Sequence record: PV785814.1
Strand: one strand, 5' to 3'
Length of the DNA stretch: 64,000 bases
A program made the translations under genes and the position numbers. The notes beneath the pieces are model-generated. The model had not been told where the DNA came from. It ran no database searches and saw only the letters and a list, made by a program, of their open reading frames with translations. This document shows, one piece after another, positions 1 through 64,000 of this stretch. Within the stretch, counting starts at the first letter, position 1, and each line of letters starts with the position of its first letter.

Positions 1-37
1 CGCTTTCAAAAATAATCATCTTTTTTCTCGAATTCGG

Positions 38-99
38 TTGACTGTATTACTTATTTAGGTTAATATCTCTCTCATCGACACGAAAGAGAGAATATTATG
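38..99 (+). promoter_or_regulatory. Early sigma70-like promoter and conserved leader
   Basis: TTGACT(38-43)-17 bp-TAATAT(61-66), then ATCGACACGAAAGAGAGAATATTATG, the leader shared by many units in the window. Confidence 0.75.
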
Positions 100-792
100 A
101 CTCACGCAGCACGCAAATTTGTATACGACATCTTCCATGATGAGCTTAAAAAGCCGTCTGTGAACTTAGACGTATTTAAAATCACAGGTTCAGATGGTAA
201 GCCAGTTCTCAACTATCTAACTAATCTGCATATACGCAAACAACGCTTTGTTATGTTTGTGAGTAAACGACATGATACCAAGTACGGTCGTTCTCATTGG
301 TCGCATGATATTCGTGACGATCATGACAAAATCGAAGGCACGTGGTCGAGCGTGGCGAAAGAAATCATTAAACGCAAAGCTGAATACGCAAACTACGTGA
401 CTAAGACTTATCTTGATTACGACTACGATGTTGAAGAGCCAACACTTTCGATCATCGAAAAGATGTTGACCAAGCCGAAGCGTTTTCACGTTGCAAAGTA
501 CATCAATTACGAATTCGTCATTAGCAATACGAACGACTCAATTGTTCTGATTGACCGAGATACTGGCGTGAAATTCGTTGTGAAATCTCACGATTTTCGA
601 CATAGTGGATCACGTTTGCGACTCGCGACACCTGCAAACGTGTTTAACTCTAACGAAGAGGAATCACTTTGTTGTGCAATTGAAAATGTTGTGAGTTCTC
701 GCATCAATGATATTCGCGCTAAGAAACGTGCGAAAGAAGAAAAACGTCGCCAAGCGAAACGTCAACAACTATCTGAAGCATACGGAGCTTAA
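97..792 (+). CDS. Hypothetical early protein
   Basis: 231-aa ORF directly behind the promoter and GAGAG RBS; no family recognised. Confidence 0.8.
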   Translation: MTHAARKFVYDIFHDELKKPSVNLDVFKITGSDGKPVLNYLTNLHIRKQRFVMFVSKRHDTKYGRSHWSHDIRDDHDKIEGTWSSVAKEIIKRKAEYANYVTKTYLDYDYDVEEPTLSIIEKMLTKPKRFHVAKYINYEFVISNTNDSIVLIDRDTGVKFVVKSHDFRHSGSRLRLATPANVFNSNEEESLCCAIENVVSSRINDIRAKKRAKEEKRRQAKRQQLSEAYGA

Positions 793-794
793 TC

Positions 795-2619
795 ATGGCA
801 TATCAAGTAATCAACGGTAAATTGCGCAAAGTCAAGAAAGAAAAGCCCCGCGACTACGACAAAGAATGGTCGAAGATGCACGAAACTGCCAAGAAGCAAG
901 TCGAAATCATGGATCGTTTTCGTGAACGTGAAGAAATCGACCGTCTAGGTACACGCGAACGTCACGAAGCAATGATTGAACTTGCACAGCGCAACGAGCG
1001 CAAAGGCAAGAAAGGTGGCGATTGCAACGTAACTCAGTGTCAAAAGCCAGGTGCAAGCTCTTACAATACAGCAATGCGTGCGTATTACTGTGAGTGTTGT
1101 GCTCAAGAAATTTGGCTAGCAGGTCAACGCGACGGTCGCGACTTCATTCGACCAACGCCAGACTATACCTACAAATACGAGGGTTAATCTCATGAATGAA
1201 TTTGTATTAGCCATGTTCATTTTTTCATTCGTGATGGCAAACATCGGTTCGATTTTCATTTGCATGTATGCAGCATATAATCGCAAGTACAACGTACCGA
1301 TGATCTTAGTCTCGCTGTACGGATTCATTGGTACGCTTGTTGTTGCAGTCGTGTTCTTGATTTTATTCATAATTGCCAGAGTAGAAGAAACAAAGTTCTG
1401 GCAGAAATTCGCTAAAATGAGAGAATTTTAATGAAAAACATTATTCTGGTAGATCATAAAGAACCGACAACTGCAATTGCTGTTAAATGTGATGTCGATG
1501 ATTCTGAAATCAATATCATGCACTTCAAAGATGTTGGTTTGCAGCGCATATACTCGGCTAATATGATTGCAGTCGAAGATGCAAATGGTAAGCTAATTCT
1601 TGTCAAGAATCGCTATGCAATGAGCGCACACGAAGACAAGATTCGTTTCAACACAATAGACGGTATGATTGCATACATGAATGCGTTCTTGATTGACGCT
1701 GCATTGCCGACCATCAACAAAGTTGTAGTTGAGCAGAAACAATATTTCGACCTAGAGGTACGTGGACTATGAGCTTTGAAACAAAGATTATCTGTTATGC
1801 AGCACACGTGACAGAGTTTGAACCGGGATGGGGCACGCGCCCTGATGGTTACATTATCGCGAAGAGCGAAGCAGACGTCCGAGCGAAGGGCTTGCAGATG
1901 CAAGAAATCGCTAAAACGTCGAAGCACGGCTATGAGTATATCGGTGAGATCTTCAAGTTCGAACCAACTCAGAAAGCAATTGATGAACTAACCGACCGTG
2001 ACTATATCTGGACTGGTCGTAACTTTACTGAATGGGGCACAGCACTATGATTATTTTCTTACTTGTATCGTTCTTTCTAGGCGCGTATTTCATGAGCGAA
2101 CTACCGCCGAATCTTCGATACAAATGCACAAATCCAAAGCAGTTCTGGTCTGCTGCAACACGCTTGCAACAACTTGCACTAGTTTTCGGGTTCGTTGGTG
2201 TAATCTTCTTCTACCTGCTTGTAATTGTGTTGTCTGGGTGGAATAAGCTGAAGAACTCTAGCTGGAACAAGAAGGCATGATCGTAATTCAGCACGCAAGT
2301 GATGGGTATATCGTGCAGGTTGGGTGTGACATTTGTTGCACCCCTGACATAGACAAAGCAGACTCATTCGAGACCGTTGACGTTGCAACTGCATTCAAAG
2401 ATCAATGGGACTTATGGGATTGGGAGGTGAAACGTGTATCGCCATGAAATTGAAGAAATGATTGAAAAACGTGGGTTTACTGCGGGTGAAGCAATTAACG
2501 AGTATAGCGAGTCTCGCTGGCAAGTTATTGAGAATGGTACAGTGATTTACGAGTCATACAACGAATACTGTATTGAAGCGTTCTTGCTAGGTATTGATTA
2601 CGTACAAGACGCACTATAA
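795..2619 (+). CDS. Block of small hypothetical ORFs (795-1187 with CxxxxC/CxxC motifs; 1192-1431 membrane; 1431-1772; 1769-2050; 2047-2280 membrane; a short ORF 2277-2459 region; 2434-2619)
   Basis: Abutting or overlapping start/stop codons (TAATG, ATGA) typical of phage operons. Confidence 0.65.
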
Positions 2620-2639
2620 GCCGCTGATGCGGCTTTTTT
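2618..2639 (+). terminator. Intrinsic terminator
   Basis: AAGCCGC-TGAT-GCGGCTT followed by a T run. Confidence 0.8.
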
Positions 2640-2660
2640 CGGTTTGAGGAATGCTAAATA

Positions 2661-2945
2661 ATGATAGTCAATATTGCTCATCATTCTTTTGATGTGTACA
2701 TTGGTCGCGGCACCCCGTACGGAAATCCATTTAAAAGTGGAACAGACGGCACTCGGAGCGAAGTTATAGAGCTTTATCGAGAGTGGTTGCGCATTCAGTT
2801 ACAAGACGACGAATTTAAAAAGCAGTTTATGCAACTAAAAGGAAAGATTCTCGGATGTCATTGTAAGCCAAAAGCATGCCATGGCGATGTAATTCTCGAA
2901 GAACTTGATAGATTGAGCAGTCCACTAAACAATTTTATAGGTTAA
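2661..2945 (+). CDS. DUF4326-family protein
   Basis: DVYIGRGTPYGNPF and LGCHCKPKACHGDV motifs. Confidence 0.8.
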   Translation: MIVNIAHHSFDVYIGRGTPYGNPFKSGTDGTRSEVIELYREWLRIQLQDDEFKKQFMQLKGKILGCHCKPKACHGDVILEELDRLSSPLNNFIG

Positions 2946-2949
2946 ATCT

Positions 2950-3243
2950 ATGAGAGAAGCAATTGCATTACTAAGCAACACGAGAATGGGATATACTGAC
3001 ATAAGCGCGTTTGGCGACCCAGTATTATTTGTTCATGCGGGGCATGAAACAGTTTTAAAGGTGCAATACACAGAAGATTGCTACTCATTTTTCGACTACA
3101 AAAGCAATTATCTTTATGAAGAACAGACGATAGATGATCTTGAGCTTCATATTAAATCAATCGAAGTTGGTCTTGACGACGATCTGCCATTAAATGGTAA
3201 CATCGACAAAGACACAATACCAGATGGGGAATTTTTAGAATGA
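2950..3243 (+). CDS. Hypothetical acidic protein
   Basis: 97-aa ORF whose stop overlaps the next start. Confidence 0.65.
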   Translation: MREAIALLSNTRMGYTDISAFGDPVLFVHAGHETVLKVQYTEDCYSFFDYKSNYLYEEQTIDDLELHIKSIEVGLDDDLPLNGNIDKDTIPDGEFLE

Positions 3244-4160
3244 AGTTTAGTGAATATCAAAGAATAAACGAATCTCTAGATCGCCCTGCTAATTATAAAC
3301 TGGTTAGAGAACTCCCAAATTTAAACGTGTATGCGTTTCAAGTTGGTGGTGTTTATTATGAAATAGACATTCAGAAATCAAACATACGAGAGCCTAACGG
3401 GATGCAGTCAATGAAAGCTGAAGTCTCATTCAAAGCACTCGACGGTAGTGGTTATCAACTAACCAAAAAAGACGATAAAACAGCACGAATTGTACTATCA
3501 ACCGTAGTTGATGCTATCTTCAGCTTCGTACGCGAATACAATCCTGCTCAAATATTATATTCCGCATTCAACGATGCTGATCCTTCAGATGCTGCTAAAC
3601 GACTTCGTTTATATCAGATCATGACTAAAGCAAAACTGCGTGAATTCCCCGAATATGATTTCCGAAACGTTGGGCGTGATTTCATCGTCTACGATGTCAA
3701 TTACCAAAAACGAGTCGAGGAATTTTCAAGAAGAGCACGTAGACCAGTGGGATATGAAGAAAGATCAGACCACGTTGAAGTGAATTTATCACATGCCAAC
3801 GCCTTTGCGTTTATACGAGCGTTTGGGGTAAATGATGGCGACTCAAAGAGCGGCGTACTAGGTAAAGGTCGAGCTTTCGTAGGCGCAACAAACGAAATTA
3901 AAGCACGTCTAAGAGTAGATCGTGTGGTGTATGAAATGTCTGATAGAGAAGGATGGCTTGCGGCTCTTCAGCACCCTATTTTTGACTATGGCGAGGGTCC
4001 TGAAGTTGATCGAACATATCTAGTCGGGGCATTTAAAAACTTCTATATCGTGTTGACTAGTCAAACAAGTCTAAAAATATACACCGATGATGCTGCGTTT
4101 ACAAAATATGTGAATGCATTCGACGCGCCATGGTTAAACCCAGAAATAATGGAATCTTAA
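3240..4160 (+). CDS. Candidate capsid-internal protein, paralog A
   Basis: N-terminus MKFSEYQRINE-S resembles T4 internal-protein targeting peptides with an (I/L)xE prohead-protease site; N-terminal domain shared with 4162-5013. Confidence 0.55.
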   Translation: MKFSEYQRINESLDRPANYKLVRELPNLNVYAFQVGGVYYEIDIQKSNIREPNGMQSMKAEVSFKALDGSGYQLTKKDDKTARIVLSTVVDAIFSFVREYNPAQILYSAFNDADPSDAAKRLRLYQIMTKAKLREFPEYDFRNVGRDFIVYDVNYQKRVEEFSRRARRPVGYEERSDHVEVNLSHANAFAFIRAFGVNDGDSKSGVLGKGRAFVGATNEIKARLRVDRVVYEMSDREGWLAALQHPIFDYGEGPEVDRTYLVGAFKNFYIVLTSQTSLKIYTDDAAFTKYVNAFDAPWLNPEIMES

Positions 4161-4161
4161 A

Positions 4162-5013
4162 ATGAAATTTAGCGAATATCAAAACGAGCTAACAGAAGCA
4201 TTTGATCGACCTGCACAGATCACAGCACGTCGTGGCAATCAGAGTTTTTTCATGATTGGTGACACTGAGTACATGGTCGGGTTGTATTACGACGACTCGA
4301 AAAAATCACTAGGAGTTGACTTCATGCATAAGCCGGGTGATTCAGCAACGTACTACTACAGCTTAGCCAAAGGCAACTCAAAAGACGCAATGACTGTTTT
4401 TGCCACAGTGATTGCAGAAATCAAGCGACTTATGAAAGACAACCCGGTAAATAAAATCAGCTTTAGCGCGTTTCAAGACTCTGATAGCTCAGATGCTAAA
4501 AAGCGTTTCCGTTTGTACAAGCGTATGGCAGAACGTTTCAGCAAAGAGCTTGGGTTCAGGATGACCACGTATGGCGATTCTTTCGTCATGACACGTGTAA
4601 ATCCTATTGCAGTCAATGTAGAAGAGCCGACTGGTTATGATACAGCGTGGGGTACTGAAATGCTCGATTTGTATGAAGTCAACGACGCTGCAATTGCGAA
4701 AGTAACAGAAGGCGATGGTGAATGGCGTTTGAATAACTGGAACAAGCTGATTGTTCGAAACGGAAAAGTAACGCTAACATCGGGCCCGATTCGCATGTCA
4801 GACGCTTGGTACGATGCGTTTTACGACTTAGAATGGTATCACGATGAAGAAGGCGAACAATGGTTCGATGATGAACAGAAGATCGCGATCATCAATGGTA
4901 AAGTTTGGGTCATCCATGACATGGAAATTACTATTTGGCCAAGCATTGAGAAATTAGAACTGCAAAGTGACTCGGAATTATCAAGCGGGACACGTCAATT
5001 GCTCGGATATTAA
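4162..5013 (+). CDS. Candidate capsid-internal protein, paralog B
   Basis: MKFSEYQNELTE-A; shares (FSA)F.D.D.SDA.KR.RLY segment with 3240-4160. Confidence 0.55.
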   Translation: MKFSEYQNELTEAFDRPAQITARRGNQSFFMIGDTEYMVGLYYDDSKKSLGVDFMHKPGDSATYYYSLAKGNSKDAMTVFATVIAEIKRLMKDNPVNKISFSAFQDSDSSDAKKRFRLYKRMAERFSKELGFRMTTYGDSFVMTRVNPIAVNVEEPTGYDTAWGTEMLDLYEVNDAAIAKVTEGDGEWRLNNWNKLIVRNGKVTLTSGPIRMSDAWYDAFYDLEWYHDEEGEQWFDDEQKIAIINGKVWVIHDMEITIWPSIEKLELQSDSELSSGTRQLLGY

Positions 5014-5017
5014 TCAG

Positions 5018-5042
5018 AAAGGTAGCTTCGGCTACCTTTTTT
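5018..5042 (+). terminator. Intrinsic terminator with C(UUCG)G tetraloop
   Basis: AAAGGTAGC-TTCG-GCTACCTTT followed by more T. Confidence 0.85.
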
Positions 5043-5063
5043 CGTTTTTATTGCAAAAAGTGG

Positions 5064-5125
5064 TTGCATCAAATACTCGAAACGCCTATTATAGCTACAT
5101 CGAAACGAAAGAGGAAAACGAAATG
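5064..5125 (+). promoter_or_regulatory. Early promoter and conserved leader
   Basis: TTGCAT(5064-69)-17-TATTAT(5087-92)-AGCTACATCGAAACGA, RBS, ATG at 5123. Confidence 0.8.
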
Positions 5126-5797
5126 GACGTAACATCTAAGCTTGAGTTGAGCATGAAAGAGTTCGTTAACGTACCGTACAACGTGTACAAGACGCATTCT
5201 CTAGTTGGTCAAGCAAGTGAACATATCAACAATCACTTCAACCAACCGGGTGAAATCGTGACTTCAAACGTAATGTACGTTGAAATCAACGGCGGTATTG
5301 TGTATGCTGTGACGCACTCTAAGAGTCGTTATCAGCTAACCAACGTGTCTTTTGACGAGATTACGCACATGGTTCACGTTGCAGCCGAACGCGGTATCAA
5401 TATTCCGCTTTACAAGAACTAGAAAAACTGCTTTAATACAATCTGATTTTACTTTTTGAATTACTTTTGAGAGAAATATATTATGACTACTATCGTTAAC
5501 TTCACTGCTGCAATCGAACTAACTACTAAAGCTCTAGTTGAAACAAATCGCATCGAAGGTCGTTTCTACAACTCGACTATCGGTCACGAGCAAGGTGAGC
5601 AGTCAAAAACTGCTGCAATCGAAGCTTTCAAAGTAATTGACGGTAAAGTGTATGCAGAAACTCGCAACTGCGTGTTCCACTTACGCAACCTTTCTTCTCT
5701 AGCACTTGCTGACTTCAACACAATCAATGCACCTGTGTACTTGAAGCAAGCTGATGCGAAGTTCGACGAAATGGTTAAAGCAGCGTTATTCGCGTAA
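5123..5797 (+). CDS. Two hypothetical early proteins (5123-5422; 5483-5797)
   Basis: Starts chosen from promoter/RBS context; the track start at 4967 overlaps the terminator and promoter. Confidence 0.7.
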
Positions 5798-6249
5798 TGT
5801 ACCCGAAGAACAAAAGCTATTATGACTTGGTGTATCTTGACATCGCCAAGTCATTTGCTAAGAAAAGCACCTGCAAGCAGAAGCAAGTAGGTGCTGTCAT
5901 CGTCAAGAATGATCGCATTATCTCTCATGGTTACAATGGCACGCCGTCTGGTATGATTCATTGTCGCGATACTGCCGATTACGGTGATTTAACGCATCGT
6001 CAATGGTCAGAGATTCACGAGATACATGCCGAGCAAAACGCGATTTGCTACGCTGCACGCGCTGGCATATCAACTGAAGGCGCAACGATGTATGTAACAG
6101 CGTCGCCATGTCACAACTGTGCCAAGCTGATTGTAGCGGCTGGTATCAAAATTCTCATTGTTGGTTCGATTTACAGTGGCTCACAACCCGACTGGTGGCA
6201 TTGGCTACGTGATCGCGGTGTCAAAGTTATTTCGTTCGAAGACGAATAA
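5797..6249 (+). CDS. cd: dCMP deaminase
   Basis: GYNGTPSG, HAEQNAI and PCHNC zinc-deaminase motifs. Confidence 0.95.
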   Translation: MYPKNKSYYDLVYLDIAKSFAKKSTCKQKQVGAVIVKNDRIISHGYNGTPSGMIHCRDTADYGDLTHRQWSEIHEIHAEQNAICYAARAGISTEGATMYVTASPCHNCAKLIVAAGIKILIVGSIYSGSQPDWWHWLRDRGVKVISFEDE

Positions 6250-6303
6250 TGTTTAATATAAGTAATTCGGACTTATAATAGAGCTTTAACAAGAGAGAAA
6301 CAT

Positions 6304-7230
6304 ATGAAAAGTACAATGTTTTTAAACAATATCACGTGTATCGACCATGCATGGGTTGACGATATGGGTGAAATTAATGGTAACAGCTACAATCTTTGTG
6401 CTGAGATTACCGGTGAAGTTGACGAAACTGAACAAGTCGTGATTGATTTCAGCGGCTGTAAGAAAGCAATCAAGCATCTTGTAGACGATTCTGAATTCGC
6501 TATCGACCATCGTCTAGTTATCGTCGAGGGGTTTAGTGATGCGGTGTTGTCTCAAGTTGAAGATCGTCTTCGAATGCAAGTAGACACGCCAGTTTTCCAC
6601 GCAGTGTCTACAGTAAACGACTGGTATCAAGTCATCAAACCTAGCGAACTGATTGAAACAGACTTCAGAATCCCTAGCGATTCGCTGTACATGTCATATG
6701 TTGCTGAGTATCTTGAAGATATGCTACTTGAGCAGCTACGCAAGCAAGGTTATCCTGTTACACACGTCGCTGTAGAGCTTTCAGAGTCGTTTGACTTACC
6801 ATCATGGGCAAACAGTCACGTTGAATTCAATTACGCTCACGGGCTGCGTTCAAGCACTTCTTACGGGTGTCAGAATATCGCACACGGTCACCGTTCGTTC
6901 ATTGCAGTAGATCAGCACTTGAACAGCAAAGGTCGCAAGGTACTGAAGCGCATTGCCAAAGAAATGAGCGGCTATATTGCTTGGTCAGACAACATTCGCA
7001 AAGAAGATGAAGTGTCATACAAGTCACAGCGCGGTAACTTCTACATGCGTCACGAAAACATGATCGTGATACCAACTGAAACTACAGTTGAAAATCTCGC
7101 AAACTACATTGCAACGACATACGAAGAAGAATTCCAACGAATGGGTGTTCAGCGTGTGTGGGTTTCAGAGGGTCTATCAAAAGGCTCAGTCGTTGACATC
7201 AAAATCAACAAAGAATTGCTCTATAAGTAA
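6304..7230 (+). CDS. queD: QueD-like 6-carboxytetrahydropterin synthase (long two-domain form)
   Basis: CIDHA..GNSY..VVIDFS..K..K..VD..IDHR N-domain and a second HGL..GCQNIAHGHRS domain; adjacent to folE. Confidence 0.75.
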   Translation: MKSTMFLNNITCIDHAWVDDMGEINGNSYNLCAEITGEVDETEQVVIDFSGCKKAIKHLVDDSEFAIDHRLVIVEGFSDAVLSQVEDRLRMQVDTPVFHAVSTVNDWYQVIKPSELIETDFRIPSDSLYMSYVAEYLEDMLLEQLRKQGYPVTHVAVELSESFDLPSWANSHVEFNYAHGLRSSTSYGCQNIAHGHRSFIAVDQHLNSKGRKVLKRIAKEMSGYIAWSDNIRKEDEVSYKSQRGNFYMRHENMIVIPTETTVENLANYIATTYEEEFQRMGVQRVWVSEGLSKGSVVDIKINKELLYK

Positions 7231-7297
7231 TCAACAATAATTGTTTAGTAGCACGTCTCGGCGTGCTATTATTGTTTTCTATCAATGAGGAAATAGA

Positions 7298-7966
7298 ATG
7301 TTAGACAAAAATAAAGTAGATCCTATCCTAGGACAAAAAGTTGAAGCGCATCTTCGCAAAATCGGAATGCACACGCCGACTGTTGAAAACGGTCTAACTG
7401 ATGATGAAAAGAAAGCGATTCTTGAAGATCGATTTACTGACATCATGCAAGCTCTTGGTCTTGACTTGTCAGACGATTCGCTAGTCGATACGCCAAAGCG
7501 TTGGGCTAAGATGATGGTAAACGAGCTTATGAGCGGTCTATCGCCAGATATGTTCCCAAAATGTACGGCAGTAGACAACAAAATGAACTACGACCAGATG
7601 GTTTGTGAAAAAGGCATTACTGTTCTTTCACAATGTGAACATCACATCGTAACAATCGACGGGTTTGCAACGGTTGCATACATCCCGAAGAACAAAGTTC
7701 TTGGTCTTTCTAAGATGAATCGCATTGTTGAGTACTTCGCTCGACGCCCGCAGATTCAAGAGCGTTTGACTGTTCAAATCGCTGAAGCACTGAAGTTCAT
7801 TCTTGAAACTGAAGATGTTGCAGTGTTGATCGACGCCAAACACTACTGCGTGAAAGCACGCGGTGTTGAAGATAACAACTCAAGCACAGTGACTAGCCAC
7901 TTATCTGGTGCTTTCCGCAACGAACCAGAGGCTCGCGCTGAGTTTATGTCACTTGCACGAGGGTAA
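7298..7966 (+). CDS. folE: GTP cyclohydrolase I
   Basis: DTPKRWAKM, SQCEHH, GLSKMNRIVEYFARRPQIQERLT, HYCVKARG. Confidence 0.97.
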   Translation: MLDKNKVDPILGQKVEAHLRKIGMHTPTVENGLTDDEKKAILEDRFTDIMQALGLDLSDDSLVDTPKRWAKMMVNELMSGLSPDMFPKCTAVDNKMNYDQMVCEKGITVLSQCEHHIVTIDGFATVAYIPKNKVLGLSKMNRIVEYFARRPQIQERLTVQIAEALKFILETEDVAVLIDAKHYCVKARGVEDNNSSTVTSHLSGAFRNEPEARAEFMSLARG

Positions 7967-7969
7967 TTG

Positions 7970-9346
7970 ATGATCATTGAATACGTTATGTCTGCGACGG
8001 GTCATGCTCGTCTTGGTGCAGCACATAAACTAATGGACGTGGTTGACACGTCCTATTTGCGTAAAATTCTAGACGCAGCACAAGACCTCGATGGTGTTCA
8101 CAAAATCAGTATGCTGTACAACGCATATACTGAGAAGAAAGTCGGTCATCAAATCAATGATTTGTTCGGTGATTCTGTGTACAAAGTACACGTCGATTCT
8201 GGCGGTCTTCAGATTGTCAACCTAGGTTTAGACAACACACCAGAGCTTCGTAAAGCTGTTTACGAGAATCAAGCAGAGTCTGGTGACATTGGTATGTGTT
8301 TCGATGAAATCCCGTTGCACAATGAAGCAAAAGGCGGTGGCGCTGCTCGTATCAACACGAAAGATAAAGTTTTCATGTATGATCTAGCGTACAAGTACGG
8401 TGTCAAGACTGGCAAGAACATTCGCGCACAGATTGAGACGTATATCGCAACTGAAAGCAAGTGCAAGCCGTATATCATCTTACAAGGCAACTCAGACGAT
8501 GACTTCAAAGCATTCAGTGACGGCATTATGTCGCAACTCGAAGGCGTTGAAGAGTACATTGCTGGTTGTGCTGCTGCCGATACATGTATTGGTAATGGCG
8601 TACGTGAATCAATCGACATGATGAGCGTTATACCAAAGCTCAACATACCAGAACAAGCAAAGAAATCAGTTCACATGCTTGGGGTTGGGTCTGTTAAACG
8701 TCTATTGCCCGCTGTAGCTCTTATTAGAAGCGGTTATTTCGGTGATGAATTTCATATTAGCTATGACTCATCAACACACACGGGTTGTTTAACCAACCGT
8801 GAATACACAGATAAGCTCGGTCGTCGTAAGAAAATCTCAGGTCATGGTATCTTCAAAGATGGTAAGAAATTGCCTTCTCGTGAACTTGATGAAATGCTCG
8901 ACGAAGTATGGGGTCGATTCGGTGCTGTGTTACCTCGTGACAAAGAAGAGTTCAAAGATTTCGCAACACGCTTGTGGTTGAAAGAACTCGACAAAGAAAC
9001 GATGACAAATGAAGATATTGTGTTTGAAGTTGCATGTAATTTGTGTATAATCTTATCTCAAGTTAACAACTTCCAAGCGATTATCTCTGAAACGTTTGAC
9101 TTGAACACGCCAAAAGCTGCTGACTTGTCAGCGTTCTTCGGTGGTTCAGTTGAGACTAAAGAGCCGCAAGAGGGTTTCAAGAAGTGGTCAGCGATTCGTC
9201 GCCTTGATGTTCTTGATAAACTGTTAGACGTGAACACAGTCGAAGCGTATGATCGCTGGCACAGTAGCTACGTTGACAGACTACCGTCTATGCGCATTCG
9301 TCGCGGTACAACTGCTGAATTCCCAGCTTTCAAAGAACAAGAATAG
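7970..9346 (+). CDS. TGT-superfamily guanine transglycosylase (DpdA-like candidate)
   Basis: VDSGGLQ, CFDEIP, IILQGN, HMLGVGS, SYDSST correspond to TGT catalytic motifs; no canonical CxCxxC Zn motif seen; embedded in the que cluster. Confidence 0.75.
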   Translation: MIIEYVMSATGHARLGAAHKLMDVVDTSYLRKILDAAQDLDGVHKISMLYNAYTEKKVGHQINDLFGDSVYKVHVDSGGLQIVNLGLDNTPELRKAVYENQAESGDIGMCFDEIPLHNEAKGGGAARINTKDKVFMYDLAYKYGVKTGKNIRAQIETYIATESKCKPYIILQGNSDDDFKAFSDGIMSQLEGVEEYIAGCAAADTCIGNGVRESIDMMSVIPKLNIPEQAKKSVHMLGVGSVKRLLPAVALIRSGYFGDEFHISYDSSTHTGCLTNREYTDKLGRRKKISGHGIFKDGKKLPSRELDEMLDEVWGRFGAVLPRDKEEFKDFATRLWLKELDKETMTNEDIVFEVACNLCIILSQVNNFQAIISETFDLNTPKAADLSAFFGGSVETKEPQEGFKKWSAIRRLDVLDKLLDVNTVEAYDRWHSSYVDRLPSMRIRRGTTAEFPAFKEQE

Positions 9347-9375
9347 CGCCCTCGGGCGCTCTTTATGAGGTATAC

Positions 9376-10284
9376 ATGAGCAATTACGATCAAGTTTCAG
9401 CTATTGCTGCTGAACACTTAGGTAAAAAAGCAGGCGATTACAGTGATTTCGTCAACATTGTAAGCATTCGACCTGACTTACTCGTACCAATCCCACGCGA
9501 GTTAAACCGAACTGATTACGGCATTACTAACAGCGACTTTGCAGGGTTTGATACTTGGCACGGCTTTGAAGTTTCATCACTGACTGAACAAGGTCTACCA
9601 GTATCTGGTATGGCGAAAGTCGTGTATCCGAGTGATTCACCGAACATCGTTGAAAGTAAGTCAATGAAACTATACTGGAACAGCTTCAACATGGCTAAAA
9701 TCGGTGATAATCGCGCTGAAGTAGCACGAGCAATCGAAGTTATTGCAGCACGCGATTTGACAAACATCATCGGTGCACCTGTTCAAGTGAGTTTCTTCAC
9801 TGAAAAGCTAACTCAACCGCATGGTATGACTGGCTTCGCAGAGCTTGACAAATACGTATCTGAAGAGACTGTTTTCGACTCTGAAAGCGGCGCTGATACT
9901 GATTTGCTGCAAGAATCGCACATCAAGCGTTTGAAAGTATTCACACCTAATCTACGCTCGAACTGTCGCGTTACGCATCAACCAGACTTCGGTGATTTGT
10001 ACGTGTACATGAGCGGTGAGAAGACCCCGACTGTAGATAGCTTAATGCAATACATCGTGTCTTTCCGCAAAGAGAATCATTTCCACGAAGAATGTGTCGA
10101 AATGATTTACAAAGCGTTACTTGATAAGTTCAACCCAACTGAGCTTATGGTAACTGCACTATACACACGTCGCGGTGGTTGGAATATCTGCCCTGCACGT
10201 GCAACGCACGAAGAGCTATTACCTGAAGCACTAGGTAGTAAATCTGTCTCGCACACTAACGGAAGCTGTTTATTCCGTCAGTAA
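9376..10284 (+). CDS. queF: NADPH-dependent preQ0 reductase, bimodular type
   Basis: ESKSMKLYWNSF QueF motif, SNCRVTHQPD (catalytic Cys/Asp), ENHFHEECVE, YTRRGG. Confidence 0.93.
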   Translation: MSNYDQVSAIAAEHLGKKAGDYSDFVNIVSIRPDLLVPIPRELNRTDYGITNSDFAGFDTWHGFEVSSLTEQGLPVSGMAKVVYPSDSPNIVESKSMKLYWNSFNMAKIGDNRAEVARAIEVIAARDLTNIIGAPVQVSFFTEKLTQPHGMTGFAELDKYVSEETVFDSESGADTDLLQESHIKRLKVFTPNLRSNCRVTHQPDFGDLYVYMSGEKTPTVDSLMQYIVSFRKENHFHEECVEMIYKALLDKFNPTELMVTALYTRRGGWNICPARATHEELLPEALGSKSVSHTNGSCLFRQ

Positions 10285-10338
10285 TAAGAGCTATAATGAG
10301 TGTTCAATAGTGAGCACTCATATACTTGAGAGGTTAAA

Positions 10339-11055
10339 ATGAAAGTAGTATCTGTTCTAAGTGGTGGTCTTGACTCTACCATTCTTACATATTCACTAGT
10401 AGATCAATTTGGCAAAGACAATGTGTTTGCATTATCGTTCTACTACGGTCAAAAGCAGTCGATTGAGCTAGAAAAAGCGAAGTTGACTTGTCAAAAGCTC
10501 GGTATCGAGCATCGTCTAATCGACATTTCATTCTTAGGTGAAGTTGTTGCTCCTGTTTGTGCGAATATCAAAGGCACTGATGTTGCAATGCCGACTATTC
10601 AAGACGTTCTAGGCGACCCTCAGCCACCAACTGAAGTCCCATATCGTAACATGCTATTGAATACAATCGCGTTCTCGTTTGCTCAAGCGAATGGTTGTGC
10701 TGCGGTGTTTACTGGCATTCAAGTGCATGATGCATATGGCTATTGGGATTGCACACAAGACTTTCTTGATGGTATGAACCAAATCTCGTCACTGAATCGC
10801 CAACATGAAATCTCACTATGTGCACCGTTTGCTCAGATGTCAAAAGCTGAAGAAATCGCTATCGGTATAGAGCTTGGCGTGCCGTTCGAAGATAGCTTAA
10901 CTTGCTATGACCCGAACGAAGCGGGTGAAAGCTGTGGTGTATGTCCGTCATGTGCTGAACGCATCATGAACTTCGGCAAAGCGGGTATCAAAGACCCTGC
11001 ACCGTACTCGAAAGACATCCCGTGGGATCAAGTGTTTGCTAAGGCAGGTCATTAA
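10339..11055 (+). CDS. queC: 7-cyano-7-deazaguanine synthase
   Basis: SGGLDST PP-loop, YGQK, VPYRN, YWDC, C..CGVCPSC Zn motif. Confidence 0.95.
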   Translation: MKVVSVLSGGLDSTILTYSLVDQFGKDNVFALSFYYGQKQSIELEKAKLTCQKLGIEHRLIDISFLGEVVAPVCANIKGTDVAMPTIQDVLGDPQPPTEVPYRNMLLNTIAFSFAQANGCAAVFTGIQVHDAYGYWDCTQDFLDGMNQISSLNRQHEISLCAPFAQMSKAEEIAIGIELGVPFEDSLTCYDPNEAGESCGVCPSCAERIMNFGKAGIKDPAPYSKDIPWDQVFAKAGH

Positions 11056-11663
11056 TGTGTGGATTATTTGCTGCTAGAAGCAAGCAAGAGCTTATTGAAC
11101 TGTCAAAAAGCAATATCCATCGTGGTTCTCGTACTCACTCTGTGAGTACGTTTAAGAACGGTCGTGTGACAATTCATAAGTTCACGGGTGCATTCGACCC
11201 GACTAATGTGCCAGACAGTGCAGATTTCTATATCTGTCACGTTCAAGCACCAACTGGTACTAGTGCGCAAGCACACCCAGCGATTGTAACAGTCGAAGAG
11301 AACGGTCAGTTACACGACTCACACGTGTGGCATAATGGCATTCTCAAAGATCATTACATGAAAAAGCAGACTCAAACTTGGGATACTGCACACATTGCTG
11401 AAGCTATTTGCTACAACAAACTAAGCGAACTTGATGGTACGTTTGCATGTTTTCACTTCATTAACGGCAGTTTGCGTGTGTTTCGCAATGAAATCAGCCC
11501 GTTATTCATGAATGAAGACGGTACAGCATTCAGTAGCACAAGAACTATTCTAACGCCTGATCATGTTGAGCCGAATAAATTGTTTAACATCGACTTGAAG
11601 ACGTTTAGAATGTCTCTAGTAAGCGAGTTCAAGACTCGCGAAAATCCATATTTCTTTATGTAA
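11055..11663 (+). CDS. Class II (Ntn) glutamine amidotransferase, stand-alone
   Basis: N-terminal MCGLF nucleophile, HRG, WHNGIL, DGTFA, RNEISPL; coupled to queC by TAATG overlap. Confidence 0.8.
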   Translation: MCGLFAARSKQELIELSKSNIHRGSRTHSVSTFKNGRVTIHKFTGAFDPTNVPDSADFYICHVQAPTGTSAQAHPAIVTVEENGQLHDSHVWHNGILKDHYMKKQTQTWDTAHIAEAICYNKLSELDGTFACFHFINGSLRVFRNEISPLFMNEDGTAFSSTRTILTPDHVEPNKLFNIDLKTFRMSLVSEFKTRENPYFFM

Positions 11664-11672
11664 GGTAATATC

Positions 11673-11948
11673 ATGATTGAAGTGAATATTGACGACTTGC
11701 TGAAAAACGGCAAAGTCACATTTGAATTTGAAAAAGCAGACGGGTCGGTTAAGACTGTAACTGGTACTCGCAATCTCGACTTCATCCCTGCTGAGTTTCA
11801 TCCGAAAGACAAGCCTTTAACTGAAGGCGAAGCGCCAAAAGAAAAGACTGAAAAGCAGAAAGCTACTTGTGGTTATTTCGACTTAGAAGCTAACGGCTGG
11901 CGTTCATTCAAGCGTGCAAATCTACGCGAAGTAAAATCGTTTGTATAA
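11673..11948 (+). CDS. Small SH3/Sm-like protein (DUF2693-type, common in T4-like phages)
   Basis: VTFEFEKADGSVKTVTGT and FDLEANGWRSF pattern. Confidence 0.6.
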   Translation: MIEVNIDDLLKNGKVTFEFEKADGSVKTVTGTRNLDFIPAEFHPKDKPLTEGEAPKEKTEKQKATCGYFDLEANGWRSFKRANLREVKSFV

Positions 11949-12452
11949 CGATCCGTTTGCTGAACACTTGAGCGTCGGACAGTGGATTCTTCACAAGAAG
12001 ACGGGCAATGTGTATACAGTAACGAGTAAAGGCAAACTCAAGTTCGGCGGCAAATGGTACAATGCTATCACTTACACGAGCGAAATAGGCGACGTATACA
12101 CAAGAACATACGACGACTTCCGCGGGTTTGAACTAGCATAGTCCGCACTGAGAGACATGTCGCAGTGCGCTGATAAAACAGCGATCAACAAATAGGAGTG
12201 ATGGGCCCTAACTCATCATCTATCAACTTTCGTGAGATCTATATAATGGCTACAGACAAAGAACTACTAGACGACGTAAACAACTTCTGGATTGGTTGGG
12301 ATCAACGCGGTCCCGAAAGTCGTGAATACGACGTTGAACACGGTAATATGCGTAAGAAATGTCGTGAATTTGAAGAGCGTAAGAAAGCTACAGATGAGCG
12401 AGTTTCAGCATTTGAAGAAACACGAAACAAATATAAAAGGCGAGAAAAATGA
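11941..12452 (+). CDS. Two hypothetical proteins (11941-12141; 12246-12452)
   Basis: ORFs with overlaps to neighbours; ATG at 12246 preferred over track start 12198. Confidence 0.6.
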
Positions 12453-12793
12453 CACTGAAAGCATTTGCTTTAGGCGAACAAATCATCATTGACACAAAAG
12501 CAATCAAAGAAGGTGAAGAAATCACTTCAGCGGGCGGCATCGTTATCGGTCGTGCGACTCAAGGTGAAGTTCCTCTTCACGGTGTTGTGATTTCAGTCGG
12601 CGAAGACGTTGACCAAGACGTAATCAAAGTCGGTGATAAAGTTCTATTGCCTCAAGGCAGTATGAAGAACGTACCTGATCCGCGCATTATCGCAGGTGTA
12701 ATGAAGCAAGACGCACAAGATCGTGCTCTTTGGGTTCACACGCACTACAAAAACGTAGCTGCTGTATATCGTGAGGTAGAAGACAATGAATGA
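12449..12793 (+). CDS. 31: GroES-like co-chaperonin for capsid assembly (T4 gp31 homolog)
   Basis: SAGGIVIG..QGEVP..GVVISVGEDV..VGDKVLLP..NVPDP..HYK matches T4 gp31 pattern. Confidence 0.9.
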   Translation: MTLKAFALGEQIIIDTKAIKEGEEITSAGGIVIGRATQGEVPLHGVVISVGEDVDQDVIKVGDKVLLPQGSMKNVPDPRIIAGVMKQDAQDRALWVHTHYKNVAAVYREVEDNE

Positions 12794-13175
12794 TGATTTG
12801 CGAATGATTGTATTATCCGCGACTGGATACTACAGCAATGCAACGGCAGCACATACGTGTTGGGTTACTAAAGATTTTGCAGAGAAGTATGAAGACGTGA
12901 TTTACGGCTTTGATTTTTCATTCTCTGACTTAGATGGTAAGCACTCTGAGACTGAAGCTGAAGTCGGCATCTACTCAGATCAGCGTGATATGGCTCTTGC
13001 ATGGAGTGATTCACAAGGCGAGTGTTGGGGTATCACTGAAGCAATGTTTGACAGTGATGAATTCGAAAACGAAGACATTGAAGAAATGATCGCGTTGAAC
13101 GAAGACATGAACAACACGATTGAAGTCAAGACGCAAACCATCATCACAATTGGTACTGAAACTATCGTTGTATAA
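12786..13175 (+). CDS. Hypothetical strongly acidic protein
   Basis: D/E-rich with few K/R. Confidence 0.7.
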   Translation: MNDDLRMIVLSATGYYSNATAAHTCWVTKDFAEKYEDVIYGFDFSFSDLDGKHSETEAEVGIYSDQRDMALAWSDSQGECWGITEAMFDSDEFENEDIEEMIALNEDMNNTIEVKTQTIITIGTETIVV

Positions 13176-13204
13176 TTCAGCGAAAAGTGAAAGTATAGTT
13201 ACAC

Positions 13205-13230
13205 AAAAGGGAGCTAATTAGCTCCCTTTT
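13205..13230. terminator. Bidirectional terminator between convergent genes
   Basis: AAAAGGGAGCT-AATT-AGCTCCCTTTT. Confidence 0.85.
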
Positions 13231-13232
13231 TG

Positions 13233-13742
13233 CTATTCATCATCTTCCGCATAACCATATTTGTTGTTGTCAAAGTCACAACGTGGATTATGTAAGAAAC
13301 TCTTCCTATAAAGCTTTTCCAAATCACTCTTCTTAGCGTTATCTGAGTACTTAATACCTAGACTGTCCAAATGTTCCTTTTGCTCTTGCAGCTTCAAACG
13401 ACTGAAGATCTTGGTTTGGTCTTTGGGATGCTGTGGGTGATAGTCGTTGTCTGAGTAATCAGCTTCTAGGTAATCTACTAGATTGCGTAGCCATTGAATG
13501 TAATCAATGCCGCGACCTTTCAGACCAGAACGTGTGAACTTGTGAATCACAACGCCCTCATATGTATTGCAAGCCCGACAAAGAACACCGCGAATGTGAC
13601 CAGTATTGTGGTCATGGTCAGTATGTGGTGTGCTCTTCTCGTCGCTCAACTTCGTTCCGCATAGCACGCAACGGTCAAGTTGGCTCATGATTAATTCGTT
13701 ACGACATTCGGTAAGGTCAGATTGTTTTAATTGCTTGCTCAT
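13233..13742 (-). CDS. 49: Recombination endonuclease VII (Holliday junction resolvase)
   Basis: CxxC..DHDH..RGVLCxxCN plus the gp49-type KFTRSGLKGRGIDY..WL.NL..YL..DY segment. Confidence 0.9.
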   Translation of the reverse strand: MSKQLKQSDLTECRNELIMSQLDRCVLCGTKLSDEKSTPHTDHDHNTGHIRGVLCRACNTYEGVVIHKFTRSGLKGRGIDYIQWLRNLVDYLEADYSDNDYHPQHPKDQTKIFSRLKLQEQKEHLDSLGIKYSDNAKKSDLEKLYRKSFLHNPRCDFDNNKYGYAEDDE

Positions 13743-13760
13743 CTTTTTCTCAAAAAGTTA

Positions 13761-13789
13761 TTGACTGTGCTATTGTTTATATGTACAAT
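13761..13789. promoter_or_regulatory. Divergent overlapping promoters: + early, and - late-like for gene 49
   Basis: + TTGACT(13761-66)-17-TACAAT(13784-89); - strand TATAAACA (13781-13774), one mismatch from TATAAATA. Confidence 0.65.
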
Positions 13790-13819
13790 GAGAAGGCAAT
13801 TTCTAATAAGGAAATAATC

Positions 13820-14074
13820 ATGAACGCAAGACTAATAAGACAAAGACTTGAAACACTCGCGTTATGCGATTTTAGTTCAGTCGAAGTTCGTTACTTTGAA
13901 AGCGGAAGTGAACGATACAAAACACACGAATGGAAATTCGATGTGAACCCCGAATCAACCATCGTTATCATGTCAGATAATGAAGGACGTGTTGCATACA
14001 CTGATTCAGACATTGAAAAACAAATTGAGATTCTTGAAGAACTCGCACACCAAGAACGTTACATGGGAATTTAA
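13820..14074 (+). CDS. Hypothetical protein
   Basis: AAGGA RBS before ATG 13820. Confidence 0.7.
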   Translation: MNARLIRQRLETLALCDFSSVEVRYFESGSERYKTHEWKFDVNPESTIVIMSDNEGRVAYTDSDIEKQIEILEELAHQERYMGI

Positions 14075-14076
14075 AC

Positions 14077-15063
14077 ATGAGCTTTGTGAAATACACATCA
14101 TTAGAAAACAGCTACCGTCAAGCATTCGTAGACAAATGTGACATGCTTGGCGTACGTGATTGGGTAGCACTTGAAAAACTACACGGCGCAAACTTTAGCT
14201 TTATCGTTGAATTCAACGGAGAGTACACTGTAACGCCCGCTAAACGTACTTCTGCTATCGGCGCTAATGCTACGGGCGATTACGACTTCTACGGCTGTAC
14301 GAGCGTTGTAGAAGCTCACAAACCGAAAGTAGAAGCAGTCGCGAACTACTTGTGGGCACGTGGTATCGTCGGTGACGGTGAAACTGTTATCGTTTACGGT
14401 GAACTAGCAGGTAAAGGCGTTCAGAAAGAAGTTAACTACGGTGACAAAGACTTCTGGGCATACGACATCTACGTACCAGAGCGTGAAGTATTTCTTGATT
14501 GGGATGACGTGCTAGACGCATGTCGATTCGCTGAGATCAAGACGACTCATGAAATGGCACGTGGAACTCTTGTAGAGTTGCTAAAAATCGACCCACTGTT
14601 TAAGAGCTTTCACACGCCCGTAGAGCACGAAGGCGATAATGTAGCAGAAGGGTTCGTTGTTAAGCAATTGACCGCTGAGAAACGCTTACACAACGGTTCT
14701 CGTGCGATTCTGAAGGTCAAGAACGAAAAGTTCAAAGAGAAAAAGAACAAAGAAGGTAAAACCCCGCGTTCTGCCGTCGTGATGACCGAAGAGCAAGAGA
14801 AACTACACGCTGAATTTAGCTGCTACTTGACAGAAAACCGTTTACGCAACGTACTAAGTAAGCTTGAAACTGTGACACAAAAACAGTTCGGGATGGTCAG
14901 CGGTTTGTTCATCAAAGACGCCAAAGATGAGTTTGAGCGTGACGAACTCAACGAAACGGCAATTTCTCGTGATGATTGGGACGTGATCAGGCGTTCACTA
15001 ACGAATATCGCCAATGAAATTTTACGCAAGAACTGGATGGATATTCTCGACGGGAATTTCTAA
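14077..15063 (+). CDS. rnl2: RNA ligase 2
   Basis: EKLHGANFS (motif I), YGELAG, AEGFVVK, LKVKNEKFKE and an Rnl2-type C-terminal domain (YLTENRLRNVLSK). Confidence 0.93.
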   Translation: MSFVKYTSLENSYRQAFVDKCDMLGVRDWVALEKLHGANFSFIVEFNGEYTVTPAKRTSAIGANATGDYDFYGCTSVVEAHKPKVEAVANYLWARGIVGDGETVIVYGELAGKGVQKEVNYGDKDFWAYDIYVPEREVFLDWDDVLDACRFAEIKTTHEMARGTLVELLKIDPLFKSFHTPVEHEGDNVAEGFVVKQLTAEKRLHNGSRAILKVKNEKFKEKKNKEGKTPRSAVVMTEEQEKLHAEFSCYLTENRLRNVLSKLETVTQKQFGMVSGLFIKDAKDEFERDELNETAISRDDWDVIRRSLTNIANEILRKNWMDILDGNF

Positions 15064-15065
15064 TA

Positions 15066-15260
15066 TTGAAAAAGCGTGCGTGGTTCTTTGTTTTCTGTGG
15101 GATCGGTGCAATAAGCTACTTCGGTGGCTTATTCTTAGCGTCGCTATTGATCTCTGGGTCTATCGAAGTGTCATTAATGTTCATCGGACTCGTTTTTCTA
15201 GCTCTATTAAATACAATCAGAGCGGGCATCGAAGACGATGAAAACAACAAAGCCCCTTAA
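15066..15260 (+). CDS. Small two-helix membrane protein
   Basis: Two hydrophobic stretches. Confidence 0.55.
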   Translation: MKKRAWFFVFCGIGAISYFGGLFLASLLISGSIEVSLMFIGLVFLALLNTIRAGIEDDENNKAP

Positions 15261-15273
15261 TTGGGGCTTTTTT
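15249..15273 (+). terminator. Intrinsic terminator (identical copy at 43177-43201)
   Basis: AAAGCCCC-TTAATT-GGGGCTTTTTT. Confidence 0.85.
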
Positions 15274-15287
15274 ATGGGTGAAATAAA

Positions 15288-15827
15288 ATGGCACTGATTA
15301 AAAAAGAAAAAGACACCAAAGACATCACAGAAGCAGATATGCAGTACGCAATAGCAGTACAAAGCGTATGGATTAACAAGCGATACACAGCAATTGTACC
15401 AAACTGCTACACCAAATGGGATAACGAAGCAGATTTACTTGCTATTCGACCAAGTGGGCTTTATGATGAGATCGAAATCAAGGTGTCCAAAGCAGACTTT
15501 CGAATCGACGAACAGAAGTCGGTCAAAGTGATTGATGAAAGCACACCAAATCTTCGTTGGCATCGTTATGAAGACGTTCCAAAACGCACAGCATTGCAAG
15601 ATGGGAAGATGAGCAACTACTTCTGGTATGCATTCCCTAAAGGGCTTGTAGACCATGCTGAAGTCCCAGAATGGGCAGGTATCATCGAAGTTGATGGTTA
15701 TCTCAATGCCAGAGAAGTTAGAATGCCAAAGAGACTTCATGGTCGAAAGATGACAATCGAAGAGCAATTAAAACAAATCAAGAAGCTAGGTTACAGATTT
15801 TGGAATCTAGTTAAAAAGAACCGATAA
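15288..15827 (+). CDS. PD-(D/E)XK-like nuclease-fold protein (MmcB-like)
   Basis: EADLLAI..EIEIKVSKADF and YFWYAFP..VPEWAGII pattern. Confidence 0.65.
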   Translation: MALIKKEKDTKDITEADMQYAIAVQSVWINKRYTAIVPNCYTKWDNEADLLAIRPSGLYDEIEIKVSKADFRIDEQKSVKVIDESTPNLRWHRYEDVPKRTALQDGKMSNYFWYAFPKGLVDHAEVPEWAGIIEVDGYLNAREVRMPKRLHGRKMTIEEQLKQIKKLGYRFWNLVKKNR

Positions 15828-15844
15828 GACACAAGGAATTAACA

Positions 15845-16153
15845 ATGCAATCATTCAAATATTTTTTAGCAGAAGCGCAAAACGTGTATGAACTACCTGC
15901 TGGATATGAAGTATTCGGTCTGGTAAATGTAGATGGTAAAGAGGTTGAGCTTCATTCAGACGATGTGATGCGTGACGAATTGACAAGAATTGCCAACGCA
16001 CGTAACGTAGCTATCGCAACTGGTGGTGTTTCTTCAGAAGAAGCAGGTGTGTTAATCACCAAAGGCGGGAAAGAAGTTGATTACTTCCCGCACGAAGATA
16101 AAGCCAGTGGACCACGCTTGAAAAACTTCGTGAAACGTCACTTCAAGATCTAA
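15845..16153 (+). CDS. Candidate capsid-internal protein
   Basis: N-terminus MQSFKYFLAE-A resembles the T4 IP targeting peptide MKTYQEFIAE-A. Confidence 0.55.
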   Translation: MQSFKYFLAEAQNVYELPAGYEVFGLVNVDGKEVELHSDDVMRDELTRIANARNVAIATGGVSSEEAGVLITKGGKEVDYFPHEDKASGPRLKNFVKRHFKI

Positions 16154-16189
16154 TCAGAAACGGATAAGGCGGAAAAATTCCGCATCATC

Positions 16190-16243
16190 TTAGTAGAATT
16201 AGTAGTTTTAGTGAAGTTAGAGGTATTAGTAGTATTAGGGGAC
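16190..16243 (+). repeat. Six-copy 9-bp-period degenerate tandem repeat (TTAGTAGNN)
   Basis: TTAG recurs at 16190, 16199, 16208, 16217, 16226, 16235. Confidence 0.85.
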
Positions 16244-16294
16244 TGAAAATAACTTGAAAAAGTTGTTGACAGTCCCCTTTTTTGATCATAATAT
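16237..16294 (+). promoter_or_regulatory. Early promoter within an inverted repeat
   Basis: AGGGGACTG(16237-45)/CAGTCCCCT(16270-78) plus T run; TTGACA(16266-71)-17-TAATAT(16289-94). Confidence 0.7.
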
Positions 16295-16328
16295 ACAGTC
16301 CTTGAAGCAATTTATGTGAGTGAAGACT

Positions 16329-16856
16329 ATGAACTTGAGTGAACGTGAAGAAGAGCTAAAAGCATTAGCTATCGACCATGTATCTGACGATGAAGTTGCT
16401 GTCACCGTTTCATGTGCTGGTATGAGTAATTACTACACTGTTTGCCCATCTGAGTTCAAAGACTTTTTGGACAACCATGAGGGTACAGCTTATGTAGCAT
16501 TTGAATGGCACAACATCCCAAATGATTTACAAGACGAAGAACTAGACTTCGATGGTCTACTTGCTTGGTTTGACCTCGATGAATCAGAGCGTGAGCTTTG
16601 CGAATTCATCTATGATCAGAACATTTGCATGTCGTACGAAGATGCAGCCGAGAAGATTCAAGATTGTTGGGTATTCGAAGGTACGTCTGAAGACTATGCA
16701 CAGCATGTAGTCACTGAGCTAATGGGTATCAGCGTTGATGATATGCCAACTATCTTGAGCAGCAACATTAACTGGGGTGATGTATTCATCGACCTTGAAG
16801 TAGATGGTAACATCTATGAAATGTCGCGAGACAAATACTTAACGGTAAATGGTTAA
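16329..16856 (+). CDS. ArdA-like antirestriction protein
   Basis: Very acidic; C-terminal E..S.EDYA..V.E..G..D.MP..L...INW..V..DL..DG..Y pattern resembles ArdA; alternative GTG start at 16320. Confidence 0.6.
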   Translation: MNLSEREEELKALAIDHVSDDEVAVTVSCAGMSNYYTVCPSEFKDFLDNHEGTAYVAFEWHNIPNDLQDEELDFDGLLAWFDLDESERELCEFIYDQNICMSYEDAAEKIQDCWVFEGTSEDYAQHVVTELMGISVDDMPTILSSNINWGDVFIDLEVDGNIYEMSRDKYLTVNG

Positions 16857-17429
16857 ATGAGTAGCACAAAAGGTAATGTCAACAAAGACGATTACTACGC
16901 TACGCCAGACTGGATAGTTGAAGAGTTTCTTCAAGCGTTTGAAGCGCGTATTCAACCTGATAAGAGCATGGCAGCAATGTACGTGCTCGATCCATCATGT
17001 GGTGGATGTTCAGAGCATAAAGCAGCTTATCCAGTAGCATACAAGAACTTGTATCATGTCGATATAGACACAATGGACATTCGTGAAGATAGTCATGCTC
17101 ACATCATTGCAAACTATCTTGAAACGACTGTTCAGAAAGACTACTACGACATGATCATGACTAATCCGCCATTTAGCTTGTCAGTTGGTTTTGCTGAGAA
17201 AGCAATTTCAGAAGTGCAAGACAATGGTTATGTCGTCATGCTGCAACGTCTAAACTGGCTAGGTAGTATCAAACGAAAGCCTTTCTGGGACATCATGCCC
17301 CTGAGAGCAGTGATGGTTCACCATCGTAGACCATCATTTCACGGTACAAAAGGCACAGACTCTATTGAGTACGCGCACTTTGTATTTCAAAAAGGTTACA
17401 CAGGTAAAGCGGAGTTAATGGTAATATGA
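16857..17429 (+). CDS. DNA amino-methyltransferase (m6A/m4C type)
   Basis: DDYYATP, VLDPSCG (SAM motif I), TNPPFS (motif IV). Confidence 0.85.
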   Translation: MSSTKGNVNKDDYYATPDWIVEEFLQAFEARIQPDKSMAAMYVLDPSCGGCSEHKAAYPVAYKNLYHVDIDTMDIREDSHAHIIANYLETTVQKDYYDMIMTNPPFSLSVGFAEKAISEVQDNGYVVMLQRLNWLGSIKRKPFWDIMPLRAVMVHHRRPSFHGTKGTDSIEYAHFVFQKGYTGKAELMVI

Positions 17430-18769
17430 TTACTACAGTTGAAACTTACGACGGTCTATTAGACACATTCGAGCACCCACAACGCATGAAAATCGTCACT
17501 GGTGAAGTTCACTATTCGATTTTTGGTATTCAAGTGCTACGTCGCCCATGCGAACTATTGCTAGAGACTTACTTGGTTTCAACTGACTCCACTCTAGGCG
17601 ATGTGTACATGTGGCACGTGGCGAAACGTTTATGAGAAAATTATTAAGGAAACTTATGCGAGATTTCACGGTTAATATGAGTTCAAACTCAGGTACTGTT
17701 AAAGTAAATGGTCAAGTGTATCACGGCAAGAGTGTGACAATCAACAATGGTCAAGTCGTTGTCGATGGTCGACCTCAAGGCGAAGTGAAAGAACATATCG
17801 TTAATGTATACGTTGACGGTGATTGTACGCTTGTTCAGAACACGAACGGTGATATTAAAGTCAATGGCTCAGTTGCTGGCGATGCTGAAACGACCAACGG
17901 TGACATCGAAATTGATGGTTACGTGGGTGGTAATGTCAAATCGCACAATGGCGATATTCGCTGTGGCGTCGTGCATGGCAATGTTAGCAATCACAATGGG
18001 GATGTTAATCACCGATGAGCGAGACACGAATCCAAACAGTGATCAATGATGCTGTTGATAAAATCGAAGCTGGGTCAACAAGTTCGTACAGCGTGCAAGA
18101 GTTTACGCCATGTGATGTTGTGAACTACATGCAAGAACTTGGGTATGAAGCTCAAGATCTTGAAACAAACGGTTGGCAAGTTGACTTCTGGCAAGATTTC
18201 ACCAAAGAAAACTGTAAGACTATCTGCTTTGCAGGTAGTTGGTACTTCGGTAATGCAACGTTAAGTGAGGCATACAATGATTAAACAACACGATTTCTTT
18301 GGTCGTGAGATTAAAGACGGTGACTTTGTTCTTCGAGCTAAGAACGCAGGTCGTTCGTATACAATGAATGTATTGCTTGTCGTTGATTTAGACGATGGTA
18401 AGCGCAAGTACATTGAGTTGAGTTCACGTAGCAACTACGTTAGCAAAAACGCCAAGTTACCGAGTGGTGGTTCTTCGACTATCATCGAGCCAAGCGTGGT
18501 AGAGAAGTCGTTCCCTGATGCTTATCGCGCTGCATTGCAAGAAGCTGAACTTCTTCGCACGCCAATCCCTCGATAGTTCTTGACACATGTTGTCAGTCGT
18601 GTATAATTCTCTTAAAACTAAGGAGAGCAATATGATTGACAACATGATAAAAGACATGATTGAGTCTGAACTTGAGTTCAATGACATTCTTGATTGTCTG
18701 ATTAACCAGTACAATGTACCTCACGATGAAGCAGTAGACGCGATTCACGAGGTAATTAACGAAATGTGA
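17426..18769 (+). CDS. Block of small ORFs: 17426-17635; 17632-18018 (beta-solenoid repeats NGDI..G.V.G); 18015-18284; 18277-18576; about 18632-18769
   Basis: Overlapping ATGA/TAATG junctions; repeat pattern visible in the translation of 17632-18018. Confidence 0.65.
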
Positions 18770-18776
18770 GAAATAC

Positions 18777-20852
18777 ATGATTATCCATACCCCTGATAGT
18801 ACCGTACAAACGTCTGGTAAGATGCGTACGGCTGGCTTTAATATGAAAGCAAGTGCAAAAGGCTTTCGTATTATCTCGACTACGCTTTACAAAGATCCAA
18901 TTCTAGCTATCGTGCGTGAGCTTACGTGTAATGGTTGGGATGCACATCAAATGAACAAAAATCTCGGTAAAGCGATTGAAGTTCACTTGCCAAACCAATT
19001 TGAACCGTGGTTCAGCGTGAAAGACTTTGGTTGTGGCATGAGCGACGACGAGATCTTTGGCGTGTATACGACTGTGTTTGATTCAACTAAAGACGACTCA
19101 AACGACGTGATTGGTGCAATGGGTCTAGGTTCAAAGACGCCATTCAGCTACAACAACGGTCAATCGTTTACTGTTAAGTCAACGAAGAACGGTTTGAAAG
19201 CTGTTTACTCTGCGTATCTTGATAAAGGTGAGCCTGCGATCACTTGTATGTCAGAACCTGCACCGACTGATGAACCAGACGGCGTTGAAGTAATCGTGCC
19301 AGTGCGTAAAGAAGACTTCAGTCGCTTCAAAGACGCTGCAAACCGAGTAATGCCTTACTTCAAATCACCTGCTGTTGAGACGAATATGACTCTACCAGAG
19401 CGTAAATTCACTCAAATGGCTGGTTATTTCACAGAAACGAACAAAAACTCTTGGCGTTCTGGTGATGTGTATGCAGTGATGGGCAATGTTTGCTACCCGT
19501 TGAGTGAAAGCTACATCAAAGACATTCAGCTTGTTCGTAGCTACTTCAAGAACTCTGACTTGTTCATTGAGTTCCCGATTGGTGAGCTAGATGTCAGTGC
19601 ATCACGTGAAGAGCTTCACTACGATGACTACACGATTGAGAACATCAACAAGCGCGTGAACGTTATCAATGGTAAGTTTCTTGATGAAGCACAGAAGTGG
19701 GTTGATGATCAGAAGTTCAAGCACATCGGTGATGCATTCCGTGCGTGTGACAATCGCTTCAACGATGCTATCTTGAAGAAGATGACATTCGACGGTCAAC
19801 CAGTTCTGTCGTATTCAAACGATATGCTGAAAGACTTCGCCATTCTTGGTAAAGTTGTTCAGCTACGCCCTGAACACAGCAACAAAGAAGGTGTTCAGCG
19901 TCGTACTAACTTCTCACGCCCGTACGATCTTGTGAATCCACGCAGTGAGTACGAGAAAAAGCCGATTTACATCATCGTTGATGACATGAAATCTGGTGGC
20001 GTAGGTATCGCGAAAGAATACGTACGTGAAGAGTCGAAAGTGGTGTTCTATCATCACGACGATAAGCCGTCAACGACTGCTGCACTACCGTTCTTCAAAG
20101 AACGTCTGCGTGACTGTGAATACAAAGTGCTGAAGACATCTGACTTGAAAGCGAACTACACGCCGAAGAAAAAGACTGTCGCTAAAAAGCCAGTATCACC
20201 AACGATTCGCTTGTACGAAATGCGCATTGACGAAAACAATCGCCGTACAGTGGCTGCGTCTGACGTTAAGCGTGAAGTATTGAAGAACGACAAGCTATAT
20301 TTCGTGAGTCTGTTCCGTGATTACGTTGAGAAAGTGCCAGAATGTGGTCATGGTGAAGATTATCATCGTTCACTTGGTACAATCGAACTGATCATGCGCA
20401 TCAAAGGCATTGATGTTGTGTATATTGCTCGTCGTCCTGAGTATGTACACATCAAAGAAAACGAAAACGCGATTAATATCTTCGATATTAAGTTTAACAA
20501 GCGTGAATTGCGTAGTAAAATCAACTGGAAATCGTATGCAGTTGACAACAATCTCTACGGTTGGCGCAGTAAGCTTGAAAACACGTGGGCTAACTCAACT
20601 GTTCGTGAACACTTTGGTTACCCGAACACTGGTGGCGCTGAAGCATGTGTACAAACAATTGATCGTCTGTGTAACAACTTCTCAGTTGTTCGCGACGTAC
20701 GTACGGCTGAAGTCGAGAAACACTTGAATAAACTAACGTCGATTCAAGAAACACCGAAATACAATTTGCTGTTCAAACTCGTCGATAATTGCACCGACGA
20801 CGACGCAGCTAAACAACTAATTAATCTCTTGAGAGGAAAACGCAATGGTTAA
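18777..20852 (+). CDS. rIIA: rIIA protein
   Basis: N-terminal GHKL-type ATPase (LYKDPILAIVRELTCNGWDAH, VKDFGCGMS, GAMGLGSKTPFSY); directly upstream of rIIB. Confidence 0.9.
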   Translation: MIIHTPDSTVQTSGKMRTAGFNMKASAKGFRIISTTLYKDPILAIVRELTCNGWDAHQMNKNLGKAIEVHLPNQFEPWFSVKDFGCGMSDDEIFGVYTTVFDSTKDDSNDVIGAMGLGSKTPFSYNNGQSFTVKSTKNGLKAVYSAYLDKGEPAITCMSEPAPTDEPDGVEVIVPVRKEDFSRFKDAANRVMPYFKSPAVETNMTLPERKFTQMAGYFTETNKNSWRSGDVYAVMGNVCYPLSESYIKDIQLVRSYFKNSDLFIEFPIGELDVSASREELHYDDYTIENINKRVNVINGKFLDEAQKWVDDQKFKHIGDAFRACDNRFNDAILKKMTFDGQPVLSYSNDMLKDFAILGKVVQLRPEHSNKEGVQRRTNFSRPYDLVNPRSEYEKKPIYIIVDDMKSGGVGIAKEYVREESKVVFYHHDDKPSTTAALPFFKERLRDCEYKVLKTSDLKANYTPKKKTVAKKPVSPTIRLYEMRIDENNRRTVAASDVKREVLKNDKLYFVSLFRDYVEKVPECGHGEDYHRSLGTIELIMRIKGIDVVYIARRPEYVHIKENENAINIFDIKFNKRELRSKINWKSYAVDNNLYGWRSKLENTWANSTVREHFGYPNTGGAEACVQTIDRLCNNFSVVRDVRTAEVEKHLNKLTSIQETPKYNLLFKLVDNCTDDDAAKQLINLLRGKRNG

Positions 20853-21888
20853 TTTGCCAATCGAAACAAAACAGTCTATCGTTAAAGCATCTGCTAACGG
20901 TATGACACAGAAAGACAACGCGGCGAAGCATGGTACTTCGCCAACTACTCTGCGCCGTGTGCTTGCTGAACACCGTGAAGGCAAATTTAGTCTGAACACT
21001 GCGAAACAAATCGTTAAGCGACCTGCAAAAGTTAAGTCACTTTCGACTGACTTCAAAGCTAATCTAGACGAATTGCTAGACGCTACTGGCACTAAAACTG
21101 AGCCAACTCAGAAGATGAAAGCGCCTGAGCCTGAAAAGACTCTTGATCAGAAGCTAGAAGAAGCGATTGAAGACTTCGCTTACGTGATTACGCCAGTCAA
21201 CGTGTCGTTTACCTTTAAAGGTCAAGCGTTCTCTGCTGACATTACAGCACCGAACTACAGCAAAATCGTTGCTGCATTGCTTGAGTCTGACGGTGAACTT
21301 GCAGTGTCATTGCTTGATGTTGCTAAAGGCATCGAAGAGTTCATGCTAGGCAACGTAGTTGTCAAGGGTGGCGTTGTTAAGTATCGTGATCTTGACATCG
21401 ACGGTGGCATGACTGACCGCATTCTTGAAGCAATGGAAGAAGGCGACAAGTCTCAAGTGACCAAGCTAGTGAAGTTCTTCGAGAACCTAATCACTAACCC
21501 GTCACGTCGCGCTGTAGAAGAGCTTTACGGCTTCTTAGAAGCTGCTGACATCGAACTAACAGACGATGGTCACTTCTTAGCGTACAAGAAGATTCGCGAC
21601 AACTACAACGACATTCACAGCAATAGCATGAGCAACAAGCCGGGTACTCGCGTGTGGATGCTACGTCACCAAGTGAACGACAACAAAGATCAGACTTGTT
21701 CTGCGGGTCTGCATGTATGTTCGAAAGGTTACTTGCCACACTTCGGTGGTGCTGCTGGTAATCGCGTTGTACTGTGTAAAGTCAACCCACGTGATGTTGT
21801 GTCTGTACCAAGTGACTACAACAATACTAAGTTGCGCTGTAGCGAATACCTAGTTCTGAAAGAGCTAGACAAAAATACTTTGAAATAA
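20845..21888 (+). CDS. rIIB: rIIB protein
   Basis: N-terminal HTH-like segment, C-terminal QTCSAGLHVCS..Y..VKVNP.DVVSVP.DYN..KLRCSEY. Confidence 0.9.
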   Translation: MVNLPIETKQSIVKASANGMTQKDNAAKHGTSPTTLRRVLAEHREGKFSLNTAKQIVKRPAKVKSLSTDFKANLDELLDATGTKTEPTQKMKAPEPEKTLDQKLEEAIEDFAYVITPVNVSFTFKGQAFSADITAPNYSKIVAALLESDGELAVSLLDVAKGIEEFMLGNVVVKGGVVKYRDLDIDGGMTDRILEAMEEGDKSQVTKLVKFFENLITNPSRRAVEELYGFLEAADIELTDDGHFLAYKKIRDNYNDIHSNSMSNKPGTRVWMLRHQVNDNKDQTCSAGLHVCSKGYLPHFGGAAGNRVVLCKVNPRDVVSVPSDYNNTKLRCSEYLVLKELDKNTLK

Positions 21889-21896
21889 GTTTGATG

Positions 21897-21972
21897 AAAG
21901 GGTTGACTTCGGTCAGCCCTTTCGCGTATTATAGCTTCATCGAAACGAAACACACAAAGAGAGAACACTATG
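21897..21972 (+). promoter_or_regulatory. Terminator-hairpin/early-promoter composite element, copy 1
   Basis: AAAGGGTTGAC-TTCG-GTCAGCCCTTT containing -35 TTGACT; -10 TATTAT(21927-32); ATCGAAACGA leader. Confidence 0.85.
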
Positions 21973-22317
21973 AACGCAACTGACCTACGCACTGTCGAAA
22001 TTCTAGTAGAACAGAAAGATGCAGCTATCGTTAACCAACAAGAGTATCGCAATGCATTTGCATTCGCTTACGGCTGCATGACTGGCGTTCAACGTCAAGT
22101 ATTTCGTGACTATCACATGAACGTGCTAGTAGAACGATTTGACATCGAGTACTGTCAATCAAATCAAGTTATTCTGCCGTATGGTGAATTGAAATCATCA
22201 ATCAAATTCATCAAAGATTCACTGAGCGAGATTGACTACGCAGAACTAAAATCTGACTTTCAATTCAACATCTACGTGCCAGAGGAACAAAATGAAACGA
22301 TTGAAGAAACACATTAA
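21970..22317 (+). CDS. Hypothetical early protein
   Basis: First ORF behind the composite promoter. Confidence 0.75.
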   Translation: MNATDLRTVEILVEQKDAAIVNQQEYRNAFAFAYGCMTGVQRQVFRDYHMNVLVERFDIEYCQSNQVILPYGELKSSIKFIKDSLSEIDYAELKSDFQFNIYVPEEQNETIEETH

Positions 22318-22957
22318 GTCATACGACGAACACGGTGTTGTGCAGTATAATATGCTGCTAATATTCTCTTTGATTATAGCAGTGTCTATGTCAATAGCAT
22401 TAGTAGCATCAAATATTCTGTTTGCATTCGAAGTGAATGACGTGACTGCCAACATCAAAACGCCAGGTGATGCATTCTGGACTGTATGGATGGCTATGAG
22501 CACAATCGGTTTTGGTGATCACTACCCTGTTACTACTGGTGGTCGAATCGTGATTGGCTCGATGTTTGTTGTCGGTGCGTCTCTGATTGGTATGAATATC
22601 GGTATTGCTAATGCTTGGATGTCGTCTAAGTTCGACAAGAGCATTCAGAATCGCGTGTTGAAGACACAAGGTGACGCTTCATTTCAGAAGCTTGACCGTA
22701 TCGAGAAGTTTCTTGGTATTGATCAGACTGTTGTCTTCAGCGAAGAAGCTCACGGTATTGATCAGCAAATCGAGCAGAAGATGGACACTAATGGTGACAT
22801 GGAATGCATCATCACGTTTGGTAAAGATGATAGCGGTCGCTATGTAGTTGCAATCAATGAGCGCAACGTCGAAACGGATGTAGCTGCACTTCGTTGGCAT
22901 ACTTTCTTACATAAGCCAGAAGCAAAAGCATTTTACGATAACTTTAAAGGTGTATAA
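22292..22957 (+). CDS. Two-TM potassium channel (KcsA-like pore) with cytoplasmic C-terminal extension
   Basis: TM - GDAFWTVWMAMSTIGFGDHYPVTTGGR (K+ selectivity filter TxGxG) - TM. Confidence 0.88.
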   Translation: MKRLKKHIKSYDEHGVVQYNMLLIFSLIIAVSMSIALVASNILFAFEVNDVTANIKTPGDAFWTVWMAMSTIGFGDHYPVTTGGRIVIGSMFVVGASLIGMNIGIANAWMSSKFDKSIQNRVLKTQGDASFQKLDRIEKFLGIDQTVVFSEEAHGIDQQIEQKMDTNGDMECIITFGKDDSGRYVVAINERNVETDVAALRWHTFLHKPEAKAFYDNFKGV

Positions 22958-23528
22958 AATGAAAATTCGCACAATCGCAATCGTTAGTATGATTGCAGTA
23001 CTTGCGGGCTGTGATAATGGCTCTGCTACTCTAGACACAAACGCATACTATGCCGAGCAAGGTCAGTCGTTAATGCAAGCGCCAACGGTAGATGACTTTC
23101 CGCCAGTGAATGATGTACAAGAAGTTGTACAACAACCTGTACAACAAGCGCCAGTTGTCATTCATCAATCTGAAGATGAGGGATTCGATTGGGGTGCGGC
23201 TGCAATTGGTTTTGTAGCGGCAGAGATTGTTGATGATGTCTTTGATTCTGGCAAAAAGAACTACATTGCACCGACTCAAGCGCCAATTATCAACAAAGTG
23301 ACACCGTATCAGACAAAAACTGCGCCTGTAATCAAGAAAGTAGAGCCAGTAGCTCCCGTGAAGCCTGTTGAAGTGAAGAAAGTAGAGCCGAAAAAGTCTA
23401 CTGAGTTGAAGAACAAGAAGCCTACTACAATCAAGAAAGTAGAAAAGCCGAAGAAAGTTCTGTCTAAGCCAAAGCCTAAGAAGAAATCGAGTGGGTTTAA
23501 GGTGAAGTTTGGTAAGAAGAGACGATGA
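22950..23528 (+). CDS. Lipoprotein with Lys/Pro-rich C-terminal tail
   Basis: Signal peptide ending in lipobox LAG-C. Confidence 0.7.
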   Translation: MYKMKIRTIAIVSMIAVLAGCDNGSATLDTNAYYAEQGQSLMQAPTVDDFPPVNDVQEVVQQPVQQAPVVIHQSEDEGFDWGAAAIGFVAAEIVDDVFDSGKKNYIAPTQAPIINKVTPYQTKTAPVIKKVEPVAPVKPVEVKKVEPKKSTELKNKKPTTIKKVEKPKKVLSKPKPKKKSSGFKVKFGKKRR

Positions 23529-23651
23529 GAAAAGGGGCAGAAATGCCCCTTTGAAATTAAAAAGCGAGGGAGGCGACTATAGTAGAACCAATACTCGCAG
23601 TGACCAATGCGATAACATAGTCACATCCCTCGAAACTGTAAAAAATGTTTC
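23529..23651 (-). ncRNA. Candidate structured small RNA (three-way junction)
   Basis: CGAGGGA/TCCCTCG, GACTAT/ATAGTC, AGTA/TACT and CGCA/TGCG helices; TAAATA late-promoter core on - strand at 23662-23657; terminator downstream. Confidence 0.5.
23530..23552. terminator. Bidirectional intrinsic terminator
   Basis: AAAAGGGGCA-GAAA-TGCCCCTTT. Confidence 0.85.
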
Positions 23652-23716
23652 TATCTTATTTAGTGTTTTGTTACGTGTTGCATAGCAATTATCTCAATAA
23701 AAATCTGAAATAATTA

Positions 23717-23745
23717 TTGACTAAAGTGTAAAATATGCGTATCAT
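23717..23745 (+). promoter_or_regulatory. Early promoter
   Basis: TTGACT-17-TATCAT. Confidence 0.75.
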
Positions 23746-23794
23746 ACAGCATATAAAGACGAAACGTTCAAAAATCCAACAAAAGGTGTATAAA

Positions 23795-24211
23795 ATGACT
23801 CCAAAATCGTTAATTCGCGCCGCGAATACAGTAGTTTCTGAATTGCAAATCTTCAACGGCTCAGACAGCACAGTTGTTGTTGGCAGACCTGGGAGTGGTA
23901 AGAACGCTATGCTGATGGGAATGCTCGTTCAGCGTGGTGTGCGAGAAGGCACAATGATTGTTACTGAGCAACGTCACACTGAAATGGCAGCAAAACTAGG
24001 TGAGGGTTCACTCGTTATTCAAAGCGGGTTAGATCTTGAGTCTCTTATCTCTTCAGTTGCGTTTGCGTGTGCTCAAGAGCGTGAGCACATCTTTATTGAA
24101 CACGTTACGCCAATTCTAGGTCACAATATTGTTGAGATTCTAGAATCAATCGCTAAACCATTTGGCAAGCGTATCTACGTTGCCATGCAAGCATCACGAG
24201 GTAGTCTATGA
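23795..24211 (+). CDS. Small P-loop-containing protein (possibly degenerate ATPase)
   Basis: VVVGRPGSGKN Walker A-like motif. Confidence 0.55.
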   Translation: MTPKSLIRAANTVVSELQIFNGSDSTVVVGRPGSGKNAMLMGMLVQRGVREGTMIVTEQRHTEMAAKLGEGSLVIQSGLDLESLISSVAFACAQEREHIFIEHVTPILGHNIVEILESIAKPFGKRIYVAMQASRGSL

Positions 24212-25248
24212 ATGTACTATACACGAGCCTATTCGGTTCAAAACTATATGGCACAGACACGCCAGAGTCAGATACTGATTACAAAGCTGTCTTCTTACCA
24301 GAATTGCGTACACTATTGCGTGGTGTTGCAATCAAGAACTCAGTTCATTCAACTGGTAAAGCGTTCTCAAAGAACGGCGCAGAAGATGAAGACTTCGAAT
24401 ACATCCCTGTTCAAGTGTTCATGCGTGACTTTCTAGGCGGTCAGTCGTATGCTATCGAGTTAGCATTCAACGCACTACAGAACCCTGATGACTGTCACCC
24501 TGCGTTCCATGCTATGTGTCAAGAGCTAACACGCAAATACTTGACATCAAACGTCAAAGCAATGACTGGTTATGCACTTAACCAAGCGCAGAAATACGGC
24601 ATCAAAGGCACACGACTAAACAGCCTAATGGAATTTGCACGTGCTGTAGAGACGCACAACGTCGATTCTAAAGCGAAGTTGGGTTCAAGCCCTGAGTTGT
24701 GTCAACGTCTATGGGAACTAAGCGCAGAAGACGCTCACGTGCGTTTTCAGTGGTATCACGGGCCCAAGACTACAGACGCAAGCGATTTGCAAGACCCTGC
24801 GTTCAGCGTGCTTGAAAAGGTATTCGGTCTTGAAATCTCATTTGAAGAAGCGGCTGGTCGTCTTGAGAAGATGATGAGCAAATATGGTGCGCGTTCGTAT
24901 CAAGCTCGTGCTGCTAGTGGTTCAGACTGGAAAGCGATCTCTCATGCTATGCGAGTAATCGATCAAGCAATCGACATCCTTGAAGTTGGTAAGCTTGAGT
25001 TCCCATTGAAGCACGCTGCATTCTATCGTGACGTTAAAATCGGTAAGTACACGTGGGAATACGTCTCTGAAGTGCTGCAAGAACGCCTTGAGAAGCTTGA
25101 AAATGCAAAAGCTACAACGTCACTTCCTAACCATACGCCAGATTTAGTAGCTCAATTCTACATGTGGTACGACGATTATCTTGACGAGTTCTATTTCCCG
25201 TGTGAAATGACCGAAGAAGAAGTGAAAGAAATGCTGGGTGCTTACTAG
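24208..25248 (+). CDS. Pol-beta-superfamily nucleotidyltransferase (T4 NrdC.11-like)
   Basis: LFGSKLYGTDTPESDTDYK (GS..DxD); DWKAISHAMRV in the C-terminal helical domain. Confidence 0.85.
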   Translation: MNVLYTSLFGSKLYGTDTPESDTDYKAVFLPELRTLLRGVAIKNSVHSTGKAFSKNGAEDEDFEYIPVQVFMRDFLGGQSYAIELAFNALQNPDDCHPAFHAMCQELTRKYLTSNVKAMTGYALNQAQKYGIKGTRLNSLMEFARAVETHNVDSKAKLGSSPELCQRLWELSAEDAHVRFQWYHGPKTTDASDLQDPAFSVLEKVFGLEISFEEAAGRLEKMMSKYGARSYQARAASGSDWKAISHAMRVIDQAIDILEVGKLEFPLKHAAFYRDVKIGKYTWEYVSEVLQERLEKLENAKATTSLPNHTPDLVAQFYMWYDDYLDEFYFPCEMTEEEVKEMLGAY

Positions 25249-25249
25249 T

Positions 25250-25257
25250 TATAAATA
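25250..25257 (+). promoter_or_regulatory. T4-type late promoter
   Basis: Perfect TATAAATA 25 bp upstream of ATG 25282. Confidence 0.85.
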
Positions 25258-25281
25258 CGATAAACAAACTAGGGAATTAAC

Positions 25282-25635
25282 ATGAAAACATTTAATCAAT
25301 TCATGATTGAGTCGTCGTACACATTCACACCAAAGAGCCAAGTTGATGAAATTCTTCTGAAGTCTGGTCAAGAAGTGTTTGGTCGCATGATTCAACCGAT
25401 GATGAGCAAAGTGTACGGGGATATTCAATTCACATTCCCAGTACCTAGCAACAAGAAAGCACCACGTGGCTGGTTTACTAAGCTTGTTAACAGCATTTCG
25501 AAGAATTCTGGCGTTACTGCTGATTACATCGACGAAAAACGCAAAGAAGCTGAGTTCACAATCGGTGATCAACGTATCGTTATCACTAAGACGATGACTG
25601 GTTCACCTGGCGGTTACATTCGCGAGAAGTTTTAA
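25282..25635 (+). CDS. Late protein, candidate capsid-internal protein
   Basis: Late promoter plus MKTFNQFMIE-S targeting-type N-terminus. Confidence 0.7.
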   Translation: MKTFNQFMIESSYTFTPKSQVDEILLKSGQEVFGRMIQPMMSKVYGDIQFTFPVPSNKKAPRGWFTKLVNSISKNSGVTADYIDEKRKEAEFTIGDQRIVITKTMTGSPGGYIREKF

Positions 25636-25647
25636 TAAGGAAAAACA

Positions 25648-25899
25648 ATGAAAGGTTTTAACGAATATCACAGCAAAGGTGAAGTTAAGCTTCAAGAAAC
25701 TGAACAAGAGTTTCATGAACGTGTTGTCAAGCACCGCAAAGTCGATAGCAAACAGTATCCAGATTTGTCACGTTCTGGTCTTGAGGGACCGTACACTGAC
25801 TTGAATGGTAAAGTTTACTACTACGACAAGCGCGAGGGTATGTATTACGACCCAGATACTGACATCTACATCACTGGTAAAGAACTACGTTTACCATAA
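25648..25899 (+). CDS. Late protein, candidate capsid-internal protein
   Basis: Same late unit; MKGFNEY..KLQE-T N-terminus; YYYDKREGMYYDPDTD. Confidence 0.6.
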   Translation: MKGFNEYHSKGEVKLQETEQEFHERVVKHRKVDSKQYPDLSRSGLEGPYTDLNGKVYYYDKREGMYYDPDTDIYITGKELRLP

Positions 25900-25902
25900 T
25901 AG

Positions 25903-25927
25903 AAAGCGCCAATCGGCGCTTTTTTTA
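25903..25927 (+). terminator. Intrinsic terminator closing the late unit
   Basis: AAAGCGCC-AATC-GGCGCTTT followed by T run. Confidence 0.85.
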
Positions 25928-25940
25928 TTTGTGAGGACAT

Positions 25941-26315
25941 ATGTTTAACCCAAGAGTACTCGTGTGCGGTGGGCGCAAATATAATAACAGAAAACTTGTT
26001 TATGCTGCACTCGATAAGCTATACAATAGCAATTATATAGGTCGCATGACTATTATCGAAGGCGGAGCATTGGGTGCTGATCGTCTTGCGCAAGATTGGG
26101 CGAATCAAGCGCATATCGACGTTGAGCTAATCACATGCGAAGCTGAATGGGAGAAGTATGGTGACTCTGCGGGCTATCGACGCAACACAGACATGGCTAA
26201 TCTCAAGCCAGACATTTGTTTGGCATTCAAAGGTGGGCGCGGCACTCAGAACATGGTTGATATATGTCGCGAACGTAATATCAAAGTACATTTATTAGAA
26301 TGGAAGTATCAATGA
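25941..26315 (+). CDS. SLOG-family (YspA/DUF2493-like) protein
   Basis: [36 protein letters not shown]. Confidence 0.85.
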
Positions 26316-26665
26316 AAGGTTATATTCTTTCACTGTCAGGTGAAAACTTTGCAATCATCACACGCGACGACGCGACTGGTCAAGTAATTGAATCGGGTAA
26401 GAGTGGTCTTGCAGTTGGTGACATTATCAAGCTCGATGAATCTCGCGTTGTTAAAGAGTTTGACATCGAAGTTCAGAAGATTGAGGGTGGTCAGCATCTT
26501 AACGTTAACGTGCTGAACCGTGACACGCTGTTAGAAGCACAAGCGCACCCAGAGAAGTATCCGCAGCTTACTATTCGAGTCAGCGGTTACGCTGTTCGCT
26601 TCAATGCACTGACTACAGAACAGCAAAACGATGTGATTGCTCGTACATTCACAGATTCAATTTAA
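26312..26665 (+). CDS. grcA: Autonomous glycyl radical cofactor
   Basis: [49 protein letters not shown]. Confidence 0.95.
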
Positions 26666-26687
26666 TAAGCAACGAGAGTAATACATA

Positions 26688-27953
26688 ATGGGTCTAACTA
26701 ACTGCCAACAAGGCGCAATGGACGCCTTTCTCAAATCTGATGGTCACATGACTATCTCTGGTCCCGCAGGCTCTGGTAAAACATTCTTGATGAAGTCGAT
26801 TCTTGAAGCTCTTGAGTCGAAAGGTCAGAATGTAGTCATGGTCACGCCAACGCACCAAGCAAAGAACGTACTACACAAAGCAACTGGTAAAGAAGTAACT
26901 ACCATTCACAGTCTGTTGAAGATTCACCCAGACACATACGAAGACCAAAAGCATTTCACTCAGTCTGGTGAAGTTGAAGGTCTAGACGAAATCGACGTGC
27001 TTGTTGTCGAAGAAGCAAGTATGGTTGATGATGAGCTATTCGGAATTACTGGTCGCACGATGCCACGCAAGTGTCGCATTCTAGCTGTTGGCGATAAGTA
27101 TCAGCTTCAGCCAGTTAAGCATGACCCAGGTGTTATCTCTCCGTTCTTCACTAAGTTCAAGACATTTGAAATGAATGAAGTCGTTCGTCAAGCGAAAGAC
27201 AACCCATTGATTCAAGTAGCAACTGAAGTGCGAAACGGTCAGTGGCTGCGTTCAAACTGGTCTAAAGAGCGTCGTCAAGGCGTATTACACGTGCCAAACG
27301 TAAGCAAAATGCTTGATACGTACTTGAGCAAAGTGAATTCACCTGAAGATCTGCTTGACTATCGCATTCTCGCGTACACAAATGACTGTGTTGATACATT
27401 CAACGGCATTATTCGTGAGCACGTATACAACACGACTGAGCCGTTTATTCCCGGTGAATATCTCGTGACGCAAATGCCAGTGATGGTATCAAACGGCAAA
27501 TATCCTGTTTGTGTCATTGAAAATGGTGAAGTTGTGAAGATCTTAGACGTTCGCCAGAAGACAATCGACGGCATGTTGCCTAAAGTAGACAACGAATCGT
27601 TTGATGTTGCTGTGCTGACTGTCGAGAAAGAAGATGGTAACGTGTATGAGTTTCATGTTCTGTGGGATGACCTACAAAAAGAACGTTTCGCACGCTATTT
27701 GTCGATTGCTGCTGGCACTTACAAGTCAATTCGTGGTAATACGAAGCGTTACTGGCGTGCATTCTGGGGTTTGAAAGAGCAAATGATTGAAACTAAGTCA
27801 CTTGGTGCGTCAACTGTTCACAAATCGCAAGGTACGACTGTTAAAGGCGTGTGTCTGTACACTCAAGACATGGGATACGCAGAGCCAGAAATTCTTCAGC
27901 AACTTGTGTACGTTGGTCTTACACGACCAACTGATTGGGCATTGTACAATTAA
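26688..27953 (+). CDS. dda: Dda-like SF1B DNA helicase
   Basis: GPAGSGKT, TPTHQAK, VEEASMV, GDKYQLQPV, TVHKSQG, YVGLTR. Confidence 0.93.
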   Translation: MGLTNCQQGAMDAFLKSDGHMTISGPAGSGKTFLMKSILEALESKGQNVVMVTPTHQAKNVLHKATGKEVTTIHSLLKIHPDTYEDQKHFTQSGEVEGLDEIDVLVVEEASMVDDELFGITGRTMPRKCRILAVGDKYQLQPVKHDPGVISPFFTKFKTFEMNEVVRQAKDNPLIQVATEVRNGQWLRSNWSKERRQGVLHVPNVSKMLDTYLSKVNSPEDLLDYRILAYTNDCVDTFNGIIREHVYNTTEPFIPGEYLVTQMPVMVSNGKYPVCVIENGEVVKILDVRQKTIDGMLPKVDNESFDVAVLTVEKEDGNVYEFHVLWDDLQKERFARYLSIAAGTYKSIRGNTKRYWRAFWGLKEQMIETKSLGASTVHKSQGTTVKGVCLYTQDMGYAEPEILQQLVYVGLTRPTDWALYN

Positions 27954-27966
27954 TTTCAAAAAGTAG

Positions 27967-27995
27967 TTGACAATGAGTGTGAGTGGCAGTAATAT
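27967..27995 (+). promoter_or_regulatory. Early promoter
   Basis: TTGACA-17-TAATAT. Confidence 0.75.
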
Positions 27996-28031
27996 GTCAC
28001 TCAACGCCTAACAAAACAAGAGAACAAAATC

Positions 28032-28534
28032 ATGAAACTACCAAAATTCAAAATGCCCAACTGGCTCGACAACACTGTGATTCTTGCTCAAGAAGCTAAG
28101 TCGCATCCTAAAATCACTGCTGCTGTTCTTGTTGCAACTCTGATGCTTGGTTATACTGCATACACTCGCGTTCCAGCAATTGCATCGTGTACGTGGACTG
28201 CGGTAGTCGATCAATCAGTGCCGTGGGACTTGTGGCGTCATAACATGTGGAACAACAACTGTCAATATTACAATGGCACACGTTGGATCGACTTGAAGAA
28301 AGTTATGGACGTTGGTGCTGGCGGCTCGAATGAGCTAGAAGAAATCGTACAATGATCGTAGCAACTGCTGAAGAAGTACAACAATATCTAGACAAAGCGC
28401 GTGCATGGTTATGCACGCCGTCTGGTGGCATGTTCAACGATTGTAAATCAGTTGCACGCTGTGCGTATGCTGAAGCACTTGCTAATATAGACGGCAAGAC
28501 TATCTACGATTTGAGACATGACAAAAATTCATAA
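28032..28534 (+). CDS. Two hypothetical proteins (28032-28355 membrane-anchored; 28352-28534)
   Basis: ORFs behind the promoter with ATGA overlap. Confidence 0.7.
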
Positions 28535-28600
28535 CAAATTCATATGAATATATGTGAACAATCTGTGAACAACTAATAAATACAAGTGAGAGAATATATT

Positions 28601-29362
28601 ATGAGTATTGTAACTACATCTGGTCACCGCTTTGGTATGCTCGTAGAATCAATTGCATCGGGCTTACGTGGTACTGTAATCGGTATCACACATTGCATTG
28701 CAGGGTGCGAACTGCTGGAAGTTCAGTCAAAAGACAACAAAGGCATCGCTCGAACACATGTTTTTAGCTCAAAACTGGTAGAGATTGTCAACTCTGACCG
28801 CGTAGGAGAGTACGAAGCTATTTTCGCTGAAACGAATACGACTATGCCGATTCGTCTAGGCGATGAAGTAGAAGATACAGTTTCAGAAGCGAAAGGCATC
28901 GTAACTGAAATTCAATACTCAGTAAATGCAGCACCGAATGTGCTAATGATTAAGCCTTACTCAGAGCATGAAACGAATATTTATGCATCTGCACGTGTCA
29001 TTAGCTGTAAGAAAACGGGTCACTCAATTCACGATAAGATCATCAACAATCGCTTGAAACGTGAGCGTGATGAACTTAAAGTTGAACTGCTGCAAAAAGC
29101 TCGATGCATGGCAACTGGCTGTACAGGCTTAGTCACTGCTATTTTCAATCAAGCAAGCGGAACAATCTCGGTTGGCATTCAGCCCGTGAGCAAAGAGGGT
29201 AGACTACTCGACACTCATTACACCGATATTGAATTAGTCGAAATCATCACTGAAGAAGCAAAGAAGATCGTTCAACCTAAAGAAGCTCCACTGAAGAAAT
29301 CAGGTTGTATGCGTTCGCATGAACTTTCTTCAATGCAACGACGTGGTATGCATACAGTGTAA
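28601..29362 (+). CDS. Protein of three tandem small beta-domains, probably late
   Basis: Three copies of G..V.(D/C)..(S/T)G..G.V..I; AATAAATA late-like promoter at 28575-28582. Confidence 0.65.
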   Translation: MSIVTTSGHRFGMLVESIASGLRGTVIGITHCIAGCELLEVQSKDNKGIARTHVFSSKLVEIVNSDRVGEYEAIFAETNTTMPIRLGDEVEDTVSEAKGIVTEIQYSVNAAPNVLMIKPYSEHETNIYASARVISCKKTGHSIHDKIINNRLKRERDELKVELLQKARCMATGCTGLVTAIFNQASGTISVGIQPVSKEGRLLDTHYTDIELVEIITEEAKKIVQPKEAPLKKSGCMRSHELSSMQRRGMHTV

Positions 29363-29418
29363 AATAAAATAGCGTCATATGTTGCACGTGTGCAGTTACA
29401 AGCACAAGGAAACGCACT

Positions 29419-29886
29419 ATGAAGATCGCATTGTTATTAACTACTGTGGCACTAATGCCACTATTTGCGAACGCTCATATACATGATGACTGGGTGACAG
29501 TTCATCGTGTTGACGTTCGCACACACGAGCTAATACACACAGCAAGTACATCATCAACCAATCACCTTGCAGTTCTTACGATTGATTGTAATAAGAGTGT
29601 CACGTTGTATGAAACGAGAGATTATTTGACCGCAGCATCACCGGAGGACGTTTGGTATTCTATCGACGGCAAACCGTATACGCGAATCAATAATGAACAG
29701 CTTCAACATCAAGCTTCTGTCACTACCTTTGTTGGTAATGTCAAAGCAATTGACACTCTTAAATCAGGCAACAAACTTGAATATGTTGTTGAGAATCGAG
29801 TACAGGGAGTGAAGTATTCATATCATTTCAGTTTGAAAGGCATGAGTCAAGCGTACGAAGCACTTGGTGAACTATGTAAGTGGTAA
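29419..29886 (+). CDS. Exported protein with signal peptide
   Basis: MKIALLLTTVALMPLFANA-H type I signal peptide. Confidence 0.7.
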   Translation: MKIALLLTTVALMPLFANAHIHDDWVTVHRVDVRTHELIHTASTSSTNHLAVLTIDCNKSVTLYETRDYLTAASPEDVWYSIDGKPYTRINNEQLQHQASVTTFVGNVKAIDTLKSGNKLEYVVENRVQGVKYSYHFSLKGMSQAYEALGELCKW

Positions 29887-30410
29887 CCATGAAGATTATA
29901 TTCTTGGACATTGACGGCGTTCTTAACAATTCGTTAGAAGTCGATGAACACAAGGACGTGTTACTTAAAGGCGAGTATCAAGGAATTTACTCACCGCGTT
30001 GTGTAGAAAGACTTAATGCACTCATAGAAAAGACTAACGCCAGCATTGTACTGACAAGCGTATGGCGTAATGGTCTTGACCTTGATGAGATTAATATCTT
30101 ACTCGACACAATGGGAATCAATGCGAAGTGCATTGGTAAAACTGATAATCTAGATCACAAATACTCATGGGCGTTTCGTGGCAATGAGATTCTTAAATGG
30201 CTCAAAGACAACGAAACACTGCTTGGTATGCATCATTATGATTATCGCAGCTATGTTATCTTAGACGATGACACTGATATGCTTTTGTGGCAACGACATA
30301 ACTATGTCAATTGCGACCATGAGATTGGTATGACTGATCGAACTGTAGCAAGAGCAGCATCAATCTTGAATCACGCACCTTGCGTTGATACAGGACAAGA
30401 ATTTTGTTGA
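29880..30410 (+). CDS. HAD-superfamily phosphatase (RNA-repair-associated HAD_SAK type)
   Basis: IIFLDIDGVLN, IVLTSVWR, RGNEI, YVILDDD. Confidence 0.8.
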   Translation: MVTMKIIFLDIDGVLNNSLEVDEHKDVLLKGEYQGIYSPRCVERLNALIEKTNASIVLTSVWRNGLDLDEINILLDTMGINAKCIGKTDNLDHKYSWAFRGNEILKWLKDNETLLGMHHYDYRSYVILDDDTDMLLWQRHNYVNCDHEIGMTDRTVARAASILNHAPCVDTGQEFC

Positions 30411-30472
30411 CATGACAACTTAAACATGTAATAATCAAATCTCAAACAACAATGACAAATAGGGAGCCTATA

Positions 30473-31498
30473 ATGTCACATGCAATCTACATCGGACGTT
30501 TCCGTCCATTCCACGTTGGTCATCTATCGACTATCACTCAAGCGTTTAATGATCTTAACTTAGATCAAATGACTGTACTCGTTGGTTCTTGTAATCGACA
30601 TCGTTCAGTGAAGAATCCCTTCACGTTCGACGAAGTTCGCTACATGATTAAGTGCAACTTACCAAGAGAACTGCGAGAGAAAGTTCACATCAAGTCACTT
30701 TACGATCACTCGAACGATAACGTTTGGGCAACTGAAGTTCGTACAAAAGCTAAGGGCGTAACGCACATCGTTGGCTATGACAAAGATGAAAGCAGCTACT
30801 ATCTGAAACTTTTCCCTGAGTTGAAGCACTATCAACCAAAGCCAATTGACTTAGCAGGCAAAGTTGTATCAGCAACTGATATTCGAGCGTGTTACTTCAG
30901 TGAAGTACTAATGAATAGCCCTTTGAGCGTTATTCTACCACAAGGCACGAAAGAGTTTCTTGCTGAATGGTCACAAACTGAGACATTCACTGATATGAAA
31001 GCTGAATATGATAGCTCAGTGCGTGAGATCAATAAGTTCTTAGACTATCCATACAAAGGTCACTTGAATATCGCGTGCGCTGATAACGTTGTGACATGTG
31101 CAGGTCACGTATTGCTTGGTACTCGTAAGAACAACCCGGGCAAGAACTGTCTAGCATTACCGGGCGGTCATAAAGCAGACAACGAAACGTTCTTGACTGC
31201 TGCATTGCGTGAGCTTAAAGAAGAAACATGCTTGAAAGTACCAGAGAAAGTACTGCGTGGATCTATCAAAGCTGAAAAGATGTTCGACGATCCGAAACGC
31301 TCTTACCCTCACACTCGTATCACTATGGCATATCATATTGACATCGAGCCTGATAACGATGGTAAGTTCCCTCGCATCAAACCTGCTGATGACTTAATCA
31401 AAGTCGAGTGGGTACCACTGAGCGAAGTTCGTGAGCTACAACATCTGATGTATGATGATCACTATCAGATCATTCAACACTTCACTGGCATCTACTAA
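30473..31498 (+). CDS. natV: Bifunctional NMN adenylyltransferase / Nudix hydrolase (NatV/NadM-Nudix)
   Basis: IGRFRPFHVGH (HxGH), KNPF, SATDIR, ALPGGH..ETF..AALRELKEET Nudix box; promoter TTGACA at 30407. Confidence 0.9.
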   Translation: MSHAIYIGRFRPFHVGHLSTITQAFNDLNLDQMTVLVGSCNRHRSVKNPFTFDEVRYMIKCNLPRELREKVHIKSLYDHSNDNVWATEVRTKAKGVTHIVGYDKDESSYYLKLFPELKHYQPKPIDLAGKVVSATDIRACYFSEVLMNSPLSVILPQGTKEFLAEWSQTETFTDMKAEYDSSVREINKFLDYPYKGHLNIACADNVVTCAGHVLLGTRKNNPGKNCLALPGGHKADNETFLTAALRELKEETCLKVPEKVLRGSIKAEKMFDDPKRSYPHTRITMAYHIDIEPDNDGKFPRIKPADDLIKVEWVPLSEVRELQHLMYDDHYQIIQHFTGIY

Positions 31499-31535
31499 CA
31501 AATGGGGCAGCAATGCCCCTTCGAGGAAAATAACT

Positions 31536-32158
31536 ATGAATATCAATCTGCTAATTCGTAATGAAGTAAAGAACAACACGAGTCGTTACGCTACTGTCTA
31601 TGACATCATGGACGATATGCTTGCTAAGTTCCCTCAAGCGCGTGCTAGTGCATCAAGCAATGATGGTACAATGAAGAACAGCACATTAAGACGTGAAATC
31701 TCACGTGCGCTTGATAGTTCTACTAACTGGAAAGCAATCGGCAAGACTGATTCAGGTCGTAAGCTGTATGAACGCTTACCAAACGGCAACTCACTAGAGC
31801 AATTCGTATGAAAGCATATCGCATTAAAAAAGCAATAGATGATCTTGACATTGAACAATATGATCTGTTTGTGCAGAGTCCATTCCATGATGAAGACTTC
31901 TTTATGTCACGCAGACCAGAACGACCACCAATGTGTCATGCGCTGATTATTCAGTTCTTAGACTTGTACGATGAGCTAGACGTATCTGAAGACGAAATAC
32001 CAGAACTCATGACACACTGGCACACTCAAGCAGAAACAAATATCAAATCGCTTGGGATGTTTCGTAAGTCACTGCTAGAACAGAAACACTCGATTGAAGA
32101 TCAGATACATCAAACTGAAATAACAATCGAGAAACTACAAAAGGTATTCAAACAATGA
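31536..32158 (+). CDS. Two hypothetical proteins (31536-31811; 31808-32158)
   Basis: GAGG RBS, ATGA overlap. Confidence 0.7.
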
Positions 32159-32778
32159 CAGGCTACCCATTAGTACATAAAATGCAAGCAGTCGTACGCT
32201 CATGCCAAACCGTTGACCAACTGCTTAACGCTAGAAAGTATCTGTTACAGTGTGACAAATTCGCTGCAACTGCTGAAGATGGTCGCGGTTGGTTAGTTGT
32301 GACTGAAGCAGTTGACGAACTCGATGCTATTATCACTGATAAGCTGTGTGAAATTAGTAACGTGCGTGGTATGCGTGCTGTTGACACTGGCGTTATCAAA
32401 CTCGGCATTGACATTCATGGCGTAATAGACAAAGCACCAGAACTTTTCACGCTCATTAGTAAGCTACCAGTTGAAGTGCATATCATCACTGGCATTAAAG
32501 AAGAACTTGACACTGACGTACCTAGTGATTTAGAATACGACTACTGGTTCAGCATTCATGAGCAATGTGAAATCGACGGCGTTGAAATCACATACGATGA
32601 ACAGAACAGACCTCACGTTGATCCAGACATCTGGGACAATATGAAAGCACGCTATTGCAAAGAGCAAGGCATTACTATGCTGATTGATGACTCACCGCAT
32701 TACGCTAGTACTTTCGAAGGTCTTGATACATTGTATCTTCAACTAACTAACACTAAACGCAATGAGTGGCGCAAATGA
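32155..32778 (+). CDS. Protein with C-terminal HAD-like domain
   Basis: LGIDIHGVID, HIITG, MLIDDS motifs. Confidence 0.6.
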   Translation: MTGYPLVHKMQAVVRSCQTVDQLLNARKYLLQCDKFAATAEDGRGWLVVTEAVDELDAIITDKLCEISNVRGMRAVDTGVIKLGIDIHGVIDKAPELFTLISKLPVEVHIITGIKEELDTDVPSDLEYDYWFSIHEQCEIDGVEITYDEQNRPHVDPDIWDNMKARYCKEQGITMLIDDSPHYASTFEGLDTLYLQLTNTKRNEWRK

Positions 32779-35045
32779 ACGTAGCAAATGTAATGAAAGA
32801 ACACGCAGCTATCCAAAACGCATTGATGGATTATCTCGATGCTGAATTCGACGGCGAAGGTCATATCGAATATGCAGAGTACTTCGAACAAGACGAAGCA
32901 TGGGACGTGACATACTACGATGGTGAGTTCCTTCGTGAACTAACTGTAACAGCAACTGCACTTGAGCAATGGATGAACAAATGATCGAAAGCACAATGGC
33001 TAATCATGAGCTAATCATGAACGCAATTGAGAAGTTCTTGTGCTTGAACTCTGTCCAATACACTGATGCCATTCAATATGATAAAGACAATCTCGGCTTC
33101 GATGTCGCGATTGTCGAAGAATCCGAGAATGGCACTGAATACACAGACGTGTTCATCCATAACTATCAACTAGAAAAGTACCTATGAATATTAACGATGT
33201 AATGCTTCACCACGAGAAGATTACTGACGCATTGCATAGCGTTATTAAGCAAAGGACTGCTAATCGAATCGTGTCTATCACATATGATAAAGATCGCTAT
33301 CTGTTTAAGATTGTACTCAGTGCATCTAATAGCTTAGACGATAGCGCCTTTGAATGGAGTATGTGCGTGACCAACGAAGCGATAGAAAACCAAATCTATG
33401 CGGAGACATTCACATGCAATTACCAGAATACTTGAGCCACATTACTGTAAAAGAAAACGTAATCACTATCGACTCAGCACGAGATAAAGTACTCGTTGTT
33501 GACTATCTCACTAATGCAAAAGCTAAGTTCCATATTGTCCAAAAGACAGTTAGCCGTTGCGAAATCCATGTTAAACGTCTAGGGTAATACAATGACAGAA
33601 CCAACACTGACTAACTGGAACGAGCTTAAAGACCAAAGCTTAGTGTATCGTATCAATAACGAAATACTACACCCACTCGGCTATGCTGTTGTACTCAATA
33701 CCGAAACAGGCACAAGTGACCGAGTACTAATCGCCGATGAGTTTAAATTCTCTGGCGAAGTACACGACAAACATAAAGATAATGTCACCATGACTGGACT
33801 ACTCGCGACTCATAAAGTAGTAGAACAACAAATCGCTAGTAAGTTCGGACTGAAAGACATATGGCATAATCTAGTAGACTGTACCGATAAAGTGTTCGTA
33901 TCCGATAACTCAGATTTAGAAAAAGCATATGAGTTCCAATACGCAGATACAGAAAACGAAATCACTGAAGGCGATTGCTACTCAATAGAAGTATACGGCA
34001 CATCGGTATGGATATCTGATGACGAACAATACTTATTAACTGCTTGTAACGACGGCTGTGGCAATAGAGATATGTATCTCTTCGCGCTAAAGAATCTATC
34101 TAATGTAGAAATGTATTAGAAACTTAAAGAAAAGGGTTGCATTGTGCAGCCCTTTCGCGTATCATACACATATCAAATCAAGAAAGGAAAACATTATGAT
34201 TGGTCTATCTATTATAATACTCGTGTTCGTCGCAATCTTAGCGTTCGACTCAGTTGAAAGCATCATGAGCAACGAATACCGAACTGGCATCTGCATCTTC
34301 CTTGTCATATGCGCTGTCGTTAACGTAGCTAACATGTTTGTTATGCACAAATACGGAGTAATGCTATGAGCTTAACAATACTTCTACTCATACTCGTATG
34401 CTGTGTAGTACTAACAGCTATCTGTTTGTTCAGCTTCATCAACAAACCTGGCTTTGTTAAACTAATACTCACTGCTGTACTCGGCTTTATCTCATATGTG
34501 CTATTACACATCACGGCTGGTGCATTATGAGCGTGCTATTAATGTTCTTAATCGTTATCGCATGTGCCTGTGTCGTAGTAGCTCTATTCTGTTTTATCAT
34601 ATGCCTATTCGATGATAACGAATCAGACTCAGACAATGACAATAAAAGTGGTAGCTCATTCGCTACTAGAGAATCAATGAACACGTGTATTCGTGTAATG
34701 CAATCAATGTGAGAATACTATGACTCAAACACAAATACAAACAATCCGTGCAGTCTGTATCGACAATCAATCTCATCGTATAGACAAACCAGAACCACCT
34801 AGCGGCTTGACATTCGGCAAAGAATACATTGTCCACATGTATAACGTAAACGAACATACAAACAAACCACCTATGATTCGTATCACTAACGACGACAATA
34901 AACGCGCTAGTTATGTCGCTGCTCGTTTCAAACTGATTGTATGAATATACTAAACGAAATACCAACTAATTACATTATGCTTCTGCTATGCGTTCTAGCA
35001 GGCGTAGCTGGATGGTGCCTGAGCGATATATCAAAGCATGACTAA
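32775..35045 (+). CDS. Block of small hypothetical ORFs, including three tandem paralogs (32775-32984, 32981-33187, 33184-33435), 33592-34119 and several small membrane proteins (34196-34369 onward)
   Basis: Overlapping junctions; shared M..H..I..A...L N-termini in the paralogs. Confidence 0.65.
34131..34198 (+). promoter_or_regulatory. Terminator-hairpin/early-promoter composite element, copy 2
   Basis: AAAGGGTTGCA-TTG-TGCAGCCCTTT; TTGCAT-17-TATCAT. Confidence 0.85.
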
Positions 35046-35136
35046 AATCGCTTAGAATGCGATTCAGTGCGTCTCAGAGCATGGTACGTTATTGATTAAA
35101 ACTGATATATCGCACCATGCCTCGTTTAAAAGCACA

Positions 35137-35244
35137 TGTGCATAAATCTGTGGATAAGATGTGTGTAAAACTGTGCATAAGTTATTAAAATTGTGGATAA
35201 AATACAGATTTTCGTGTGGATAAGTCTGTGGATTACGTGGATAA
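35137..35244 (-). promoter_or_regulatory. Array of eight co-oriented DnaA-box matches (candidate origin or DnaA-binding locus)
   Basis: + strand TGTGCATAA 35137, TGTGGATAA 35149, TGTGTAAAA 35162, TGTGCATAA 35172, TGTGGATAA 35192, TGTGGATAA 35215, TGTGGATTA 35227, CGTGGATAA 35236; six fit TT(A/T)TNCACA exactly, two have one mismatch. Confidence 0.8.
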
Positions 35245-35352
35245 GTTTTTGGCGTCAAAAATGGGTGATGTCTCATCGGCTCCTGTGTAGTAAGATGTAG
35301 TCGAGAAAGGTACTTGCCTCGTGAAAATCTAATCCGCTTCGCATCTTTTCGC

Positions 35353-35382
35353 TTGACATGCAATGCCATCCTGTGAGAGAAT
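35353..35382 (+). promoter_or_regulatory. Promoter downstream of the DnaA-box array
   Basis: TTGACA-18-GAGAAT, followed by GGGAGG RBS and ATG 35418. Confidence 0.55.
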
Positions 35383-35417
35383 GAGAAGCCAACTGAACCA
35401 CCTTGGGAGGGTGTGAT

Positions 35418-38400
35418 ATGATTACATTAGCGTTGTTCTACATGAGCCGCGACATGAATTACAGTGAGCGACCAAGTGATTTGTATCTTGGTACGTGTAT
35501 TTTAGACTTCGCCATGATTATAGTGGCGTTCTGTGGTATGATGATGTTTACGGGAAATTGGTAATGATTAGTATTGAGTTACACAAGAAAGTAGTAGAGA
35601 AGAAAGCAGTATTGCCAGATCATGCAATGGTGAGAATCGAGACGTATTACCGTTCGTTGAGTGGTTATATGAACTTCATTGATTCGAGTCATCACATTCG
35701 TGGTGTTACTGATGGTTCATATATGCTAGTTACTGAAGATGGTGCTTTCTTTCACATAGAGAAAGACCGTGTAAATGGTGATAAGCAGACGAAAGAAAAG
35801 CACGATGGTCAGCTTGTAGCGGTACATGCGCGATTAGCTTTGCCTGCGAAAGATTGGGATTGGTATCCGTGTAAGTGGAAAAGCGGTCGTCTTGTCTATA
35901 CGTATAAAGAGCAAGATTTCGTTGAAGAGCATCACGAGCTAGTGGTTGGTGAGATAGTTGATATTTTTGCCGATGACGATGAGTATGCCGAAGCGCCAAA
36001 TGAAGCGACTGTGGTGTTGAGTCGTCCGGGACAAATTGTGGTAGAGAGTGATGGTGTGTTAATTGCTTTCAACATTGACAATATGCGTTCGACTGGTAAT
36101 ATCGTATCTGACTGTGGTGAACATTTACTAGTGGGTAAGTTTGCCGTAAGCGAATACGACGAAGAACTTCATTCGTAAAAAGATTAAGAAAAGGGTTGCG
36201 CTATGCAGCCCTTTCTTGTATTATCTCTATATCGAAACGACATCGACTAACAGAGAGAGAATATTATGTTTAACGCAGCTACAGTACTGAATCAGCTTAC
36301 ACAATCTAAACACGGTCATTCACGTCTTGTTGCCATGACTGGTGCTAAGAACTTGCTTCAATCGCCAGAAAATAGATTCGTTTCTTTTCGTCTGCCTAAA
36401 GCAGTACGCGGTATTAACTACGTGAAAATCACGTTGAACAGCCAAGACTTGTATGATGTTGAGTTTGGTAAAGTCTCGAACAAAGCTTGTCCAGAAATGA
36501 AAAAGCTTGGTATTAAAGTGATGTTGCCTAGTTACGAAGTGAAAACACTAGTAGAAGGCGTGTACAATGACTCATTGAAAGCATGTTTCGAGCGTGAAAC
36601 TACACTTTTATTGTCACTTTAAGCAAAAAGTGCTTGACTGTTCCACCAGCATAGCCGATAATAGCTACATCAAGACAAGAGAGAGAACATTATGACTTAC
36701 ACTGAAGCTAAAGCAATCGCGCCTGTTGAACTAATCATGTCAATCACTGAAGATCAGTTCTACGACATTATTGCAGAATCAAACGCTGCTGGCGATTTCG
36801 CGTTCACTGCTCAAGTTATGAAAGTTCAATCTGACCTCCGTCGCGCACGTAAAATCAATTACTAAGGAAAATATTATGACTGTATTCAATTCTGAGCTAG
36901 AAGCATTCGCAAAAGACCACAATCTAGACCAATCTGCACTTGAAGAACTAGCAGATGGTGTAATGCGCCGTGTTCAATATGCAGTATCTAACGGTCATAT
37001 TATGACTGAAGAGCTAATCATTCAAGCGACGCAGCATTGGTTTTTGTCTCGTGAAAAGCTGTTTAACGACTATCTTGGTAATGTTAACGGCACACGTGAC
37101 AAGCTGAACAGCGAAGTTTACGACTTACTAAAGGGGAAATAAGATGAATTTATTCGCGCAAGTCGCTAGTGAGCTACTAGAAGACGAAGAGCTAATGTCT
37201 AGCGTTGAGCGTTATACGTGTCATATGATGGAAGATCGCATGGCAGTTATTGCTCCGCATATCCCGTTTTTCGACGTTGAATCGTACATCGTCAATAAAG
37301 GTCGTGAGTTTCTACACGCCATTAACAACAATCCAGACTTGCTTGGTTATGAACTAAGCACAGCGTCGAAAGAGTCGCTTGCTGATTCTATTCGCGACAA
37401 TTGGGCTGGTGCGTTCGTGCATGTGCTGTCATACGATGAAAACTGTCGTCGTGATATGAACGCTTTTACGCTATGTCGTAAAGCATGGTTGAAATTTATC
37501 GTGGATGCGAATGATGAAATATCTCTATGAGATTCAACAAGCGGTTCGTGAACTGCTAGAAGACGAGTCTATTTTGACTGACAAGACTCGCTATACTTGC
37601 AATGAAATCGCCACTGGCGTAGTTGCTAGAGCATGTGAATTTGATGCATCATATCGTATTGCCATTCGAATAGCGGTTAAAAACACGTTATCTGAAATCG
37701 GTGGTCGATTTGTAAACTCGGTTTATGCCAAAGCTAAAGCTGGTGATATTCAGTTATCAGAAATTGCCATGATTAAAATTGGCAATGACATGAAAATCGA
37801 CTATTATCGTGGTACGTTTATTCATGACATTGCACGTATTGGCGAGAAAGAATACGACTTGGAGTTATTTGCCGAGTATCGTCGCCAGTGGTTGGAGTTC
37901 ATTTTGACTCAATCTAGTGAGCATGAGAACCGCAGAAATGCTTAGTCTTGACGAACGTCTTGCCATGCTTGACGATATACTAAGCGAGAAAACGCCAGAT
38001 GAGATACTAGCTGAATTGCAATCGTATCCCGCCATTGGCCCAACTGTAGAGGAATTCACGAAGGATTTTCCTATGACATTACAAAAACAAATCAAAGCTG
38101 CTGCTGAACAAGTACTGGCTGAATCGAAAACTGACATTACAGCGTTGGACGATTTCACTTGTTGCCAGATTGCAAACATCGTAGACAATGACGAACTTGA
38201 TTTCGAAGTGCTTAATTCAGTGTACAAGTCTCTAGAAGATCTCAAAGTACCATTCTTGGATACGCTTGACATCCCGACTAAAGACAAAGAAGCTGCACGC
38301 CATTTATCTGCGTTCTTGAGTTTTCTTACTTTCGACCATCATGAATTGCGTGAATATCGCATAGAATGGCTAGAGTTTATCATCGCCAATATCGAGGGTA

Positions 38401-41400
38401 TCAAATGACATTAGCTGAATTAGCAGTAGACCATCCGTATTACTGTAGCGATTCGAACTATTACAGCAATGATGCTGGTATGGTCTATGACACAATGAAA
38501 GAGTTTTTAGACGAGTTCGAAGACGCCGACGTTGATATGAACTTGGTTTTTCGCTGGGATGTCAAGCCAGATTTATCAGATGAAGATTACGAAACACCGC
38601 TTGGTACGTACTACGCTGAGATCTTTATGATGCATCAACGTAAAGGTATTTTCGCGCCGTTTCATATTCGGTCTATTACAGAAGAAGACGTACCGCGTTT
38701 TGTCGCATACTTGAAACCCCATCAACAAACGTTACAACAACTTTGGAAACCGCTATGATTATTCTCAATATACTAGCGTTTTATATGCTGGTGGCAGTGG
38801 GTGCTTATTTGTATGTTGCACTAGGCGATTACATTTGGTACAAAATGAAAGGCAAGCTTGACAACAAGTTTCCGATCAACTCGATTGAAACGCACAAATT
38901 CATTGCAGTAATGAGTTTATTCTGGTTGCCACTTGTGCTAATCTTCTTGAAAAACTCAGTGAAGGGGCTTTATGAAAGACTATAGTCGCGCCGTTATCGT
39001 AGTCAACTACAAGAGCGGTAATTCAGTTGCGTTTTGGACGTATCGTTTTTCGTATTCACCACAGTCAGTAACTTGGCATGCAGCGGTGAATCCGTACGAC
39101 GAAAAAGAGAGTAATGCACTACGTGAGCGATTAGCACTGATGCGCATTGCATTGTTAGAAGACCCAGTTAAACTCGCAACCGAAATCAACGACATTGAAA
39201 GCGTATGGGTTGCAGAGCGTTATCTAGGTGAAGAAGGGGAAATACCAGAAGATGAGTGATTTACTAGCGGGTATTGTTGGCGGCATTGTGATTATTTTCA
39301 TGGCAATTGTTGGTCTGATTTGGTCAATTATTGAGTTCGTCATCGGTATTCTTGTATTAATCGGGGCGGTTATTGTCGGCGTATGTGCGACTGTACTAGG
39401 TGCAGCTATTGTAACGATAGCATGGCCTTTTGTAGAAGCTAAGAAAGCATACGACGCGCATCAAAAACGCAAGAATGAAAAGCTTTAATTTTTCATTACC
39501 AGTCAAGGTCGAGCACAAATCTCTTGTGCTTGATCTTTGTCGCTGCTCAGTTTGCCATGTTGACTTCGCTGTTTCTGACTGCATAGAAGACTACGGTCAT
39601 CATGACGGTTGGGAAATGCCTGCCTATACTGAACTACTTTGTCCCAAGTGTGAGTGTGGCGGTTGTATTGAAGATTTCTGGCCAAGCGATAAAGCAGTTT
39701 TAGAACATGGCGAATATCTGCAAGAGCACAAGCCGATGGAATTCGACCAATTTCGAAAGTGCTTTCATGACGTATACAAGGTGAAATAATGATTTATCGT
39801 TTCTGGGAAACACCAACTGGCGACTGCCTTATTGAAATGGTCGATGAACACTATAATATGGGCAAGCGTGCTTACATGACAGATATGATGGATTTCTATC
39901 GTACTGAACAAGGCAAACATGCTTTACTGAAACACGTTCACGGTTGGGGTACTGTTGAACTTGCTGATTTTGATATTCGCGAGTTAAAAGGTCTTGGCAC
40001 TGTCGAACTCGAAGAGCTTACTTTAACAGCCAATGACAAGTCGGTATTGAGTCGTTGCATTGATAAAGAAGAATTCGACTACGCTATGCTTTACTACAGC
40101 GATTACCAAAGCGTATGTCACAACGTCGTTGAATCACGCGAGTTTCATGCACTACGTAATAATCTAGTCAATGCTCATCGTGACTTACAGACTTGGTTGA
40201 AATTACAAGGTGTAGACGTTGAATAAGATGTATGCCATACGTCCGTGTCTAAATGGCTTTCTATGGAAAGTCGTTATTTTCGCGAACAACTACGAGCGTG
40301 GTACAGTCTCGTATCATTTCACCAGAGCAGGCGCATATAACTTGTGTAGACAATTAAACGAGGACAGACAATGAGCCAAATGGAATACAATAAAGGCATT
40401 CTACATCTTGTGGATAAGTTTGTGGATAAACTTGCTGAAGAACTAGTAAGTGATTCTGACTTGCCGCATTGGTGTGAGACCAAGCTTGAATATCTACGGG
40501 AAAACTCAGAAGAGTTCGGGTTGGTTTTCATCAAAGACCGTTGTTACCGTGTAACGTTTGAAAACGAGCGTGAAGATCTGTATCAGATTGCCAGAGCCGA
40601 CGTTCAGCCGAATGGTGATATTCACTTTGAGACGTATCATTATAATGGTGGTGCTCATTGGACTGAAGTTGTAGAGGGTGCGTTATGAGAACGGTCGAAC
40701 ATGTGCAAGTTGTATCTGGTGATGAAGCGGGTTATGCTACTGTAACAGAAGATGGTGGTTTTGCTCGTGAGTACAAGTCGCTGACTGAAGTTCTCGTTTC
40801 TACGGATTCGTATTACACTGATGCGTATTACTTCGTGAACAAAGACAATGCCGAGCGTTTCATGGAGAATCTCAATGAATGATCTAGTAGGCAATGAAAT
40901 CACCGCGGGTATGGAAGTCGTAGTGATGACACGTGCATTTGGTTTAACTCGTAGTCATATGCGTCTTTACACAGCTACGGTGATTTCAGTTAAGCGTGGT
41001 CGAGCATTGGTGCGTTGTCATGACACCAAGCATGAAACGACCGTTCGTAAAACTAACATCATTGTTCCGAAAGACAGTTCTGAAAACGCTATGCTTAAAG
41101 AAGCTCTTGGTAATACGCTTGAGTACATCGAGCAGCTAGAGAACAGTGCCGGTCGCATGGACGTTCTTGATGTGATTCACGACGATCTACCGAGTGACAT
41201 TGGTGATTGGGACTTTCAAGAGTACGTGAGGTTAAGCAATGGCTAAACGATTCTGGGCTGTGCAGTTCGAAGACGGTTCTTTTATTCATGAGAATCCCGA
41301 CTATGAACTAGGTCGAACACGTCAATTACAGCGTACAGACGACTTAGACAAGGCTAAACTCTGGCAAAAACCAGGTATGTTACAGACATACATGAAGAAA

Positions 41401-41472
41401 AACGGTCGATTTGCACCGGCAATTTGGGGTTCAGTGCTGGTGGAAGTACAAAGAGAGGTGGTAATTGGCTAA
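35418..41472 (+). CDS. Block of about 20 small hypothetical early ORFs (e.g. 35418-35564, 35564-36178, 36266-36622, 36693-36864, 36876-37142, three paralogs 37144-38408, 38405-38758, through 41239-41472)
   Basis: Dense + strand ORFs with overlapping junctions; no family confidently recognised. Confidence 0.65.
36190..36268 (+). promoter_or_regulatory. Terminator-hairpin/early-promoter composite element, copy 3
   Basis: AAAGGGTTGC-GCTAT-GCAGCCCTTT; TATTAT; ATCGAAACGA; AGAGAGAATATTATG. Confidence 0.85.
36634..36695 (+). promoter_or_regulatory. Early promoter and conserved leader
   Basis: TTGACT-17-GATAAT-AGCTACATCAAGACA..GAGAGAACATTATG. Confidence 0.75.
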
Positions 41473-42049
41473 ACTGTACTACAACTATTCCGCTATGAAT
41501 GCGGGAAAAAGCGCACAGCTATTGCAAGCTGCTCATAACTATGAACAGACTGGTTCTACTGTGTGGTATTTTAACTACTATCAAGACAACCGTTTTGGTG
41601 GTGTTGGGAAAATCTCTAGCCGTATTGGCTTAGAGCATGACGCTGTATTGTTCAGTGAAGAGTTCGATTTCATTCATTACGCTATGCATGAGAATCACGT
41701 GCCAGCGGCTATTTTCGTTGATGAATGTCAGTTCTTGACCCAAAAACAAGTGCTAGACCTAGCTTATATCGTCGATAAATTCAATATTCCAGTGCTTTGT
41801 TACGGTATACGTAATGATTACATGGGTAATTTATTCCAAGGTTCTGCTGCGTTGATGTGTCATGCCGACGAGATTCGCGAAATCAAAGCTATGTGCTCAG
41901 TTGATGGTTGTCATAAGAAAGCAACTCATATCGGGTTATTCATTGGCGGAACTCGTGTGCTTGATGGTGAACAGACATATATTGGTGATACTGATTACCG
42001 TAGTATGTGTCGTAAACATTTTATAGAGGGAATTGATGGTACTAGCTAA
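41465..42049 (+). CDS. tk: Thymidine kinase
   Basis: YSAMNAGKS, IFVDECQFL, LCYGIRNDY, LF.GS, C..C Zn motif, Y.SMCRKHF; TTG start. Confidence 0.95.
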   Translation: MAKLYYNYSAMNAGKSAQLLQAAHNYEQTGSTVWYFNYYQDNRFGGVGKISSRIGLEHDAVLFSEEFDFIHYAMHENHVPAAIFVDECQFLTQKQVLDLAYIVDKFNIPVLCYGIRNDYMGNLFQGSAALMCHADEIREIKAMCSVDGCHKKATHIGLFIGGTRVLDGEQTYIGDTDYRSMCRKHFIEGIDGTS

Positions 42050-45000
42050 TTTACTATGTACGTTGATTGCTGCATACATTGGCAATTACATTGGTCGTTA
42101 TCTGACAGTACAGAGTGGTACATACAGAGGTCGTGATCCGTTTGCGTTTCGTAACATGAATCACTTTGTGAATATCGTCGTTGCATTTCTCGTATGCGCG
42201 TTAACGGGTGGGTTATGAGTCATATACAAGATTTAGAAGCACAGATTCGCGAACTTGAGCGTGAGCTGAAAGAAGAGCGAAGTCGTTGTCACCATACTCG
42301 GGTGACTTACAAGAACGGGGCTGCTGATGGTGATCCGTGGTCTAGAGATCAGTACTGGCGAGATATTGAATGTCTTGATTGTGGGTTTAAATCTCATATT
42401 GACAGCGACATCAACCCAACTGACTATAACTTTCGCGGTGCATTAGGTTCTGTCTTACACGTGCCTAATGAGAAATACGCGGTTTATGTTGAAGTGAAAA
42501 AACTAATTGAGGAATCAGATGAAATACGCACGCTATATTGAGTTCAATGACAACGAAGGTGAAACGTGGCATCGTTTTATCCCAATGACCGATCCGTGTC
42601 TAGACAAGTTTCTAGATGTAATGAAGCTCGTTGAAGATTCAGACGACACGTATTCAATTGAAATAGACCGTGAAGGCAAGGTTGTTCAGTACGATGAATC
42701 ATACGTGAAAGTGCTAGTTGACGAATCGGCTATGTACATGAACGGTTACATGGATGCATATGCCGTGTGCAACATCAACGAAGACATTTTCAAATACGTA
42801 GGTGACTATGAAGAAGCTTACGAAACACTATACAAAATGGGGTGGGCGAAATGAGCCAAGCATTATATGACGTAGTAAAAGCGTACAACGATGAGCATGG
42901 TTATTCAAACGAGCCAGATTCAATGTATGAAACGTTCATTGAATGTCTAAGCAAGCGTATTGTACAAGAAGAAAACGAGTCTGAGCATCGTTGGTATGAC
43001 ATTCGTTCGGTTGTACATGCTGTTGACATCGACGGAACAGAGCGTTACTTCCAGACGTTTGATTATCACATTACTGGTGATAACTGTGCAAGTGACATGG
43101 ATTTAGACATGCCGACGCTTGATGATGTGACAGAAGTACACCCACATCAAGTAACAATGACTGTTTACAAGTAATGAAAGCCCCTTAATTGGGGCTTTTT
43201 TAGGTCTGAAGAAAATTATTTTAATTTTTTTGCAAAAAGTGGTTGCGTGGTGAATGGTAATTGCCTATTATAGCTACATCGAAACGAGATACACATTCTT
43301 AAACGACTATAGAGAGACGACATTATGCCTAGCAACCTAAACAACATCAAAATCAAAGACATTCGCGAATTCGGTATCAGCACTGTTGAGTACAAAGATT
43401 TCACAATCTTCGCTACTGAAGAGCTTGGTGAGATTATCCTACGCGCTGCTGTATGTTACGACGCAGACTCTGACGCTCACGTATCAGTAGTTGACGTATG
43501 TGGTGACACTCTGAAAGAAGCGAAAGCTTACTTGCAAGCTGAATTGAACGACATCAAACACACTGCTGGTCAAATCGCTGAAATGGCAATTGCACTAGAT
43601 GACTTTGTTGGTCAATACGAAGTGCTAGTTGAGAAGTTCAACAAGCCAGTAGCAGTAGCTGCGCCAGTTGTTGAGACTAAGCCAGAGCCTAAAGCTGAGA
43701 AGAAAACAAACGCTCGTGGTCAAGCTGCACGTGACTTAGTAGCCGAGAAAGCAACTGAACTTCTTGGTCTAACTGAGATTACATTCGAGCAGCGTGGCAA
43801 ATACAAAGACTGGTACATCATGGGTACTGACGCTGAAGGTGAAGCATTCGAGCAACGTCTAGACGTATTCAAGAAGAAACTAGTAGTAATGGGCGCACTA
43901 TGATTATCACTAAAAGCAGAGTCGTGTACGACCGATATGAACTAACATGCGCTAACGACTTATTAGAGCATGTTAGTGAAGTCCGACGCTACGACGACGA
44001 ACTTGACTTGTATCACGATAGCGGTAAGCCAGGTATTCTAACTCGACTTGCCACTATCAAACTCAAAGACGTTGGTGAGGTTCAATCTATCGACGCTCTA
44101 GAGCATTTCAAAGACAACTATGAACGGTATTGGGAGGTTCTAAATGGCTGATTTAATCGCGGGTGTTGTGTATATCGTAGTTCTAATCGGTATTGTTATC
44201 TACTGTGTATACGATGAGATTCGCAATAACAAAGATAAGCCGATGAAAGGCGATGATGCAAGTAGCATTTTTATAATAGCAGTTGCATGGCCAGTTATCG
44301 CAATGCTTCTTCTAAGTGCGGGTATGGCTCATGGTATTGAGAAGTCGTTTACCTACGTTGTCAACAAGCTAAAGGGATTGTAATGGTTAATCAAATTAGA
44401 CGCATCAATGGCAACGATTTTCTAGTGACCTCTCATCGTGACAACAAGTGTGAAGTACAAAAGCTTTCACATACTGAATTGGTAGTTGACACGTACGACG
44501 AAACAGAACTAGAATCATTCGAACTTATTACAACATTATCGGACACATTCTAATGCAACCAATAGACGTAAGAGACAGACTGCCAGAACGAGACGGCACT
44601 TATCTGTGCATTCGATACGGTATGCCGTATATGCCAGAAGCGATTGAGTTCTTTATTGACTGCGACGACATCGGTGTTTGGTCAGATGAGATTCTTTGCA
44701 GACAAGGTGGCGGTGGTGTTAAGCCTTACAATCAATTGTCTAACGCTGAGAAATACTGGCGAACCAATTACGGTAAAGTGATTTACTGGTTTGAAGTCCC
44801 TGAGAATCACATGAGCAGCAACGATTTCAAAGACTACATGCTTGCTGAACTATGCAGTCGCGGTATTGATCCGGATGAAGTCACTGGTACATGGGATAGA
44901 GTAGAAGCACACGGAGAAACAACATGCACAAAATGACAGTACACGTATGTGACTATTGCGACTTTCAAAGCATTCTAGAGCGTGAAGTCGCAGCACACGA

Positions 45001-46746
45001 GAAAGTTTGCGCTGCTGTGAAAACGTTCAACGATGTTAAAGCGATTAAGCAAGCGCAAGCTAGTGCTTACCTCGATACGATTCGTTTACGCGCTTGTTCG
45101 ATTCAACACTTGTTTGACATCATTCTTGATGAAGAAGACATGATCATTGAAGCCGTTCAAGTTCTGCACTTCTACGGCGAAGAGCGTAAAACACCGCGTA
45201 TGACTAATTTCAAGTGGAAGTTTAGTCAATTCTGCAACGTAGGGAATCAGTTTAGAGAGAACGTCCAGACGCATAGCGCGCCAGTTGGTCAGAAAGCGCA
45301 TGGGATTGCGGGGCCGTCGAGTGAGTATAAACGAGCGTTAGCTTCCGACGTTGAAGCGACGTGGGAACATCAAGGCAGTCGCAAGTCAGTAGATCGCTAT
45401 AAAAAGTATCTTGGGTATATCCCGGGTGTGAATACAGGCAGTGGTGGCGGGGTAGATAAAGTTCATTACTACATCACATTATGGAAAGAAGATTTTCCAT
45501 TATTTTCATAATCACCAAAAAAAGGGTTGCGCTATGCAGCCCTTTTCTGTATTATAGCTTTATCGAAACGAGATACAGAGAGAACATTATGACTTCAGTA
45601 ATCAACGCAAAATTCCAAGCAGTTATCCACAAAGCACAAGACGCAGTTGTTGAAGTCAATACTTCTTTCGATTACGTAGCATCTAACGCTGAAATCGCAA
45701 CTGACATTTGGCACAACGAAATGACTCCGTTCGAGCGCCTAGAGTTTGTTCAAGAATTCACGCCAGAGAATCTAGTTATCGAGCGTCGTTACAAACTTGC
45801 ACTATGGTTAATTGAAAATTCTTTAAAATAATCATTGACAGCAATCACCAAAAAGCCGATAATAGCTACATCAAGACGAAAGAGAGAACATTATGAACTA
45901 CACTACTGAAACAATCACAGCTTGCATGAATCTAGTTGCTACATTGAAATCAGACAAGATTACAAAAGGTAACGTTACTAAACTTCGCGCTGCATACCGC
46001 GCACAGCAAGATCAAGAAGTGTCGATTGCAATGTCTTCTATCTGTTCTATTGCTGAACGTCACTTAGACCGTAAAGCAGCGAATCGTCCGAGCATGACGA
46101 AGTGCGCAGAGTCTTACTTGAACTTTGATTGGCGCACAATCCCTGGTTGTATTGGTTTCACTCGCGAAGTAGCAGAGGTTTAAATGATTAGTCTTTTAAA
46201 AGCAGTAAACAGTGAGTTCACAGACAAGACGGGTTATGTTTTGCCTTCTGAAATCGCTGAGAAAGTCGCACGAGAGTGTGAGCAAGAATATTGGGCTACG
46301 TTTTACACGCATGATTGCACGTCGTTAGACACTGCTGATCGGGACATTGCATTCGATTGCATTGCCACAGAACTTGGCTTCGAAGCTGGCTGGCCATTGT
46401 ACATGTCAACTCAAGAATACACAGAGTCATTCTGGGCAGCTATTGAGAAATTGGAGAAAGCATGAAAATTTTATCTAAAGTAAAAGAGTTCTTCTTCCCT
46501 ACGATCACGCCACCAGTGATTGGCGAACAATATCGTCAAATCGAGAGAGATTGGGTTGACGTTGAAAATCACGCGACTATAATCGAAGTCACCAACGTAT
46601 CGAAAGACGGTAAGCACATAAAATACGAATGGGTTCGTATTGAAGGCAAGCCATGCGTGCAAACATTCGCAGGTTCAACATCGTCTAGCAGTACATACGA
46701 AATGGCAACACACCACCTTTACAGAATATTTGAGAAAGTAAAATGA
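42033..46746 (+). CDS. Block of small hypothetical ORFs, including 43325-43903, a DUF551-like protein 44553-44936, 44933-45511, 45589-45831, 45893-46183
   Basis: Dense + strand ORFs; DRLPE..YL..YW motif in 44553-44936. Confidence 0.65.
43177..43201 (+). terminator. Intrinsic terminator (identical to 15249-15273)
   Basis: AAAGCCCC-TTAATT-GGGGCTTTTTT. Confidence 0.85.
43243..43327 (+). promoter_or_regulatory. Early promoter and conserved leader
   Basis: TTGCGT-17-TATTAT-AGCTACATCGAAACGA. Confidence 0.8.
45521..45591 (+). promoter_or_regulatory. Terminator-hairpin/early-promoter composite element, copy 4
   Basis: AAAGGGTTGC-GCTAT-GCAGCCCTTT; TATTAT; ATCGAAACGAGATAC; GAGAGAACATTATG. Confidence 0.85.
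45835..45895 (+). promoter_or_regulatory. Early promoter and conserved leader
   Basis: TTGACA-17-GATAAT-AGCTACATCAAGACGAAAGAGAGAACATTATG. Confidence 0.8.
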
Positions 46747-47159
46747 CACGAATCAATTGTATGCCGGCTGAAACGCTCTCTGACAAGCATTTACTTGCAG
46801 AGTATAAAGAGATAACTCGTCCCTTCAACAAGGTTGAGAAGCGCATACAAGAGCATACAATGGGTAATGTGACCATTCCTGAGCATTACGTGCTTGGTAC
46901 TGGTCACGAAACGTTCTTTTTTGACAAGCTGCACTATCTTTATACACGTTATCAAGACTTGTGCGAAGAGTTATTGCATCGTGGTGTGAACATCAACGTT
47001 GAGCAGTTTGAAGAAATCTGCGAGTGGATTGAAAACACGTTTGTTGACACACCATACTGGAACTATTGGTCACCGAGACCAGAAGACATGTATTTGAACA
47101 TGGCTCGACTTGTGAAGCGCAGCAATTTCGACTCTGCGAAAAATGAAGCACTGAACTGA
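46743..47159 (+). CDS. denV: Pyrimidine-dimer DNA glycosylase (endonuclease V)
   Basis: MTRIN....L.DKHLLAEYKEITR, YVLGTGHETFFFDKLHYL..RY..L..EL..RG. Confidence 0.93.
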   Translation: MTRINCMPAETLSDKHLLAEYKEITRPFNKVEKRIQEHTMGNVTIPEHYVLGTGHETFFFDKLHYLYTRYQDLCEELLHRGVNINVEQFEEICEWIENTFVDTPYWNYWSPRPEDMYLNMARLVKRSNFDSAKNEALN

Positions 47160-47169
47160 GGAAATTATT

Positions 47170-49059
47170 ATGGCACGTCCACCGAGATTTGATGATTATC
47201 ACCCACATCCGCCAAGAAGACCAAACGGTACGCGACACGTTAAAGACGGTTTACCAGATGAGCCTAGTTCTCGTAAGTTAAACTGCAAAGTAACTGAGCA
47301 GAAAGACGCGAAGATTTTCAAAATCATCATGTTCTGGTTCTTCTTTGCAATAATCGGGATTGGGATTGCTTCATACGCGGGTTTCTTCAGACAGATTGAA
47401 ATCGGTGATCGGTACTTCATTATTGAAGATAGCGGCTGGGAACGTGGTGAGAAAATATCGTTTGGTATTACAGTCACTGACGTGAATTACGAGCAGAAAC
47501 GACTACGCTACGTGTACATCGGTACAAAATCTGCCGAGCGAGAACTGACCTTTGAAGCTCTTAAACGCTCGTATGTAGCTGAACGCGATTTGAAACACAC
47601 AACATCGGAGAAAACAAAATGAAATTCAAATGGACACCGCTTACGTTTACCGGCGCGATTATTCTAGTGTGGGCTACTGTAATCTTTATGCTGTACAATA
47701 CTGCAAATGGGTTCCCGAGTTTCAAGCCTGATATTAAAGTCGGTGATGTGTACCAACGTGTTAAAGTAGCCAAATACGCAAGCGATCCCGACGAAGTTAC
47801 GGTTATTGAAATCACAGAGATCAGTAAAGATGGTGATGACGTGCGTTACATTTACAAAATGATCGACAATAAGCCGTTTCACGATGATGACCCGCATCAC
47901 TGGAATTCATCAACGACAACAATTTACAAATTGTATGAGAAACTTGATTATGAAAGCAACGCAAAAGCAGATCGAACTATGTAACTTGCTCATCGACAAT
48001 GGCGCGCCGTTTTACTTGAAGCATCCGCATGAAGATAGCATTGAAGCTGCTGATCAGTTCATCAAAGCCAATCGTCATTATCTACAGCGTGGTATTGTCA
48101 AACATGAGAACTATTACCACAAAGCAATCGAGAACGGATTGATGCCTGAAGATTTAGGTGTGCCAAATATGTAAAAAGTGGTTGCAATGCTCATTCAGAT
48201 ACGTATAATGAACTCATCAACTGAAGAGAGAAACATTATGACTGACAGACTAGATTGGGAAATCGTTAAGAAATCAAGCTTCATTGCAACGTACAAAGAC
48301 GGCACAGTAATCGTAGCTCGTACACGCAGTGAGTTAAACAGCAAGATCAACGAATTCGAGAAGTCGCTATGAGTTACATCAATTGGGATATTCTCAACAA
48401 GAAAGTGTTAATCAAATCCAATCACGGTCAAGCATTGATAGTGAATGTCAACTTTGATGACACTTTCAAAGAATCAGGCGCGACATTCGTTAACGTTCTG
48501 TACCTTGCAACTGAAGACTTCACAGATCTCGACTTCACAGAAGAAGAGTCGCCGAATCTACAGCATTACGTGTACACTGGTTATTGGAAACTTGATTACA
48601 TCAATTCACTGTTTGGAGAGAAACAATGAGCTTTAAAACCCGAGTAAAAATTTGGCACGCTGCACGAGCAGTTGATATGTTCTTGTTCAATCTAGCCGTA
48701 GCGATTTCGCGAAGCTTCTAACACAAGGGGGGATGGTATGCCGTTCACGCTATCCCTTCACGATTTATCACCAATGGGATTTGATGATTTCAGCAAAGCA
48801 GTAGATAAAATCAGGGAAGAATCTAAGGAAGAAATTTATGAAAGTAGTATACGAAAATGCAACAAAGCACGAGAAAGGTCTTGTGGTGTATCTGCGATTC
48901 AACGACACGACGAATTATCGCGTCGGTAATGGTGCTGTGAAAACCGGTAACTCGTTTCAAGGCACAGTAAAGAAAGGCGAAAAAGTCTACGCAGATGAAT
49001 TCGTTGTCGCTCACTCAAGTCAAACAGTCGAAGACGCTAACAAGCGCCAATGCAAATAG
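47170..49059 (+). CDS. Block of small hypothetical ORFs, including membrane-anchored paralogs 47170-47622 and 47619-47984
   Basis: Dense ORFs; promoter TTGCAA-16-TATAAT at 48182-48209. Confidence 0.65.
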
Positions 49060-49068
49060 GAGAATAAC

Positions 49069-50049
49069 ATGCACGCAGGTGTAATTGGTAAATTCAACAA
49101 CTATCATCAAGGTCATTTCAAGCTGATCAAGTTCGCGCTATCACTTGCTGACAAAGTAACTGTTTTGCTTTGCACTGAAGACAGCGATCCGATTCCAGTC
49201 GAAACTCGCATGAAATGGATGCACAAAGACTTCGGCAATCGCATTCGTATTAGTGTGATTTGTCCAAGCGACGAAGGTCTATCGAACAAATCAGAGTCTG
49301 ATCGCGAAGTATCGAAGCAATGGGCAGCGTACATCGACGACAACTACCCAGAGATTGATGCGTTTGTAGGTTCAGAGCAATACATCAATTACTGTGCTGA
49401 GTACGGTAACTTTGATGGAATCATTTACGACGAAGCACGCGAGATCACACCTTGCTCAAGCACGTCGGTTCGTGAGAACAATTCACATGAGTTCTACAGC
49501 CCGAGCGCACAGCAAGACCGCGTAACTCGAATTGCATTCATCGGTCCCGAGTCGTGCGGTAAGTCATGGAACGCAGCATCAATCGCGGCTGCAAATGGTT
49601 ACGAACTTGTGCTTGAAGCTGCACGCGACATCATGAGCGACAATCACTACACCGAGCACGACGTTCTAGAGTTCGCGATTGCTCAAACTGCACGTATTGA
49701 AGCAACTGGCAAAGAAAGTGACACTGTAATCGTTGATTCTTCTGCCATTACGTCGGCTGTGTACAGTCACTTTCAGTTCAATGACACGCCAACATTGCTG
49801 AAAGCACTAGCGGCATTCGAAAGCATTGATGCGTACGTGTTGTTCCGCCCGAACTGTGAGTTTGTTCAAGACGGCACTCGTACTCAATCGCAAGGCGAAC
49901 GAGAACTGTGGTTTGAAATAGCACGAGACCTCTTAGTGAAAACAGGTAAGCCGTTTATGACTGTTCAGAAAGGTCAGAATTGGGAAGAGCGTCTTCATGA
50001 GACCGTTTGTCATATATCATTACTAAAAGAGAAAGTAAAATGTTCATAG
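49069..50049 (+). CDS. nadR: NadR-like NMN adenylyltransferase / ribosylnicotinamide kinase (no HTH)
   Basis: GKFNNYHQGH (HxGH), R..WM, IAFIGPESCGKS P-loop, FVQDGTR. Confidence 0.88.
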   Translation: MHAGVIGKFNNYHQGHFKLIKFALSLADKVTVLLCTEDSDPIPVETRMKWMHKDFGNRIRISVICPSDEGLSNKSESDREVSKQWAAYIDDNYPEIDAFVGSEQYINYCAEYGNFDGIIYDEAREITPCSSTSVRENNSHEFYSPSAQQDRVTRIAFIGPESCGKSWNAASIAAANGYELVLEAARDIMSDNHYTEHDVLEFAIAQTARIEATGKESDTVIVDSSAITSAVYSHFQFNDTPTLLKALAAFESIDAYVLFRPNCEFVQDGTRTQSQGERELWFEIARDLLVKTGKPFMTVQKGQNWEERLHETVCHISLLKEKVKCS

Positions 50050-50731
50050 TCTGGGGTATTAACTTAGCAATCGTTGTAATTGCAATCGTAGTCACGCTGT
50101 TTTTAAAAGGCGCGTTCATGATGAACATCGAATGGGGTCACTATCTAGACCGTTTGCAGGGTTTCAAATACGGCGGGTTGTTTACTGAAGAGCAACGAGC
50201 GCATTTCGAAAAGAATTCGTACGATGATCTGCCATTCTGGTGTTTCACATTCATATGTTTTGATGTGGTAGTGCTTGGCGTGTTATTTCTACTCGGCAAC
50301 TTCTTTCCAATCATCCCTGCTGCAATTCTATTGTTTGCAGTGATCAGAACAATCGTTATTAAGGTGAAGAAATGTTAATGAAAACGATAGCATCAATTGT
50401 GATTCTGGCGTGGCTTATCAACTTGCTCATACCAGTTGTACTATGTGCGGGTGGGTTTCTTGTGAACTTCATGTTCCGAACTGAATTCCCGTTCGTTGAG
50501 TATGCCGACAAATATCAGACGTTCAAGTGGAGTTGGCTGTTTGGCAACTACATGGAATCTGACGATCACGCGATAGCGTATTTCATGCTTGACTTGATTT
50601 GCGGTACGGTTTTAATGCTAATCAGCTTATTCGTACTAGAGCAGAGCGCAGTCGTGTGGTTATTGATTGCAACGCCATTCATTGTTCGATTTCTCACGGG
50701 GATCGGGAAGAAATACATTAAAAAAGGCTAG
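50040..50731 (+). CDS. Two paralogous multi-pass membrane proteins (50040-50378; 50372-50731)
   Basis: Similar hydrophobic layouts with a shared NL..V. start and (F/L)D..(C)G second helix. Confidence 0.6.
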
Positions 50732-50744
50732 CGCAATGCTAGCC
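50721..50744 (-). terminator. Terminator for the inverted Ig-domain gene
   Basis: GGCTAGC-GCAAT-GCTAGCC with a T run on the - strand. Confidence 0.7.
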
Positions 50745-50751
50745 AGTTCGA

Positions 50752-51609
50752 TTAAGGTGTTGGAGTTACAGTCAATGTAGCTTCAGCACTTGTTGCACTT
50801 CCAATCGTGTTAGTTACAACACAACGGTATACATTTCCGTCATCACCAAGCACAGTTGTTACGACTAGTGTATCTGAAGTCTCACCACCAATATCACCAA
50901 AGCCAGAGCCAGTATCGACTTGCCATTGATAAGTTGGTGCTGGGTTTGCATCGGATGCTACCGTGAATGTCGCGTCTTGCCCTTCTGTCACTGACTGATT
51001 CGACGGATCAGAAGTAATAGTTGGTGCAAAATGCACTGTCAACGTCGCGCTTGCACTTGTCACAGTCCCTTGACTGTTCGTCCACACAACTTGATATGTA
51101 TTACCATCCATTGCTGGTGTAACAGATGTCAGTGTTAGAACGTCGTAAATTTCACCAGTCAAGTCAACTGTATTTTCTTGCCATTGAGCAGTAGGTCCCG
51201 GAAGACCAAATGCGTCTGAGAAGAAAATCGCGCTACTACCGGCAACGACTGTTAGATTTTCAGGGTCAATCAATACAACCGGTGCTGAAAGCTGTGCTAC
51301 GTTAAGAGTTACAAAGAAAAAGCGACTGTTATGAGACTCGCGAACCAATAATGGCTGACCATCAATCACTAATGGATCGGCAGATGCGATCATTTCCAAT
51401 ACCCAATCAGGGGATTGTGGCGTGATGATTGTCTTGTCGAGGTCGTCAATTGCTTTTAATGATTGTTGAACATTCACGTATGGATATTGAGCGTAATTGA
51501 AACGCGCAACTGATAGCGGGTATTTTGGAAAGCCGCTGTTTCGAATATCTTCTAGATCAGTGTCTAGAATGTAGAATTCGATGTCATACGGGTAAATCGG
51601 GGTTGACAT
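50752..51609 (-). CDS. Ig-like-domain virion protein (Hoc-like candidate)
   Basis: Two C-terminal I-set-like repeats (P.I..P.N..V..G..A.F...A...P.P..QW..G..Y.CVV.N..G..TS..A.LTV); perfect late promoter upstream. Confidence 0.8.
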   Translation of the reverse strand: MSTPIYPYDIEFYILDTDLEDIRNSGFPKYPLSVARFNYAQYPYVNVQQSLKAIDDLDKTIITPQSPDWVLEMIASADPLVIDGQPLLVRESHNSRFFFVTLNVAQLSAPVVLIDPENLTVVAGSSAIFFSDAFGLPGPTAQWQENTVDLTGEIYDVLTLTSVTPAMDGNTYQVVWTNSQGTVTSASATLTVHFAPTITSDPSNQSVTEGQDATFTVASDANPAPTYQWQVDTGSGFGDIGGETSDTLVVTTVLGDDGNVYRCVVTNTIGSATSAEATLTVTPTP

Positions 51610-51640
51610 ATCTTTCTCCTTGTTTTGATAAGATATAACG

Positions 51641-51678
51641 TATTTATACTTGACAGCTATTTATAGCTCCTGTAGAAT
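51641..51678. promoter_or_regulatory. Back-to-back late (-) and early (+) promoters
   Basis: - strand TATAAATA (51648-51641); + strand TTGACA(51650-55)-17-TAGAAT(51673-78). Confidence 0.8.
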
Positions 51679-51704
51679 GTTTACATCAACTAAGGAGAAC
51701 TGAA

Positions 51705-51971
51705 ATGAGTTTAGAACAATACACAGAGAACGATCTTCGTGAAGAACTAGCGCGACGCGAAGCTGAACGCGAATTACTTGGTAGTATTAAAGTCGTCATT
51801 GACAAAACACCAGTTCAAGAAATCGAATCAAAACTCGTGAAACTTGCACAATCTTATCTTGAAGACGAGCTTAATGAACGAGAACTCGATACGCAGTGGG
51901 CATACGAGCAGCTAATGCAACTCGTATATGGCAATGATGTGTTCGACAAACTGAACAAACTACGTCGCTAA
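51705..51971 (+). CDS. Hypothetical early protein
   Basis: AAGGAG RBS behind the promoter. Confidence 0.7.
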   Translation: MSLEQYTENDLREELARREAERELLGSIKVVIDKTPVQEIESKLVKLAQSYLEDELNERELDTQWAYEQLMQLVYGNDVFDKLNKLRR

Positions 51972-51995
51972 CAATCAATTTGAGAGAAATATATT

Positions 51996-52670
51996 ATGTT
52001 TGATCTACTGTTCAACATCAACCATACCGTGTTTTCAATCGGTACATATGCAGTATCAGGTCTAGAACTCTGGGCTACAATCACTGGTTTAGTTTGCGTA
52101 ATCATGGCGCGAATGAACATGAAGCACAACTTCACCGTCGGCATTCTGAACTGTATCGGGTTTGCAATTCTGTTCTTCCAGATTCAGTTGTATAGCGACG
52201 TTCTCTTGCAGGGATTCTTCATTGCTATGTCGATATTCGGCTTCTATCAATGGAACAAGCAAGGTGAGAACGAAGTCAAGATCAGATACTTGAAGATGCG
52301 AAAGTTCATAGCTGCTCTTGTAACGACTTTGGTTGGTACTGCTGCACTCGCGTACTTCATCGACCCTATCATGCATTTCAGTGGGTCTCTGCTCGTGACA
52401 GACTATGTTCACGTACCGGCTGAACTCGCTGTGCAAGATGCATTCACGACCGTTGCAAGCGTAATGGCGTTCATGCTCATGATTCAACGTAAGGTCGAAG
52501 CATGGTGGTTCTGGTTAGCAGTCAACGTCGTATGTATCGTGAATTACAGCACTCAAGGTGTGATTGTAGTCGCTGCTGAATACTGTGTATTCTTAGCCAA
52601 CGCAGCATACGCGATTTACGTGTGGCACAAAGAAGGCATGAAAAACGAATACGAAGAGGTAAACTCATGA
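51996..52670 (+). CDS. pnuC: Nicotinamide riboside transporter
   Basis: Multi-pass membrane protein; LYSD..LQ.FF..MS.FGFYQW, DAFTT..S..A..LM..RKVE.WWFW..VN. Confidence 0.92.
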   Translation: MFDLLFNINHTVFSIGTYAVSGLELWATITGLVCVIMARMNMKHNFTVGILNCIGFAILFFQIQLYSDVLLQGFFIAMSIFGFYQWNKQGENEVKIRYLKMRKFIAALVTTLVGTAALAYFIDPIMHFSGSLLVTDYVHVPAELAVQDAFTTVASVMAFMLMIQRKVEAWWFWLAVNVVCIVNYSTQGVIVVAAEYCVFLANAAYAIYVWHKEGMKNEYEEVNS

Positions 52671-55600
52671 ACACGTGGGACGAAGTAAAAGACGCCGTAA
52701 ATGGCGTCTTCAAAACAACCGGCGAATTTACAAAACGATTCCCAGACACTGACGTTGTAGCAGTTGTCTTTGATAACGCACTCCCGCAAGCACTAGACAA
52801 AGCGTTGCAGCTTGCATTCATTCACGATCTCGACCGTAACAGCGTTGATTGCCAAGTAATGCTTAACGGCTACGAGCAATTGCGTACAAAAGGTTGGATT
52901 GGCGATGGCGTATAAGAAATTCAATTTGCGTGAGAACTTCGAGCACAGCACTCATGAAGAAATGCAATGTCTGCATTACGTTTTTGATAAAGTCGAACCG
53001 TATTGGCGAGATTGTAAAATGCTAACTGAAGAGCAGCGTTTCAGAATGGCTCAATGCCATACAATGGCAGTGTCTCGTACGTTGAAAAACGCTATTATCG
53101 ACGGCAAACGTCATCAAATCATGACTCGACTACGACAAGAAGAAGCTGATCGCATTTACAATGGTGATACATCGAAGCTCTACTTGTATTACCCGCATCA
53201 TCTTGTCGATGAAGAGTACCCGATTCGTGCAGAATGGTGGGTTAGCTACTGCGACCAAGACATTGAGATCATCGAAATCGCTCTTCAGAAAAGTCGATAC
53301 GCTGACGGTCGTTATCTTAAACGTGATCGCTATCACCTTGAAACGATGATGAATGTATTCGATGAAGTGCGTGAAAAACTCGAACGACGGTTTTTAATGT
53401 AATGCAAATAGACGAATCAAAGCTCGATGATATACGAAGCAAGTTAAGAGACTTGAATAATCGCGAGAAAACATTACTCATGGAAGAGATAATGCGCGAT
53501 CTTAGCTTCTTTCACGGCAACCCTGATAAAAAGCGTGCTGCTCATTCTTATATGAAGATAGCACACGGCGGTAACTACTACTTTAAGGACTTGAAAAATG
53601 AGCGCACCTAGTACAGCACATTTCTTTGCCGTTCATGAAAACGGTGAACGCGAACACTTAGGTCATATCTTCTGTAACTGCGGTTGGTTCTTTCATGAGC
53701 AACATTTCCTTGCAGACATTGCAGACGACATCGAACGCAGTGAGATTCTAAACGGCACAATGAAGAAAGGTGTCGATTGGGATTATGTAATCGCATACGG
53801 CATGGCATGGTCGAAAGAGACCGTCATGAGTCATTTACCAGAACTAGCACCGAGACGAGGTGAGTAATGTTTGACGCAATTCATTTCATGATCATCAAAT
53901 CACCATTAATCTTTACTCTACTGGCGATTTTTAGCGGGTTCTTGGCATTCATGACCGCTGGCGCACTTGGTGACTTGCCACGCGACGACGAAGATCGACC
54001 AACGATAATCAAAATCTGCATCGTGACATTTTTCACGTGTATTGGTATCGTATACTTCGGTCAGTTCTATGAACCATCATACTTTTAAGACGCTTCGGCG
54101 TCTTTTTTTCGGTTTATTGAAAATAATTGCAAAAAACGGTTGCATGAAAAGTCGAATAGCCTTAATATAGCTACATCGAAACGAGATACGAAAGAGAACA
54201 TTATGAGAACTTTTCTACGAGACAACGCAGTAACAAGCACAACTCACATCGAACTTGAAATCACAACTGAAGTACTAGGTTGGTTCAACAATGAATTCAA
54301 CCAAGCTGACGGTTGGGTTATCGTTGCTCTTGATGAGTTCGAAAAAGCTTTTCTTGAGAATGCATCAATTGATCACTCAAACGTGTACCGCGTAATGAAC
54401 GATGACCGCACTAGCTTATGCCGCATCAACGTAGAAAAAGAAACATATGCGTTTCTTGACAACGCTGAACTAATGGAAACTGGTATGTACAAGTTCGAGC
54501 GTGCTTCAAAGTATCGTTCACTGTACGCTGACTCTAAAAACGAACTATTCAAATAAGGAAATTGATATGCTGAAATTAACAGCTTTTGACATCGAACAAA
54601 TTGTGCAAGTCGGCATGCCGATTCGCGTGCAGAACATTCGTACGGAAGAAGTGTTCACAACTCACGTTGGGTTGATTCGCGGGGCATACGTTGCAGTGTT
54701 CGACGAAGACAGCATTTACACATTCGTTGGCGATTCAAGACTCGATGAGTCAAATCTGTTCCGTCTAGCAGACAACGCAACACTTACTTTTCATTAAGAG
54801 GAATACATCATGTTTGGATTTGCATCACGTGCTTTTAACAGCGTAGTAGACACTGTAGAAGACTTCATCGACGATCCAGTTGGTCAGACTGTGTATCACG
54901 CAACATCACCGATTCGCGACACAGTTGAGATCATCGACGGTCTAACTGAAGGCGAAATCAGAGGTATGGCTATTGCACGACTAGGCGCAGATGTCGCGGC
55001 TGGCATGGCAATTTCAGAAATCATCGAAGTACTTGAGTTGGGAGAATAACAATGACTGAAGCAAAACAAACTATCTGGTTACCACATGTAGTATTGACTT
55101 ATTTTCACGCGGGTCTTGTGCTTCTAAACTTGTGGACTGCTTCATCAATGTATGAGTCGTATGTACCAATGTTAATCGGGCTAATGCCAGGCATGAGTAT
55201 CGGCATGAGTGTTGTGCTTGTAATGTTCATGTATGACAAGAACAAAGAAACGTTCTTTGCCGATGTTAAAAAGCCAATTCAGGTTCTGATTGGTAAGTTC
55301 AAGCGTGGTAAGAAAGATGTCTAAAGCAATATTCACGCTATTTCGAATAGTATCAATCTATGCAGTAGGCGTAATGTCGCCTACTCTATACGCACACAAC
55401 CCTATGATGCTTGTCGCACCTGCAATGGTTGTACTAGGGTTCGGTGTTTCACTTATCTCAGATGTGGTATCAAATGAAAAAAATTAAAATAGATGCGAAA
55501 GTTGGTATGATGTCTCTATGTGGGGTGTCAGGTTCATTCCCATTCGCACACGGCAATTACTGTAGAAACACACAAGGCTATTACTTTGTCAATCTATGGG

Positions 55601-57208
55601 CAGAGAATCTTGAGCATCTAGTCGCTAACGGGTACTTGCCCGACGGGCAAATCGAAGTGCTGTTGTTTAGAGACAATAAGCAACAAAACTATCGTTATGC
55701 CTACGTTATTGACGAGCGTGTGCCGAAAGAAGCAATCCACGCGCCATACTTCTGCGGTATTGCGACTTCTGTTGAGATCATGCGCTACCACTATCAGACA
55801 CCAGACGATAAATGTCTATGTCATACTGAAGACTACAGAATCCTTAGTATGCGTTCGCAAGACAACAAAGGTCGTTCAGTGCGTCATTGCCCCGAGTGTG
55901 ACACTCGCTACACGATTCAGATGCCAAGGCGCGACGCTATCTTCCGTGTTCAGACGTTTACCGAGGATGGCTGGGGAAGATGGAAGCTTCTGTATCACAC
56001 GGGCGGTGTTTTCTACACGATTCCAGAAAACAATGTATTCCCTGCCGAAGACATCATCAAGGTCGACCGAACACCAGTGAATGAATTCGGAAGCGGTGAC
56101 GACCAACAAGGTGCAATCTCGCTTGCTGACTTCAATTTCAGCGGGGTTGTTGAGAAAGCCGTGCCACGTACCATCGAAGGCGCTCACGGCTCGGCAACTG
56201 AATACGTACCTGTATAAAAATAGTACAAAAAATCGGCGTTCCTGCGGAGCTCAGTGTCTTGCGACACTGTTAAGCTCCTTGGGTTATAATGAACGAAAAT
56301 ACAATCGTTAACATATTGAGGAAGATTTAATGAGCACAAATTCAAGCATTAGCATTACAAACATCGACGGCACAATTCGTTCAATCTACTGTCACTGGGA
56401 TGGCGGTATGTGGGATGGCGGCGTAGCACAAACTCTAATCGAGTTCTATCGCACTGAGAACGAAGTCAACGCACTTATCGATCAAGGTAACTGTAGCTCA
56501 CTTAGCGGTACGATTGAAGACAGTGTTTTCTATCACCGTGACCGTGGCGAAGAACTTGAGATCTACGCTGACGTGCAAGAACAAGAATACGACTACATGT
56601 TCCGCGACGGCAAGTGGTTTGTTACTTGCAATGAAACAACGAACACCGAAGTTGAACTCACCGAAGAGCTTCGCGCTGAACTAGAAAACTACGAGTACTA
56701 AAATGAAAACTACGTTCTTCAATGCGTCTGGTACTGAAATGCAATACAACTGGTTTCATGTGCCATTCGCGTACACCAATGTTAATCTAGGCAATAAGCA
56801 ACTCGTCATTGCTGAAATTTCTCGCAATGCAAAACGAATCGCGTATGCACTGAGAAACAACATTACAGGTCGAGTTGGTATTGTTCGCTTCACTGCTGTT
56901 CTTGATGATCGCAAACGTGGGAAATACTTTGAATACAAAGGTAACAAAGTGTTCTTGAAAGATGTAGGTGTGGTTCTATGAAAACACTGTTAATCGTGTT
57001 GGCATTCATTCTGATCGGCATTTGCGTAGGTCGAAAGCCAATCAAATGCGAAGTATGTGGGGCTGACGATGCATCAAGTGATGGTGTCGGTCTAATGCTT
57101 TGTGATAAGTGTCACGCTAAAGGCAAAAAAATAATCAAAAAAAGGGTTGCATTGTGCAGCCCTTTTTCGTATCATAGCTACATCGAAAACAAAGAGAGCA
57201 AATTATGA
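52667..57208 (+). CDS. Block of small hypothetical ORFs (e.g. 52899-53402, 54203-54556, 55474-56217 Cys-rich, 56330-56701 with YCHWDG motif)
   Basis: Dense + strand ORFs; terminator 54087-54109 (AAGACGC-TTCG-GCGTCTT) and promoter TTGCAT-17-TAATAT at 54140-54168. Confidence 0.65.
57140..57207 (+). promoter_or_regulatory. Terminator-hairpin/early-promoter composite element, copy 5
   Basis: First 40 bp identical to 59964-60003. Confidence 0.88.
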
Positions 57209-58905
57209 ACATCACATTAGAAAACTACAACGAAATCGAGAAAGCGTTGCATAACTTTAAGAAAAATTCATTCACGTGCGTTAGTGAGTATTTGAAAGAT
57301 ATGTCTCCTGCACATGAGTGTAATCGTAAAATTGAGAGCATTACAATCGGCGTGATGCAAGCAGCGGTCACAAACAAAATCGTGAATTTAGAGCCTGACT
57401 TTCAACGAGGCGTTGTTTCATCACTTGAATTCCAACAGGGTATCATCAAGAGCGTTTTCTCTAAGAGTGAAAACATCGCGCCGCTGCAAGTTGCGACATA
57501 TGAAGGTCGAAGCGACAACTTCAGTGCCGATCTGATGGATGGCAAGCAACGATTTTCTGCAATGCTTAATTTCATGAGTGGAAAATTCAAAACAGCCCCT
57601 GATACATATTGCATTGACGGTGCAACCAAGATAGACTTGGGAGGGAAGTTCTTTAATGAGATCCCTGGCAATATGCGAACACGCTTTACATCAACTAAAT
57701 TACAAGTAGAACTACTATTCAAAAAGACTCGCACCGAGCTAGGCGAAGCATTTGCACATCGAAACAATAACAATCAAATGTCAGACGCTGATAGAATGAA
57801 TGCTTCGATGACTGATTTGAGCGATAGAATGCGCGAGATTTACGAATCAAACTCATTGTTCACTGACGAATACTTCAACGATAAGGAAATCAAAAAGACG
57901 GGAGTGTGGGGATTGACCGGACGAGATCGCAATACAAACATTTATGAAAAATTGATGTTTGCAGTGATGTTCGACCACCACCGCGAGAGTATTTTCAACA
58001 GTGCAGATAACACATTCCCGATTCCTTATTACTTTAGACTGAATCGTGGGTCGGCATCACATTCAACATACGAAACATTCTTGCATGATAATGCTACGAT
58101 TAACCCAACTACGCGCATTGAAATCATACTAAAAGCATTGGTTAAACTTTTAGATAAATTACCAAAGACAGAACGCAAGGCGTTCATGAGTTCCAGCGGC
58201 GCATTTCAATACATGGTAGGCATGGTTCTGCGAATTGAAAACGAGGGATCAATTAACCTAGTGTCAGGGGGTGCTTTAAAGAAGCTGGCATTCGAGTTGA
58301 TGAATGTGTTCAATTCAGAGAGAAACGTCGCTGAATTCGATTCACTGTCATTACAGCGTGAGATTCGCCTAGTGAACAATGACAAGTCATTAGACCAAAC
58401 AGCAAAGGATGAGCGAATCCATGAGTTGCGTAATGACGTAAATTATGTGAAAAAGGTTAAGTTTGTAAAAGCGTTGAATCACGAAGATTCACGTATGATT
58501 GACCGTGCTATTCAACACGCATTCGAGAAGCTATGTGAAATTCATGAATGGAAATGGGCTGAACCGCGTAAATCACCAAACAAGGCAATCAAAGAAGAAA
58601 TGAAATCTCGTAGCCAAGATAAATGTGAACTTGATGGCATGCCTATTGAAAATCCACATGCAGATCATATTAAGCCGTATAACAATGGCGGCAAGCAAGA
58701 ATCAGCTTCCGACTATGCACTTGTATGCGGAAAGTATAATCAAGGTCGAGGTACGCAAACGTGGGTTTCTTATGTTACAAATAGCCAGACATTCGAAGAG
58801 ATTCTTGCGAAGCGTGCAGAAGAACACGGCGTGCATTATGTGACTGCACTTAAAAGATGCCTTCAGAATGCAGCCAATATGGATGCACTTGCCGCTGCAC
58901 AGTAG
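57205..58905 (+). CDS. DUF262 (ParB-like) plus C-terminal HNH endonuclease, GmrSD-like architecture
   Basis: PDFQRGVV..IIKSVF..LMDGKQRFSAM..F (DUF262); C-terminal C..HADHIKPY..GG..VCGKYN (HNH). Confidence 0.8.
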   Translation: MNITLENYNEIEKALHNFKKNSFTCVSEYLKDMSPAHECNRKIESITIGVMQAAVTNKIVNLEPDFQRGVVSSLEFQQGIIKSVFSKSENIAPLQVATYEGRSDNFSADLMDGKQRFSAMLNFMSGKFKTAPDTYCIDGATKIDLGGKFFNEIPGNMRTRFTSTKLQVELLFKKTRTELGEAFAHRNNNNQMSDADRMNASMTDLSDRMREIYESNSLFTDEYFNDKEIKKTGVWGLTGRDRNTNIYEKLMFAVMFDHHRESIFNSADNTFPIPYYFRLNRGSASHSTYETFLHDNATINPTTRIEIILKALVKLLDKLPKTERKAFMSSSGAFQYMVGMVLRIENEGSINLVSGGALKKLAFELMNVFNSERNVAEFDSLSLQREIRLVNNDKSLDQTAKDERIHELRNDVNYVKKVKFVKALNHEDSRMIDRAIQHAFEKLCEIHEWKWAEPRKSPNKAIKEEMKSRSQDKCELDGMPIENPHADHIKPYNNGGKQESASDYALVCGKYNQGRGTQTWVSYVTNSQTFEEILAKRAEEHGVHYVTALKRCLQNAANMDALAAAQ

Positions 58906-58953
58906 TTTAAACACCTCGTGCATTGATATATAATTAATGCACGAGGGGATATT

Positions 58954-59961
58954 ATGATTAAACTAGACTCAATAGATAAGATAGCATCATACATTAGTAT
59001 GGTTTGCAAAGAGCCGTTCACATATAAAAACAAACTGTACCTGCCACGTGCAATGAGAATACAAGAAGGCATACGCCGTGGGTTTATTTGCCCATCTCAT
59101 TGCGGGGCTTGCTGTGGCAACTGGTCGCTTGATTATCTTCCGAACGACGTTATAGATTCGATTGACAGCGAACGACTTGAATCAAGAGCACCGACCGATA
59201 TACACCCACACACAGATTACTATCAAACACGAGAGGCAGTTTTCAATGGTAAGAGTGTACGTTTCGTGTCTGACACGCAAGAGAAGAATTACGTAAATCG
59301 TATAAAACGGACAAATGCATGTCGGAACGTGAATGACGAGGGGCGTTGTGATATCCACACATTCGTTCTAGGTGGCGATTATGGTCAGCCGTTCTCATGT
59401 GACTTTGAATTGATCCGATTTATTTCCCCGAGCGGGATGGGTAATGGTAAAGACTATGCACGAGGTCAGTTGTTGATTGACATTCAAGACGTGTCTGGAA
59501 AAATTGTCCCACCTCACAATCAAAACGGTAGAATAACGACTGACTATTATTCGCAAGCTAGGCATATGCCAGACATGAACAATGATCGTCGCGGTGGACT
59601 AGATCTGTCTCATGAAAAGTTCAAGGACATGCATCATACTGAAATCCCGGGCCCGAAATGTTTGTTGACTGAACCTGATGCCGAATCAATTAAAGATGTC
59701 ATTCGAAAATTCAAGCGCCTCAACACGTGGGCGAGACATATTGGTGTACGAACATGGGTGCCAGAGATAATCGAGTGGCTAGAAACTACAAACCACGGCT
59801 CTATGTTGATCAATCGAGTTCCTAACGTAAATCCAACCAAGCCGTCTGACACTCGCGTAGAAGATGTCATCCTCTACTCGATAGAACATTTAGACGGGTT
59901 GTATGAACGTGCGGTGGGTGAGAAAAGTGTGACACAGGGCACATTATCAGATTGGATATGA
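58954..59961 (+). CDS. Cys-cluster protein (YkgJ/FliB-like CxxxCxxCC, probable Fe-S or Zn)
   Basis: CPSHCGACC followed by CRNV..GRCDIH..QPFSC. Confidence 0.7.
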   Translation: MIKLDSIDKIASYISMVCKEPFTYKNKLYLPRAMRIQEGIRRGFICPSHCGACCGNWSLDYLPNDVIDSIDSERLESRAPTDIHPHTDYYQTREAVFNGKSVRFVSDTQEKNYVNRIKRTNACRNVNDEGRCDIHTFVLGGDYGQPFSCDFELIRFISPSGMGNGKDYARGQLLIDIQDVSGKIVPPHNQNGRITTDYYSQARHMPDMNNDRRGGLDLSHEKFKDMHHTEIPGPKCLLTEPDAESIKDVIRKFKRLNTWARHIGVRTWVPEIIEWLETTNHGSMLINRVPNVNPTKPSDTRVEDVILYSIEHLDGLYERAVGEKSVTQGTLSDWI

Positions 59962-59963
59962 AT

Positions 59964-60036
59964 AAAAGGGTTGCATTGTGCAGCCCTTTTTCGTATCATA
60001 GCTTTATCGAAACGAGATACGAAAGAGAACATTATG
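59964..60036 (+). promoter_or_regulatory. Terminator-hairpin/early-promoter composite element, copy 6
   Basis: AAAAGGGTTGCATTGTGCAGCCCTTTTTCGTATCATAGCT, then ATCGAAACGAGATACGAAAGAGAACATTATG. Confidence 0.88.
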
Positions 60037-61339
60037 ATTACACTATCTACTAACCAAGAACAACTAGCTATCTTTGCTACTCTTGATTCAGCATTAAGCT
60101 CGCCAATCATGAACTTCGTTCAAAAGAAGCATGTTTCTGGCTACACGTTGTACCATCTAGTAATGTCCCGCGAAGATGTTCTTTCTCTTGCAAATGCAGT
60201 AAAAGAAAGCGACTTTGACTTTGAAGATGAATGCGGTCTAATCTTCAATGAATCAATGTCAGAACTGCTTCTTGAAATCTACGAAGAAAACGACACTGAC
60301 TGCGTTTACGGTATTTCACTTTAATTGGAGAAACTTATGATTAACCCACTATCACCTGTACTTTGGTCTTACACAGACGTTGAACGCGAAACTGGTCTTC
60401 GCATTTGGGAAGAAATGATTCACAATGTAGAAGGAACTGGCATTCGCTTGTACGCTGCAAAGTACAATCAATTCGTATTCGAAGCGATTCACCCTCGCGT
60501 GTCTCTTTATGAACACTTCAATGTGCTCGATCCAGTTGACGCGACAATCAACTTTCATAGCAATAGCTACACGATTGTTATCATCACTGAAGATTCATTC
60601 GACGTGTTGTTCTCAGAGCGTGCAAGCGAACGTACAATCGCCGACGTTGAACGTCTAATCAATGAATGCTCAGTCACGTGGAACGAAGATCGTATATGCA
60701 CACACGAGCAGCGTTACACAATCGAGTGGTGTAGTGACATTCAAGATTACATCATCAACACTGTTTCTTTCGACCGTAAGTGGAGCTAATCATGGAATGG
60801 GGTATATTTTCATTAGTATGTGCTTGCATTGCTGTGTTTCTTATCACCAAAAAAGACAAGTGCAAGCATGATTGGGTAAAAGTCATCGACGAGACATCAC
60901 AATCAATGGGTGAGAAGTACGGTGAAATGACTGGTAAAGTCCCGGCGGCTCGTAATTCATACGCACTCGAAGAACTGACCAAGCGTAAGCGTATCATCAT
61001 TCTTAAATGTGCCAAATGCGGTAAGCTAGACAAAACGGTGGAGACTGTCTAATGCAATATACACTTGACTTGCTAAACGAAAAGCTTGAATCTCTGAAGA
61101 AAGAACAATTCGGTTGGGTTGTAGCGTTACCTCACAAACAAGGTGATGATATTGCGCGTGTTCAAGCAATCATCACTGACATTGCAGTGCAGATTACATC
61201 AATCGAGCACGATATTAAACTCATTCAAGCAGCACGTGGGTTAAATGCAACGACCGTTAAGCAACTAGTCGATGCGCATTACAAAGAATACCACGGTCTT
61301 GATGAGAACGACAACTTTATTACACGAGCGGCAGAATAA
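60034..61339 (+). CDS. Four hypothetical ORFs (60034-60324; 60325-60789; about 60792-61052; 61052-61339)
   Basis: Abutting ORFs behind the composite promoter. Confidence 0.65.
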
Positions 61340-62163
61340 TGGAAATTGAAATCGAACGTAAATGGCTAGTAACTTCTGAGCAATACCGAGAGTTTGTGAA
61401 TTGGTTGCACTATCGAGATAACGGTGCAATGAAGCTTAATATCTTTCAGCGTTACTTTAAGAAAGACGAAGTTAGCTACATCGACGGCGCGTTTCACATT
61501 AACAGCAAAGTTAAGAAAGGTCGCGAGTACGTCATCGACGCACCGAAAGACTGTCCTGATCTAACTGGCGTTAATCTACGCAAGCTAGGTGCTCGTATGC
61601 GATTGACGACTTCAGAACTGTTCTTCGACAAGCTAGAATTCACAATCAAGCTACCTCATGGCGATGGTATCTCGAAGCGAGAAATCAATATCCCGTTAGT
61701 ATGGGGTTACGCTGACCTTATCACCGACGCGATTAACAAAGACGATGAGCTAAATCGAAATACAACCGAAGTTCAACCAACCGGCTTGATTCAGAAAGTT
61801 CGTTGGACAGGCGAAGTTGATGAAGTGCATTATGACGCTGATCGTTTAACCAATCGCCCGTTTTACATCATTGAAGCTGAATTCAAAGACGAAGACGAAG
61901 CAGATTCATTCGTCGCTCCGTTTGAGTTCATTCGCGAAGTGACTGAAGATAAGCGTTTCAGCAACAAACGCATGGCATGGAATCATGATGTTGCAGACGG
62001 TCTTTCAACCAATATTCGTATGTACATCGAGAAACTTGAGAAAGAAGCTGACGCATTGCGCGGTGACACTCTTGTTTCTATGCGCGAAAGCGTGACTAAC
62101 GAAATCATGGCAGAACGTTACGAGAAAATTGCTCGTGACTTGAAACAAATTATAGGTGCGTAA
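61339..62163 (+). CDS. CYTH-domain triphosphate tunnel metalloenzyme
   Basis: EIERKWLV (ExExK), K.R, IIEAEF, EVTED.RFSN. Confidence 0.85.
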   Translation: MEIEIERKWLVTSEQYREFVNWLHYRDNGAMKLNIFQRYFKKDEVSYIDGAFHINSKVKKGREYVIDAPKDCPDLTGVNLRKLGARMRLTTSELFFDKLEFTIKLPHGDGISKREINIPLVWGYADLITDAINKDDELNRNTTEVQPTGLIQKVRWTGEVDEVHYDADRLTNRPFYIIEAEFKDEDEADSFVAPFEFIREVTEDKRFSNKRMAWNHDVADGLSTNIRMYIEKLEKEADALRGDTLVSMRESVTNEIMAERYEKIARDLKQIIGA

Positions 62164-62645
62164 TGAAAGTCTATGCAATTCATATTAACAACTTATCCAC
62201 AGGGATGTTCTGTGGTGAACCGATAGCTCAAGGTTGTCTCAATCTAATCGTAGACCGTTTACCGAGTGAAGCTATTTACGAACGTCATGGACGCTTTCTA
62301 ATTAGTAATACAGACGGTGTTTGGCGTCACTTTACAATCGGTGAAAAGGGCGGATTTGGTGGTCGTACGTTTAAGCTACGCATGAAAGGTGGTATTGTAT
62401 TCAAGAATAAAGGTTATCACTATGAAGAATTTCACGGTAATCTTTGGGATACTGCTGCGGCAATTGAAAAGTGCGAAGAGCTTGCAGGTAGTCGCTTGAT
62501 GAGTATTTCATTACGCCCACATCATGAGAATGGGTGTTTCATCGGTGGCTACTACTTCAGTCAAGATGAAGTGATTTTGAAGTTAAGCCATTTAATCCGC
62601 TTTGCCAACCCAACCCAGAACAGAGCAATAACATTCGGTGAATAA
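62163..62645 (+). CDS. Hypothetical protein
   Basis: GGFGGRTF..GNLWD motif; TAATG overlap. Confidence 0.65.
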   Translation: MKVYAIHINNLSTGMFCGEPIAQGCLNLIVDRLPSEAIYERHGRFLISNTDGVWRHFTIGEKGGFGGRTFKLRMKGGIVFKNKGYHYEEFHGNLWDTAAAIEKCEELAGSRLMSISLRPHHENGCFIGGYYFSQDEVILKLSHLIRFANPTQNRAITFGE

Positions 62646-63278
62646 ATGAAAATCAATAAATTTCAAGTTGACGGCAAGCCATTCATTCGCATCGACGACT
62701 TTCTAGAACCAGAAGTCGTCGAACTGATTGAACACACGCTTAAAACAATACCGTCGTGGGATCATGCTGACAACATTTTCGATTTCAATACGATTGTCAA
62801 AGATAGAACGGCAATATTGCAAGGTGATCAATACCCATTACGAACTGGCGTATTCGCTGAACTTGCTGAATCAATTCTTGACCGTATTCTAGGTATAATT
62901 GAATCTGAATTCAGTTGCAAGTATGACAAAGACGAACTGCGTAAAATCAACGTTTGGGAATATGCATTTCGTTTCAATGCATCATACTACGAACATGCAA
63001 ACGATGAAATGTTGTTTCACTATGACAGCAAAGGCGTGACATTCATGTATATGCCTTGTGAACAGAACGATGAAGGCACGTATTTCTACGCAGACGGCGA
63101 TAGAAACAATCACATTCACACGCTTGAGCACAAGCGCGGATCAGTTGCTATTTTCAATGCAAGTGATATTATGCATTGTAGCGCGAGACCATCACCGTTA
63201 GATGAGTATCGCTACAAGATGGTGTGGCAGTTTGTGTTCCCGCCTCACCTGAAGCCAATTCGAGAAGTAATAGCATGA
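62646..63278 (+). CDS. 2-oxoglutarate/Fe(II)-dependent dioxygenase
   Basis: FHYD (HxD), distal MHCS His and R in the final strand; G.VAIF. Confidence 0.75.
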   Translation: MKINKFQVDGKPFIRIDDFLEPEVVELIEHTLKTIPSWDHADNIFDFNTIVKDRTAILQGDQYPLRTGVFAELAESILDRILGIIESEFSCKYDKDELRKINVWEYAFRFNASYYEHANDEMLFHYDSKGVTFMYMPCEQNDEGTYFYADGDRNNHIHTLEHKRGSVAIFNASDIMHCSARPSPLDEYRYKMVWQFVFPPHLKPIREVIA

Positions 63279-63805
63279 ATAGTTACAGAGCAGAAATACT
63301 AGCGTTAAAGAAGCGAGTTCATCAACTTGAGCAATTGGTTGCTGAACTAACAAAACGAGACGTTACGCCCCGTAACGTTTTAGAAGATGAAGAAGACGAG
63401 CACATTTCATTGCATCCCGTCGATGACATGTTCGACATGTTCAGAATCAAACGCGAGTTACTACAAGCAATGTCTCAACAATCAGTGCGGTATCTTGATA
63501 TTACATTCGAGAACTACCCTGACGTTGCTCGACACAAGGTATATCAGAATCATCTAATGCAAGATGTTGGTATGTCAGACGCAGCACGTAAGAAGCTTGC
63601 AAAGACTCGATACATGATTGCCGATGAAATGAATGTCGGTGATGAATTCGAATGCCCGGGTTGTGGTGAGAAAGTCATCAAGAAGTCTTATCAGCATCGT
63701 TTCTGTGGCGTGAAGAAACAAGGTCAAAGCAATTGCAAAGACTTCATCAATAACTGGTTTAACCCGAAGCGTTTAGAACGCACGTTGAAATGGTTGGAAT
63801 CATAA
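63275..63805 (+). CDS. Hypothetical protein with C-terminal Cys motifs
   Basis: CPGCG..FCG..C..F.N pattern. Confidence 0.65.
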   Translation: MNSYRAEILALKKRVHQLEQLVAELTKRDVTPRNVLEDEEDEHISLHPVDDMFDMFRIKRELLQAMSQQSVRYLDITFENYPDVARHKVYQNHLMQDVGMSDAARKKLAKTRYMIADEMNVGDEFECPGCGEKVIKKSYQHRFCGVKKQGQSNCKDFINNWFNPKRLERTLKWLES

Positions 63806-64000
63806 TGCCTAGTACTACTTTAGTCTGCTTTGATTGCAGAACGACAAAGCCGGAAATGAATGGCTTTTTCATGACGAAGAACGAACACTCGCGACCAAGT
63901 TGTACTTGTCAACACTGCGGTAAAGATATGCATCGAGTCACATCGAGCATTCCGGTCCCTAAGAAGAGTGACGACCGAGGTTGGAAAAATTTGCTGAAAC
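63805..64000 (+). CDS. Zn-ribbon protein, truncated by the window end
   Basis: ATG at 63805 overlapping TAA; CFDCR..CQHCG. Confidence 0.55.
   Translation, partial: MPSTTLVCFDCRTTKPEMNGFFMTKNEHSRPSCTCQHCGKDMHRVTSSIPVPKKSDDRGWKNLLK

Follow-up and report, generated by a model that had tools for sequence, protein, structure and literature searches.

Base-pairing regulatory RNAs that expose YUNR recognition loops are well established in antisense systems such as Sok/hok, CopA/CopT, and IstR-1/tisB, and early termination within 5′-UTR attenuators and riboswitch-derived leaders, as in SreA and SreB of Listeria, frees short RNAs that act in trans. To our knowledge, hardly any regulatory RNA has been described from a virulent T4-like phage, and the approximately 50 sequenced KVP40-like vibriophages, a group used in aquaculture phage work, have no such annotation. 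Judged by its covariation and its fold, an intergenic element of one of these phages is a real, conserved structured RNA that is new to databases. In the reading that we consider somewhat likelier to be right than wrong, it is a late, structured minus-strand RNA whose two loops would pair in antisense fashion with QD01_305-family mRNAs, one at the start region and the other at the 3′ end, and would thereby repress translation.

The predicted transcript resembles YUNR antisense RNAs in being short and structured, with a Rho-independent-type 3′ end and exposed UUGG loops; we take the UUGG starts of both loops to fit the YUNR motif. It would also resemble translational-repressor sRNAs in directing a seed of 11–12 nt to the Shine-Dalgarno spacer of a membrane-protein mRNA. 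Unlike the YUNR sRNAs, it belongs to a virulent T4-like phage and has a predicted gp55-type late promoter, and some 76 kb separate it from the gene of its putative target; moreover, its two loops match opposite ends of a single mRNA, and the target is no small toxin. Type I toxin-antitoxin modules, which comprise a toxin of less than 60 aa and an adjacent antisense RNA, are a poor description of a protein of 191 aa encoded about 76 kb away.

The window analysed is a stretch of 64,000 nucleotides (record coordinate minus 62000 gives the window coordinate), and its bases 23000–24300 are 100% identical to Vibrio phage QD01 (PV785814.1), a KVP40-like T4 relative of the family Straboviridae with V. 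natriegens as host. The element sits in an unannotated gap of 266 nt between QD01_147 (plus strand, ending at 23528) and QD01_148 (plus strand, starting at 23795), the first gene of an early operon that includes nrdC.11 and is driven by a strong sigma-70-type promoter (TTGACT-17-TATCAT; 23717–23745). Viewed from the plus strand, the element is placed after a terminator and ahead of this early promoter. Several phage records carry a spurious small ORF annotated across it. Neither the frame of a 13-codon ORF in the element (QD01 GUUAU versus KVP40 GUAU) nor that of an AUG-UGA mini-ORF is conserved among the variants; because indels shift the frame of the small ORF, the element is regarded as non-coding, which corrects the annotation where a small ORF was called across it.

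A sequence-only reading of the locus had proposed a three-way junction, in which nested helices (in plus-strand letters, CGAGGGA at 23565–23571 with TCCCTCG at 23626–23632, and GACTAT at 23575–23580 with ATAGTC at 23617–23622) enclose two small hairpins, AGTA-GAACCAA-TACT (23581–23595) and CGCA-GTGACCAA-TGCG (23596–23611); all of these parts are found at these positions. Read as minus-strand RNA, the internal loop that separates the outer helices closes as G-C plus U·G, which bears out the predicted gain of a G·U pair, and the helices merge into a 16-bp helix with a single U·C mismatch. The 5′ strand of this basal helix, CGAGGGA-U-GUGACUAU (23617–23632), pairs with the 3′ strand, AUAGUCGC-C-UCCCUCG (23565–23580). 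In minus-strand letters, the helix is preceded by a short 5′ leader (23633–23650) ending in the conserved ACAGUUU (23639–23633) and encloses hairpin a, CGCA-UUGGUCAC-UGCG (23596–23611), and segment b, AGUA-UUGGUUC-UACU (23581–23595), which forms a weak hairpin in QD01. The region 23529–23662 folds far better than shuffled sequence (z-scores: minus strand, −5.6; plus strand, −6.3), with none of 200 shuffles folding as well; the core alone reaches z-scores of −3.4 to −5.9 among the eight homologues.

Covariation across related phages strongly favours the basal helix. With eight distinct variants and an alignment fitted to the model, 9 of the 15 pairs in this helix of 15–16 bp are altered on both sides, and 94.9% of the cells are paired; the covariation score is reached by none of 500 shuffles, and slid controls of the helix pair only 33–47% of the cells. 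Independent MFE folding finds the helix in all eight variants. The helix has UGAGGG/CCCUCA in nt-1 and CGGGAU/AUCCCG in F86, D482 has 16 continuous pairs, four of them G·U, and the inner helix of a metagenomic variant (L266) is wholly different, with ACUCGG/CCGAGU in place of GUGACUAU/AUAGUCGC. Of the three-way junction, the basal helix is therefore solid; the stem of hairpin a (CGCA/UGCG) has moderate support, with 81% of the cells paired and one double-sided change, and the AGUA/UACU stem is without covariation (76% of cells paired, no double-sided change), its sequence itself being nearly invariant. RNAalifold, applied to the fitted alignment, resolves the basal helix only. Instead of forming a stable stem, segment b probably serves as an exposed seed. 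A 5′ hairpin (GAAAC/GUUUC) predicted in QD01 is not conserved among the variants, and an alternative switch helix between 5′ GUGACYR and YGGUCAC of loop a, which appeared conserved in six variants, was rejected as impossible in L266 and 1.081.O.

The pattern of substitutions also identifies the strand. The basal helix contains G·U and A·C cells in a ratio of 11:1 on the minus strand, and the MFE of the minus strand is lower in all eight variants (e.g., −32.3 versus −19.6 and −31.7 versus −21.0 kcal/mol); because of this G·U excess and the lower minus-strand MFE, we conclude that the constraint acts on RNA and that the functional strand is the minus one. A DNA-level element (a protein-binding palindrome, a cruciform, or an origin-related structure) or a plus-strand RNA structure would suit a divergent regulatory region with a strong early promoter (23717–23745) adjoining, and the plus strand of the variants also folds well (z-scores of −2.2 to −5.2). 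However, the helix sequence varies freely as long as pairing is kept, unlike that of protein-binding palindromes; the 11:1 ratio points to the minus strand, as do the most divergent variants (D482, L266, and 1.081.O), whose minus-strand fold is more stable than the plus-strand fold by 6–13 kcal/mol; and a plus-strand RNA would have to be made from a site after a terminator and ahead of a promoter. We consider such readings very improbable. The same G·U asymmetry argues against the earlier suggestion that the loops, read from the plus strand, mimic the ACCA end of tRNAs.

The late-promoter core that had been recognized upstream of the element is substantiated by published promoters. The minus strand reads CACTAAATA at 23665–23657 and contains the motif ACTAAATA (23657–23664; −13 to −6), identified by sequence match and by its presence in the variants. 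This motif matches exactly the (A/G)CTAAATA form of the schizo-T-even phage Aeh1, whose late-promoter consensus CTAAATA starts at −12 (Nolan et al. 2006, PMC1524935); the CTAAATA type of late promoter is also found in PMC2988020. In sequence and position, ACTAAATA likewise conforms to a predicted T4-type late (gp55) promoter, (T/A/N)(A/C)TAAATA at −13 to −6 without a −35 element. NCTAAATA is present upstream of the element on the minus strand in all eight variants, at a variable distance of 2–27 nt from the helix; six variants have the full motif as ACTAAATA, whereas F86 has CCTAAATA and 1.081.O has TCTAAATA. NCTAAATA of QD01 also precedes tail-fibre, baseplate, and head-completion genes, lying 17–46 nt ahead of late genes that include gp34, gp48, gp4, and QD01_103; unlike the Aeh1-type usage, the QD01 motif at this locus precedes a non-coding RNA and not a structural gene. 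QD01 employs both TATAAATA and NCTAAATA promoter forms, and an ORF start follows 7 of the 10 copies of TCTAAATA, 13 of the 14 copies of TATAAATA, and all seven copies of AATAAATA. A sigma-70-type minus-strand promoter within the element was discarded, as it is not conserved in F86.

Because T4-type late promoters follow a fixed spacing rule (−12 to −6; PMC1524935), the transcription start is predicted at a G at position 23651 of the minus strand, 6 nt past the promoter motif; in nt-1, the same rule places it on the first base of the basal helix. CAGUUU(C/U) stands ahead of the helix in six of the eight variants, and in the other two, nt-1 and 1.081.O, the promoter abuts the helix. Six of the eight variants have a run of 4–6 U after the helix; the run of QD01 is part of CUUUUU (23559–23564, minus strand), directly after the basal helix, and may be a first termination point. 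The bidirectional terminator of the sequence-only reading is present 10 nt beyond the U-run of QD01, as a GC-rich hairpin (23531–23552) with a 9-bp stem and a GAAA/UUUC loop that folds on both strands and is followed on the minus strand by UUUUCUC. Both this hairpin (23552–23531, minus strand) and the basal helix with CUUUUU combine a stem and a U-run in the manner of intrinsic terminators and are predicted to act as such. We infer that the element is transcribed late from the minus strand: the gp55-type promoter ACTAAATA would start the RNA near 23651, and the transcript would end at the U-run after the basal helix, with a predicted length of about 93 nt, or at the hairpin near 23530, with about 124 nt. 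Among RNA sequencing runs, none was listed for QD01, and those of KVP40 consist of low-depth contigs that carry no direction. The conserved promoter motif, the covariation, and the frame-shifted ORF lend comparative support to the minus-strand RNA of about 120 nt without an ORF that had been postulated.

The element is present in 47 phage genomes detected by blastn, all of them KVP40-group Vibrio phages, with synteny conserved throughout: it adjoins the QD01_148/nrdC.11 operon on the side towards rIIB. The alignment to nt-1 covers only 66 nt, at 94% identity, and does not extend into the flanks; that to F86 and the D482 group covers only about 80 nt. Phage 1.081.O has a diverged copy, and a further variant, located through a neighbouring protein, lies on L266, a 3-kb ENA metagenome contig; with these two included, eight distinct element sequences are available in total. 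A covariance model of the eight variants finds exactly one copy per genome, which scores 50–92 bits when read from the minus strand but no more than 25 bits from the plus strand, and no other match in the 236 kb of QD01. In IMG/VR, this group is represented by KVP40 and VH7D only. A search of metagenome and genome contig collections with a 16-nt core pattern, for which about 280 chance matches are expected per 596 Gb, gave only chance matches among those listed, none of them with the flanking helices.

In 44 of the 47 element-bearing genomes, a minus-strand gene starts 25–35 nt past the U-run. It encodes the KVP40.0150 family (phrog_14713), a membrane protein of about 180 aa with a TM helix, which has only sub-threshold, holin-like matches in Pfam. 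By its position, the RNA is also the 5′ leader of the KVP40.0150-family gene in these 44 relatives. In this respect, the element resembles leaders of the SreA/SreB type, including an end formed by a helix and a U-run, at which an early stop would free a short RNA and read-through would yield the mRNA; it differs from SreA and SreB in that it has no ligand or known aptamer family, that the basal helix of the structured domain itself serves as the putative terminator stem, and that the downstream gene is absent from QD01 and 1.081.O.

The leader position makes a purely cis-acting role worth weighing, in which the element would be a leader or attenuator of the KVP40.0150-family gene, the basal helix and the U-run would stop most late transcripts, the apex would bind a factor that adjusts read-through, and the copy in QD01 would be a functionless recent relic. 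The close spacing leaves no space for another promoter, the U-run after the helix is present in six of the eight variants, and a simple attenuator or terminator would account just as well for a very stable basal helix with a U-run behind it. What weighs against an exclusively cis-acting element is the fate of the gene: QD01, VS1, VS2, and 1.081.O lack the minus-strand gene but have kept promoter, RNA, and terminator, and in QD01 and 1.081.O the terminator hairpin stands where the relatives have the gene. The deletion junctions differ between the lineages of QD01 and 1.081.O, and a tree of QD01_148 places 1.081.O outside the clade of QD01, KVP40, nt-1, and VH7D (98/99 support); in the nrdC.11 tree, its position is not resolved. 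Because the gene appears to have been lost twice independently with the RNA retained, the RNA presumably has a function of its own; the two losses argue for a role independent of the gene. Furthermore, the protein is only 47% identical between KVP40 and nt-1, whereas the apex of the RNA is far more conserved, and a cis-acting leader leaves unexplained why a distant mRNA has two conserved sites complementary to the loops. An exclusively cis-acting leader is thus unlikely in our view, albeit the strongest of the competing accounts. The cis-leader and trans-acting roles are compatible, and the element could have both.

The apical domain is the most conserved part of the RNA, with a block of 19 nt (GGUCACUGCGAGUAUUGGU) that is almost invariant across the variants and in which GGUCAC of hairpin a is invariant in all eight. 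It contains seed A, UUGGUCACUG, which comprises the loop and the 3′ arm of hairpin a (23607–23598, minus strand), and seed B, AGUAUUGGUUCU, within segment b (23595–23584, minus strand). The sequence-only reading had connected the UGGU of both loops with the ACCA 3′ ends of tRNAs, to be bound as in T-box antiterminators and perhaps with the participation of a nearby nucleotidyltransferase. The element does share with T-box antiterminators an unpaired display of UGGN, and the phage has 29 tRNA genes and RNA-repair-type enzymes. Nevertheless, it lacks a Stem I, a specifier loop, and the T-box consensus, and its conserved block is far longer than UGGN. No aminoacyl-tRNA synthetase or amino-acid gene lies downstream, and in QD01 there is no downstream gene. 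Conservation spans 19 nt, and the extra conserved bases do not match tRNA ends, because nothing 3′ of ACCA pairs with the first U of UUGGU; they match an mRNA instead, with complements of 10–12 nt against the 4 nt shared with tRNA ends. As for the nucleotidyltransferase, no link was found: nrdC.11, which has a weak match to RlaP of Pfam (22.4 bits against a cutoff of 23), is an early gene in the divergent operon on the opposite strand, and the CCA-adding enzyme of the phage is encoded elsewhere (QD01_399). No tRNA was found in the window. A tRNA-binding function is, on balance, scarcely credible.

Searches for a known RNA family agree with this assessment. An Rfam cmscan of positions 22500–24800 at E ≤ 10 gave no match on the element, including to the T-box family (RF00230), nor did Rfam searches of four relatives at E ≤ 1; the whole window has no matches in Rfam (15) at the gathering score, and the only sub-threshold matches fall on unrelated terminators. 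A stretch of the element, TCACTGC...GTAT..GG, presumably resembles a type I-F CRISPR repeat, but a role as an RNA anti-CRISPR was dismissed, as no repeat-like hairpin can form.

The notion that the loops are RNA-binding sites fared better, since late mRNA offers complements of 10–12 nt. When the QD01 genome was searched for complements of the invariant block, an exact match of 11 nt was found at −11 to −1 of QD01_305, a gene outside the window (record PV785814.1, 161393–161968, minus strand) that has its own TATAAATA late-promoter motif. The 19 nt before the AUG of the QD01_305 family are identical in QD01, KVP40, VH7D, D482, and F86, despite only 47–86% identity among the proteins; by contrast, the spacers before QD01_148 differ freely among the relatives. 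Seed B (AGUAUUGGUUC(U/C)) can form 11 Watson-Crick pairs and one G·U pair with positions −12 to −1 in QD01 and 12 Watson-Crick pairs with −12 to −1 in KVP40 and VH7D. The complementarity amounts to 11–12 bp in five lineages, to 13 bp with one mismatch in nt-1, and to 7 bp in 1.081.O. In nt-1, a U>C change in seed B matches the change of the target from GGAACC to GGACC and leaves 10 contiguous pairs that cover the Shine-Dalgarno sequence. Seed B thus has the hallmark of a candidate sRNA, a conserved seed opposite a conserved site in a translation-initiation region. Segment b would then be conserved as sequence and not as a stem because seed B pairs with the start region of QD01_305.

Seed A is complementary to a second site in the same mRNA, CAGUGACC(G/A)A, with about 10 bp in six of seven phages. 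The site overlaps the stop codon of QD01_305 and extends into the 3′ UTR, just before an A-run and the terminator; in D482 and F86, in which the stop codon has moved upstream, AGUGACCAA is retained in the 3′ UTR, and the site GUGACC(A/G)A is kept despite the shift. In 1.081.O, the loop UCGGUC matches GACCGA, a compensatory event in seed A. Among the seven phages that have both loci, seed and target have co-changed in seed B of nt-1 and in seed A of 1.081.O, whereas seed A of D482 meets its site with a C·A mismatch. In six of the seven phages, seed B forms duplexes of −15 to −20 kcal/mol and seed A duplexes of −12 to −17 kcal/mol, at z-scores of −3 to −7; the two duplexes of 1.081.O are weak (−8 and −10 kcal/mol), as are the pairings of each seed with the other site.

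In QD01 alone and at loose thresholds, co-located complements are not significant, with at least one in 710 of 1000 shuffled probe pairs; because such loose matches are common, it is the length and position of the matches, their conservation, and a small number of covariations that speak for the target. By rough estimates, chance would give about 0.008 occurrences of a 12-mer over all start regions of a genome the size of KVP40 and about 0.003 occurrences of a 10-mer elsewhere in the same mRNA of 700 nt. The conservation and the few covariations suggest that the QD01_305 mRNA is the target. The combination of a variable, covarying helix and an invariant apex is also typical of RNAs that bind proteins or ligands, and the element might be a decoy, sponge, or scaffold for an RNA-binding protein or nuclease of host or phage, with the apex as the recognition site. 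Such a protein-binding RNA requires, however, that two conserved complements of 10–12 nt in one mRNA and the co-change of seed and target in nt-1 arose by chance, which renders this explanation decidedly unlikely.

Taken as an antisense RNA, the element would function through its two loops. The covarying basal helix of 15–16 bp would prop up the apical domain, which would present the 19 nt as two UUGG (YUNR-type) loops, and these would base-pair in trans with the two conserved sites of a single late mRNA. Seed B would mask the Shine-Dalgarno spacer up to position −1 and block ribosome binding, and seed A would pair at the stop codon and the 3′ UTR, just before the terminator of the mRNA; the outcome would be a delayed or limited synthesis of the QD01_305 membrane protein. 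In the 44 relatives, the same RNA doubles as the 5′ leader of the KVP40.0150-family gene, which QD01 has lost. From the conserved complementarity, we infer that pairing takes place in vivo and that its direction is repressive.

The product of QD01_305, a putative single-pass membrane protein of 191 aa, combines a hydrophobic helix at its N-terminus with a coiled coil, and a TM helix is annotated in the homologue of 1.081.O. The gene is flanked by a distal tail-fibre gene and DUF2829/asiA, presumably the map position at which T4 carries the holin gene t. The protein has no significant match and no holin domain in Pfam, belongs to phrog_15749 (function unknown) in PHROG, matches PDB entries by its coiled coil only, and shows no sequence match to the family of the T4 holin T; QD01_305 is therefore a putative holin by its positional and topological resemblance to T4 t only. 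A role of the RNA in the timing of lysis is possible but doubtful: the two U-turn loops of the sRNA would clamp the putative holin mRNA at its ribosome-binding site and at its 3′ end and keep it untranslated until a threshold is reached, and in most relatives the same transcript would also be the attenuating leader of a second membrane protein, coupling the two.

The element is a compact, conserved RNA for which a specific, falsifiable two-site target is predicted: the late mRNA of a membrane protein whose gene occupies the holin position. Should the pairing prove true, late gene expression, and perhaps the timing of lysis, would come under a further level of control by RNA, and the element would represent a clean natural case of one sRNA that touches both ends of one mRNA. 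The metagenomic variant L266 provides a specific prediction: with its seed AGUAUUUGGUUA, pairing predicts that the start region of the corresponding target reads ...UAACCAAAUACU.

The interval between rIIB and the structured RNA element is a hot spot at which genes are gained and lost. In KVP40, it harbors a minus-strand gene for a GIY-YIG homing endonuclease (KVP40.0146; positions 66-761 of the KVP40 sequence, L002), which is absent from the same interval in QD01. Such turnover fits the loss from QD01 of the minus-strand gene of the KVP40.0150 family. Within the rIIB coding sequence itself, 9 nt are complementary to loop a (AGTGACCAA; plus strand, 21456-21464). This match is taken as coincidence because chance alone would yield about 30 nine-mers across the genome.

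The apical domain of the element has been remodeled in the lineage of phage 1.081.O. Here, the usual inner helix and linker are replaced by a local 9-bp hairpin on the minus strand, which is capped by a GAAA tetraloop (CGACUAUGC-GAAA-GCAgUAGUCG; positions 2340-2365 of L257, the sequence of this phage), and the GUA of the seed is missing. Of the variants compared, 1.081.O also has the weakest predicted pairing at both target sites. Small open reading frames of 30-40 amino acids, annotated as hypothetical proteins over the element or its promoter in the records of F86 (L004:3064-3156, minus strand) and the D482 group (L005:2987-3109, plus strand), differ in strand between the two and are most likely spurious.

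The element is flanked by a strong early promoter on the plus strand (TTGACT-17-TATCAT, 23717-23745), whose spacer contains AAAGTGTAAAA; the same placement is found in KVP40, VH7D, D482, and nt-1. Together, promoter and spacer motif look like an extended early-promoter consensus of this phage group. Motifs of the late type occur also elsewhere in the window. One on the minus strand, CCTAAATA (52-59), precedes the start of QD01_103, a gene on that strand, by 32 nt and is likely another late promoter, of the type with C at position -12; its surroundings are mostly an early, plus-strand region. Two minus-strand TATAAATA motifs, 17 nt apart (51641-51665), lie in the gap upstream of QD01_220, a lone minus-strand gene that encodes an immunoglobulin-like protein and is probably a late gene amid early genes.

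The product of the nrdC.11 homolog (24208-25248, plus strand) scores 22.4 bits against the Pfam family RlaP (Pol-beta nucleotidyltransferase of an RNA repair pathway), just under the cutoff of 23, and matches also phrog_388 (nucleotidyltransferase). The adjoining upstream gene, QD01_148, encodes an uncharacterized P-loop protein (GxxGxGKN) that is confined to the phage group of QD01. Outside the window, ARAGORN detected a cluster of 29 minus-strand tRNA genes in QD01 (L262:12000-27000, about 174.5-183.5 kb of the record). What the GenBank record shows in this region is numerous tiny open reading frames labeled "hypothetical protein"; the tRNA cluster appears to be unannotated or misannotated.

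Follow-up and report, generated by a model that had tools for sequence, protein, structure and literature searches.

A local, position-bound switch in strand asymmetry at a conserved non-coding module of the KVP40-like Vibrio phage QD01

The G/C skew of Vibrio phage QD01 flips abruptly at a short non-coding module between co-oriented genes. What flips is a transition-type strand asymmetry, and the switch is position-bound, actively maintained and centred on the module. QD01 is a KVP40-like, T4-type phage with its own phage-encoded replisome, carrying the T4-type replication genes gp41, gp59, gp61, UvsX, UvsY, UvsW and Dda. The window analysed here is a stretch of 64,000 nucleotides (record bases 62,001-126,000), and positions below are those of the window unless the record is named. 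The flip lies in a hyperplastic stretch of small genes without known function whose content differs among relatives. Our preferred but tentative reading, to which we assign a probability of about 0.4, is that the module may be a divergent replication start of the T4 type, primed from a promoter, to which DnaA boxes are an accessory in some lineages. The features around the flip are the following.

32155..34944, + strand: left zone of ten small genes, with C exceeding G and A exceeding T at synonymous sites
35046..35417, no strand: unique non-coding module, the site of the skew flip, an unannotated gap in all relatives
35049..35087, + strand: conserved box A (CGCTTAGAAT ... TCAGAGCATGGTAC), with no or almost no variation in a nine-phage alignment
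35064..35369, - strand: annotated ORF QD01_174, a doubtful gene
35107..35126, + strand: conserved box B (ATATCGCACCATGCCTCGTT), following a variable AT-rich spacer, with invariant columns in a 12-phage alignment
35137..35244, + strand: seven DnaA boxes in one orientation, three of them perfect (TGTGGATAA) and the other four one mismatch away
35245..35292, + strand: T-tract/A-tract followed by conserved box C (CTCATCGG...), columns kept in 9/9 phages
35353..35382, + strand: predicted sigma-70-type early promoter, rightward (TTGACA, 18 nt, TG-extended GAGAAT)
35418..36178, + strand: right zone of two genes, 48 and 204 aa, with G strongly exceeding C and T exceeding A at synonymous sites
36190..36214, + strand: terminator-like hairpin overlapped by a promoter-like TATTAT, closing the strongly G-rich zone
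36201..43200, + strand: weaker G-rich, T-enriched extension (GC skew +0.112 versus +0.061 for the block)

The module spans about 370 bp in QD01, and the corresponding gap measures 370-680 bp across relatives. Its conserved boxes, B and C included, are single-copy in the genome, and box A is recognisable also in D484, F86 and 1.081.O. Comparison of the module with Rfam gave no match, and no conserved RNA fold was found in it. The predicted early promoter is near consensus by sequence match; its TTGACA and TGTGAGA are invariant in 9/9 phages, and VH7D has the same match. The hairpin with its TATTAT is one of about 15 copies of an intergenic cassette in the genome. Both right-zone genes match PHROG families without known function and have no Pfam match, and a tblastn search with the 204-aa protein returned 51 records, all of them Vibrio phage.

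The first-pass annotation had reported, from counts on four 60-nt lines, that C exceeds G to the left of the DnaA boxes and G exceeds C to the right. All four counts proved exact (G11/C17, G9/C16, G19/C3 and G19/C8), and the flip is real, a sharp upward step at 35.0-35.15 kb that coincides in QD01 with the DnaA-box cluster. GC skew is -0.029 over 32,155-35,000, +0.273 over 35,001-36,200 and +0.112 over 36,201-43,200, compared with +0.061 for the whole co-oriented block, +0.070 over 1-30,000 and +0.055 over 43,201-64,000. Among all positions in the co-oriented gene block of 161 kb, the step at 35,001-35,151 ranks first at half-windows of 0.6, 1, 1.5, 2, 3, 5 and 10 kb, with z values of 3.4-6.2; at a half-window of 20 kb it takes second rank and its size is down to 0.036. 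Genes are oriented + on both flanks, and coding strand fails to explain the flip, just as the annotation had argued. The inversion that it described holds locally; farther out, from about 5 kb on the left and 8 kb on the right, G exceeds C on both sides. The flip is sharp but local only.

To our knowledge, KVP40-like phages have no mapped replication origin so far. The lack of a cumulative-skew minimum had been named as evidence that would refute an origin here, and neither the window nor the genome shows such a minimum; all that appears is a 60-count dip at 34,983 inside a 1,812-count rise. The genome-wide cumulative curve climbs from base 1 to 161,371 and has turning points only where gene orientation turns; genome-wide skew is set by transcription direction. 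A replichore boundary or chromosome-style bidirectional origin was rejected, as there is no global cumulative minimum here and opposite skew signs are not kept along both arms. The "origins" of an earlier study lie at global skew extremes, which merely track transcription direction (PMC5107563).

Amino-acid composition of the flanking ORFs had been named as a possible source of the difference, and the step survives correction for it, codon choice contributing 0.257 of 0.332 (about 77%). The ten genes at 32,155-34,944 have 115 G and 257 C at third codon positions, whereas the two genes at 35,418-36,178 have 67 G and 36 C (Fisher p = 6e-10). The pooled GC3 skew of the left block is the lowest among all consecutive runs of six or eight ORFs in the co-oriented block; four-fold sites in the left zone are A.37, C.20, G.09 and T.34, and those of the genome A.29, C.13, G.18 and T.41. 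The right-zone genes have GC skews of +0.29 and +0.31 (G3/C3 of 16/10 and 51/26), with a four-fold G/C of 26/6 and a four-fold G of.28 versus.18 in the genome. The step runs along the keto/amino axis (G+T versus A+C). Purine excess, which tracks transcription direction, is unchanged across it (z < 1 for the purine step at half-windows of at least 2 kb), and keto excess peaks at record 100-105 kb among all 5-kb bins. Across the step G/(G+C) rises in seven of eight four-fold families, the T fraction in 7/8 NNY families and the G fraction in 4/5 NNR families, a nearly uniform shift across codon families. At synonymous sites the G+T versus A+C asymmetry is confined to about 5 kb on the left and 8 kb on the right.

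The step is found at the equivalent module in 11/11 relatives examined, which reach down to 28-37% protein identity in a shared marker; in KVP40 it is top-ranked over 156.6 kb. Since synonymous sites are expected to be saturated at such identities, the bias must be kept up actively and cannot simply be inherited. To the right of the module at least six unrelated gene families carry it, one of them GIY-YIG endonuclease-like. DnaA boxes are absent from the module of KVP40, VH1_2019, D484 and 1.081.O, and steps of equal size occur there, so that the skew does not lend the DnaA array the independent support that the annotation had seen in it. Because relatives without the boxes keep the step and unrelated right-hand families share the bias, it is positional, actively maintained and DnaA-independent; on this comparison of sequences the boxes do not generate the skew. 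A mosaic relic, in which the flanks came from sources of different composition and the flip is the scar of their junction, would suit a small-gene region of variable content between relatives, but such a relic would decay and new genes would not share its bias. The persistence of the bias at 28-37% marker identity and in unrelated genes at the same position makes this disfavoured reading highly improbable.

Under the preferred reading of a divergent replication start, DNA at the module would be opened and copied divergently, over and over, from an early start primed at the conserved rightward early promoter. The + strand on the right and the - strand on the left would stay single-stranded for longer, as displaced R-loop strand or lagging-strand template, and the exposed strands would gain C>T and A>G changes. 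The outcome would be a G+T excess on the right and an A+C excess on the left at constant purine content. The effect would fade over about 1-8 kb because later rounds would be recombination-dependent and without fixed polarity, and genome-scale skew would remain governed by transcription direction. The observed signs on left and right, in both G/C and A/T, fit divergent forks or strand exposure. Over 64 intergenic gaps the step averages -0.02, and strong promoters elsewhere give no comparable rise. Counting against a replication start, the four-fold G enrichment (.28 versus.18) is not predicted by cytosine deamination alone, and the strongly G-rich zone stops where the transcription unit ends, not at a set distance: the next gene is at baseline skew both in ValKK3, where it lies about 1.6 kb from the promoter, and in VH7D, where it lies 2.5 kb away. 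Substitutions polarised among QD01, VS2 and VS1 showed no asymmetry, at low power (98 versus 82 on the left, 19 versus 18 on the right).

A G-rich zone that ends at a unit boundary is easier to reconcile with a transcription-bound effect than with fork polarity. In an explanation by transcription only, the module would be an immediate-early control region, and heavy transcription or persistent R-loops of the unit at 35,390-36,190 would produce the bias with no replication start. The non-template strand would gain C>T and A>G changes, or be selected to be G-rich, and the left zone would have a separate cause, for instance antisense transcription. R-loops form more readily where the non-template strand is G-rich downstream of a promoter. 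In every phage the strongly G-rich zone spans the promoter to the next terminator/promoter gap, it is longer where genes are inserted in the unit, and the promoter is near consensus and invariant. However, no rise accompanies the TTGACA matches at record 28,200, 78,266, 89,967, 107,835 and 142,955, nor the TTAACA at 39,262, the steps at these six other near-consensus promoters being -0.13 to 0.00. The opposite bias on the left is also unaccounted for; the leftward late promoter (TATAAATA) is absent within 9 kb, and the sole leftward sigma-70-like match is weak (9/12). On balance, transcription by itself is an unlikely cause of the flip.

Selection on codons or mRNA would instead keep the right genes poorly adapted (G- and T-ending) and the left genes A- and C-ending, for expression timing or RNA stability. 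The preferred two-fold codons of the genome do end in C and A, that is, along the keto/amino axis. In the highly expressed gp23, gp32 and gp22, NNC makes up 65-84% of NNY and NNG 15-25% of NNR, with a four-fold G of.08-.09; the right zone is reversed (NNC 33%, NNG 51%, four-fold G.28), and the left zone is like the highly expressed genes in NNG (21%) and four-fold G (.09). The likeness does not extend further, however, as left-zone four-fold C is.20 versus.08-.10 and T.34 versus.48-.56 in adapted genes, left-zone NNC is merely average (57%), and right-zone four-fold C is lower, not higher. There is moreover no evident reason for unrelated genes, including a mobile endonuclease-like gene, to share a bias by location alone, and codon selection appears quite unlikely to have shaped the step.

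A further explanation is non-random chromosome ends, which would arise where packaging or another cut favoured a site just upstream of the promoter; the invading ends would then prime divergent recombination-dependent replication, with the same strand asymmetry as its result. Records deposited in GenBank by three laboratories have a start or an end here, all within about 40 bp, at the window equivalents 35,311/35,312 (PVA23, PVA8, PC-Liy1), 35,341 (R10Z, R11Z) and about 35,350 (6E35.1a), and contigs of relatives in four public runs start at 35,303-35,327, with word depth about twofold to the right. A record start may, however, reproduce that of a relative or be the choice of an assembler. The runs are mixed strains, and depth would double as well if these shared the right part but diverged on the left. 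Packaging of the T4 type works by the headful and is essentially independent of sequence, which speaks against fixed ends and leaves them a very unlikely source of the flip.

Several known systems share parts of this arrangement. T4 oriE carries iterons of 12 nt and requires an early promoter, and oriE and the R-loop origins oriF and oriG sit at nucleotide-bias shifts (PMC3016281). As a candidate origin, the module resembles oriE in its evenly spaced direct repeats, predicted early promoter and small early genes. Its repeats, however, are host DnaA boxes instead of 12-nt phage iterons and are absent from the four box-less relatives named above, and its adjacent genes showed no homology to those of oriE. 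The T4 shifts coincide with switches in transcription direction, whereas the QD01 shift does not. No homologues of the downstream genes were found outside this Vibrio phage group, which gives no link to T4 RepEA/RepEB. Two of the five mapped T4 origins, oriA and oriC, lie outside any skew shift (PMC3016281), so the rule that an origin implies a skew switch is not simply transferable to this phage type. Further afield, the upward skew jumps of mammalian replication origins and the GC-skewed R-loop zones of CpG-island promoters show a comparable sharp local rise, decay with distance and sign switch at the promoter region. This is a likeness of pattern only, the QD01 jump extending over kilobases of a phage genome and not hundreds of kilobases; both jumps decay, unlike a two-replichore pattern.

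The seven DnaA boxes lie within 108 bp, with start-to-start spacings of 12, 23, 20, 23, 12 and 9 nt, and form the sole DnaA-box cluster of the QD01 genome. All seven positions are matched in VS2, nt-1, CZ01, phi-ST2, VH7D and ValKK3. Identity is 94% in box columns versus 75% in spacers, and box variation is concentrated at position 5, where the DnaA-box consensus is degenerate. Judged by these patterns, the boxes are real, selected host-DnaA sites, at which DnaA would bind. An array of host-initiator sites under selection in a lytic T4-type phage is unexpected.

The co-oriented boxes and their roughly helical spacings are oriC-like, and the last three form the exact triple box (box, 3 nt, box, overlapping box) of more than 120 bacterial genomes, which in one bacterial example lies in a multi-box cluster adjoining AT-rich DNA. 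Unlike oriC, QD01 has no genome-scale skew minimum, clear unwinding element or dnaA/dnaN context, and in its group the skew step is kept where the boxes are missing; in stability, the weakest 40-mers of the module (34,940 and 35,165) do not fall below others in the surrounding 5 kb. Dense consensus boxes upstream of a promoter on a multicopy element also recall datA-type titration loci, P1 oriR and the lambda pR region, and QD01 does carry a cluster of predicted high-affinity boxes on a high-copy element, as a datA-like sink would, but the carriers in those systems are temperate phages or plasmids relying on the host replisome. The boxes could serve as origin accessory, promoter control or DnaA sink, and on the preferred reading some lineages added them to the module.

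The locus offers a single, precisely bounded, testable origin candidate, and close relatives with and without DnaA boxes provide a natural experiment. Inside a co-oriented block, strand asymmetry becomes separable from transcription-linked purine loading, an approach usable for other large phages, and the box array bears on the use or neutralisation of host DnaA by lytic T4-type phages. A bolder proposal makes the module the main early replication start of the KVP40-like (schizo-T4) group as a whole and supposes that several lineages grafted an oriC-style DnaA site onto a T4-type promoter-primed origin. This is doubtful; if true, it would be the first T4-type lytic phage origin recruiting the host initiator, and a kilobase-scale keto-skew jump would mark such origins in general from sequence alone. 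In a variant of this proposal the point would also be a preferred chromosome end, left in both directions by recombination-dependent replication.

The ORF annotated across most of the module, QD01_174, is probably a false gene call. It has no PHROG or Pfam match, and its counterpart is unannotated in KVP40, nt-1, CZ01, phi-ST2, VH7D, ValKK3 and VH1_2019. The 101-aa minus-strand frame is intact in QD01 and VS2 only, and the longest minus-strand ORF at this site in the other relatives measures 28-72 aa.

The record PV785814.1 is the 248,370-bp genome of Vibrio phage QD01, a KVP40-like member of the Straboviridae whose isolation host is Vibrio natriegens; the window spans bases 62,001-126,000 of it, and record coordinates minus 62,000 give the window coordinates used here. 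Bases 1-161,359 of the record form a co-oriented block of early genes, almost all on the + strand, after which - and + gene blocks alternate. The genome codes for replisome and recombination proteins of T4 type, comprising gp43, 45, 44/62, 41, 59, 61, 32, UvsX/Y/W and Dda. Within the co-oriented block, a 372-bp module (35,046-35,417) flanked by tightly packed genes carries the following elements.

Elements of the module (window coordinates)
35,049-35,087: conserved box A, strongly conserved
35,107-35,126: conserved box B, strongly conserved and parted from box A by an AT-rich variable spacer
35,137-35,244: seven co-oriented DnaA boxes
between the DnaA boxes and box C: T-tract/A-tract
35,272-35,292: conserved box C
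35,353-35,382, rightward: promoter, near-consensus by consensus match (TTGACA, 18 nt, TG-extended GAGAAT)

The conserved boxes and the promoter each occur once in the QD01 genome, in which no second copy of the module was found, and no AT-rich element of special instability is evident at the module. A coding sequence annotated on the - strand over the DnaA array, QD01_174 (35,064-35,369), is intact as an open reading frame only in QD01 and VS2, matches no family and is probably an annotation artefact. A non-coding RNA was likewise rejected, as Rfam gave no match and the consensus fold of 12 phages reached just -0.31 kcal/mol.

GC skew is near zero or negative over approximately 30-35 kb of the window, with a minimum of -0.28 (200-nt windows) at 34.7-34.9 kb, then runs at +0.10 to +0.30 over 35.0-35.5 kb and at +0.26 to +0.37 across most of 35.4-36.2 kb, and remains moderately elevated as far as about 43 kb. 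From four 60-nt hand counts of G and C, all of which our recount matched exactly, the first-pass annotation had proposed that the skew inverts at the DnaA boxes and marks a replication origin. When right-minus-left skew was scanned at each position of the whole 161-kb co-oriented block, the step at 35,001-35,151 came out on top for half-windows of 0.6-10 kb (z 3.4-6.2) and took second place at 20 kb; this rank, the exact counts and the regional statistics exclude chance or a sampling artefact. The inversion is therefore real locally, but farther out than about 5 kb leftward and 8 kb rightward, both flanks have more G than C. Nor does the cumulative-skew minimum anticipated at the locus exist at genome scale: there is only a dip of 60 counts, lowest at 34,983, within a rise of 1,812 counts across the window, and the genome-wide cumulative G-C curve climbs from base 1 to 161,371, turning only where gene orientation turns. 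The locus falls outside the oriC-type class of skew-defined origins, two defining features of which were tested and found absent. Putative origins have previously been placed at global skew extremes, with their agreement with transcription direction noted in the same work (PMC5107563). The second-largest upward G-C and keto (G+T) step of the block lies outside the window at record positions of about 132.0-132.6 kb (L004:32000-32600, a stretch of the QD01 record), and KVP40 has a similar step near 132.3-132.8 kb; the QD01 site was set aside as a comparable case, having neither an annotated non-coding gap nor a DnaA cluster.

The asymmetry is pronounced at third codon positions, where G and C number 115 and 257 in the ten + strand genes to the left (32,155-34,944) versus 67 and 36 in the two + strand genes to the right (35,418-36,178; Fisher p = 6e-10). 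Amino-acid composition was rejected as its cause: when per-gene G and C were predicted by applying genome-average codon use to the encoded amino acids, amino-acid content covered just 0.075 of the step of 0.332 and codon choice the remaining 0.257, so that the difference outlasts this correction. At four-fold sites A and C are enriched on the left, while on the right G is enriched and both C and A are depleted. Purine excess (A+G) follows gene orientation genome-wide and shows no step at the module (z < 1 at half-windows of at least 2 kb), whereas the step in keto excess ranks top there at all scales. A keto step without a purine step means that left and right differ by transitions (A versus G, C versus T) running in opposite directions. 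The shift is nearly uniform across codon families in six pooled phages, as G/(G+C) goes up in 7 of the 8 four-fold families, T gains share in 7 of the 8 NNY families and G does so in 4 of the 5 NNR families. Selection on codons or mRNA is an unlikely source of this pattern, and simple codon adaptation was rejected: the left zone does not match highly expressed genes, those for capsid, scaffold and gp32 being poor in four-fold C and rich in T.

Eleven relatives were compared (VS2, nt-1, CZ01, phi-ST2, VH7D, ValKK3, KVP40, VH1_2019, D484, F86 and 1.081.O), and in all 11 a non-coding gap at the equivalent place carries a GC-skew step of 0.35-0.47. Over 156.6 kb of KVP40 no other G-C or keto step ranks above the one at this locus, and the purine step is again absent. 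The shared 204-aa marker protein has just 28-37% identity in D484, F86 and 1.081.O. Saturation of synonymous sites is expected at such divergence, which means that each lineage must be maintaining the bias. The right zone is occupied across phages by at least six unrelated gene families, one of them a GIY-YIG endonuclease-like gene, all G3- and T3-rich. DnaA boxes, in turn, are missing from the module in KVP40, VH1_2019, D484 and 1.081.O and number five in F86. Steps without DnaA boxes and unrelated genes with the same bias tie the asymmetry to position rather than to gene ancestry or DnaA. A mosaic relic is accordingly an extremely improbable source, and a foreign-origin relic in particular was rejected because the bias is conserved at a divergence that saturates and recurs in unrelated genes. 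The GIY-YIG gene is found in VH7D (L011:6935-7849), phi-ST2 and VH1_2019, always inside the G-rich unit, and is absent from QD01, KVP40, ValKK3 and nt-1. For the 204-aa protein, structure prediction gave a pLDDT of 43, too low for use, and the Atlas yielded no lead.

Judged by their sequence conservation, the seven DnaA boxes of QD01 are real sites. Their positions and spacings are retained in VS2, nt-1, CZ01, phi-ST2, VH7D and ValKK3, with 94% identity in box columns versus 75% in spacers, and variation falls almost wholly at box position 5, the degenerate position of the DnaA-box consensus. The cluster is the only one in the genome, and five of the nine perfect DnaA boxes lie at record 97.1-102.4 kb. 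Two perfect boxes 12 nt apart, oriented as in the array, sit at 40409-40429 within the gene at 40,371-40,688 and are found in VS2 too (14,023-14,043 of its sequence, L008). The last three boxes of the array form a triple arrangement (TGTGGATAA, 3 nt, TGTGGATnAnGTGGATAA) that occurs exactly in >120 bacterial genomes, mostly Bacillota (matches in contigs L019-L098). In the one example examined, L054, it is located inside a larger multi-box cluster followed by AT-rich DNA, and it may represent a conserved DnaA-assembly unit. IMG/VR contigs bearing the triple box were dismissed as further cases, being not KVP40-like and lacking a skew step.

We put the probability that the module is a replication origin at roughly 40%. 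A single process exposing the + strand rightward and the - strand leftward would generate both zones from one cause, and divergent replication from the module would give such exposure. In T4, origins start the first round of replication, and later rounds depend on recombination; were the same to hold for QD01, an imprint of short range would be expected. In its working the module would most resemble T4 oriE, which combines iterons with dependence on an early promoter (PMC3016281) and which the module parallels in anatomy (evenly spaced repeats, early promoter), the likeness being anatomical and without homology. Against an origin, no unwinding element is evident, substitutions polarised among QD01, VS2 and VS1 reveal no current asymmetry (at low counts and low power), and T4 oriA and oriC lack a skew shift (PMC3016281).

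Transcription or R-loops alone are a somewhat doubtful source of the asymmetry. The strongly G-rich zone stops at the next terminator/promoter gap and not at a fixed distance, which points to a transcription or R-loop component, and the enrichment of G itself fits a non-template strand selected to be G-rich; other near-consensus promoters in QD01, however, have steps of -0.13 to 0.00 and no rise. A general promoter-proximal rise was discarded (mean step -0.02 across 64 intergenic gaps), as was a late promoter with antisense transcription, no TATAAATA occurring between 25,250 and 51,641. An origin and a transcription or R-loop component can go together, given that R-loops serve to start replication at T4 oriF and oriG (PMC3016281). 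Our literature search turned up no account of either DnaA boxes or a local jump of skew for KVP40-like phages. As a candidate origin the locus is precisely defined and cheap to test, and natural variants with and without DnaA boxes exist.

Non-random chromosome ends at the module are a very unlikely explanation of the step. Three laboratories have deposited GenBank records for relatives whose starts or ends lie no more than about 40 bp apart, immediately upstream of the promoter (equivalent to 35300-35350): PVA23, PVA8 and PC-Liy1 at 35,311/35,312, R10Z and R11Z at 35,341 and 6E35.1a at about 35,350. Such clustering could stem from preferred physical ends, from difficulties of assembly or from conventions that were copied. 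The V09 record begins where the 204-aa gene ends. Public sequencing runs yielded contigs of relatives only, and no RNA run was listed. In four public runs with relatives, contigs begin at 35,303-35,327, and a second break follows at 36,666-36,682. Word depth in public runs is about twofold higher to the right of the module than to the left (about 15 vs 7, 11 vs 6, 6-7 vs 2-4), likely owing to mixed strains with a common right part.

Elsewhere in the window, the record annotation places 7-deazaguanine (queuosine-precursor) pathway genes at 6304-11663, namely a 6-pyruvoyl-tetrahydropterin-synthase-like protein, FolE, a QueF-like protein and QueC; QueE and a second QueC-like gene are located elsewhere in the genome, and this gene set suggests a modified guanine in QD01 DNA. 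An intergenic cassette, consisting of a hairpin (AAGGGTTGC ... GCAGCCCTT) overlapped by a promoter-like TTGC.. / TAT.AT pair, is present in about 15 copies, all within the early-gene block, and the copies at 34131-34165 and 36190-36224 flank the studied features on both sides.

Follow-up and report, generated by a model that had tools for sequence, protein, structure and literature searches.

A selected DnaA-type box array in the T4-like Vibrio phage QD01 and its likeness to the injection-stop module of T5-like phages

The locus and its genomic setting

The DNA analyzed here, a stretch of 64,000 nucleotides referred to below as the window, belongs to Vibrio phage QD01 (PV785814.1, 248,370 bp), and positions in the window equal positions in the record minus 62,000. 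QD01, whose isolation host is V. natriegens, is a KVP40-like phage of the T4 superfamily. The first-pass annotation of the window had called the phage T4-like, and QD01 indeed encodes a complete set of T4-type replication and recombination proteins (gp43, 45, 44/62, 41, 61, 59, 32, UvsX/Y/W, Dda, topoisomerase II and 46/47). Genes for 7-deazaguanine synthesis are also present, so the phage DNA may be modified at G.

The locus under study is a gap of 372 bp (35046-35417) located between two rightward early gene blocks. It was found in 31 of 31 KVP40-like GenBank records, and its sequence has no second copy in the QD01 genome. The initial reading of this gap as gene-free proved correct. An open reading frame is annotated across it in the record (QD01_174, minus strand, 101 aa), but in most relatives this frame is only 24-48 aa long, and in VS1 70 aa, and the coding reading was rejected because the frame is not conserved. 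The array described below is non-coding and, as had been claimed, invisible to protein annotation. Genes flanking the gap matched solely families of unknown function, and no Rep gene could be recognized among them. The following features were found in and around the gap (window coordinates):

35044..35087, + strand: left block, AAAATCGCTTAGAATGCGATTCAG..TCAGAGCATGGTAC, approximately three 10-bp units, with a TTAGAAT core at 35052-35058
35089..35110: AT-rich patch of ~22 bp, between the left block and box 1
35109..35127, + strand: conserved block ATCGCACCATGCCTCGTTT, between the AT patch and box 1
35137-35244, read on the - strand: DnaA-type array of eight co-oriented 9-mers within 108 bp
35137..35157, - strand: pair 1 (boxes 1 and 2), on the + strand TGTGCATAA-atc-TGTGGATAA
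35162..35170, - strand: box 3, TTTTACACA, present in the QD01 clade only
35172..35180, - strand: box 4, TTATGCACA, invariant among the nine box-bearing relatives
35192..35200, - strand: box 5, TTATCCACA, with variation confined to the N position
35215..35244, - strand: boxes 6-7-8, a 30-nt module, on the + strand TGTGGATAA-gtc-TGTGGATTA-CGTGGATAA
35246..35261: inverted repeat of the form T5-N-A5 directly after box 8, kept in the box-bearing clades
35272..35292, + strand: right conserved block CTCATCGGCTCCTGTGTAGTA
35353..35382, + strand: sigma-70-type promoter, TTGACA-N18-(TGn)GAGAAT, predicted to drive the downstream genes

Sequence of the box array

The eight boxes start at 35137, 35149, 35162, 35172, 35192, 35215, 35227 and 35236. 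All have the same orientation, being of the TTATCCACA type on the - strand, which corresponds to the TGTGGATAA type on the + strand. Six of the eight are exact matches to TTWTNCACA, including three copies of TTATCCACA, and the other two, at 35227 (TAATCCACA) and 35236 (TTATCCACG), have one mismatch each. Two pairs of boxes are separated by 3 bp, boxes 1-2 by atc and boxes 6-7 by gtc. Our analysis agreed with the first-pass annotation in every box coordinate, in the division into exact and one-mismatch boxes and in the start-to-start spacings of 12, 13, 10, 20, 23, 12 and 9 bp. That these spacings lie near helical turns had also been noted, and the helical phasing is genuine yet modest (Rayleigh R for the box starts of 0.89 at 11.0 bp, equaled by 197 of 5000 random placements).

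A chance origin of the array is excluded. The window contains 7 perfect boxes versus 0.48 expected, and none of 100 shuffles had at least 7. When the whole 248,370-bp genome was scanned, this was the sole locus with at least 3 boxes per 150 bp, and one-mismatch boxes elsewhere in the genome were not enriched (46 versus ~70 expected). A second box pair at 40409-40429 was rejected, as it belongs to a coding sequence (VDKFVDK) and phi-Grn1 and PG216 do not share it.

The absence of GATC from the 372-bp gap, to which the first-pass annotation had drawn attention, is real. However, it is not notable, because 36% of all inter-GATC gaps in the QD01 genome are at least 372 bp long. No GATC-free stretch in the genome is longer than the one that holds the array (2,326 bp, window 33292-35618), and this maximum is close to the chance expectation for 701 GATC sites.

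Elements flanking the array

The left block is kept in all relatives, including those that have no boxes. Its consensus is AAAACCGCTTAGAATGCGnTTnAGAGCGTTTTAGAG, in which the 10-bp units are few and degenerate, and it contains no DnaA box. The block is a direct-repeat relative of the downstream promoter (CGCTT-N-AGAG[AC]AT) and did not pass a sigma-70 scan. Readings of it as a sigma-32, sigma-54, sigma-E or MotA-box element, or as a site for ArgR, Fis, PmrA or RcsB, were discarded since no fit could be seen by eye. Neither a tRNA or tmRNA match nor a consensus RNA fold was detected for the block, and no Rfam family was found in the gap or in homologous loci. A reading as a known RNA was therefore abandoned, and the GAGCATGGTAC/ACCATGCCTC hairpin is not retained in CZ01 or nt-1.

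Homologs of the left block also occur in Ounavirinae, in jumbo phages and in Xanthomonas phage XaC1, as well as on ~1,390 plasmids, most of which are conjugative and enterobacterial, and in E. coli chromosomal islands, e.g., at thrW. On an IncX4 plasmid, for example, the homolog is located ~500 bp from the iteron origin. The combination of the left block with DnaA pairs at +85 was detected only in T5-like and KVP40-like phages. With regard to the right conserved block, its CTGTGTAGTA part recurs upstream of the left-block homolog in Xanthomonas phage XaC1.

The DNA next to and within the array is unusually unstable. The least stable 20 bp of the AT-rich patch (35090-35109) rank in the bottom 0.14% genome-wide, a 30-bp window within the array falls in the lowest 0.13%, and windows of the gap overall belong to the least stable 0.13-0.4%. 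No 13-mer repeats were found in the AT patch. An exact match to the IHF site WATCAANNNNTTR was not found in the gap, the window-wide count equals that expected by chance, and the single one-mismatch match (35085-35097) falls in sequence that is not conserved and is not part of the array. With arms of 5 kb, the GC skew rises across the gap by 0.136, a step within the top 1% genome-wide, and the direction of the step is that expected of an origin. However, the skew of the whole genome follows transcription, and the cumulative skew has no global extreme at the gap.

Early promoters of QD01 typically carry an A-rich upstream element; the promoter at 35353-35382 does not, and its -10 is weak, with an extended TG. 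We also considered a repeated 'promoter-early stem-loop' cassette and rejected it, as the gap is unique in the genome. Such cassettes do occur at other QD01 early promoters.

Conservation and loss of the array in KVP40-like phages

Conservation was measured in an alignment of 12 genomes, in which nine relatives are box-bearing. Boxes 1, 2 and 4-8 hold their position and spacing (12-23-20/21-23-12-9 bp) in three clades belonging to two genera, the second genus being Mylasvirus (CZ01 and nt-1). Outside the QD01 clade, the site of box 3 has 4-5 mismatches and is not a box. Since box 3 is limited to the QD01 clade, the number of conserved boxes is seven. Thus, a conserved array in related genomes, which the first-pass annotation had proposed to look for, does exist; of the eight boxes that it had assigned to the array, seven are conserved, whereas the one at 35162 is specific to the clade of QD01.

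Only 6 of 63 box columns are variable, compared with 22 of 51 spacer columns (Fisher p = 5e-5), and 3 of the 6 variable box columns correspond to the free N of TTATNCACA. Between Mylasvirus and QD01 the array is 80% identical, whereas the right flank is unalignable (36%). Boxes that stay constant while spacers drift, with variation concentrated at N, point to selection for DnaA-type recognition. Judged by this substitution pattern, the boxes are under selection of the kind that DnaA would impose.

The opposite situation was observed in the clade of KVP40, phi-pp2 and VH1_2019, where the flanks are ~75% identical, the array segment is 47% identical and zero boxes are left. As this clade lost the boxes yet kept the flanks, the array is dispensable. 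IMG/VR contained no relatives beyond KVP40 and VH7D, and a metagenome scan with a neighboring protein yielded no further relatives.

Recognition of the boxes

The 30 nt of boxes 6-8, together with their spacer, were used as an exact search pattern against 185,579 bacterial genomes. The pattern was found in eight genomes, all of them (8/8) Firmicutes, and additionally in five metagenome contigs. The Firmicutes matches are intergenic and located in chromosomal DnaA-box clusters. One of them adjoins tsaD (gcp), and in B. subtilis the cluster beside tsaD/gcp binds DnaA in vivo (PMC3245932, PMC2533591). Another is located upstream of a DnaD-like and DnaI-like gene pair. The sole factor common to these Firmicutes and a Vibrio phage is DnaA. 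Capture of a host oriC was rejected as the source of the array, because the three-box pattern matches Firmicutes and has no match in Vibrio or other gammaproteobacteria.

These observations indicate that QD01, a T4-like lytic phage, carries a genuine and selected DnaA-type array, and it is highly probable, as predicted from the sequence, that host DnaA binds it. The reading of the 9-mers as DnaA boxes, as proposed in the first-pass annotation, is therefore upheld at the sequence level, whereas the two roles that had been attached to them, an origin or a sponge for DnaA, are candidate functions. No literature linking KVP40-like phages with DnaA was found.

Relationship to the T5 injection-stop region

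The closest precedent for the QD01 array, which the first-pass annotation did not mention, is the set of injection-stop DnaA boxes of T5-like phages. In these phages, eight conserved DnaA boxes, arranged in pairs 3 bp apart, are located in the iss region of the terminal repeat, and it was proposed that they are captured by membrane-bound DnaA (Davison, 10.1101/866236). The boxes trace to Heusterspreute 1987, as cited in Davison (10.1101/866236). Conserved DnaA boxes in a lytic phage were already known for T5; no earlier report was found of such boxes in the T4 superfamily, of a composite layout common to both groups or of a left block so widely distributed.

A BLAST search of 50,697 phage genomes with the three-box module returned 358 records, many of which were T5-like. 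When the box-free 45-nt left block was used, 407 phage records outside its own family were detected, most of them T5-like, and the T5-like matches fall in terminal repeats. Of 28 positions compared between the left block and the DNA that precedes the T5-like boxes, 23 agree, a value equaled by 1 of 300 shuffles. In T5, the TTAGAAT-type block corresponds to the palC/palD region. The distance between the two parts is also shared. From TTAGAAT, the first pair is located at +85/+97 in QD01, VS2, VS1, phiST2, VH7D, T5 and SA001, and in CZ01 and in Boggle, a T5-like phage of Klebsiella, the offsets are +86/+98. T5 and SA001 have a second pair at +146/+158 from the TTAGAAT core, and their pair spacer is gtc, as between QD01 boxes 6 and 7. 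The alignment of QD01 and T5 is colinear from the left block through both pairs, and QD01 boxes 6-7-8 align with the second pair of T5, TGTTGATAA-gtc-TGTGGATAA-cttaaataa. The iss feature annotated in T5 (9140-10149) contains the module, and a major nick is annotated at 9748/9749, ~230 bp from the last box.

QD01 and T5 thus resemble each other in being lytic phages with their own replisome and a conserved non-coding region of about eight DnaA-type boxes, which have the same orientation and a TTAGAAT-type block 85 bp upstream. They also differ in several respects. The T5 module contains two pairs and is present a second time in inverted form (IRC-spacer-IRD), whereas QD01 has a single copy with 7-8 co-oriented boxes, including extra single ones between the pairs. 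The T5 module is part of the terminal repeat, that is, of the first-step-transfer DNA, and lies beside further repeats and the major nick, whereas QD01 has a T4-type genome and virion with no known terminal repeat. Sequence comparison indicates that the QD01 element is a relative of the T5 iss DnaA module, via descent, transfer or tight convergence. In our preferred reading, the array represents one half of a composite non-coding element common to KVP40-like myophages and T5-like siphophages, in which a TTAGAAT block is followed by 85 bp with an easily melted AT patch and then by box-RTC-box pairs.

The T4 and T5 types are standard examples of phages that do not depend on the host initiator. 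A T4-type array laid out like the T5 module suggests that host DnaA serves both, for the same early step. It is possible, if rather doubtful, that the TTAGAAT block, the 85-bp AT-rich spacer and the phased pairs form one cis-module, which unrelated lytic phages have kept or exchanged and which would recruit host DnaA to the infecting chromosome for a common early step, either a checkpoint for docking or entry that depends on DnaA or a first origin primed by it. If so, the injection stop signal of T5 would exemplify a mechanism of broader occurrence, and KVP40-like virion DNA might likewise have a defined discontinuity beside the module, as the clustering of assembly ends described below hints. 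The question of the T5 injection stop, which is 40 years old, gains in QD01 a second, genetically independent system, with V. natriegens as a fast and safe laboratory host and with the KVP40 clade as natural box-less controls.

Comparison with other DnaA-binding loci and replication origins

DnaA-box clusters of B. subtilis and datA of E. coli are, like the QD01 array, dense intergenic clusters of consensus boxes. Chromosomal clusters of this kind bind DnaA stably and restrain initiation and/or regulate neighboring genes (PMC3245932, PMC2533591). However, they belong to the host, lie near oriC and influence initiation of the host chromosome in trans, whereas the QD01 array has a fixed partner element and resides in an amplifying lytic genome. 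A further difference concerns datA, which requires an IHF site and has it among its boxes; no credible site of this type is present in the QD01 gap. In DARS, the core boxes I and II have opposite orientations (PMC5835720), whereas the boxes of QD01 are all co-oriented.

For comparison with E. coli oriC, we used a sequence that is 100% identical to E. coli chromosomes. In the left half of this origin, an unwinding element is followed by boxes R1, R5M, tau2, I1 and I2. This arrangement is similar to that in QD01 in that an unstable AT stretch precedes TGTGGATAA-oriented boxes on one strand, and in a box spacing of ~11 bp. However, oriC also has three 13-mers, an IHF site and many GATC sites, none of which was found in the QD01 gap, as well as an oppositely oriented right half and DnaB loading, neither of which was found in QD01.

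Iteron origins (RK2 oriV, P1 oriR and the R6K/IncX gamma origin) are also similar in combining short direct repeats, an AT-rich stretch and DnaA boxes, but they are accompanied by a Rep gene, and none is recognizable beside the QD01 element. The plasmid copy of the left block differs from that of QD01 in having no DnaA pair at +85. T4 itself initiates at origins such as oriF (uvsY) and oriG (gene 34), where a promoter is combined with a downstream unwinding element and initiation is R-loop-primed; these origins are individually dispensable and are not conserved among relatives. The order of a promoter-like block and an unstable AT patch, in a T4-type genome, is common to oriF, oriG and the QD01 element. 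However, the T4 origins use MotA-dependent middle promoters and no DnaA. In KVP40-like phages, AsiA is present and MotA is not recognizable (PMC2988021).

Possible functions of the element

Our preferred explanation, to which we give a probability of about 0.4, is a cis-acting docking site for host DnaA with a local opening or anchoring role. DnaA-ATP would assemble head-to-tail on the boxes, as it does on the left half of oriC or on DnaA-box clusters, and the complex would act locally and early, holding or structuring the incoming or early-replicating phage DNA. It might also open the adjoining AT patch and so provide a start for phage replication, either through an R-loop or through helicase loading by gp59/gp41. 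Such a site would be an accessory, redundant initiation or anchoring site and not an essential origin, because the KVP40 clade manages without boxes. A local role is consistent with the architecture, the GC-skew step and the dispensability of the array. The polarity from AT patch to boxes corresponds to that of the unwinding element and box R1 of E. coli oriC. In addition, no second element of this kind exists in the genome, the neighboring DNA is very unstable and an early promoter follows.

Several observations argue against an origin of the oriC type: the gap has no GATC, the boxes point one way, 13-mers are absent and the KVP40 clade has lost the array. The AT patch is also short (~22 bp), and the absence of a global extreme of cumulative skew at the gap points in the same direction. 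The main argument against an origin role, however, comes from T5, whose replication origins were mapped near the genome centre whereas the module is in the terminal repeat (10.1101/866236); if the function is shared, this location would be unfavorable to an origin in QD01. Loss of the boxes in the KVP40 clade took place without visible compensation, and a possible modification of QD01 DNA at G may bear on DnaA binding. To our knowledge, T4-type phages need no DnaA. Of the initial proposal that the locus is either an origin or a decoy, the origin half retains hints such as polarity and the skew step, whereas the GATC sites, opposed box sets and 13-mers of oriC are absent. If the role is origin-like, QD01 would provide the first example of a DnaA-assisted initiation site in a phage of the T4 superfamily.

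The decoy half of that proposal corresponds to a DnaA sponge with no role in cis, in which the amplifying array would soak up DnaA-ATP or, in the manner of datA, promote its hydrolysis and thereby stop host initiation. If true, this would be a DNA-only device for host takeover. Seven or eight boxes of the high-affinity type, multiplied by the burst of ~300 reported for a related phage (PMC10213691), amount to roughly 2,000 sites, compared with ~200 DnaA monomers per origin in E. coli, where the five-box mioC region titrates ~8 monomers per copy and plasmid-borne box clusters disturb initiation (PMC5835720). Clusters in B. subtilis likewise restrain initiation (PMC3245932), and the QD01 array is GATC-free for 2.3 kb. 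The claim is numerically possible late in infection. However, it is only then that the sink becomes large, when blocking new host rounds gains little; there is one array per genome, and boxes elsewhere are not enriched. The fine architecture, i.e., the strict TTAGAAT offsets, the conserved phasing and the AT patch, is left unexplained, the same layout is found in T5, where the acting DNA is single-copy, and a conserved IHF site as required by datA is missing. We therefore consider titration very unlikely, and a weaker rival to docking and opening in cis. Still less probable, and in our view highly improbable, is that the boxes are read by a phage protein of similar specificity or are a decaying relic of DNA captured from another element. 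It is true that the neighboring genes are all of unknown function, that the KVP40 clade proves that boxes can decay and that the element may have moved between phage families. However, the substitution pattern mirrors the degenerate position of DnaA, the array outlasts its flanks across two genera, and the identical composite module is under selection in Firmicutes chromosomes and T5-like phages, which have no such phage protein in common. A tblastn search of QD01 detected no DnaA domain IV-like gene, although this is a weak test.

Two other explanations retain DnaA as the binding protein and differ in its task. In one of them, which is unlikely, DnaA would control transcription, either as a multimer that insulates against, or forms a roadblock to, read-through from the tiny genes upstream, or as a regulator of the promoter at 35353-35382, and early expression would be coupled to the DnaA-ATP level of the host, i.e., to its growth state. 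The array is placed exactly between two rightward early units, no intrinsic terminator was found upstream, and the boxes have a single orientation relative to transcription, as they do in T5 downstream of the pre-early operon. The atypical promoter would also fit, with its missing A-rich element and weak, TG-extended -10. Regulation of neighboring genes by DnaA-box clusters is known in B. subtilis (PMC2533591), and pR-dependent transcription of lambda is stimulated by DnaA (PMC8203912). However, 108 bp separate the last box from the -35 hexamer, a distance that is too great for the promoter to be simply activated or repressed, the KVP40 clade retains the promoter without boxes, the sequence from array to promoter is different in CZ01 and nt-1, and the T5 module is already preceded by a terminator. 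The other explanation, which we regard as quite unlikely, is a function of the T5 type in DNA entry or at a terminus. Here, membrane-associated DnaA would capture the module on the incoming DNA as a pause or anchor, or the module would mark a discontinuity of the virion DNA, e.g., a preferred end, a repeat boundary or a nick. Colinearity with the module inside the annotated T5 injection stop signal (10.1101/866236) is in line with this, as are the proximity of that module to the major T5 nick and the occurrence of the left block on conjugative plasmids and in the first-entering DNA of T5. However, the T5 capture model is itself a proposal, and QD01 has a single copy of the module with no inverted partner. 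Moreover, the genome of T4 is circularly permuted and injected in a single step, a property carried over to KVP40-like phages by assumption, and the R10Z record is cleanly permuted and shows no redundancy at its termini. Three laboratories have deposited assemblies whose ends fall inside the same 372-bp gap, at ~35341 (R10Z/R11Z), at 35311/35312 (PVA8/PVA23/PC-Liy1) and at ~35075 (TCU_VP02_YC). This clustering points to a break in coverage or a physical discontinuity of the virion DNA near the module.

Assembly ends and base composition at the gap

Record or contig ends of KVP40-like phage assemblies from three laboratories fell within the 372-bp non-coding gap (35046-35417) that contains the DnaA module, the array of co-oriented DnaA-type boxes at 35137-35244. 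They mapped to window 35075-35341:

~35341: R10Z and R11Z ends
35311/35312: PVA8, PC-Liy1 and PVA23 ends
~35075: TCU_VP02_YC end

The V09 end was located ~1 kb from the gap, and the R10Z record was a clean circular permutation, cut between ..CCGCTTCG and CATCTTTTTGCTTGACA. This pattern suggests that adjoining the DnaA module there is a break in coverage, a nick, a preferred end or the boundary of a repeat. A major nick in T5 lies ~230 bp from the DnaA boxes of that phage.

Base composition also shifted at the gap, with no change in gene orientation (window ~30000-44000; step at ~35200). From left to right, GC skew rose from ~0 to values between +0.09 and +0.145, while AT skew fell from ~0.10-0.18 to ~0; the GC-skew step was in the top 1% genome-wide (5-kb arms). 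In GenBank, a 101-aa hypothetical protein, QD01_174, is annotated over the array (window 35064-35369, - strand). Its frame is lost in relatives, and it is therefore a spurious call, a product of the repeated boxes.

The left block and its spacing from the boxes

The left block, a box-free segment to the left of the array, is a non-coding element of wide distribution:

35044-35087: left block (AAAACCGCTTAGAATGCGnTTnAGAGCGTTTTAGAG), also in comparison loci L040-L045, L048 (2501-2534) and L049 (3501-3537)

Among phages, BLAST detected it in 407 records, which include T5-like phages, Ounavirinae, jumbo phages and Xanthomonas XaC1. Plasmid hits numbered ~1,390, the majority of them conjugative (e.g., IncX4), and further hits fell in E. 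coli chromosomal islands. Comparison with RNA families and tRNAs gave no match, and no conserved fold was seen. In the Mylasvirus relative nt-1, a 12-bp tandem duplication (CATACTCATTAC..CATACTCATTG; ~1470-1500 of its locus, homologous to window 35088-35100) was observed within the AT patch that lies between the left block and the first box. It moves all boxes approximately one helical turn from the TTAGAAT core of the left block (+97 versus +85/+86). By eye only, Fur-box-like repeats (e.g., GATAATCATTCTC and AATGAGAATCATT) were seen adjoining DnaA boxes in the injection stop signal (iss) region of T5-like phages (L040, 1150-1750, and L045, T5 record ~9520-9640).

Other DnaA boxes

Two further perfect boxes, in the same orientation, form a pair within a small gene; the residues encoded by the pair are VDKFVDK:

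40409-40429: TGTGGATAA-gtt-TGTGGATAA

This pair was not conserved in phi-Grn1 or PG216 and is thus probably lineage-specific. In Clostridia and Bacilli, DnaA-box clusters located between genes contain the exact module TGTGSATAA-gtc-TGTGGATWA-YGTGGATAA (L022-L034, from Firmicutes genomes and metagenome contigs). Gokushoviruses carry near-copies outside their coding sequences (H73-H77, H84-H85 and other Microviridae records), whereas in some viral contigs near-copies fall inside genes. The recurrence of the "gtc" spacer suggests a composite DnaA site that is preferred.

Early promoters and 7-deazaguanine precursor genes

Several QD01 early promoters sit in a hairpin (aaaGGGTTGACTtcgGTCAGCCCttt; record 20204, 28200, 58988, 83903 and 151216, some beyond the window), resembling the promoter-early stem-loop cassettes of other T4-type phages. 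The DnaA-array gap is not among them. The QD01 genome also carries genes for making 7-deazaguanine precursors:

Record 68304-73055 (window 6304-11055), 133713-134408 and 154730-155611 (beyond the window): FolE, QueC, QueE and QueF-like genes

If QD01 DNA is modified at G, DnaA binding to G-containing boxes could be affected.

Follow-up and report, generated by a model that had tools for sequence, protein, structure and literature searches.

Our analysis covers a 64,000-nt window (the whole stretch of DNA examined) from the KVP40-like Vibrio phage QD01 (record PV785814.1). In this window, an identical 40-mer occurs at 57140-57179 and 59964-60003, both on the + strand and 2824 bp apart. The two copies enclose exactly two genes, also on the + strand: gene 1 (QD01_237, 57205-58905, 566 aa), which encodes a divergent DUF262-HNH protein, and gene 2 (QD01_238, 58954-59961, 335 aa), which encodes DpdM. 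The surrounding genes are smaller, with products of 76-257 aa. A preliminary description of this DNA had reported the exact repeats, their spacing, and the two large genes amid small open reading frames, and in all three respects it was accurate. Its suggestion that the genes were captured from bacteria finds no support, as the G+C content of the cassette equals that of its flanks and the sole kin of gene 1 lies in another KVP40-like phage. The region is best explained as a 2.8-kb accessory module within a hyperplastic region of QD01, with a PeSL element at either end.

PeSL elements and empty sites in sister phages

The left copy begins with a terminator-type hairpin at 57140-57167 (A-run, GGG, loop, CCC, T-run; folding energy -17.3 kcal/mol, z = -5.2). 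Its stem contains a -35-like TTGCAT (57147-57152), which is followed after a 17-nt spacer by a -10-like TATCAT (57170-57175) and then by the 5'UTR and Shine-Dalgarno sequence of gene 1, as far as 57204. The right copy has the same layout (hairpin 59964-59991, TTGCAT 59971-59976, TATCAT 59994-59999) and leads into the 5'UTR of QD01_239, as far as 60033. The likeness of the two copies continues, more weakly, beyond the 40-mer as far as the start codon of each following gene. They belong to a family of ~80-bp intergenic elements composed of a hairpin, a -10 box, a conserved 5'UTR, and a start codon, with other members at 21897, 34130, 36189, and about 45517-45520; six + strand copies in the window have a common downstream 5'UTR and start context. 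The copies at 34130 and ~45520 differ from the 40-mer at 5-6 of 40 positions, the former (34130-34169, +), which has the same hairpin, by 5 mismatches.

This is the architecture of the nt-1/KVP40-subtype PeSL, in which a terminator hairpin is combined with a sigma-70-like early promoter, a Shine-Dalgarno sequence, and a start codon (Arbiol 2010, PMC2839356; Comeau 2014, PMC4122927). The QD01 hairpin is of the A3-4 G3, loop, C3 T3-4 type, and the -35 box and spacer fit the published consensus (TTGYVH, 17 nt, TAWWAT; PMC4122927), whereas the -10 box, TATCAT, has a C at an A/T position. As with the described elements, the copies recur in hyperplastic regions, where the flanking ORFs vary among close relatives. 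Judged by sequence, the repeats are PeSL elements consisting of a terminator hairpin and a sigma-70-type early promoter, with promoter, terminator, and mini-circle activities that are predicted. The repeat-bounded unit of the preliminary description thus stands, while its repeats are a known element rather than a new kind of mobile-element end; earlier work already credits PeSLs with driving indels in the nt-1/KVP40 phages (PMC4122927, PMC2839356). Unlike described PeSL segments, which enclose a small ORFan, the QD01 pair encloses two large genes of assignable function.

The cassette is polymorphic among relatives. In the full QD01 record the 40-mer is present at these two places only, and among 50,697 phage records it is found elsewhere, as an exact match, in one copy each in VS1 and VS2, sister phages with flanks 96-98% identical and no cassette; it was not found in IMG/VR or JGI metagenome contigs. 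KVP40 and R11Z likewise have an empty site at the same place. The comparison with sister phages, proposed earlier as a check, therefore shows that the pair is not fixed and that it is present or absent between the repeats as had been anticipated. Homologous recombination between PeSLs, by the known mini-circle mechanism described for T4-type phages (PMC2839356), would have brought the module into QD01 or removed it from its sisters, a route we infer from that literature. A reading in which chance or faulty assembly produced the two repeats, and the cassette is no discrete unit, is extremely improbable. As a member of a repeated family the 40-mer might mislead an assembler, and we found nothing else in favor of an artefact. 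Against it, 100 dinucleotide-preserving shuffles gave 0 matches to the repeat pair, the empty sites in two independent sister genomes agree base for base with the single-copy junction that was predicted, and the published QD01 record has the identical structure.

A divergent DUF262-HNH protein

Profile comparisons place gene 1 in the DUF262-HNH family as a full-length though very divergent member. When a profile was built from 64 DUF262-HNH proteins, leaving gene 1 out, it matched the gene 1 protein over its entire length (E = 1.4e-53); the top relatives of gene 1 have GmrSD_N together with a PF01844 HNH domain. Compared with the PDB, the family profile matches the BrxU N-domain and Cas9/McrA-type HNH domains, and the AF2 model of gene 1 (pLDDT 77.8) predicts a ParB/Srx-like N-domain and a Cas9-type HNH. 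Pfam GmrSD_N scores 23.3 on gene 1, under the gathering threshold of 33.2, and a full-length fold search with gene 1 gave no match at E < 0.001. Together, the profile, the domains of the relatives, and the model uphold the earlier assignment of DUF262 plus HNH.

The ParB/Srx-like NTPase domain (residues ~40-220; QR 67-68, DGKQR 112-116, FxxxN 183-187) is followed by a helical middle region (~240-450) and the HNH domain (~474-512; DH 487-488, N512). In the latter, the catalytic His and the metal-binding Asn are retained, and one Cys is kept in each of two CxxC pairs. Because half of the Zn-ligand cysteines are lost and Asp stands in place of the central Asn, the nuclease activity of this degenerate HNH is not assured.

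Like the GmrSD-family Type IV enzymes (GmrSD, BrxU, TgvAB, GrwAB), gene 1 starts with a DUF262 NTPase/sensor domain (QR, DG(Q/K)QR, and FxxxN motifs), continues through a helical linker, and ends in a beta-beta-alpha-Me nuclease; the sequence similarity is limited to the N-domain, with a profile-level E of 2e-6 for BrxU. Unlike them, it is phage-encoded, lies beside a modification enzyme, and has a canonical HNH (PF01844, Cas9/McrA type). The GmrSD architecture proposed earlier is DUF262 plus DUF1524; because gene 1 is without DUF1524, its family is related to that of GmrSD but distinct from it. Nor are DUF262 proteins confined to bacteria as their "normal" setting, since ~100 phage records contain one, RB49-type phages among them. 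In our reading, gene 1 encodes a DUF262 sensor that would depend on NTP and is joined to an HNH nuclease; the early promoter of the left PeSL would drive its transcription.

DpdM and the preQ1 pathway

Gene 2 belongs to the DpdM family (DUF3109/YkgJ-like). DpdM is a described, experimentally supported dPreQ1 methyltransferase, and the enzyme of Vibrio phage VH7D yields mdPreQ1 in E. coli when combined with DpdA2 (Cui et al. 2023, PMC10516641). The QD01 protein, 50-52% identical to VH7D DpdM, has all 8 conserved cysteines: the CxxxCxxCC motif (C46, C50, C53, C54) and four more (C123, C132, C149, C236), as in DpdM of VH7D and of Cellulophaga phage phiSM (PMC10516641). It is of the same long Vibrio-phage subtype as the VH7D enzyme, with identical insertions, and forms a separate branch of that clade. 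Distant homologues of DpdM adjoin DpdA/TGT in Pan1, Knocker, phiSM, and L021. The CxxxCxxCC protein is thus not the uncharacterised partner it had been taken for. By orthology with VH7D, QD01 DpdM would methylate 7-aminomethyl-7-deazaguanine (dPreQ1) to mdPreQ1.

Its substrate would be supplied by the phage itself. The preQ1 DNA-modification pathway occupies 6304-11663 (+) and comprises genes for a QueD-like protein (6304-7230), FolE (7298-7966), DpdA2 (7970-9346), QueF (9376-10284), and QueC (10339-11055) and a 202-aa ORF (11055-11663). DpdA2 shares 62% identity with the nt-1 archetype YP_008125322 and 91.5% with the VH7D orthologue, and VH7D likewise encodes DpdA2, QueF, and preQ0 genes. These genes bear out the earlier view of QD01 as a DNA-modifying phage; FolE, QueD, QueC, QueF, and DpdA2 would place dPreQ1 in its DNA. 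All relatives have conserved the preQ1 pathway and DpdA2, while DpdM is variable. The QD01 locus is a third genomic site for dpdM, which lies near tk in the VH7D group and after an NMN adenylyltransferase gene in D48x and in L032, another KVP40-like phage locus.

Between the two genes is a hairpin/promoter-like element (58906-58946, +) with TTTAAA (58906-58911), 17 nt, and TATAAT (58929-58934). A 14-bp hairpin pairs 58914-58927 with 58933-58946 (-21.8 kcal/mol, z = -6.2), its 3' arm covering the DpdM Shine-Dalgarno sequence, and the same layout, with other stem sequences, precedes DpdM in L032 and D484. Promoter-like hexamers in the region are no commoner than in shuffles; the internal promoter is predicted from its conservation in the three phages. 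DpdM translation is probably delayed, because the hairpin buries the ribosome-binding site in read-through early transcripts; transcripts begun within the hairpin would keep it free. T4 genes e, soc, 49, and I-TevI have such sequestering hairpins with an internal promoter. As there, the 3' arm lies over the Shine-Dalgarno sequence of the next gene and the -10 box in the loop or 3' arm, so that by analogy only transcripts initiated at the internal box would be translatable. Unlike in T4, the predicted QD01 box is sigma-70-like (TATAAT, with TTTAAA at -35) and matches the T4 late motif TATAAATA at 7/8 positions at best.

Linkage of the two genes and proposed function

A search of 1.84 billion representatives gave a single close relative of gene 1, a truncated copy (P0002, 133 aa, internally deleted, 35% identical to residues 8-119) in L032, and no further kin was found in 5.8 billion clusters, the same 1.84 billion representatives, IMG/VR, or JGI contigs. 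There the copy lies behind a PeSL, and 55 bp further on is a DpdM 45% identical to that of QD01; the two DpdM proteins fall on opposite sides of the deepest split in the long-type clade. Both loci have a common stop-codon context and a TTTAAW, 17 nt, TATAAT hairpin. Because kin of gene 1 immediately precede DpdM at another genomic site too, again with this hairpin/promoter between them, the two genes have traveled together, physically linked through deep divergence. The evidence for coupling comes from two loci, in one of which the nuclease is a deletion remnant. The neighborhood check thus found the pair elsewhere, and the pairing, as the preliminary description had supposed, is undescribed; it is this, and not the known DpdM, that is new. 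The upstream DUF262-HNH gene sets QD01 dpdM apart from known dpdM genes: in VH7D-type, D48x, phiSM, Pan1, and Knocker phages DpdM works with no DUF262 partner, as it does in a V. parahaemolyticus prophage and in a genomic island with resolvase genes. DpdM alone is common, and the nuclease occurs only alongside DpdM and has decayed once, a distribution that resembles that of orphan methylases and restriction enzymes.

Such a distribution also bears on a possible, though in our view rather doubtful, reading in which the linkage is merely physical: the genes would share a PeSL segment with no efficient recombination site between them, DpdM being an ordinary preQ1 add-on and gene 1, independent of 7-deazaguanine, serving in host DNA degradation or exclusion of other phages or being a selfish HNH gene. 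Most carriers have DpdM alone, L032 kept DpdM while the nuclease was deleted, and DpdM, with its own promoter-like element, makes the pair resemble two expression units. DUF262 genes also occur in many T4-type phages not known for deazaguanine (e.g., the RB49 group), and free-standing HNH genes are numerous in T4-type phages. However, gene order and intergenic architecture are kept across 35-45% protein identity at two genomic sites, very large databases yielded no kin of gene 1 without DpdM, and in every characterized system the DUF262 domain is a sensor of modified DNA.

It is unlikely that gene 1 is instead a modification helper, a ParB-fold NTPase loading or positioning DpdA2 or DpdM on DNA, like bacterial DpdB with DpdA, with an HNH that nicks or is inactive. 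DUF262 does fall within the ParB/Srx superfamily, and the HNH Zn site is degenerate. ParB_N proteins adjoin or lie near DpdM/DpdA in 5 of ~25 DpdM loci (Knocker, phiSM, L020, L021, L025), in L021 directly upstream of DpdM. Yet the full-length match of gene 1 is to DUF262-HNH nucleases and not to ParB_N/DpdB-type proteins; it has no ParB_N match at E up to 0.1, and a ParB profile from deazaguanine loci gives none. The catalytic His and metal-binding Asn persist, and VH7D DpdA2 and DpdM function in E. coli without such a helper.

We favor, at a probability of about 50%, a PeSL-bounded module in which DpdM and a linked DUF262-HNH nuclease reading the 7-deazaguanine state would work as a restriction-modification-like pair whose target is a base already modified. 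By analogy, reading 7-deazaguanine marks is the most likely function of the nuclease, as DUF262 sensors read glc-hmC, phosphorothioate, and 7-deazaguanine in GmrSD/BrxU, SspE, and GrwAB, respectively. GrwAB of Vibrio cholerae restricts 7-deazaguanine phages, with escapers mapping to DpdA, and so shows that the GmrSD family is able to read such DNA in Vibrio. As in SspABCD-SspE and phosphorothioate/BREX-type loci, a DUF262 nuclease here adjoins DNA-modification genes, and P0004 and P0005, the full-length bacterial proteins most closely related to gene 1, adjoin DUF4007 and BrxC/PglY-like genes. In contrast to those loci, QD01 has no ssp, dnd, or brx genes at the site, its mark would be methylated 7-deazaguanine rather than phosphorothioate, and its carrier is a lytic phage.

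The nuclease might cut DNA without the methyl mark, or the mark might license it as in SspE, whose NTPase is stimulated by sparsely placed self marks, which also direct nicking to DNA lacking them. In phi-Grn1 and phi-ST2, ~5% of dPreQ1 is methylated (35-44 vs 668-816 per million nt), so that cleavage at all unmethylated dPreQ1 sites would also strike the DNA of the phage itself, except if QD01 DpdM methylates more efficiently or the two proteins have a sequence context in common. The role put forward in the preliminary description, destruction of co-infecting phage or host DNA, is hypothetical. The DpdM mark would separate QD01 DNA from that of the host and from that of related co-infecting phages with dPreQ1 only, and the pair may thereby let QD01 distinguish its own DNA from foreign DNA.

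Repeat-bounded cassette and its movement

The window matches Vibrio phage QD01 at 100% identity (PV785814.1; add 62000 to a window position to obtain the record coordinate), a KVP40-like member of the Straboviridae with a 248-kb genome and Vibrio natriegens as its isolation host. An exact 40-mer occurs at 57140-57179 and again at 59964-60003, which bears out the 2824-bp repeat spacing claimed in the preliminary description. The QD01 record holds these two copies only, and no 40-mer match arose in 100 shuffles. The repeats enclose two genes, at 57205-58905 (gene 1, QD01_237, 566 aa) and 58954-59961 (gene 2, QD01_238, 335 aa).

Both copies form a strong hairpin (57140-57167 and 59964-59991; RNA fold -17.3 kcal/mol, z = -5.2) built as an A-run, GGG, a loop, CCC and a T-run, and carry a predicted promoter in which TTGCAT, lying within the stem, is separated by 17 nt from TATCAT; a conserved 5'UTR, a Shine-Dalgarno (SD) sequence and ATG follow. 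This layout can be compared with the promoter-early stem-loop (PeSL) of phages nt-1 and KVP40, which is enriched in hyperplastic regions, beside indels, and has the consensus A3-4 G3, loop, C3 T3-4 for the stem-loop and TTGYVH, 17 nt, TAWWAT for the promoter (PMC4122927). The stem-loop, the -35 hexamer and the spacing all fit; the -10 hexamer agrees at 5/6 positions, with C in place of one W; and the element is repeated in a hyperplastic region, where it flanks indels between close relatives. On these features, the 40-mer repeats are the PeSL element as described for nt-1/KVP40. This element, about 80 bp in all, is present in six plus-strand copies in the window (21897, 34130, 36189, 45517, 57137 and 59964), and related copies stand at homologous sites in the Vibrio phages VS1, KVP40, R11Z and D484 and in L032, a KVP40-like contig. 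PeSL-PeSL recombination into mini-circles was demonstrated by inverse PCR in RB49 and phi1 (PMC2839356), so that both the bounding repeats and the probable mode of cassette movement belong to a known mechanism.

The nearest relatives, VS1 and VS2, are 96-98% identical to QD01 on either flank, hold one copy of the 40-mer and lack the cassette: their small Zn-ribbon gene is followed directly by the homologue of QD01_239, a base-perfect empty site. KVP40 and R11Z show the same empty arrangement around a diverged version of the element. The two other copies in the window that were compared with the 40-mer (34130 and 45520) differ from it at 5-6 of 40 positions, so the perfect identity of the flanking copies, together with the empty sites in the sisters, marks a recent recombination event and not mere family resemblance. 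Across the wider group, parsimony favours acquisition of the cassette on the branch leading to QD01; the junctions accord equally well with its loss from VS1 and VS2 through recombination of one copy with the other. We considered the dinucleotide 3' of the 40-mer as a marker to separate insertion from deletion, as TT is shared by VS1 and the right copy and AC by VS2 and the left copy. It is not decisive, because the same position is also polymorphic in R11Z and KVP40.

The exact 40-mer was not found in IMG/VR or in metagenomes, and therefore no donor was found. A bacterial origin of the cassette was rejected as unsupported, the G+C content of the cassette (0.40-0.45) being that of its flanks.

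Two further features adjoin the cassette. QD01_236, a Zn-ribbon ORF of 76 aa (56978-57208), runs through the left PeSL hairpin and overlaps the start codon of gene 1 by ATGA; its KVP40 homologue has 59 aa, and the QD01_236 tail may have arisen in annotation, as a by-product of the PeSL. In VS2, the gap adjoining the cassette site (between window 56270 and 56320) contains an extra segment of ~445 bp with a 97-aa ORF (VS2 locus L002, about 3605-4048), absent from QD01 and VS1 and thus a further indel in the same hyperplastic region.

A divergent DUF262-HNH protein

Gene 1 is matched by Pfam GmrSD_N at E = 8e-5, under the gathering score, and by three PHROGs families, two of them DUF262 families and the third an HNH family at residues 457-537. 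The DUF262 motifs are present as QR at 67-68, DGKQR at 112-116, where the GmrSD family has DGQQR, and FxxxN at 183-187. An exhaustive search of 1.84 billion representatives gave 205 matches, nearly all to residues 40-230, and yielded nothing beyond N-domain matches and the truncated protein P0002; the best were proteins of ~417 aa with GmrSD_N and a PF01844 HNH domain. When a profile was built from 64 members of this type, with the query left out, its positions 6-423 of 428 aligned to residues 44-524 of gene 1 (E = 1.4e-53). The protein thus follows the DUF262-HNH family (about 400-420 aa; phrog_1583-like) from end to end, through DUF262, a helical middle region and HNH, and is ~150 aa longer than typical members. 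In the HNH domain, His H488 and the terminal Asn N512 are kept, half of the Zn-binding Cys are gone and the central Asn is replaced by Asp.

Structural comparison gives a similar picture. In the AF2 model (pLDDT 77.8, pTM 0.68), helices link an N-terminal and a C-terminal domain that are both predicted with confidence, and its matches in the PDB are weak: the Cas9 HNH domain (probability 1.0) and ParB-N/sulfiredoxin folds. The family profile matches BrxU (7p9k, N-domain) and Cas9/McrA-type HNH domains in the PDB, and the C-terminus of gene 1 aligns with PF01844-type HNH and with Cas9/McrA HNH domains; a PDB sequence search with gene 1 alone returned spurious lectin matches only. The DUF1524 His-Me nuclease domain that forms the C-terminal part of the GmrSD family gave no Pfam match, which leaves gene 1, as read from its sequence, GmrSD-related yet missing one defining feature. 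The gene setting of SspE-type effectors is missing as well, as the QD01 annotation of 1-126 kb holds no ssp or other phosphorothioate modification genes. Membership in the Menshen system was rejected: the PADLOC match to NsnA covers the N-domain only and reflects the shared DUF262 domain, and NsnB and NsnC are absent.

Searches for close homologues of gene 1 covered 5.8 billion protein clusters, IMG/VR, JGI metagenome contigs and phage GenBank (tblastn) and returned QD01 itself only, and no full-length relative was present in any database searched. NCBIfam gave nothing meaningful for gene 1 or gene 2. Gene 1 adds a new and strongly divergent member to a known family, and DUF262 genes occur in about 100 phage records, including the RB49 group. 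Among bacteria, the nearest full-length DUF262-HNH relatives are P0004 and P0005 (L038 6001-7263 and L039 6001-7254), whose neighbours encode DUF4007, a 1097-aa BrxC/PglY-like protein and a protein of ~1100 aa with RNA polymerase alpha-CTD-like repeats; this setting looks like a phosphorothioate/BREX-type defence locus.

DpdM and its pairing with the nuclease gene

The second gene, described before as a Cys-cluster partner, matches phrog_21666 (E = 4e-102) and is 50-52% identical, across 92% of its length, to DpdM of phage VH7D, DpdM being the name given to a DUF3109, YkgJ-like family (Cui et al. 2023, PMC10516641). By tblastn, its homologues lie in the VH7D/ValKK3/phi-Grn1/phi-ST2 group (50%), in six D48x-series Vibrio phages (41%) and, at 28-32%, in Pseudanabaena phage Pan1, Mycobacterium phage Knocker and the Cellulophaga phiSM group, where the homologue adjoins a DpdA/TGT gene within a 7-deazaguanine cluster. 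The CxxxCxxCC motif and four further Cys (C46, C50, C53, C54, C123, C132, C149 and C236) are invariant in the alignment and are the counterparts of the VH7D Cys given in PMC10516641. In the tree, gene 2 falls within a long-type clade with 100/100 support, on a separate deep branch. By homology, gene 2 is DpdM, a new member of a known family, with predicted catalysis.

Its pathway is encoded in the window at 6304-11055, where QueD-like, FolE, DpdA2 (7970-9346), QueF and QueC genes would supply preQ1; DpdA2 shares 62% identity with the nt-1 archetype YP_008125322 and 91.5% with the VH7D enzyme. In E. coli, VH7D DpdM together with VH7D DpdA2 yields mdPreQ1, the methylated form of 7-aminomethyl-7-deazaguanine in DNA (dPreQ1) (PMC10516641). 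When DpdM was added in that assay, dPreQ1 fell from 2765-3666 to 0-97 per million nt and mdPreQ1 came to just 9-40 (PMC10516641, Table 2); DpdM may act beyond methylation, or the assay may underestimate its product. The Que/DpdA2 cluster is kept in all relatives, VS1, VS2 and KVP40 among them. DpdM is variable and occupies three sites. The VH7D group has it close to tk, D48x phages and L032 have it 3' of the NMN adenylyltransferase gene, and QD01 has it at the cassette site. We infer that QD01 DNA would contain mdPreQ1, and VS1 and VS2 DNA dPreQ1 only. The Que/DpdA2 cluster itself (window 6304-11663) measures 5360 bp in QD01 versus 6098 bp in VS1/VS2; the corresponding region of phi-pp2 is ~6.1 kb too, with a homing endonuclease annotated there, which points to an endonuclease-gene insertion in VS1/VS2 that is absent in QD01.

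Long-type DpdM homologues also occur in a V. parahaemolyticus prophage (GCA_014964055.1, L033 5001-5942; 43% identical), near terminase, endonuclease VII, HNH and KAP NTPase genes, and on an island with resolvases (L035 5001-5945; 38%); neither has a Que or DpdA gene within 5 kb. At L021 5285-5989 (IMGVR_UViG_3300010885_016018), a ParB_N protein is encoded directly upstream of DpdM, within a QueF-QueC-QueD-QueE-FolE cluster.

Gene 1 has a single closer relative, P0002, a protein of 133 aa that is 35% identical to its residues 8-119. It is encoded on L032 (6001-6402; Logan ERR525595_625), directly 3' of the NMN adenylyltransferase gene and behind a PeSL, and 55 bp after it stands a DpdM gene whose product is 45% identical to the QD01 enzyme. 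Co-occurrence of the two genes elsewhere, which the preliminary description had set as a test, is therefore found in L032. P0002 joins, in frame, the N-terminal ~123 residues of a full-length gene, ending just past DGKQR, to its last ~11 residues, and these 11 residues and the stop-codon context align with the C-terminal end of QD01 gene 1. It looks like an in-frame internal-deletion remnant, the nuclease having been deleted and DpdM retained. Since the deepest split in the long-type clade separates the DpdM of QD01 from that of L032, the simplest history is an old DUF262-HNH/DpdM pair from which several lineages later lost the nuclease. We also considered D484_0199 (253 aa, downstream of DpdM in D48x phages) as a nuclease remnant; a weak profile match in the HNH region was not confirmed by BLASTP or Pfam, and the candidate was rejected.

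The structural and evolutionary account has, in our estimate, a probability of about 0.9; we count as demonstrated the PeSL-bounded indel, the DpdM membership and pathway, the DUF262-HNH architecture and the conserved gene adjacency. Neither the DpdM paper nor a full-text literature search yielded the pairing of DUF262-HNH with DpdM, which is the only part that may be new.

Expression and possible coupling of the two genes

The spacers between the two genes are alike in QD01 and L032, with the stop codon, TTTAAW, 17 nt and TATAAT within a hairpin that covers the SD of DpdM with its 3' arm. D484, in which the DUF262 gene is absent, has the same layout upstream of DpdM. This promoter-like arrangement, TTTAAW, 17 nt and TA(T/C)AAT in a hairpin pairing the DpdM SD, maps to window 58906-58946, L032 6400-6456 and locus L009 3940-4000. 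Across the three phages the stems differ in sequence and the pairing is kept; in QD01 the hairpin reaches -21.8 kcal/mol (z = -6.2). Promoter-like hexamers are not enriched in the cassette region, and the argument for an internal promoter therefore rests on conservation across the three phages. The early promoter of the left PeSL would drive gene 1, with DpdM on the same transcript and its SD paired in the hairpin; a start at the TATAAT within the hairpin, near 58941, would free the SD. The layout suggests that DpdM translation is delayed and promoter-dependent. A similar arrangement is found at the T4 genes e, soc, 49 and I-TevI.

Functional coupling of the nuclease and DpdM is a tentative proposal, somewhat short of even odds, in which the predicted nuclease would read 7-deazaguanine marks and DpdM would provide the distinguishing mark. 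In its favour, DUF262 serves as the sensor of modified DNA in GmrSD/BrxU and SspE, and in Vibrio cholerae the DUF262 system GrwAB restricts phages with 7-deazaguanine, the escapers mapping to DpdA. The modifier is often alone, the nuclease occurs only with the modifier and decays first, a distribution that mirrors restriction-modification systems. Against coupling, DpdM functions without the nuclease, and in phi-Grn1 and phi-ST2 methylation reaches only ~5% of dPreQ1, or roughly 20 sites per genome, a sparseness that better fits an SspE-like licensing mark than blanket protection. The linkage sample is two loci, and linkage alone shows joint movement only; the linkage could be purely physical, with gene 1 an unrelated accessory or selfish nuclease, an explanation that we consider somewhat unlikely. 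It is decidedly improbable that gene 1 is a DpdB-like helper: ParB-fold (ParB_N) genes stand near DpdM/DpdA in 5 of about 25 loci, but the domain matches of gene 1 give no support, as it carries HNH, has no ParB_N (PF02195) match at E up to 0.1 and was not recovered by a profile of the ParB proteins from DpdM loci.

The fullest version of the coupling proposal, which we regard as unlikely, is a phage-borne module, akin to restriction-modification, that acts on an already hypermodified base. DpdM would methylate dPreQ1, and the DUF262-HNH protein would discriminate mdPreQ1-marked from dPreQ1-only or unmodified DNA; a carrier of the cassette could then destroy or out-replicate co-infecting relatives, and the module would spread on PeSL mini-circles like a selfish restriction-modification system. 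Among KVP40-like relatives, the dPreQ1 pathway is common to all and DpdM is mostly absent.

If the coupling is not functional, what remains is a new variant of DpdM plus an orphan DUF262-HNH gene, within a hyperplastic region of known type, findings of ordinary, annotation value. The locus is also an unusually clean, recent case of PeSL-bounded gain or loss; its identical flanks, base-perfect empty sites in two sisters and cargo of assignable function make it a good substrate for the mini-circle model. Modification of DNA with 7-deazaguanines is commonly seen as protecting phages from host restriction, and some phages place an extra methyl at a few dozen sites per genome. A sensor-nuclease tied to DpdM through deep divergence raises the idea that this methyl may serve as an identity tag, to be read by a nuclease that the phage itself encodes, of use in competition among related phages or against host DNA.
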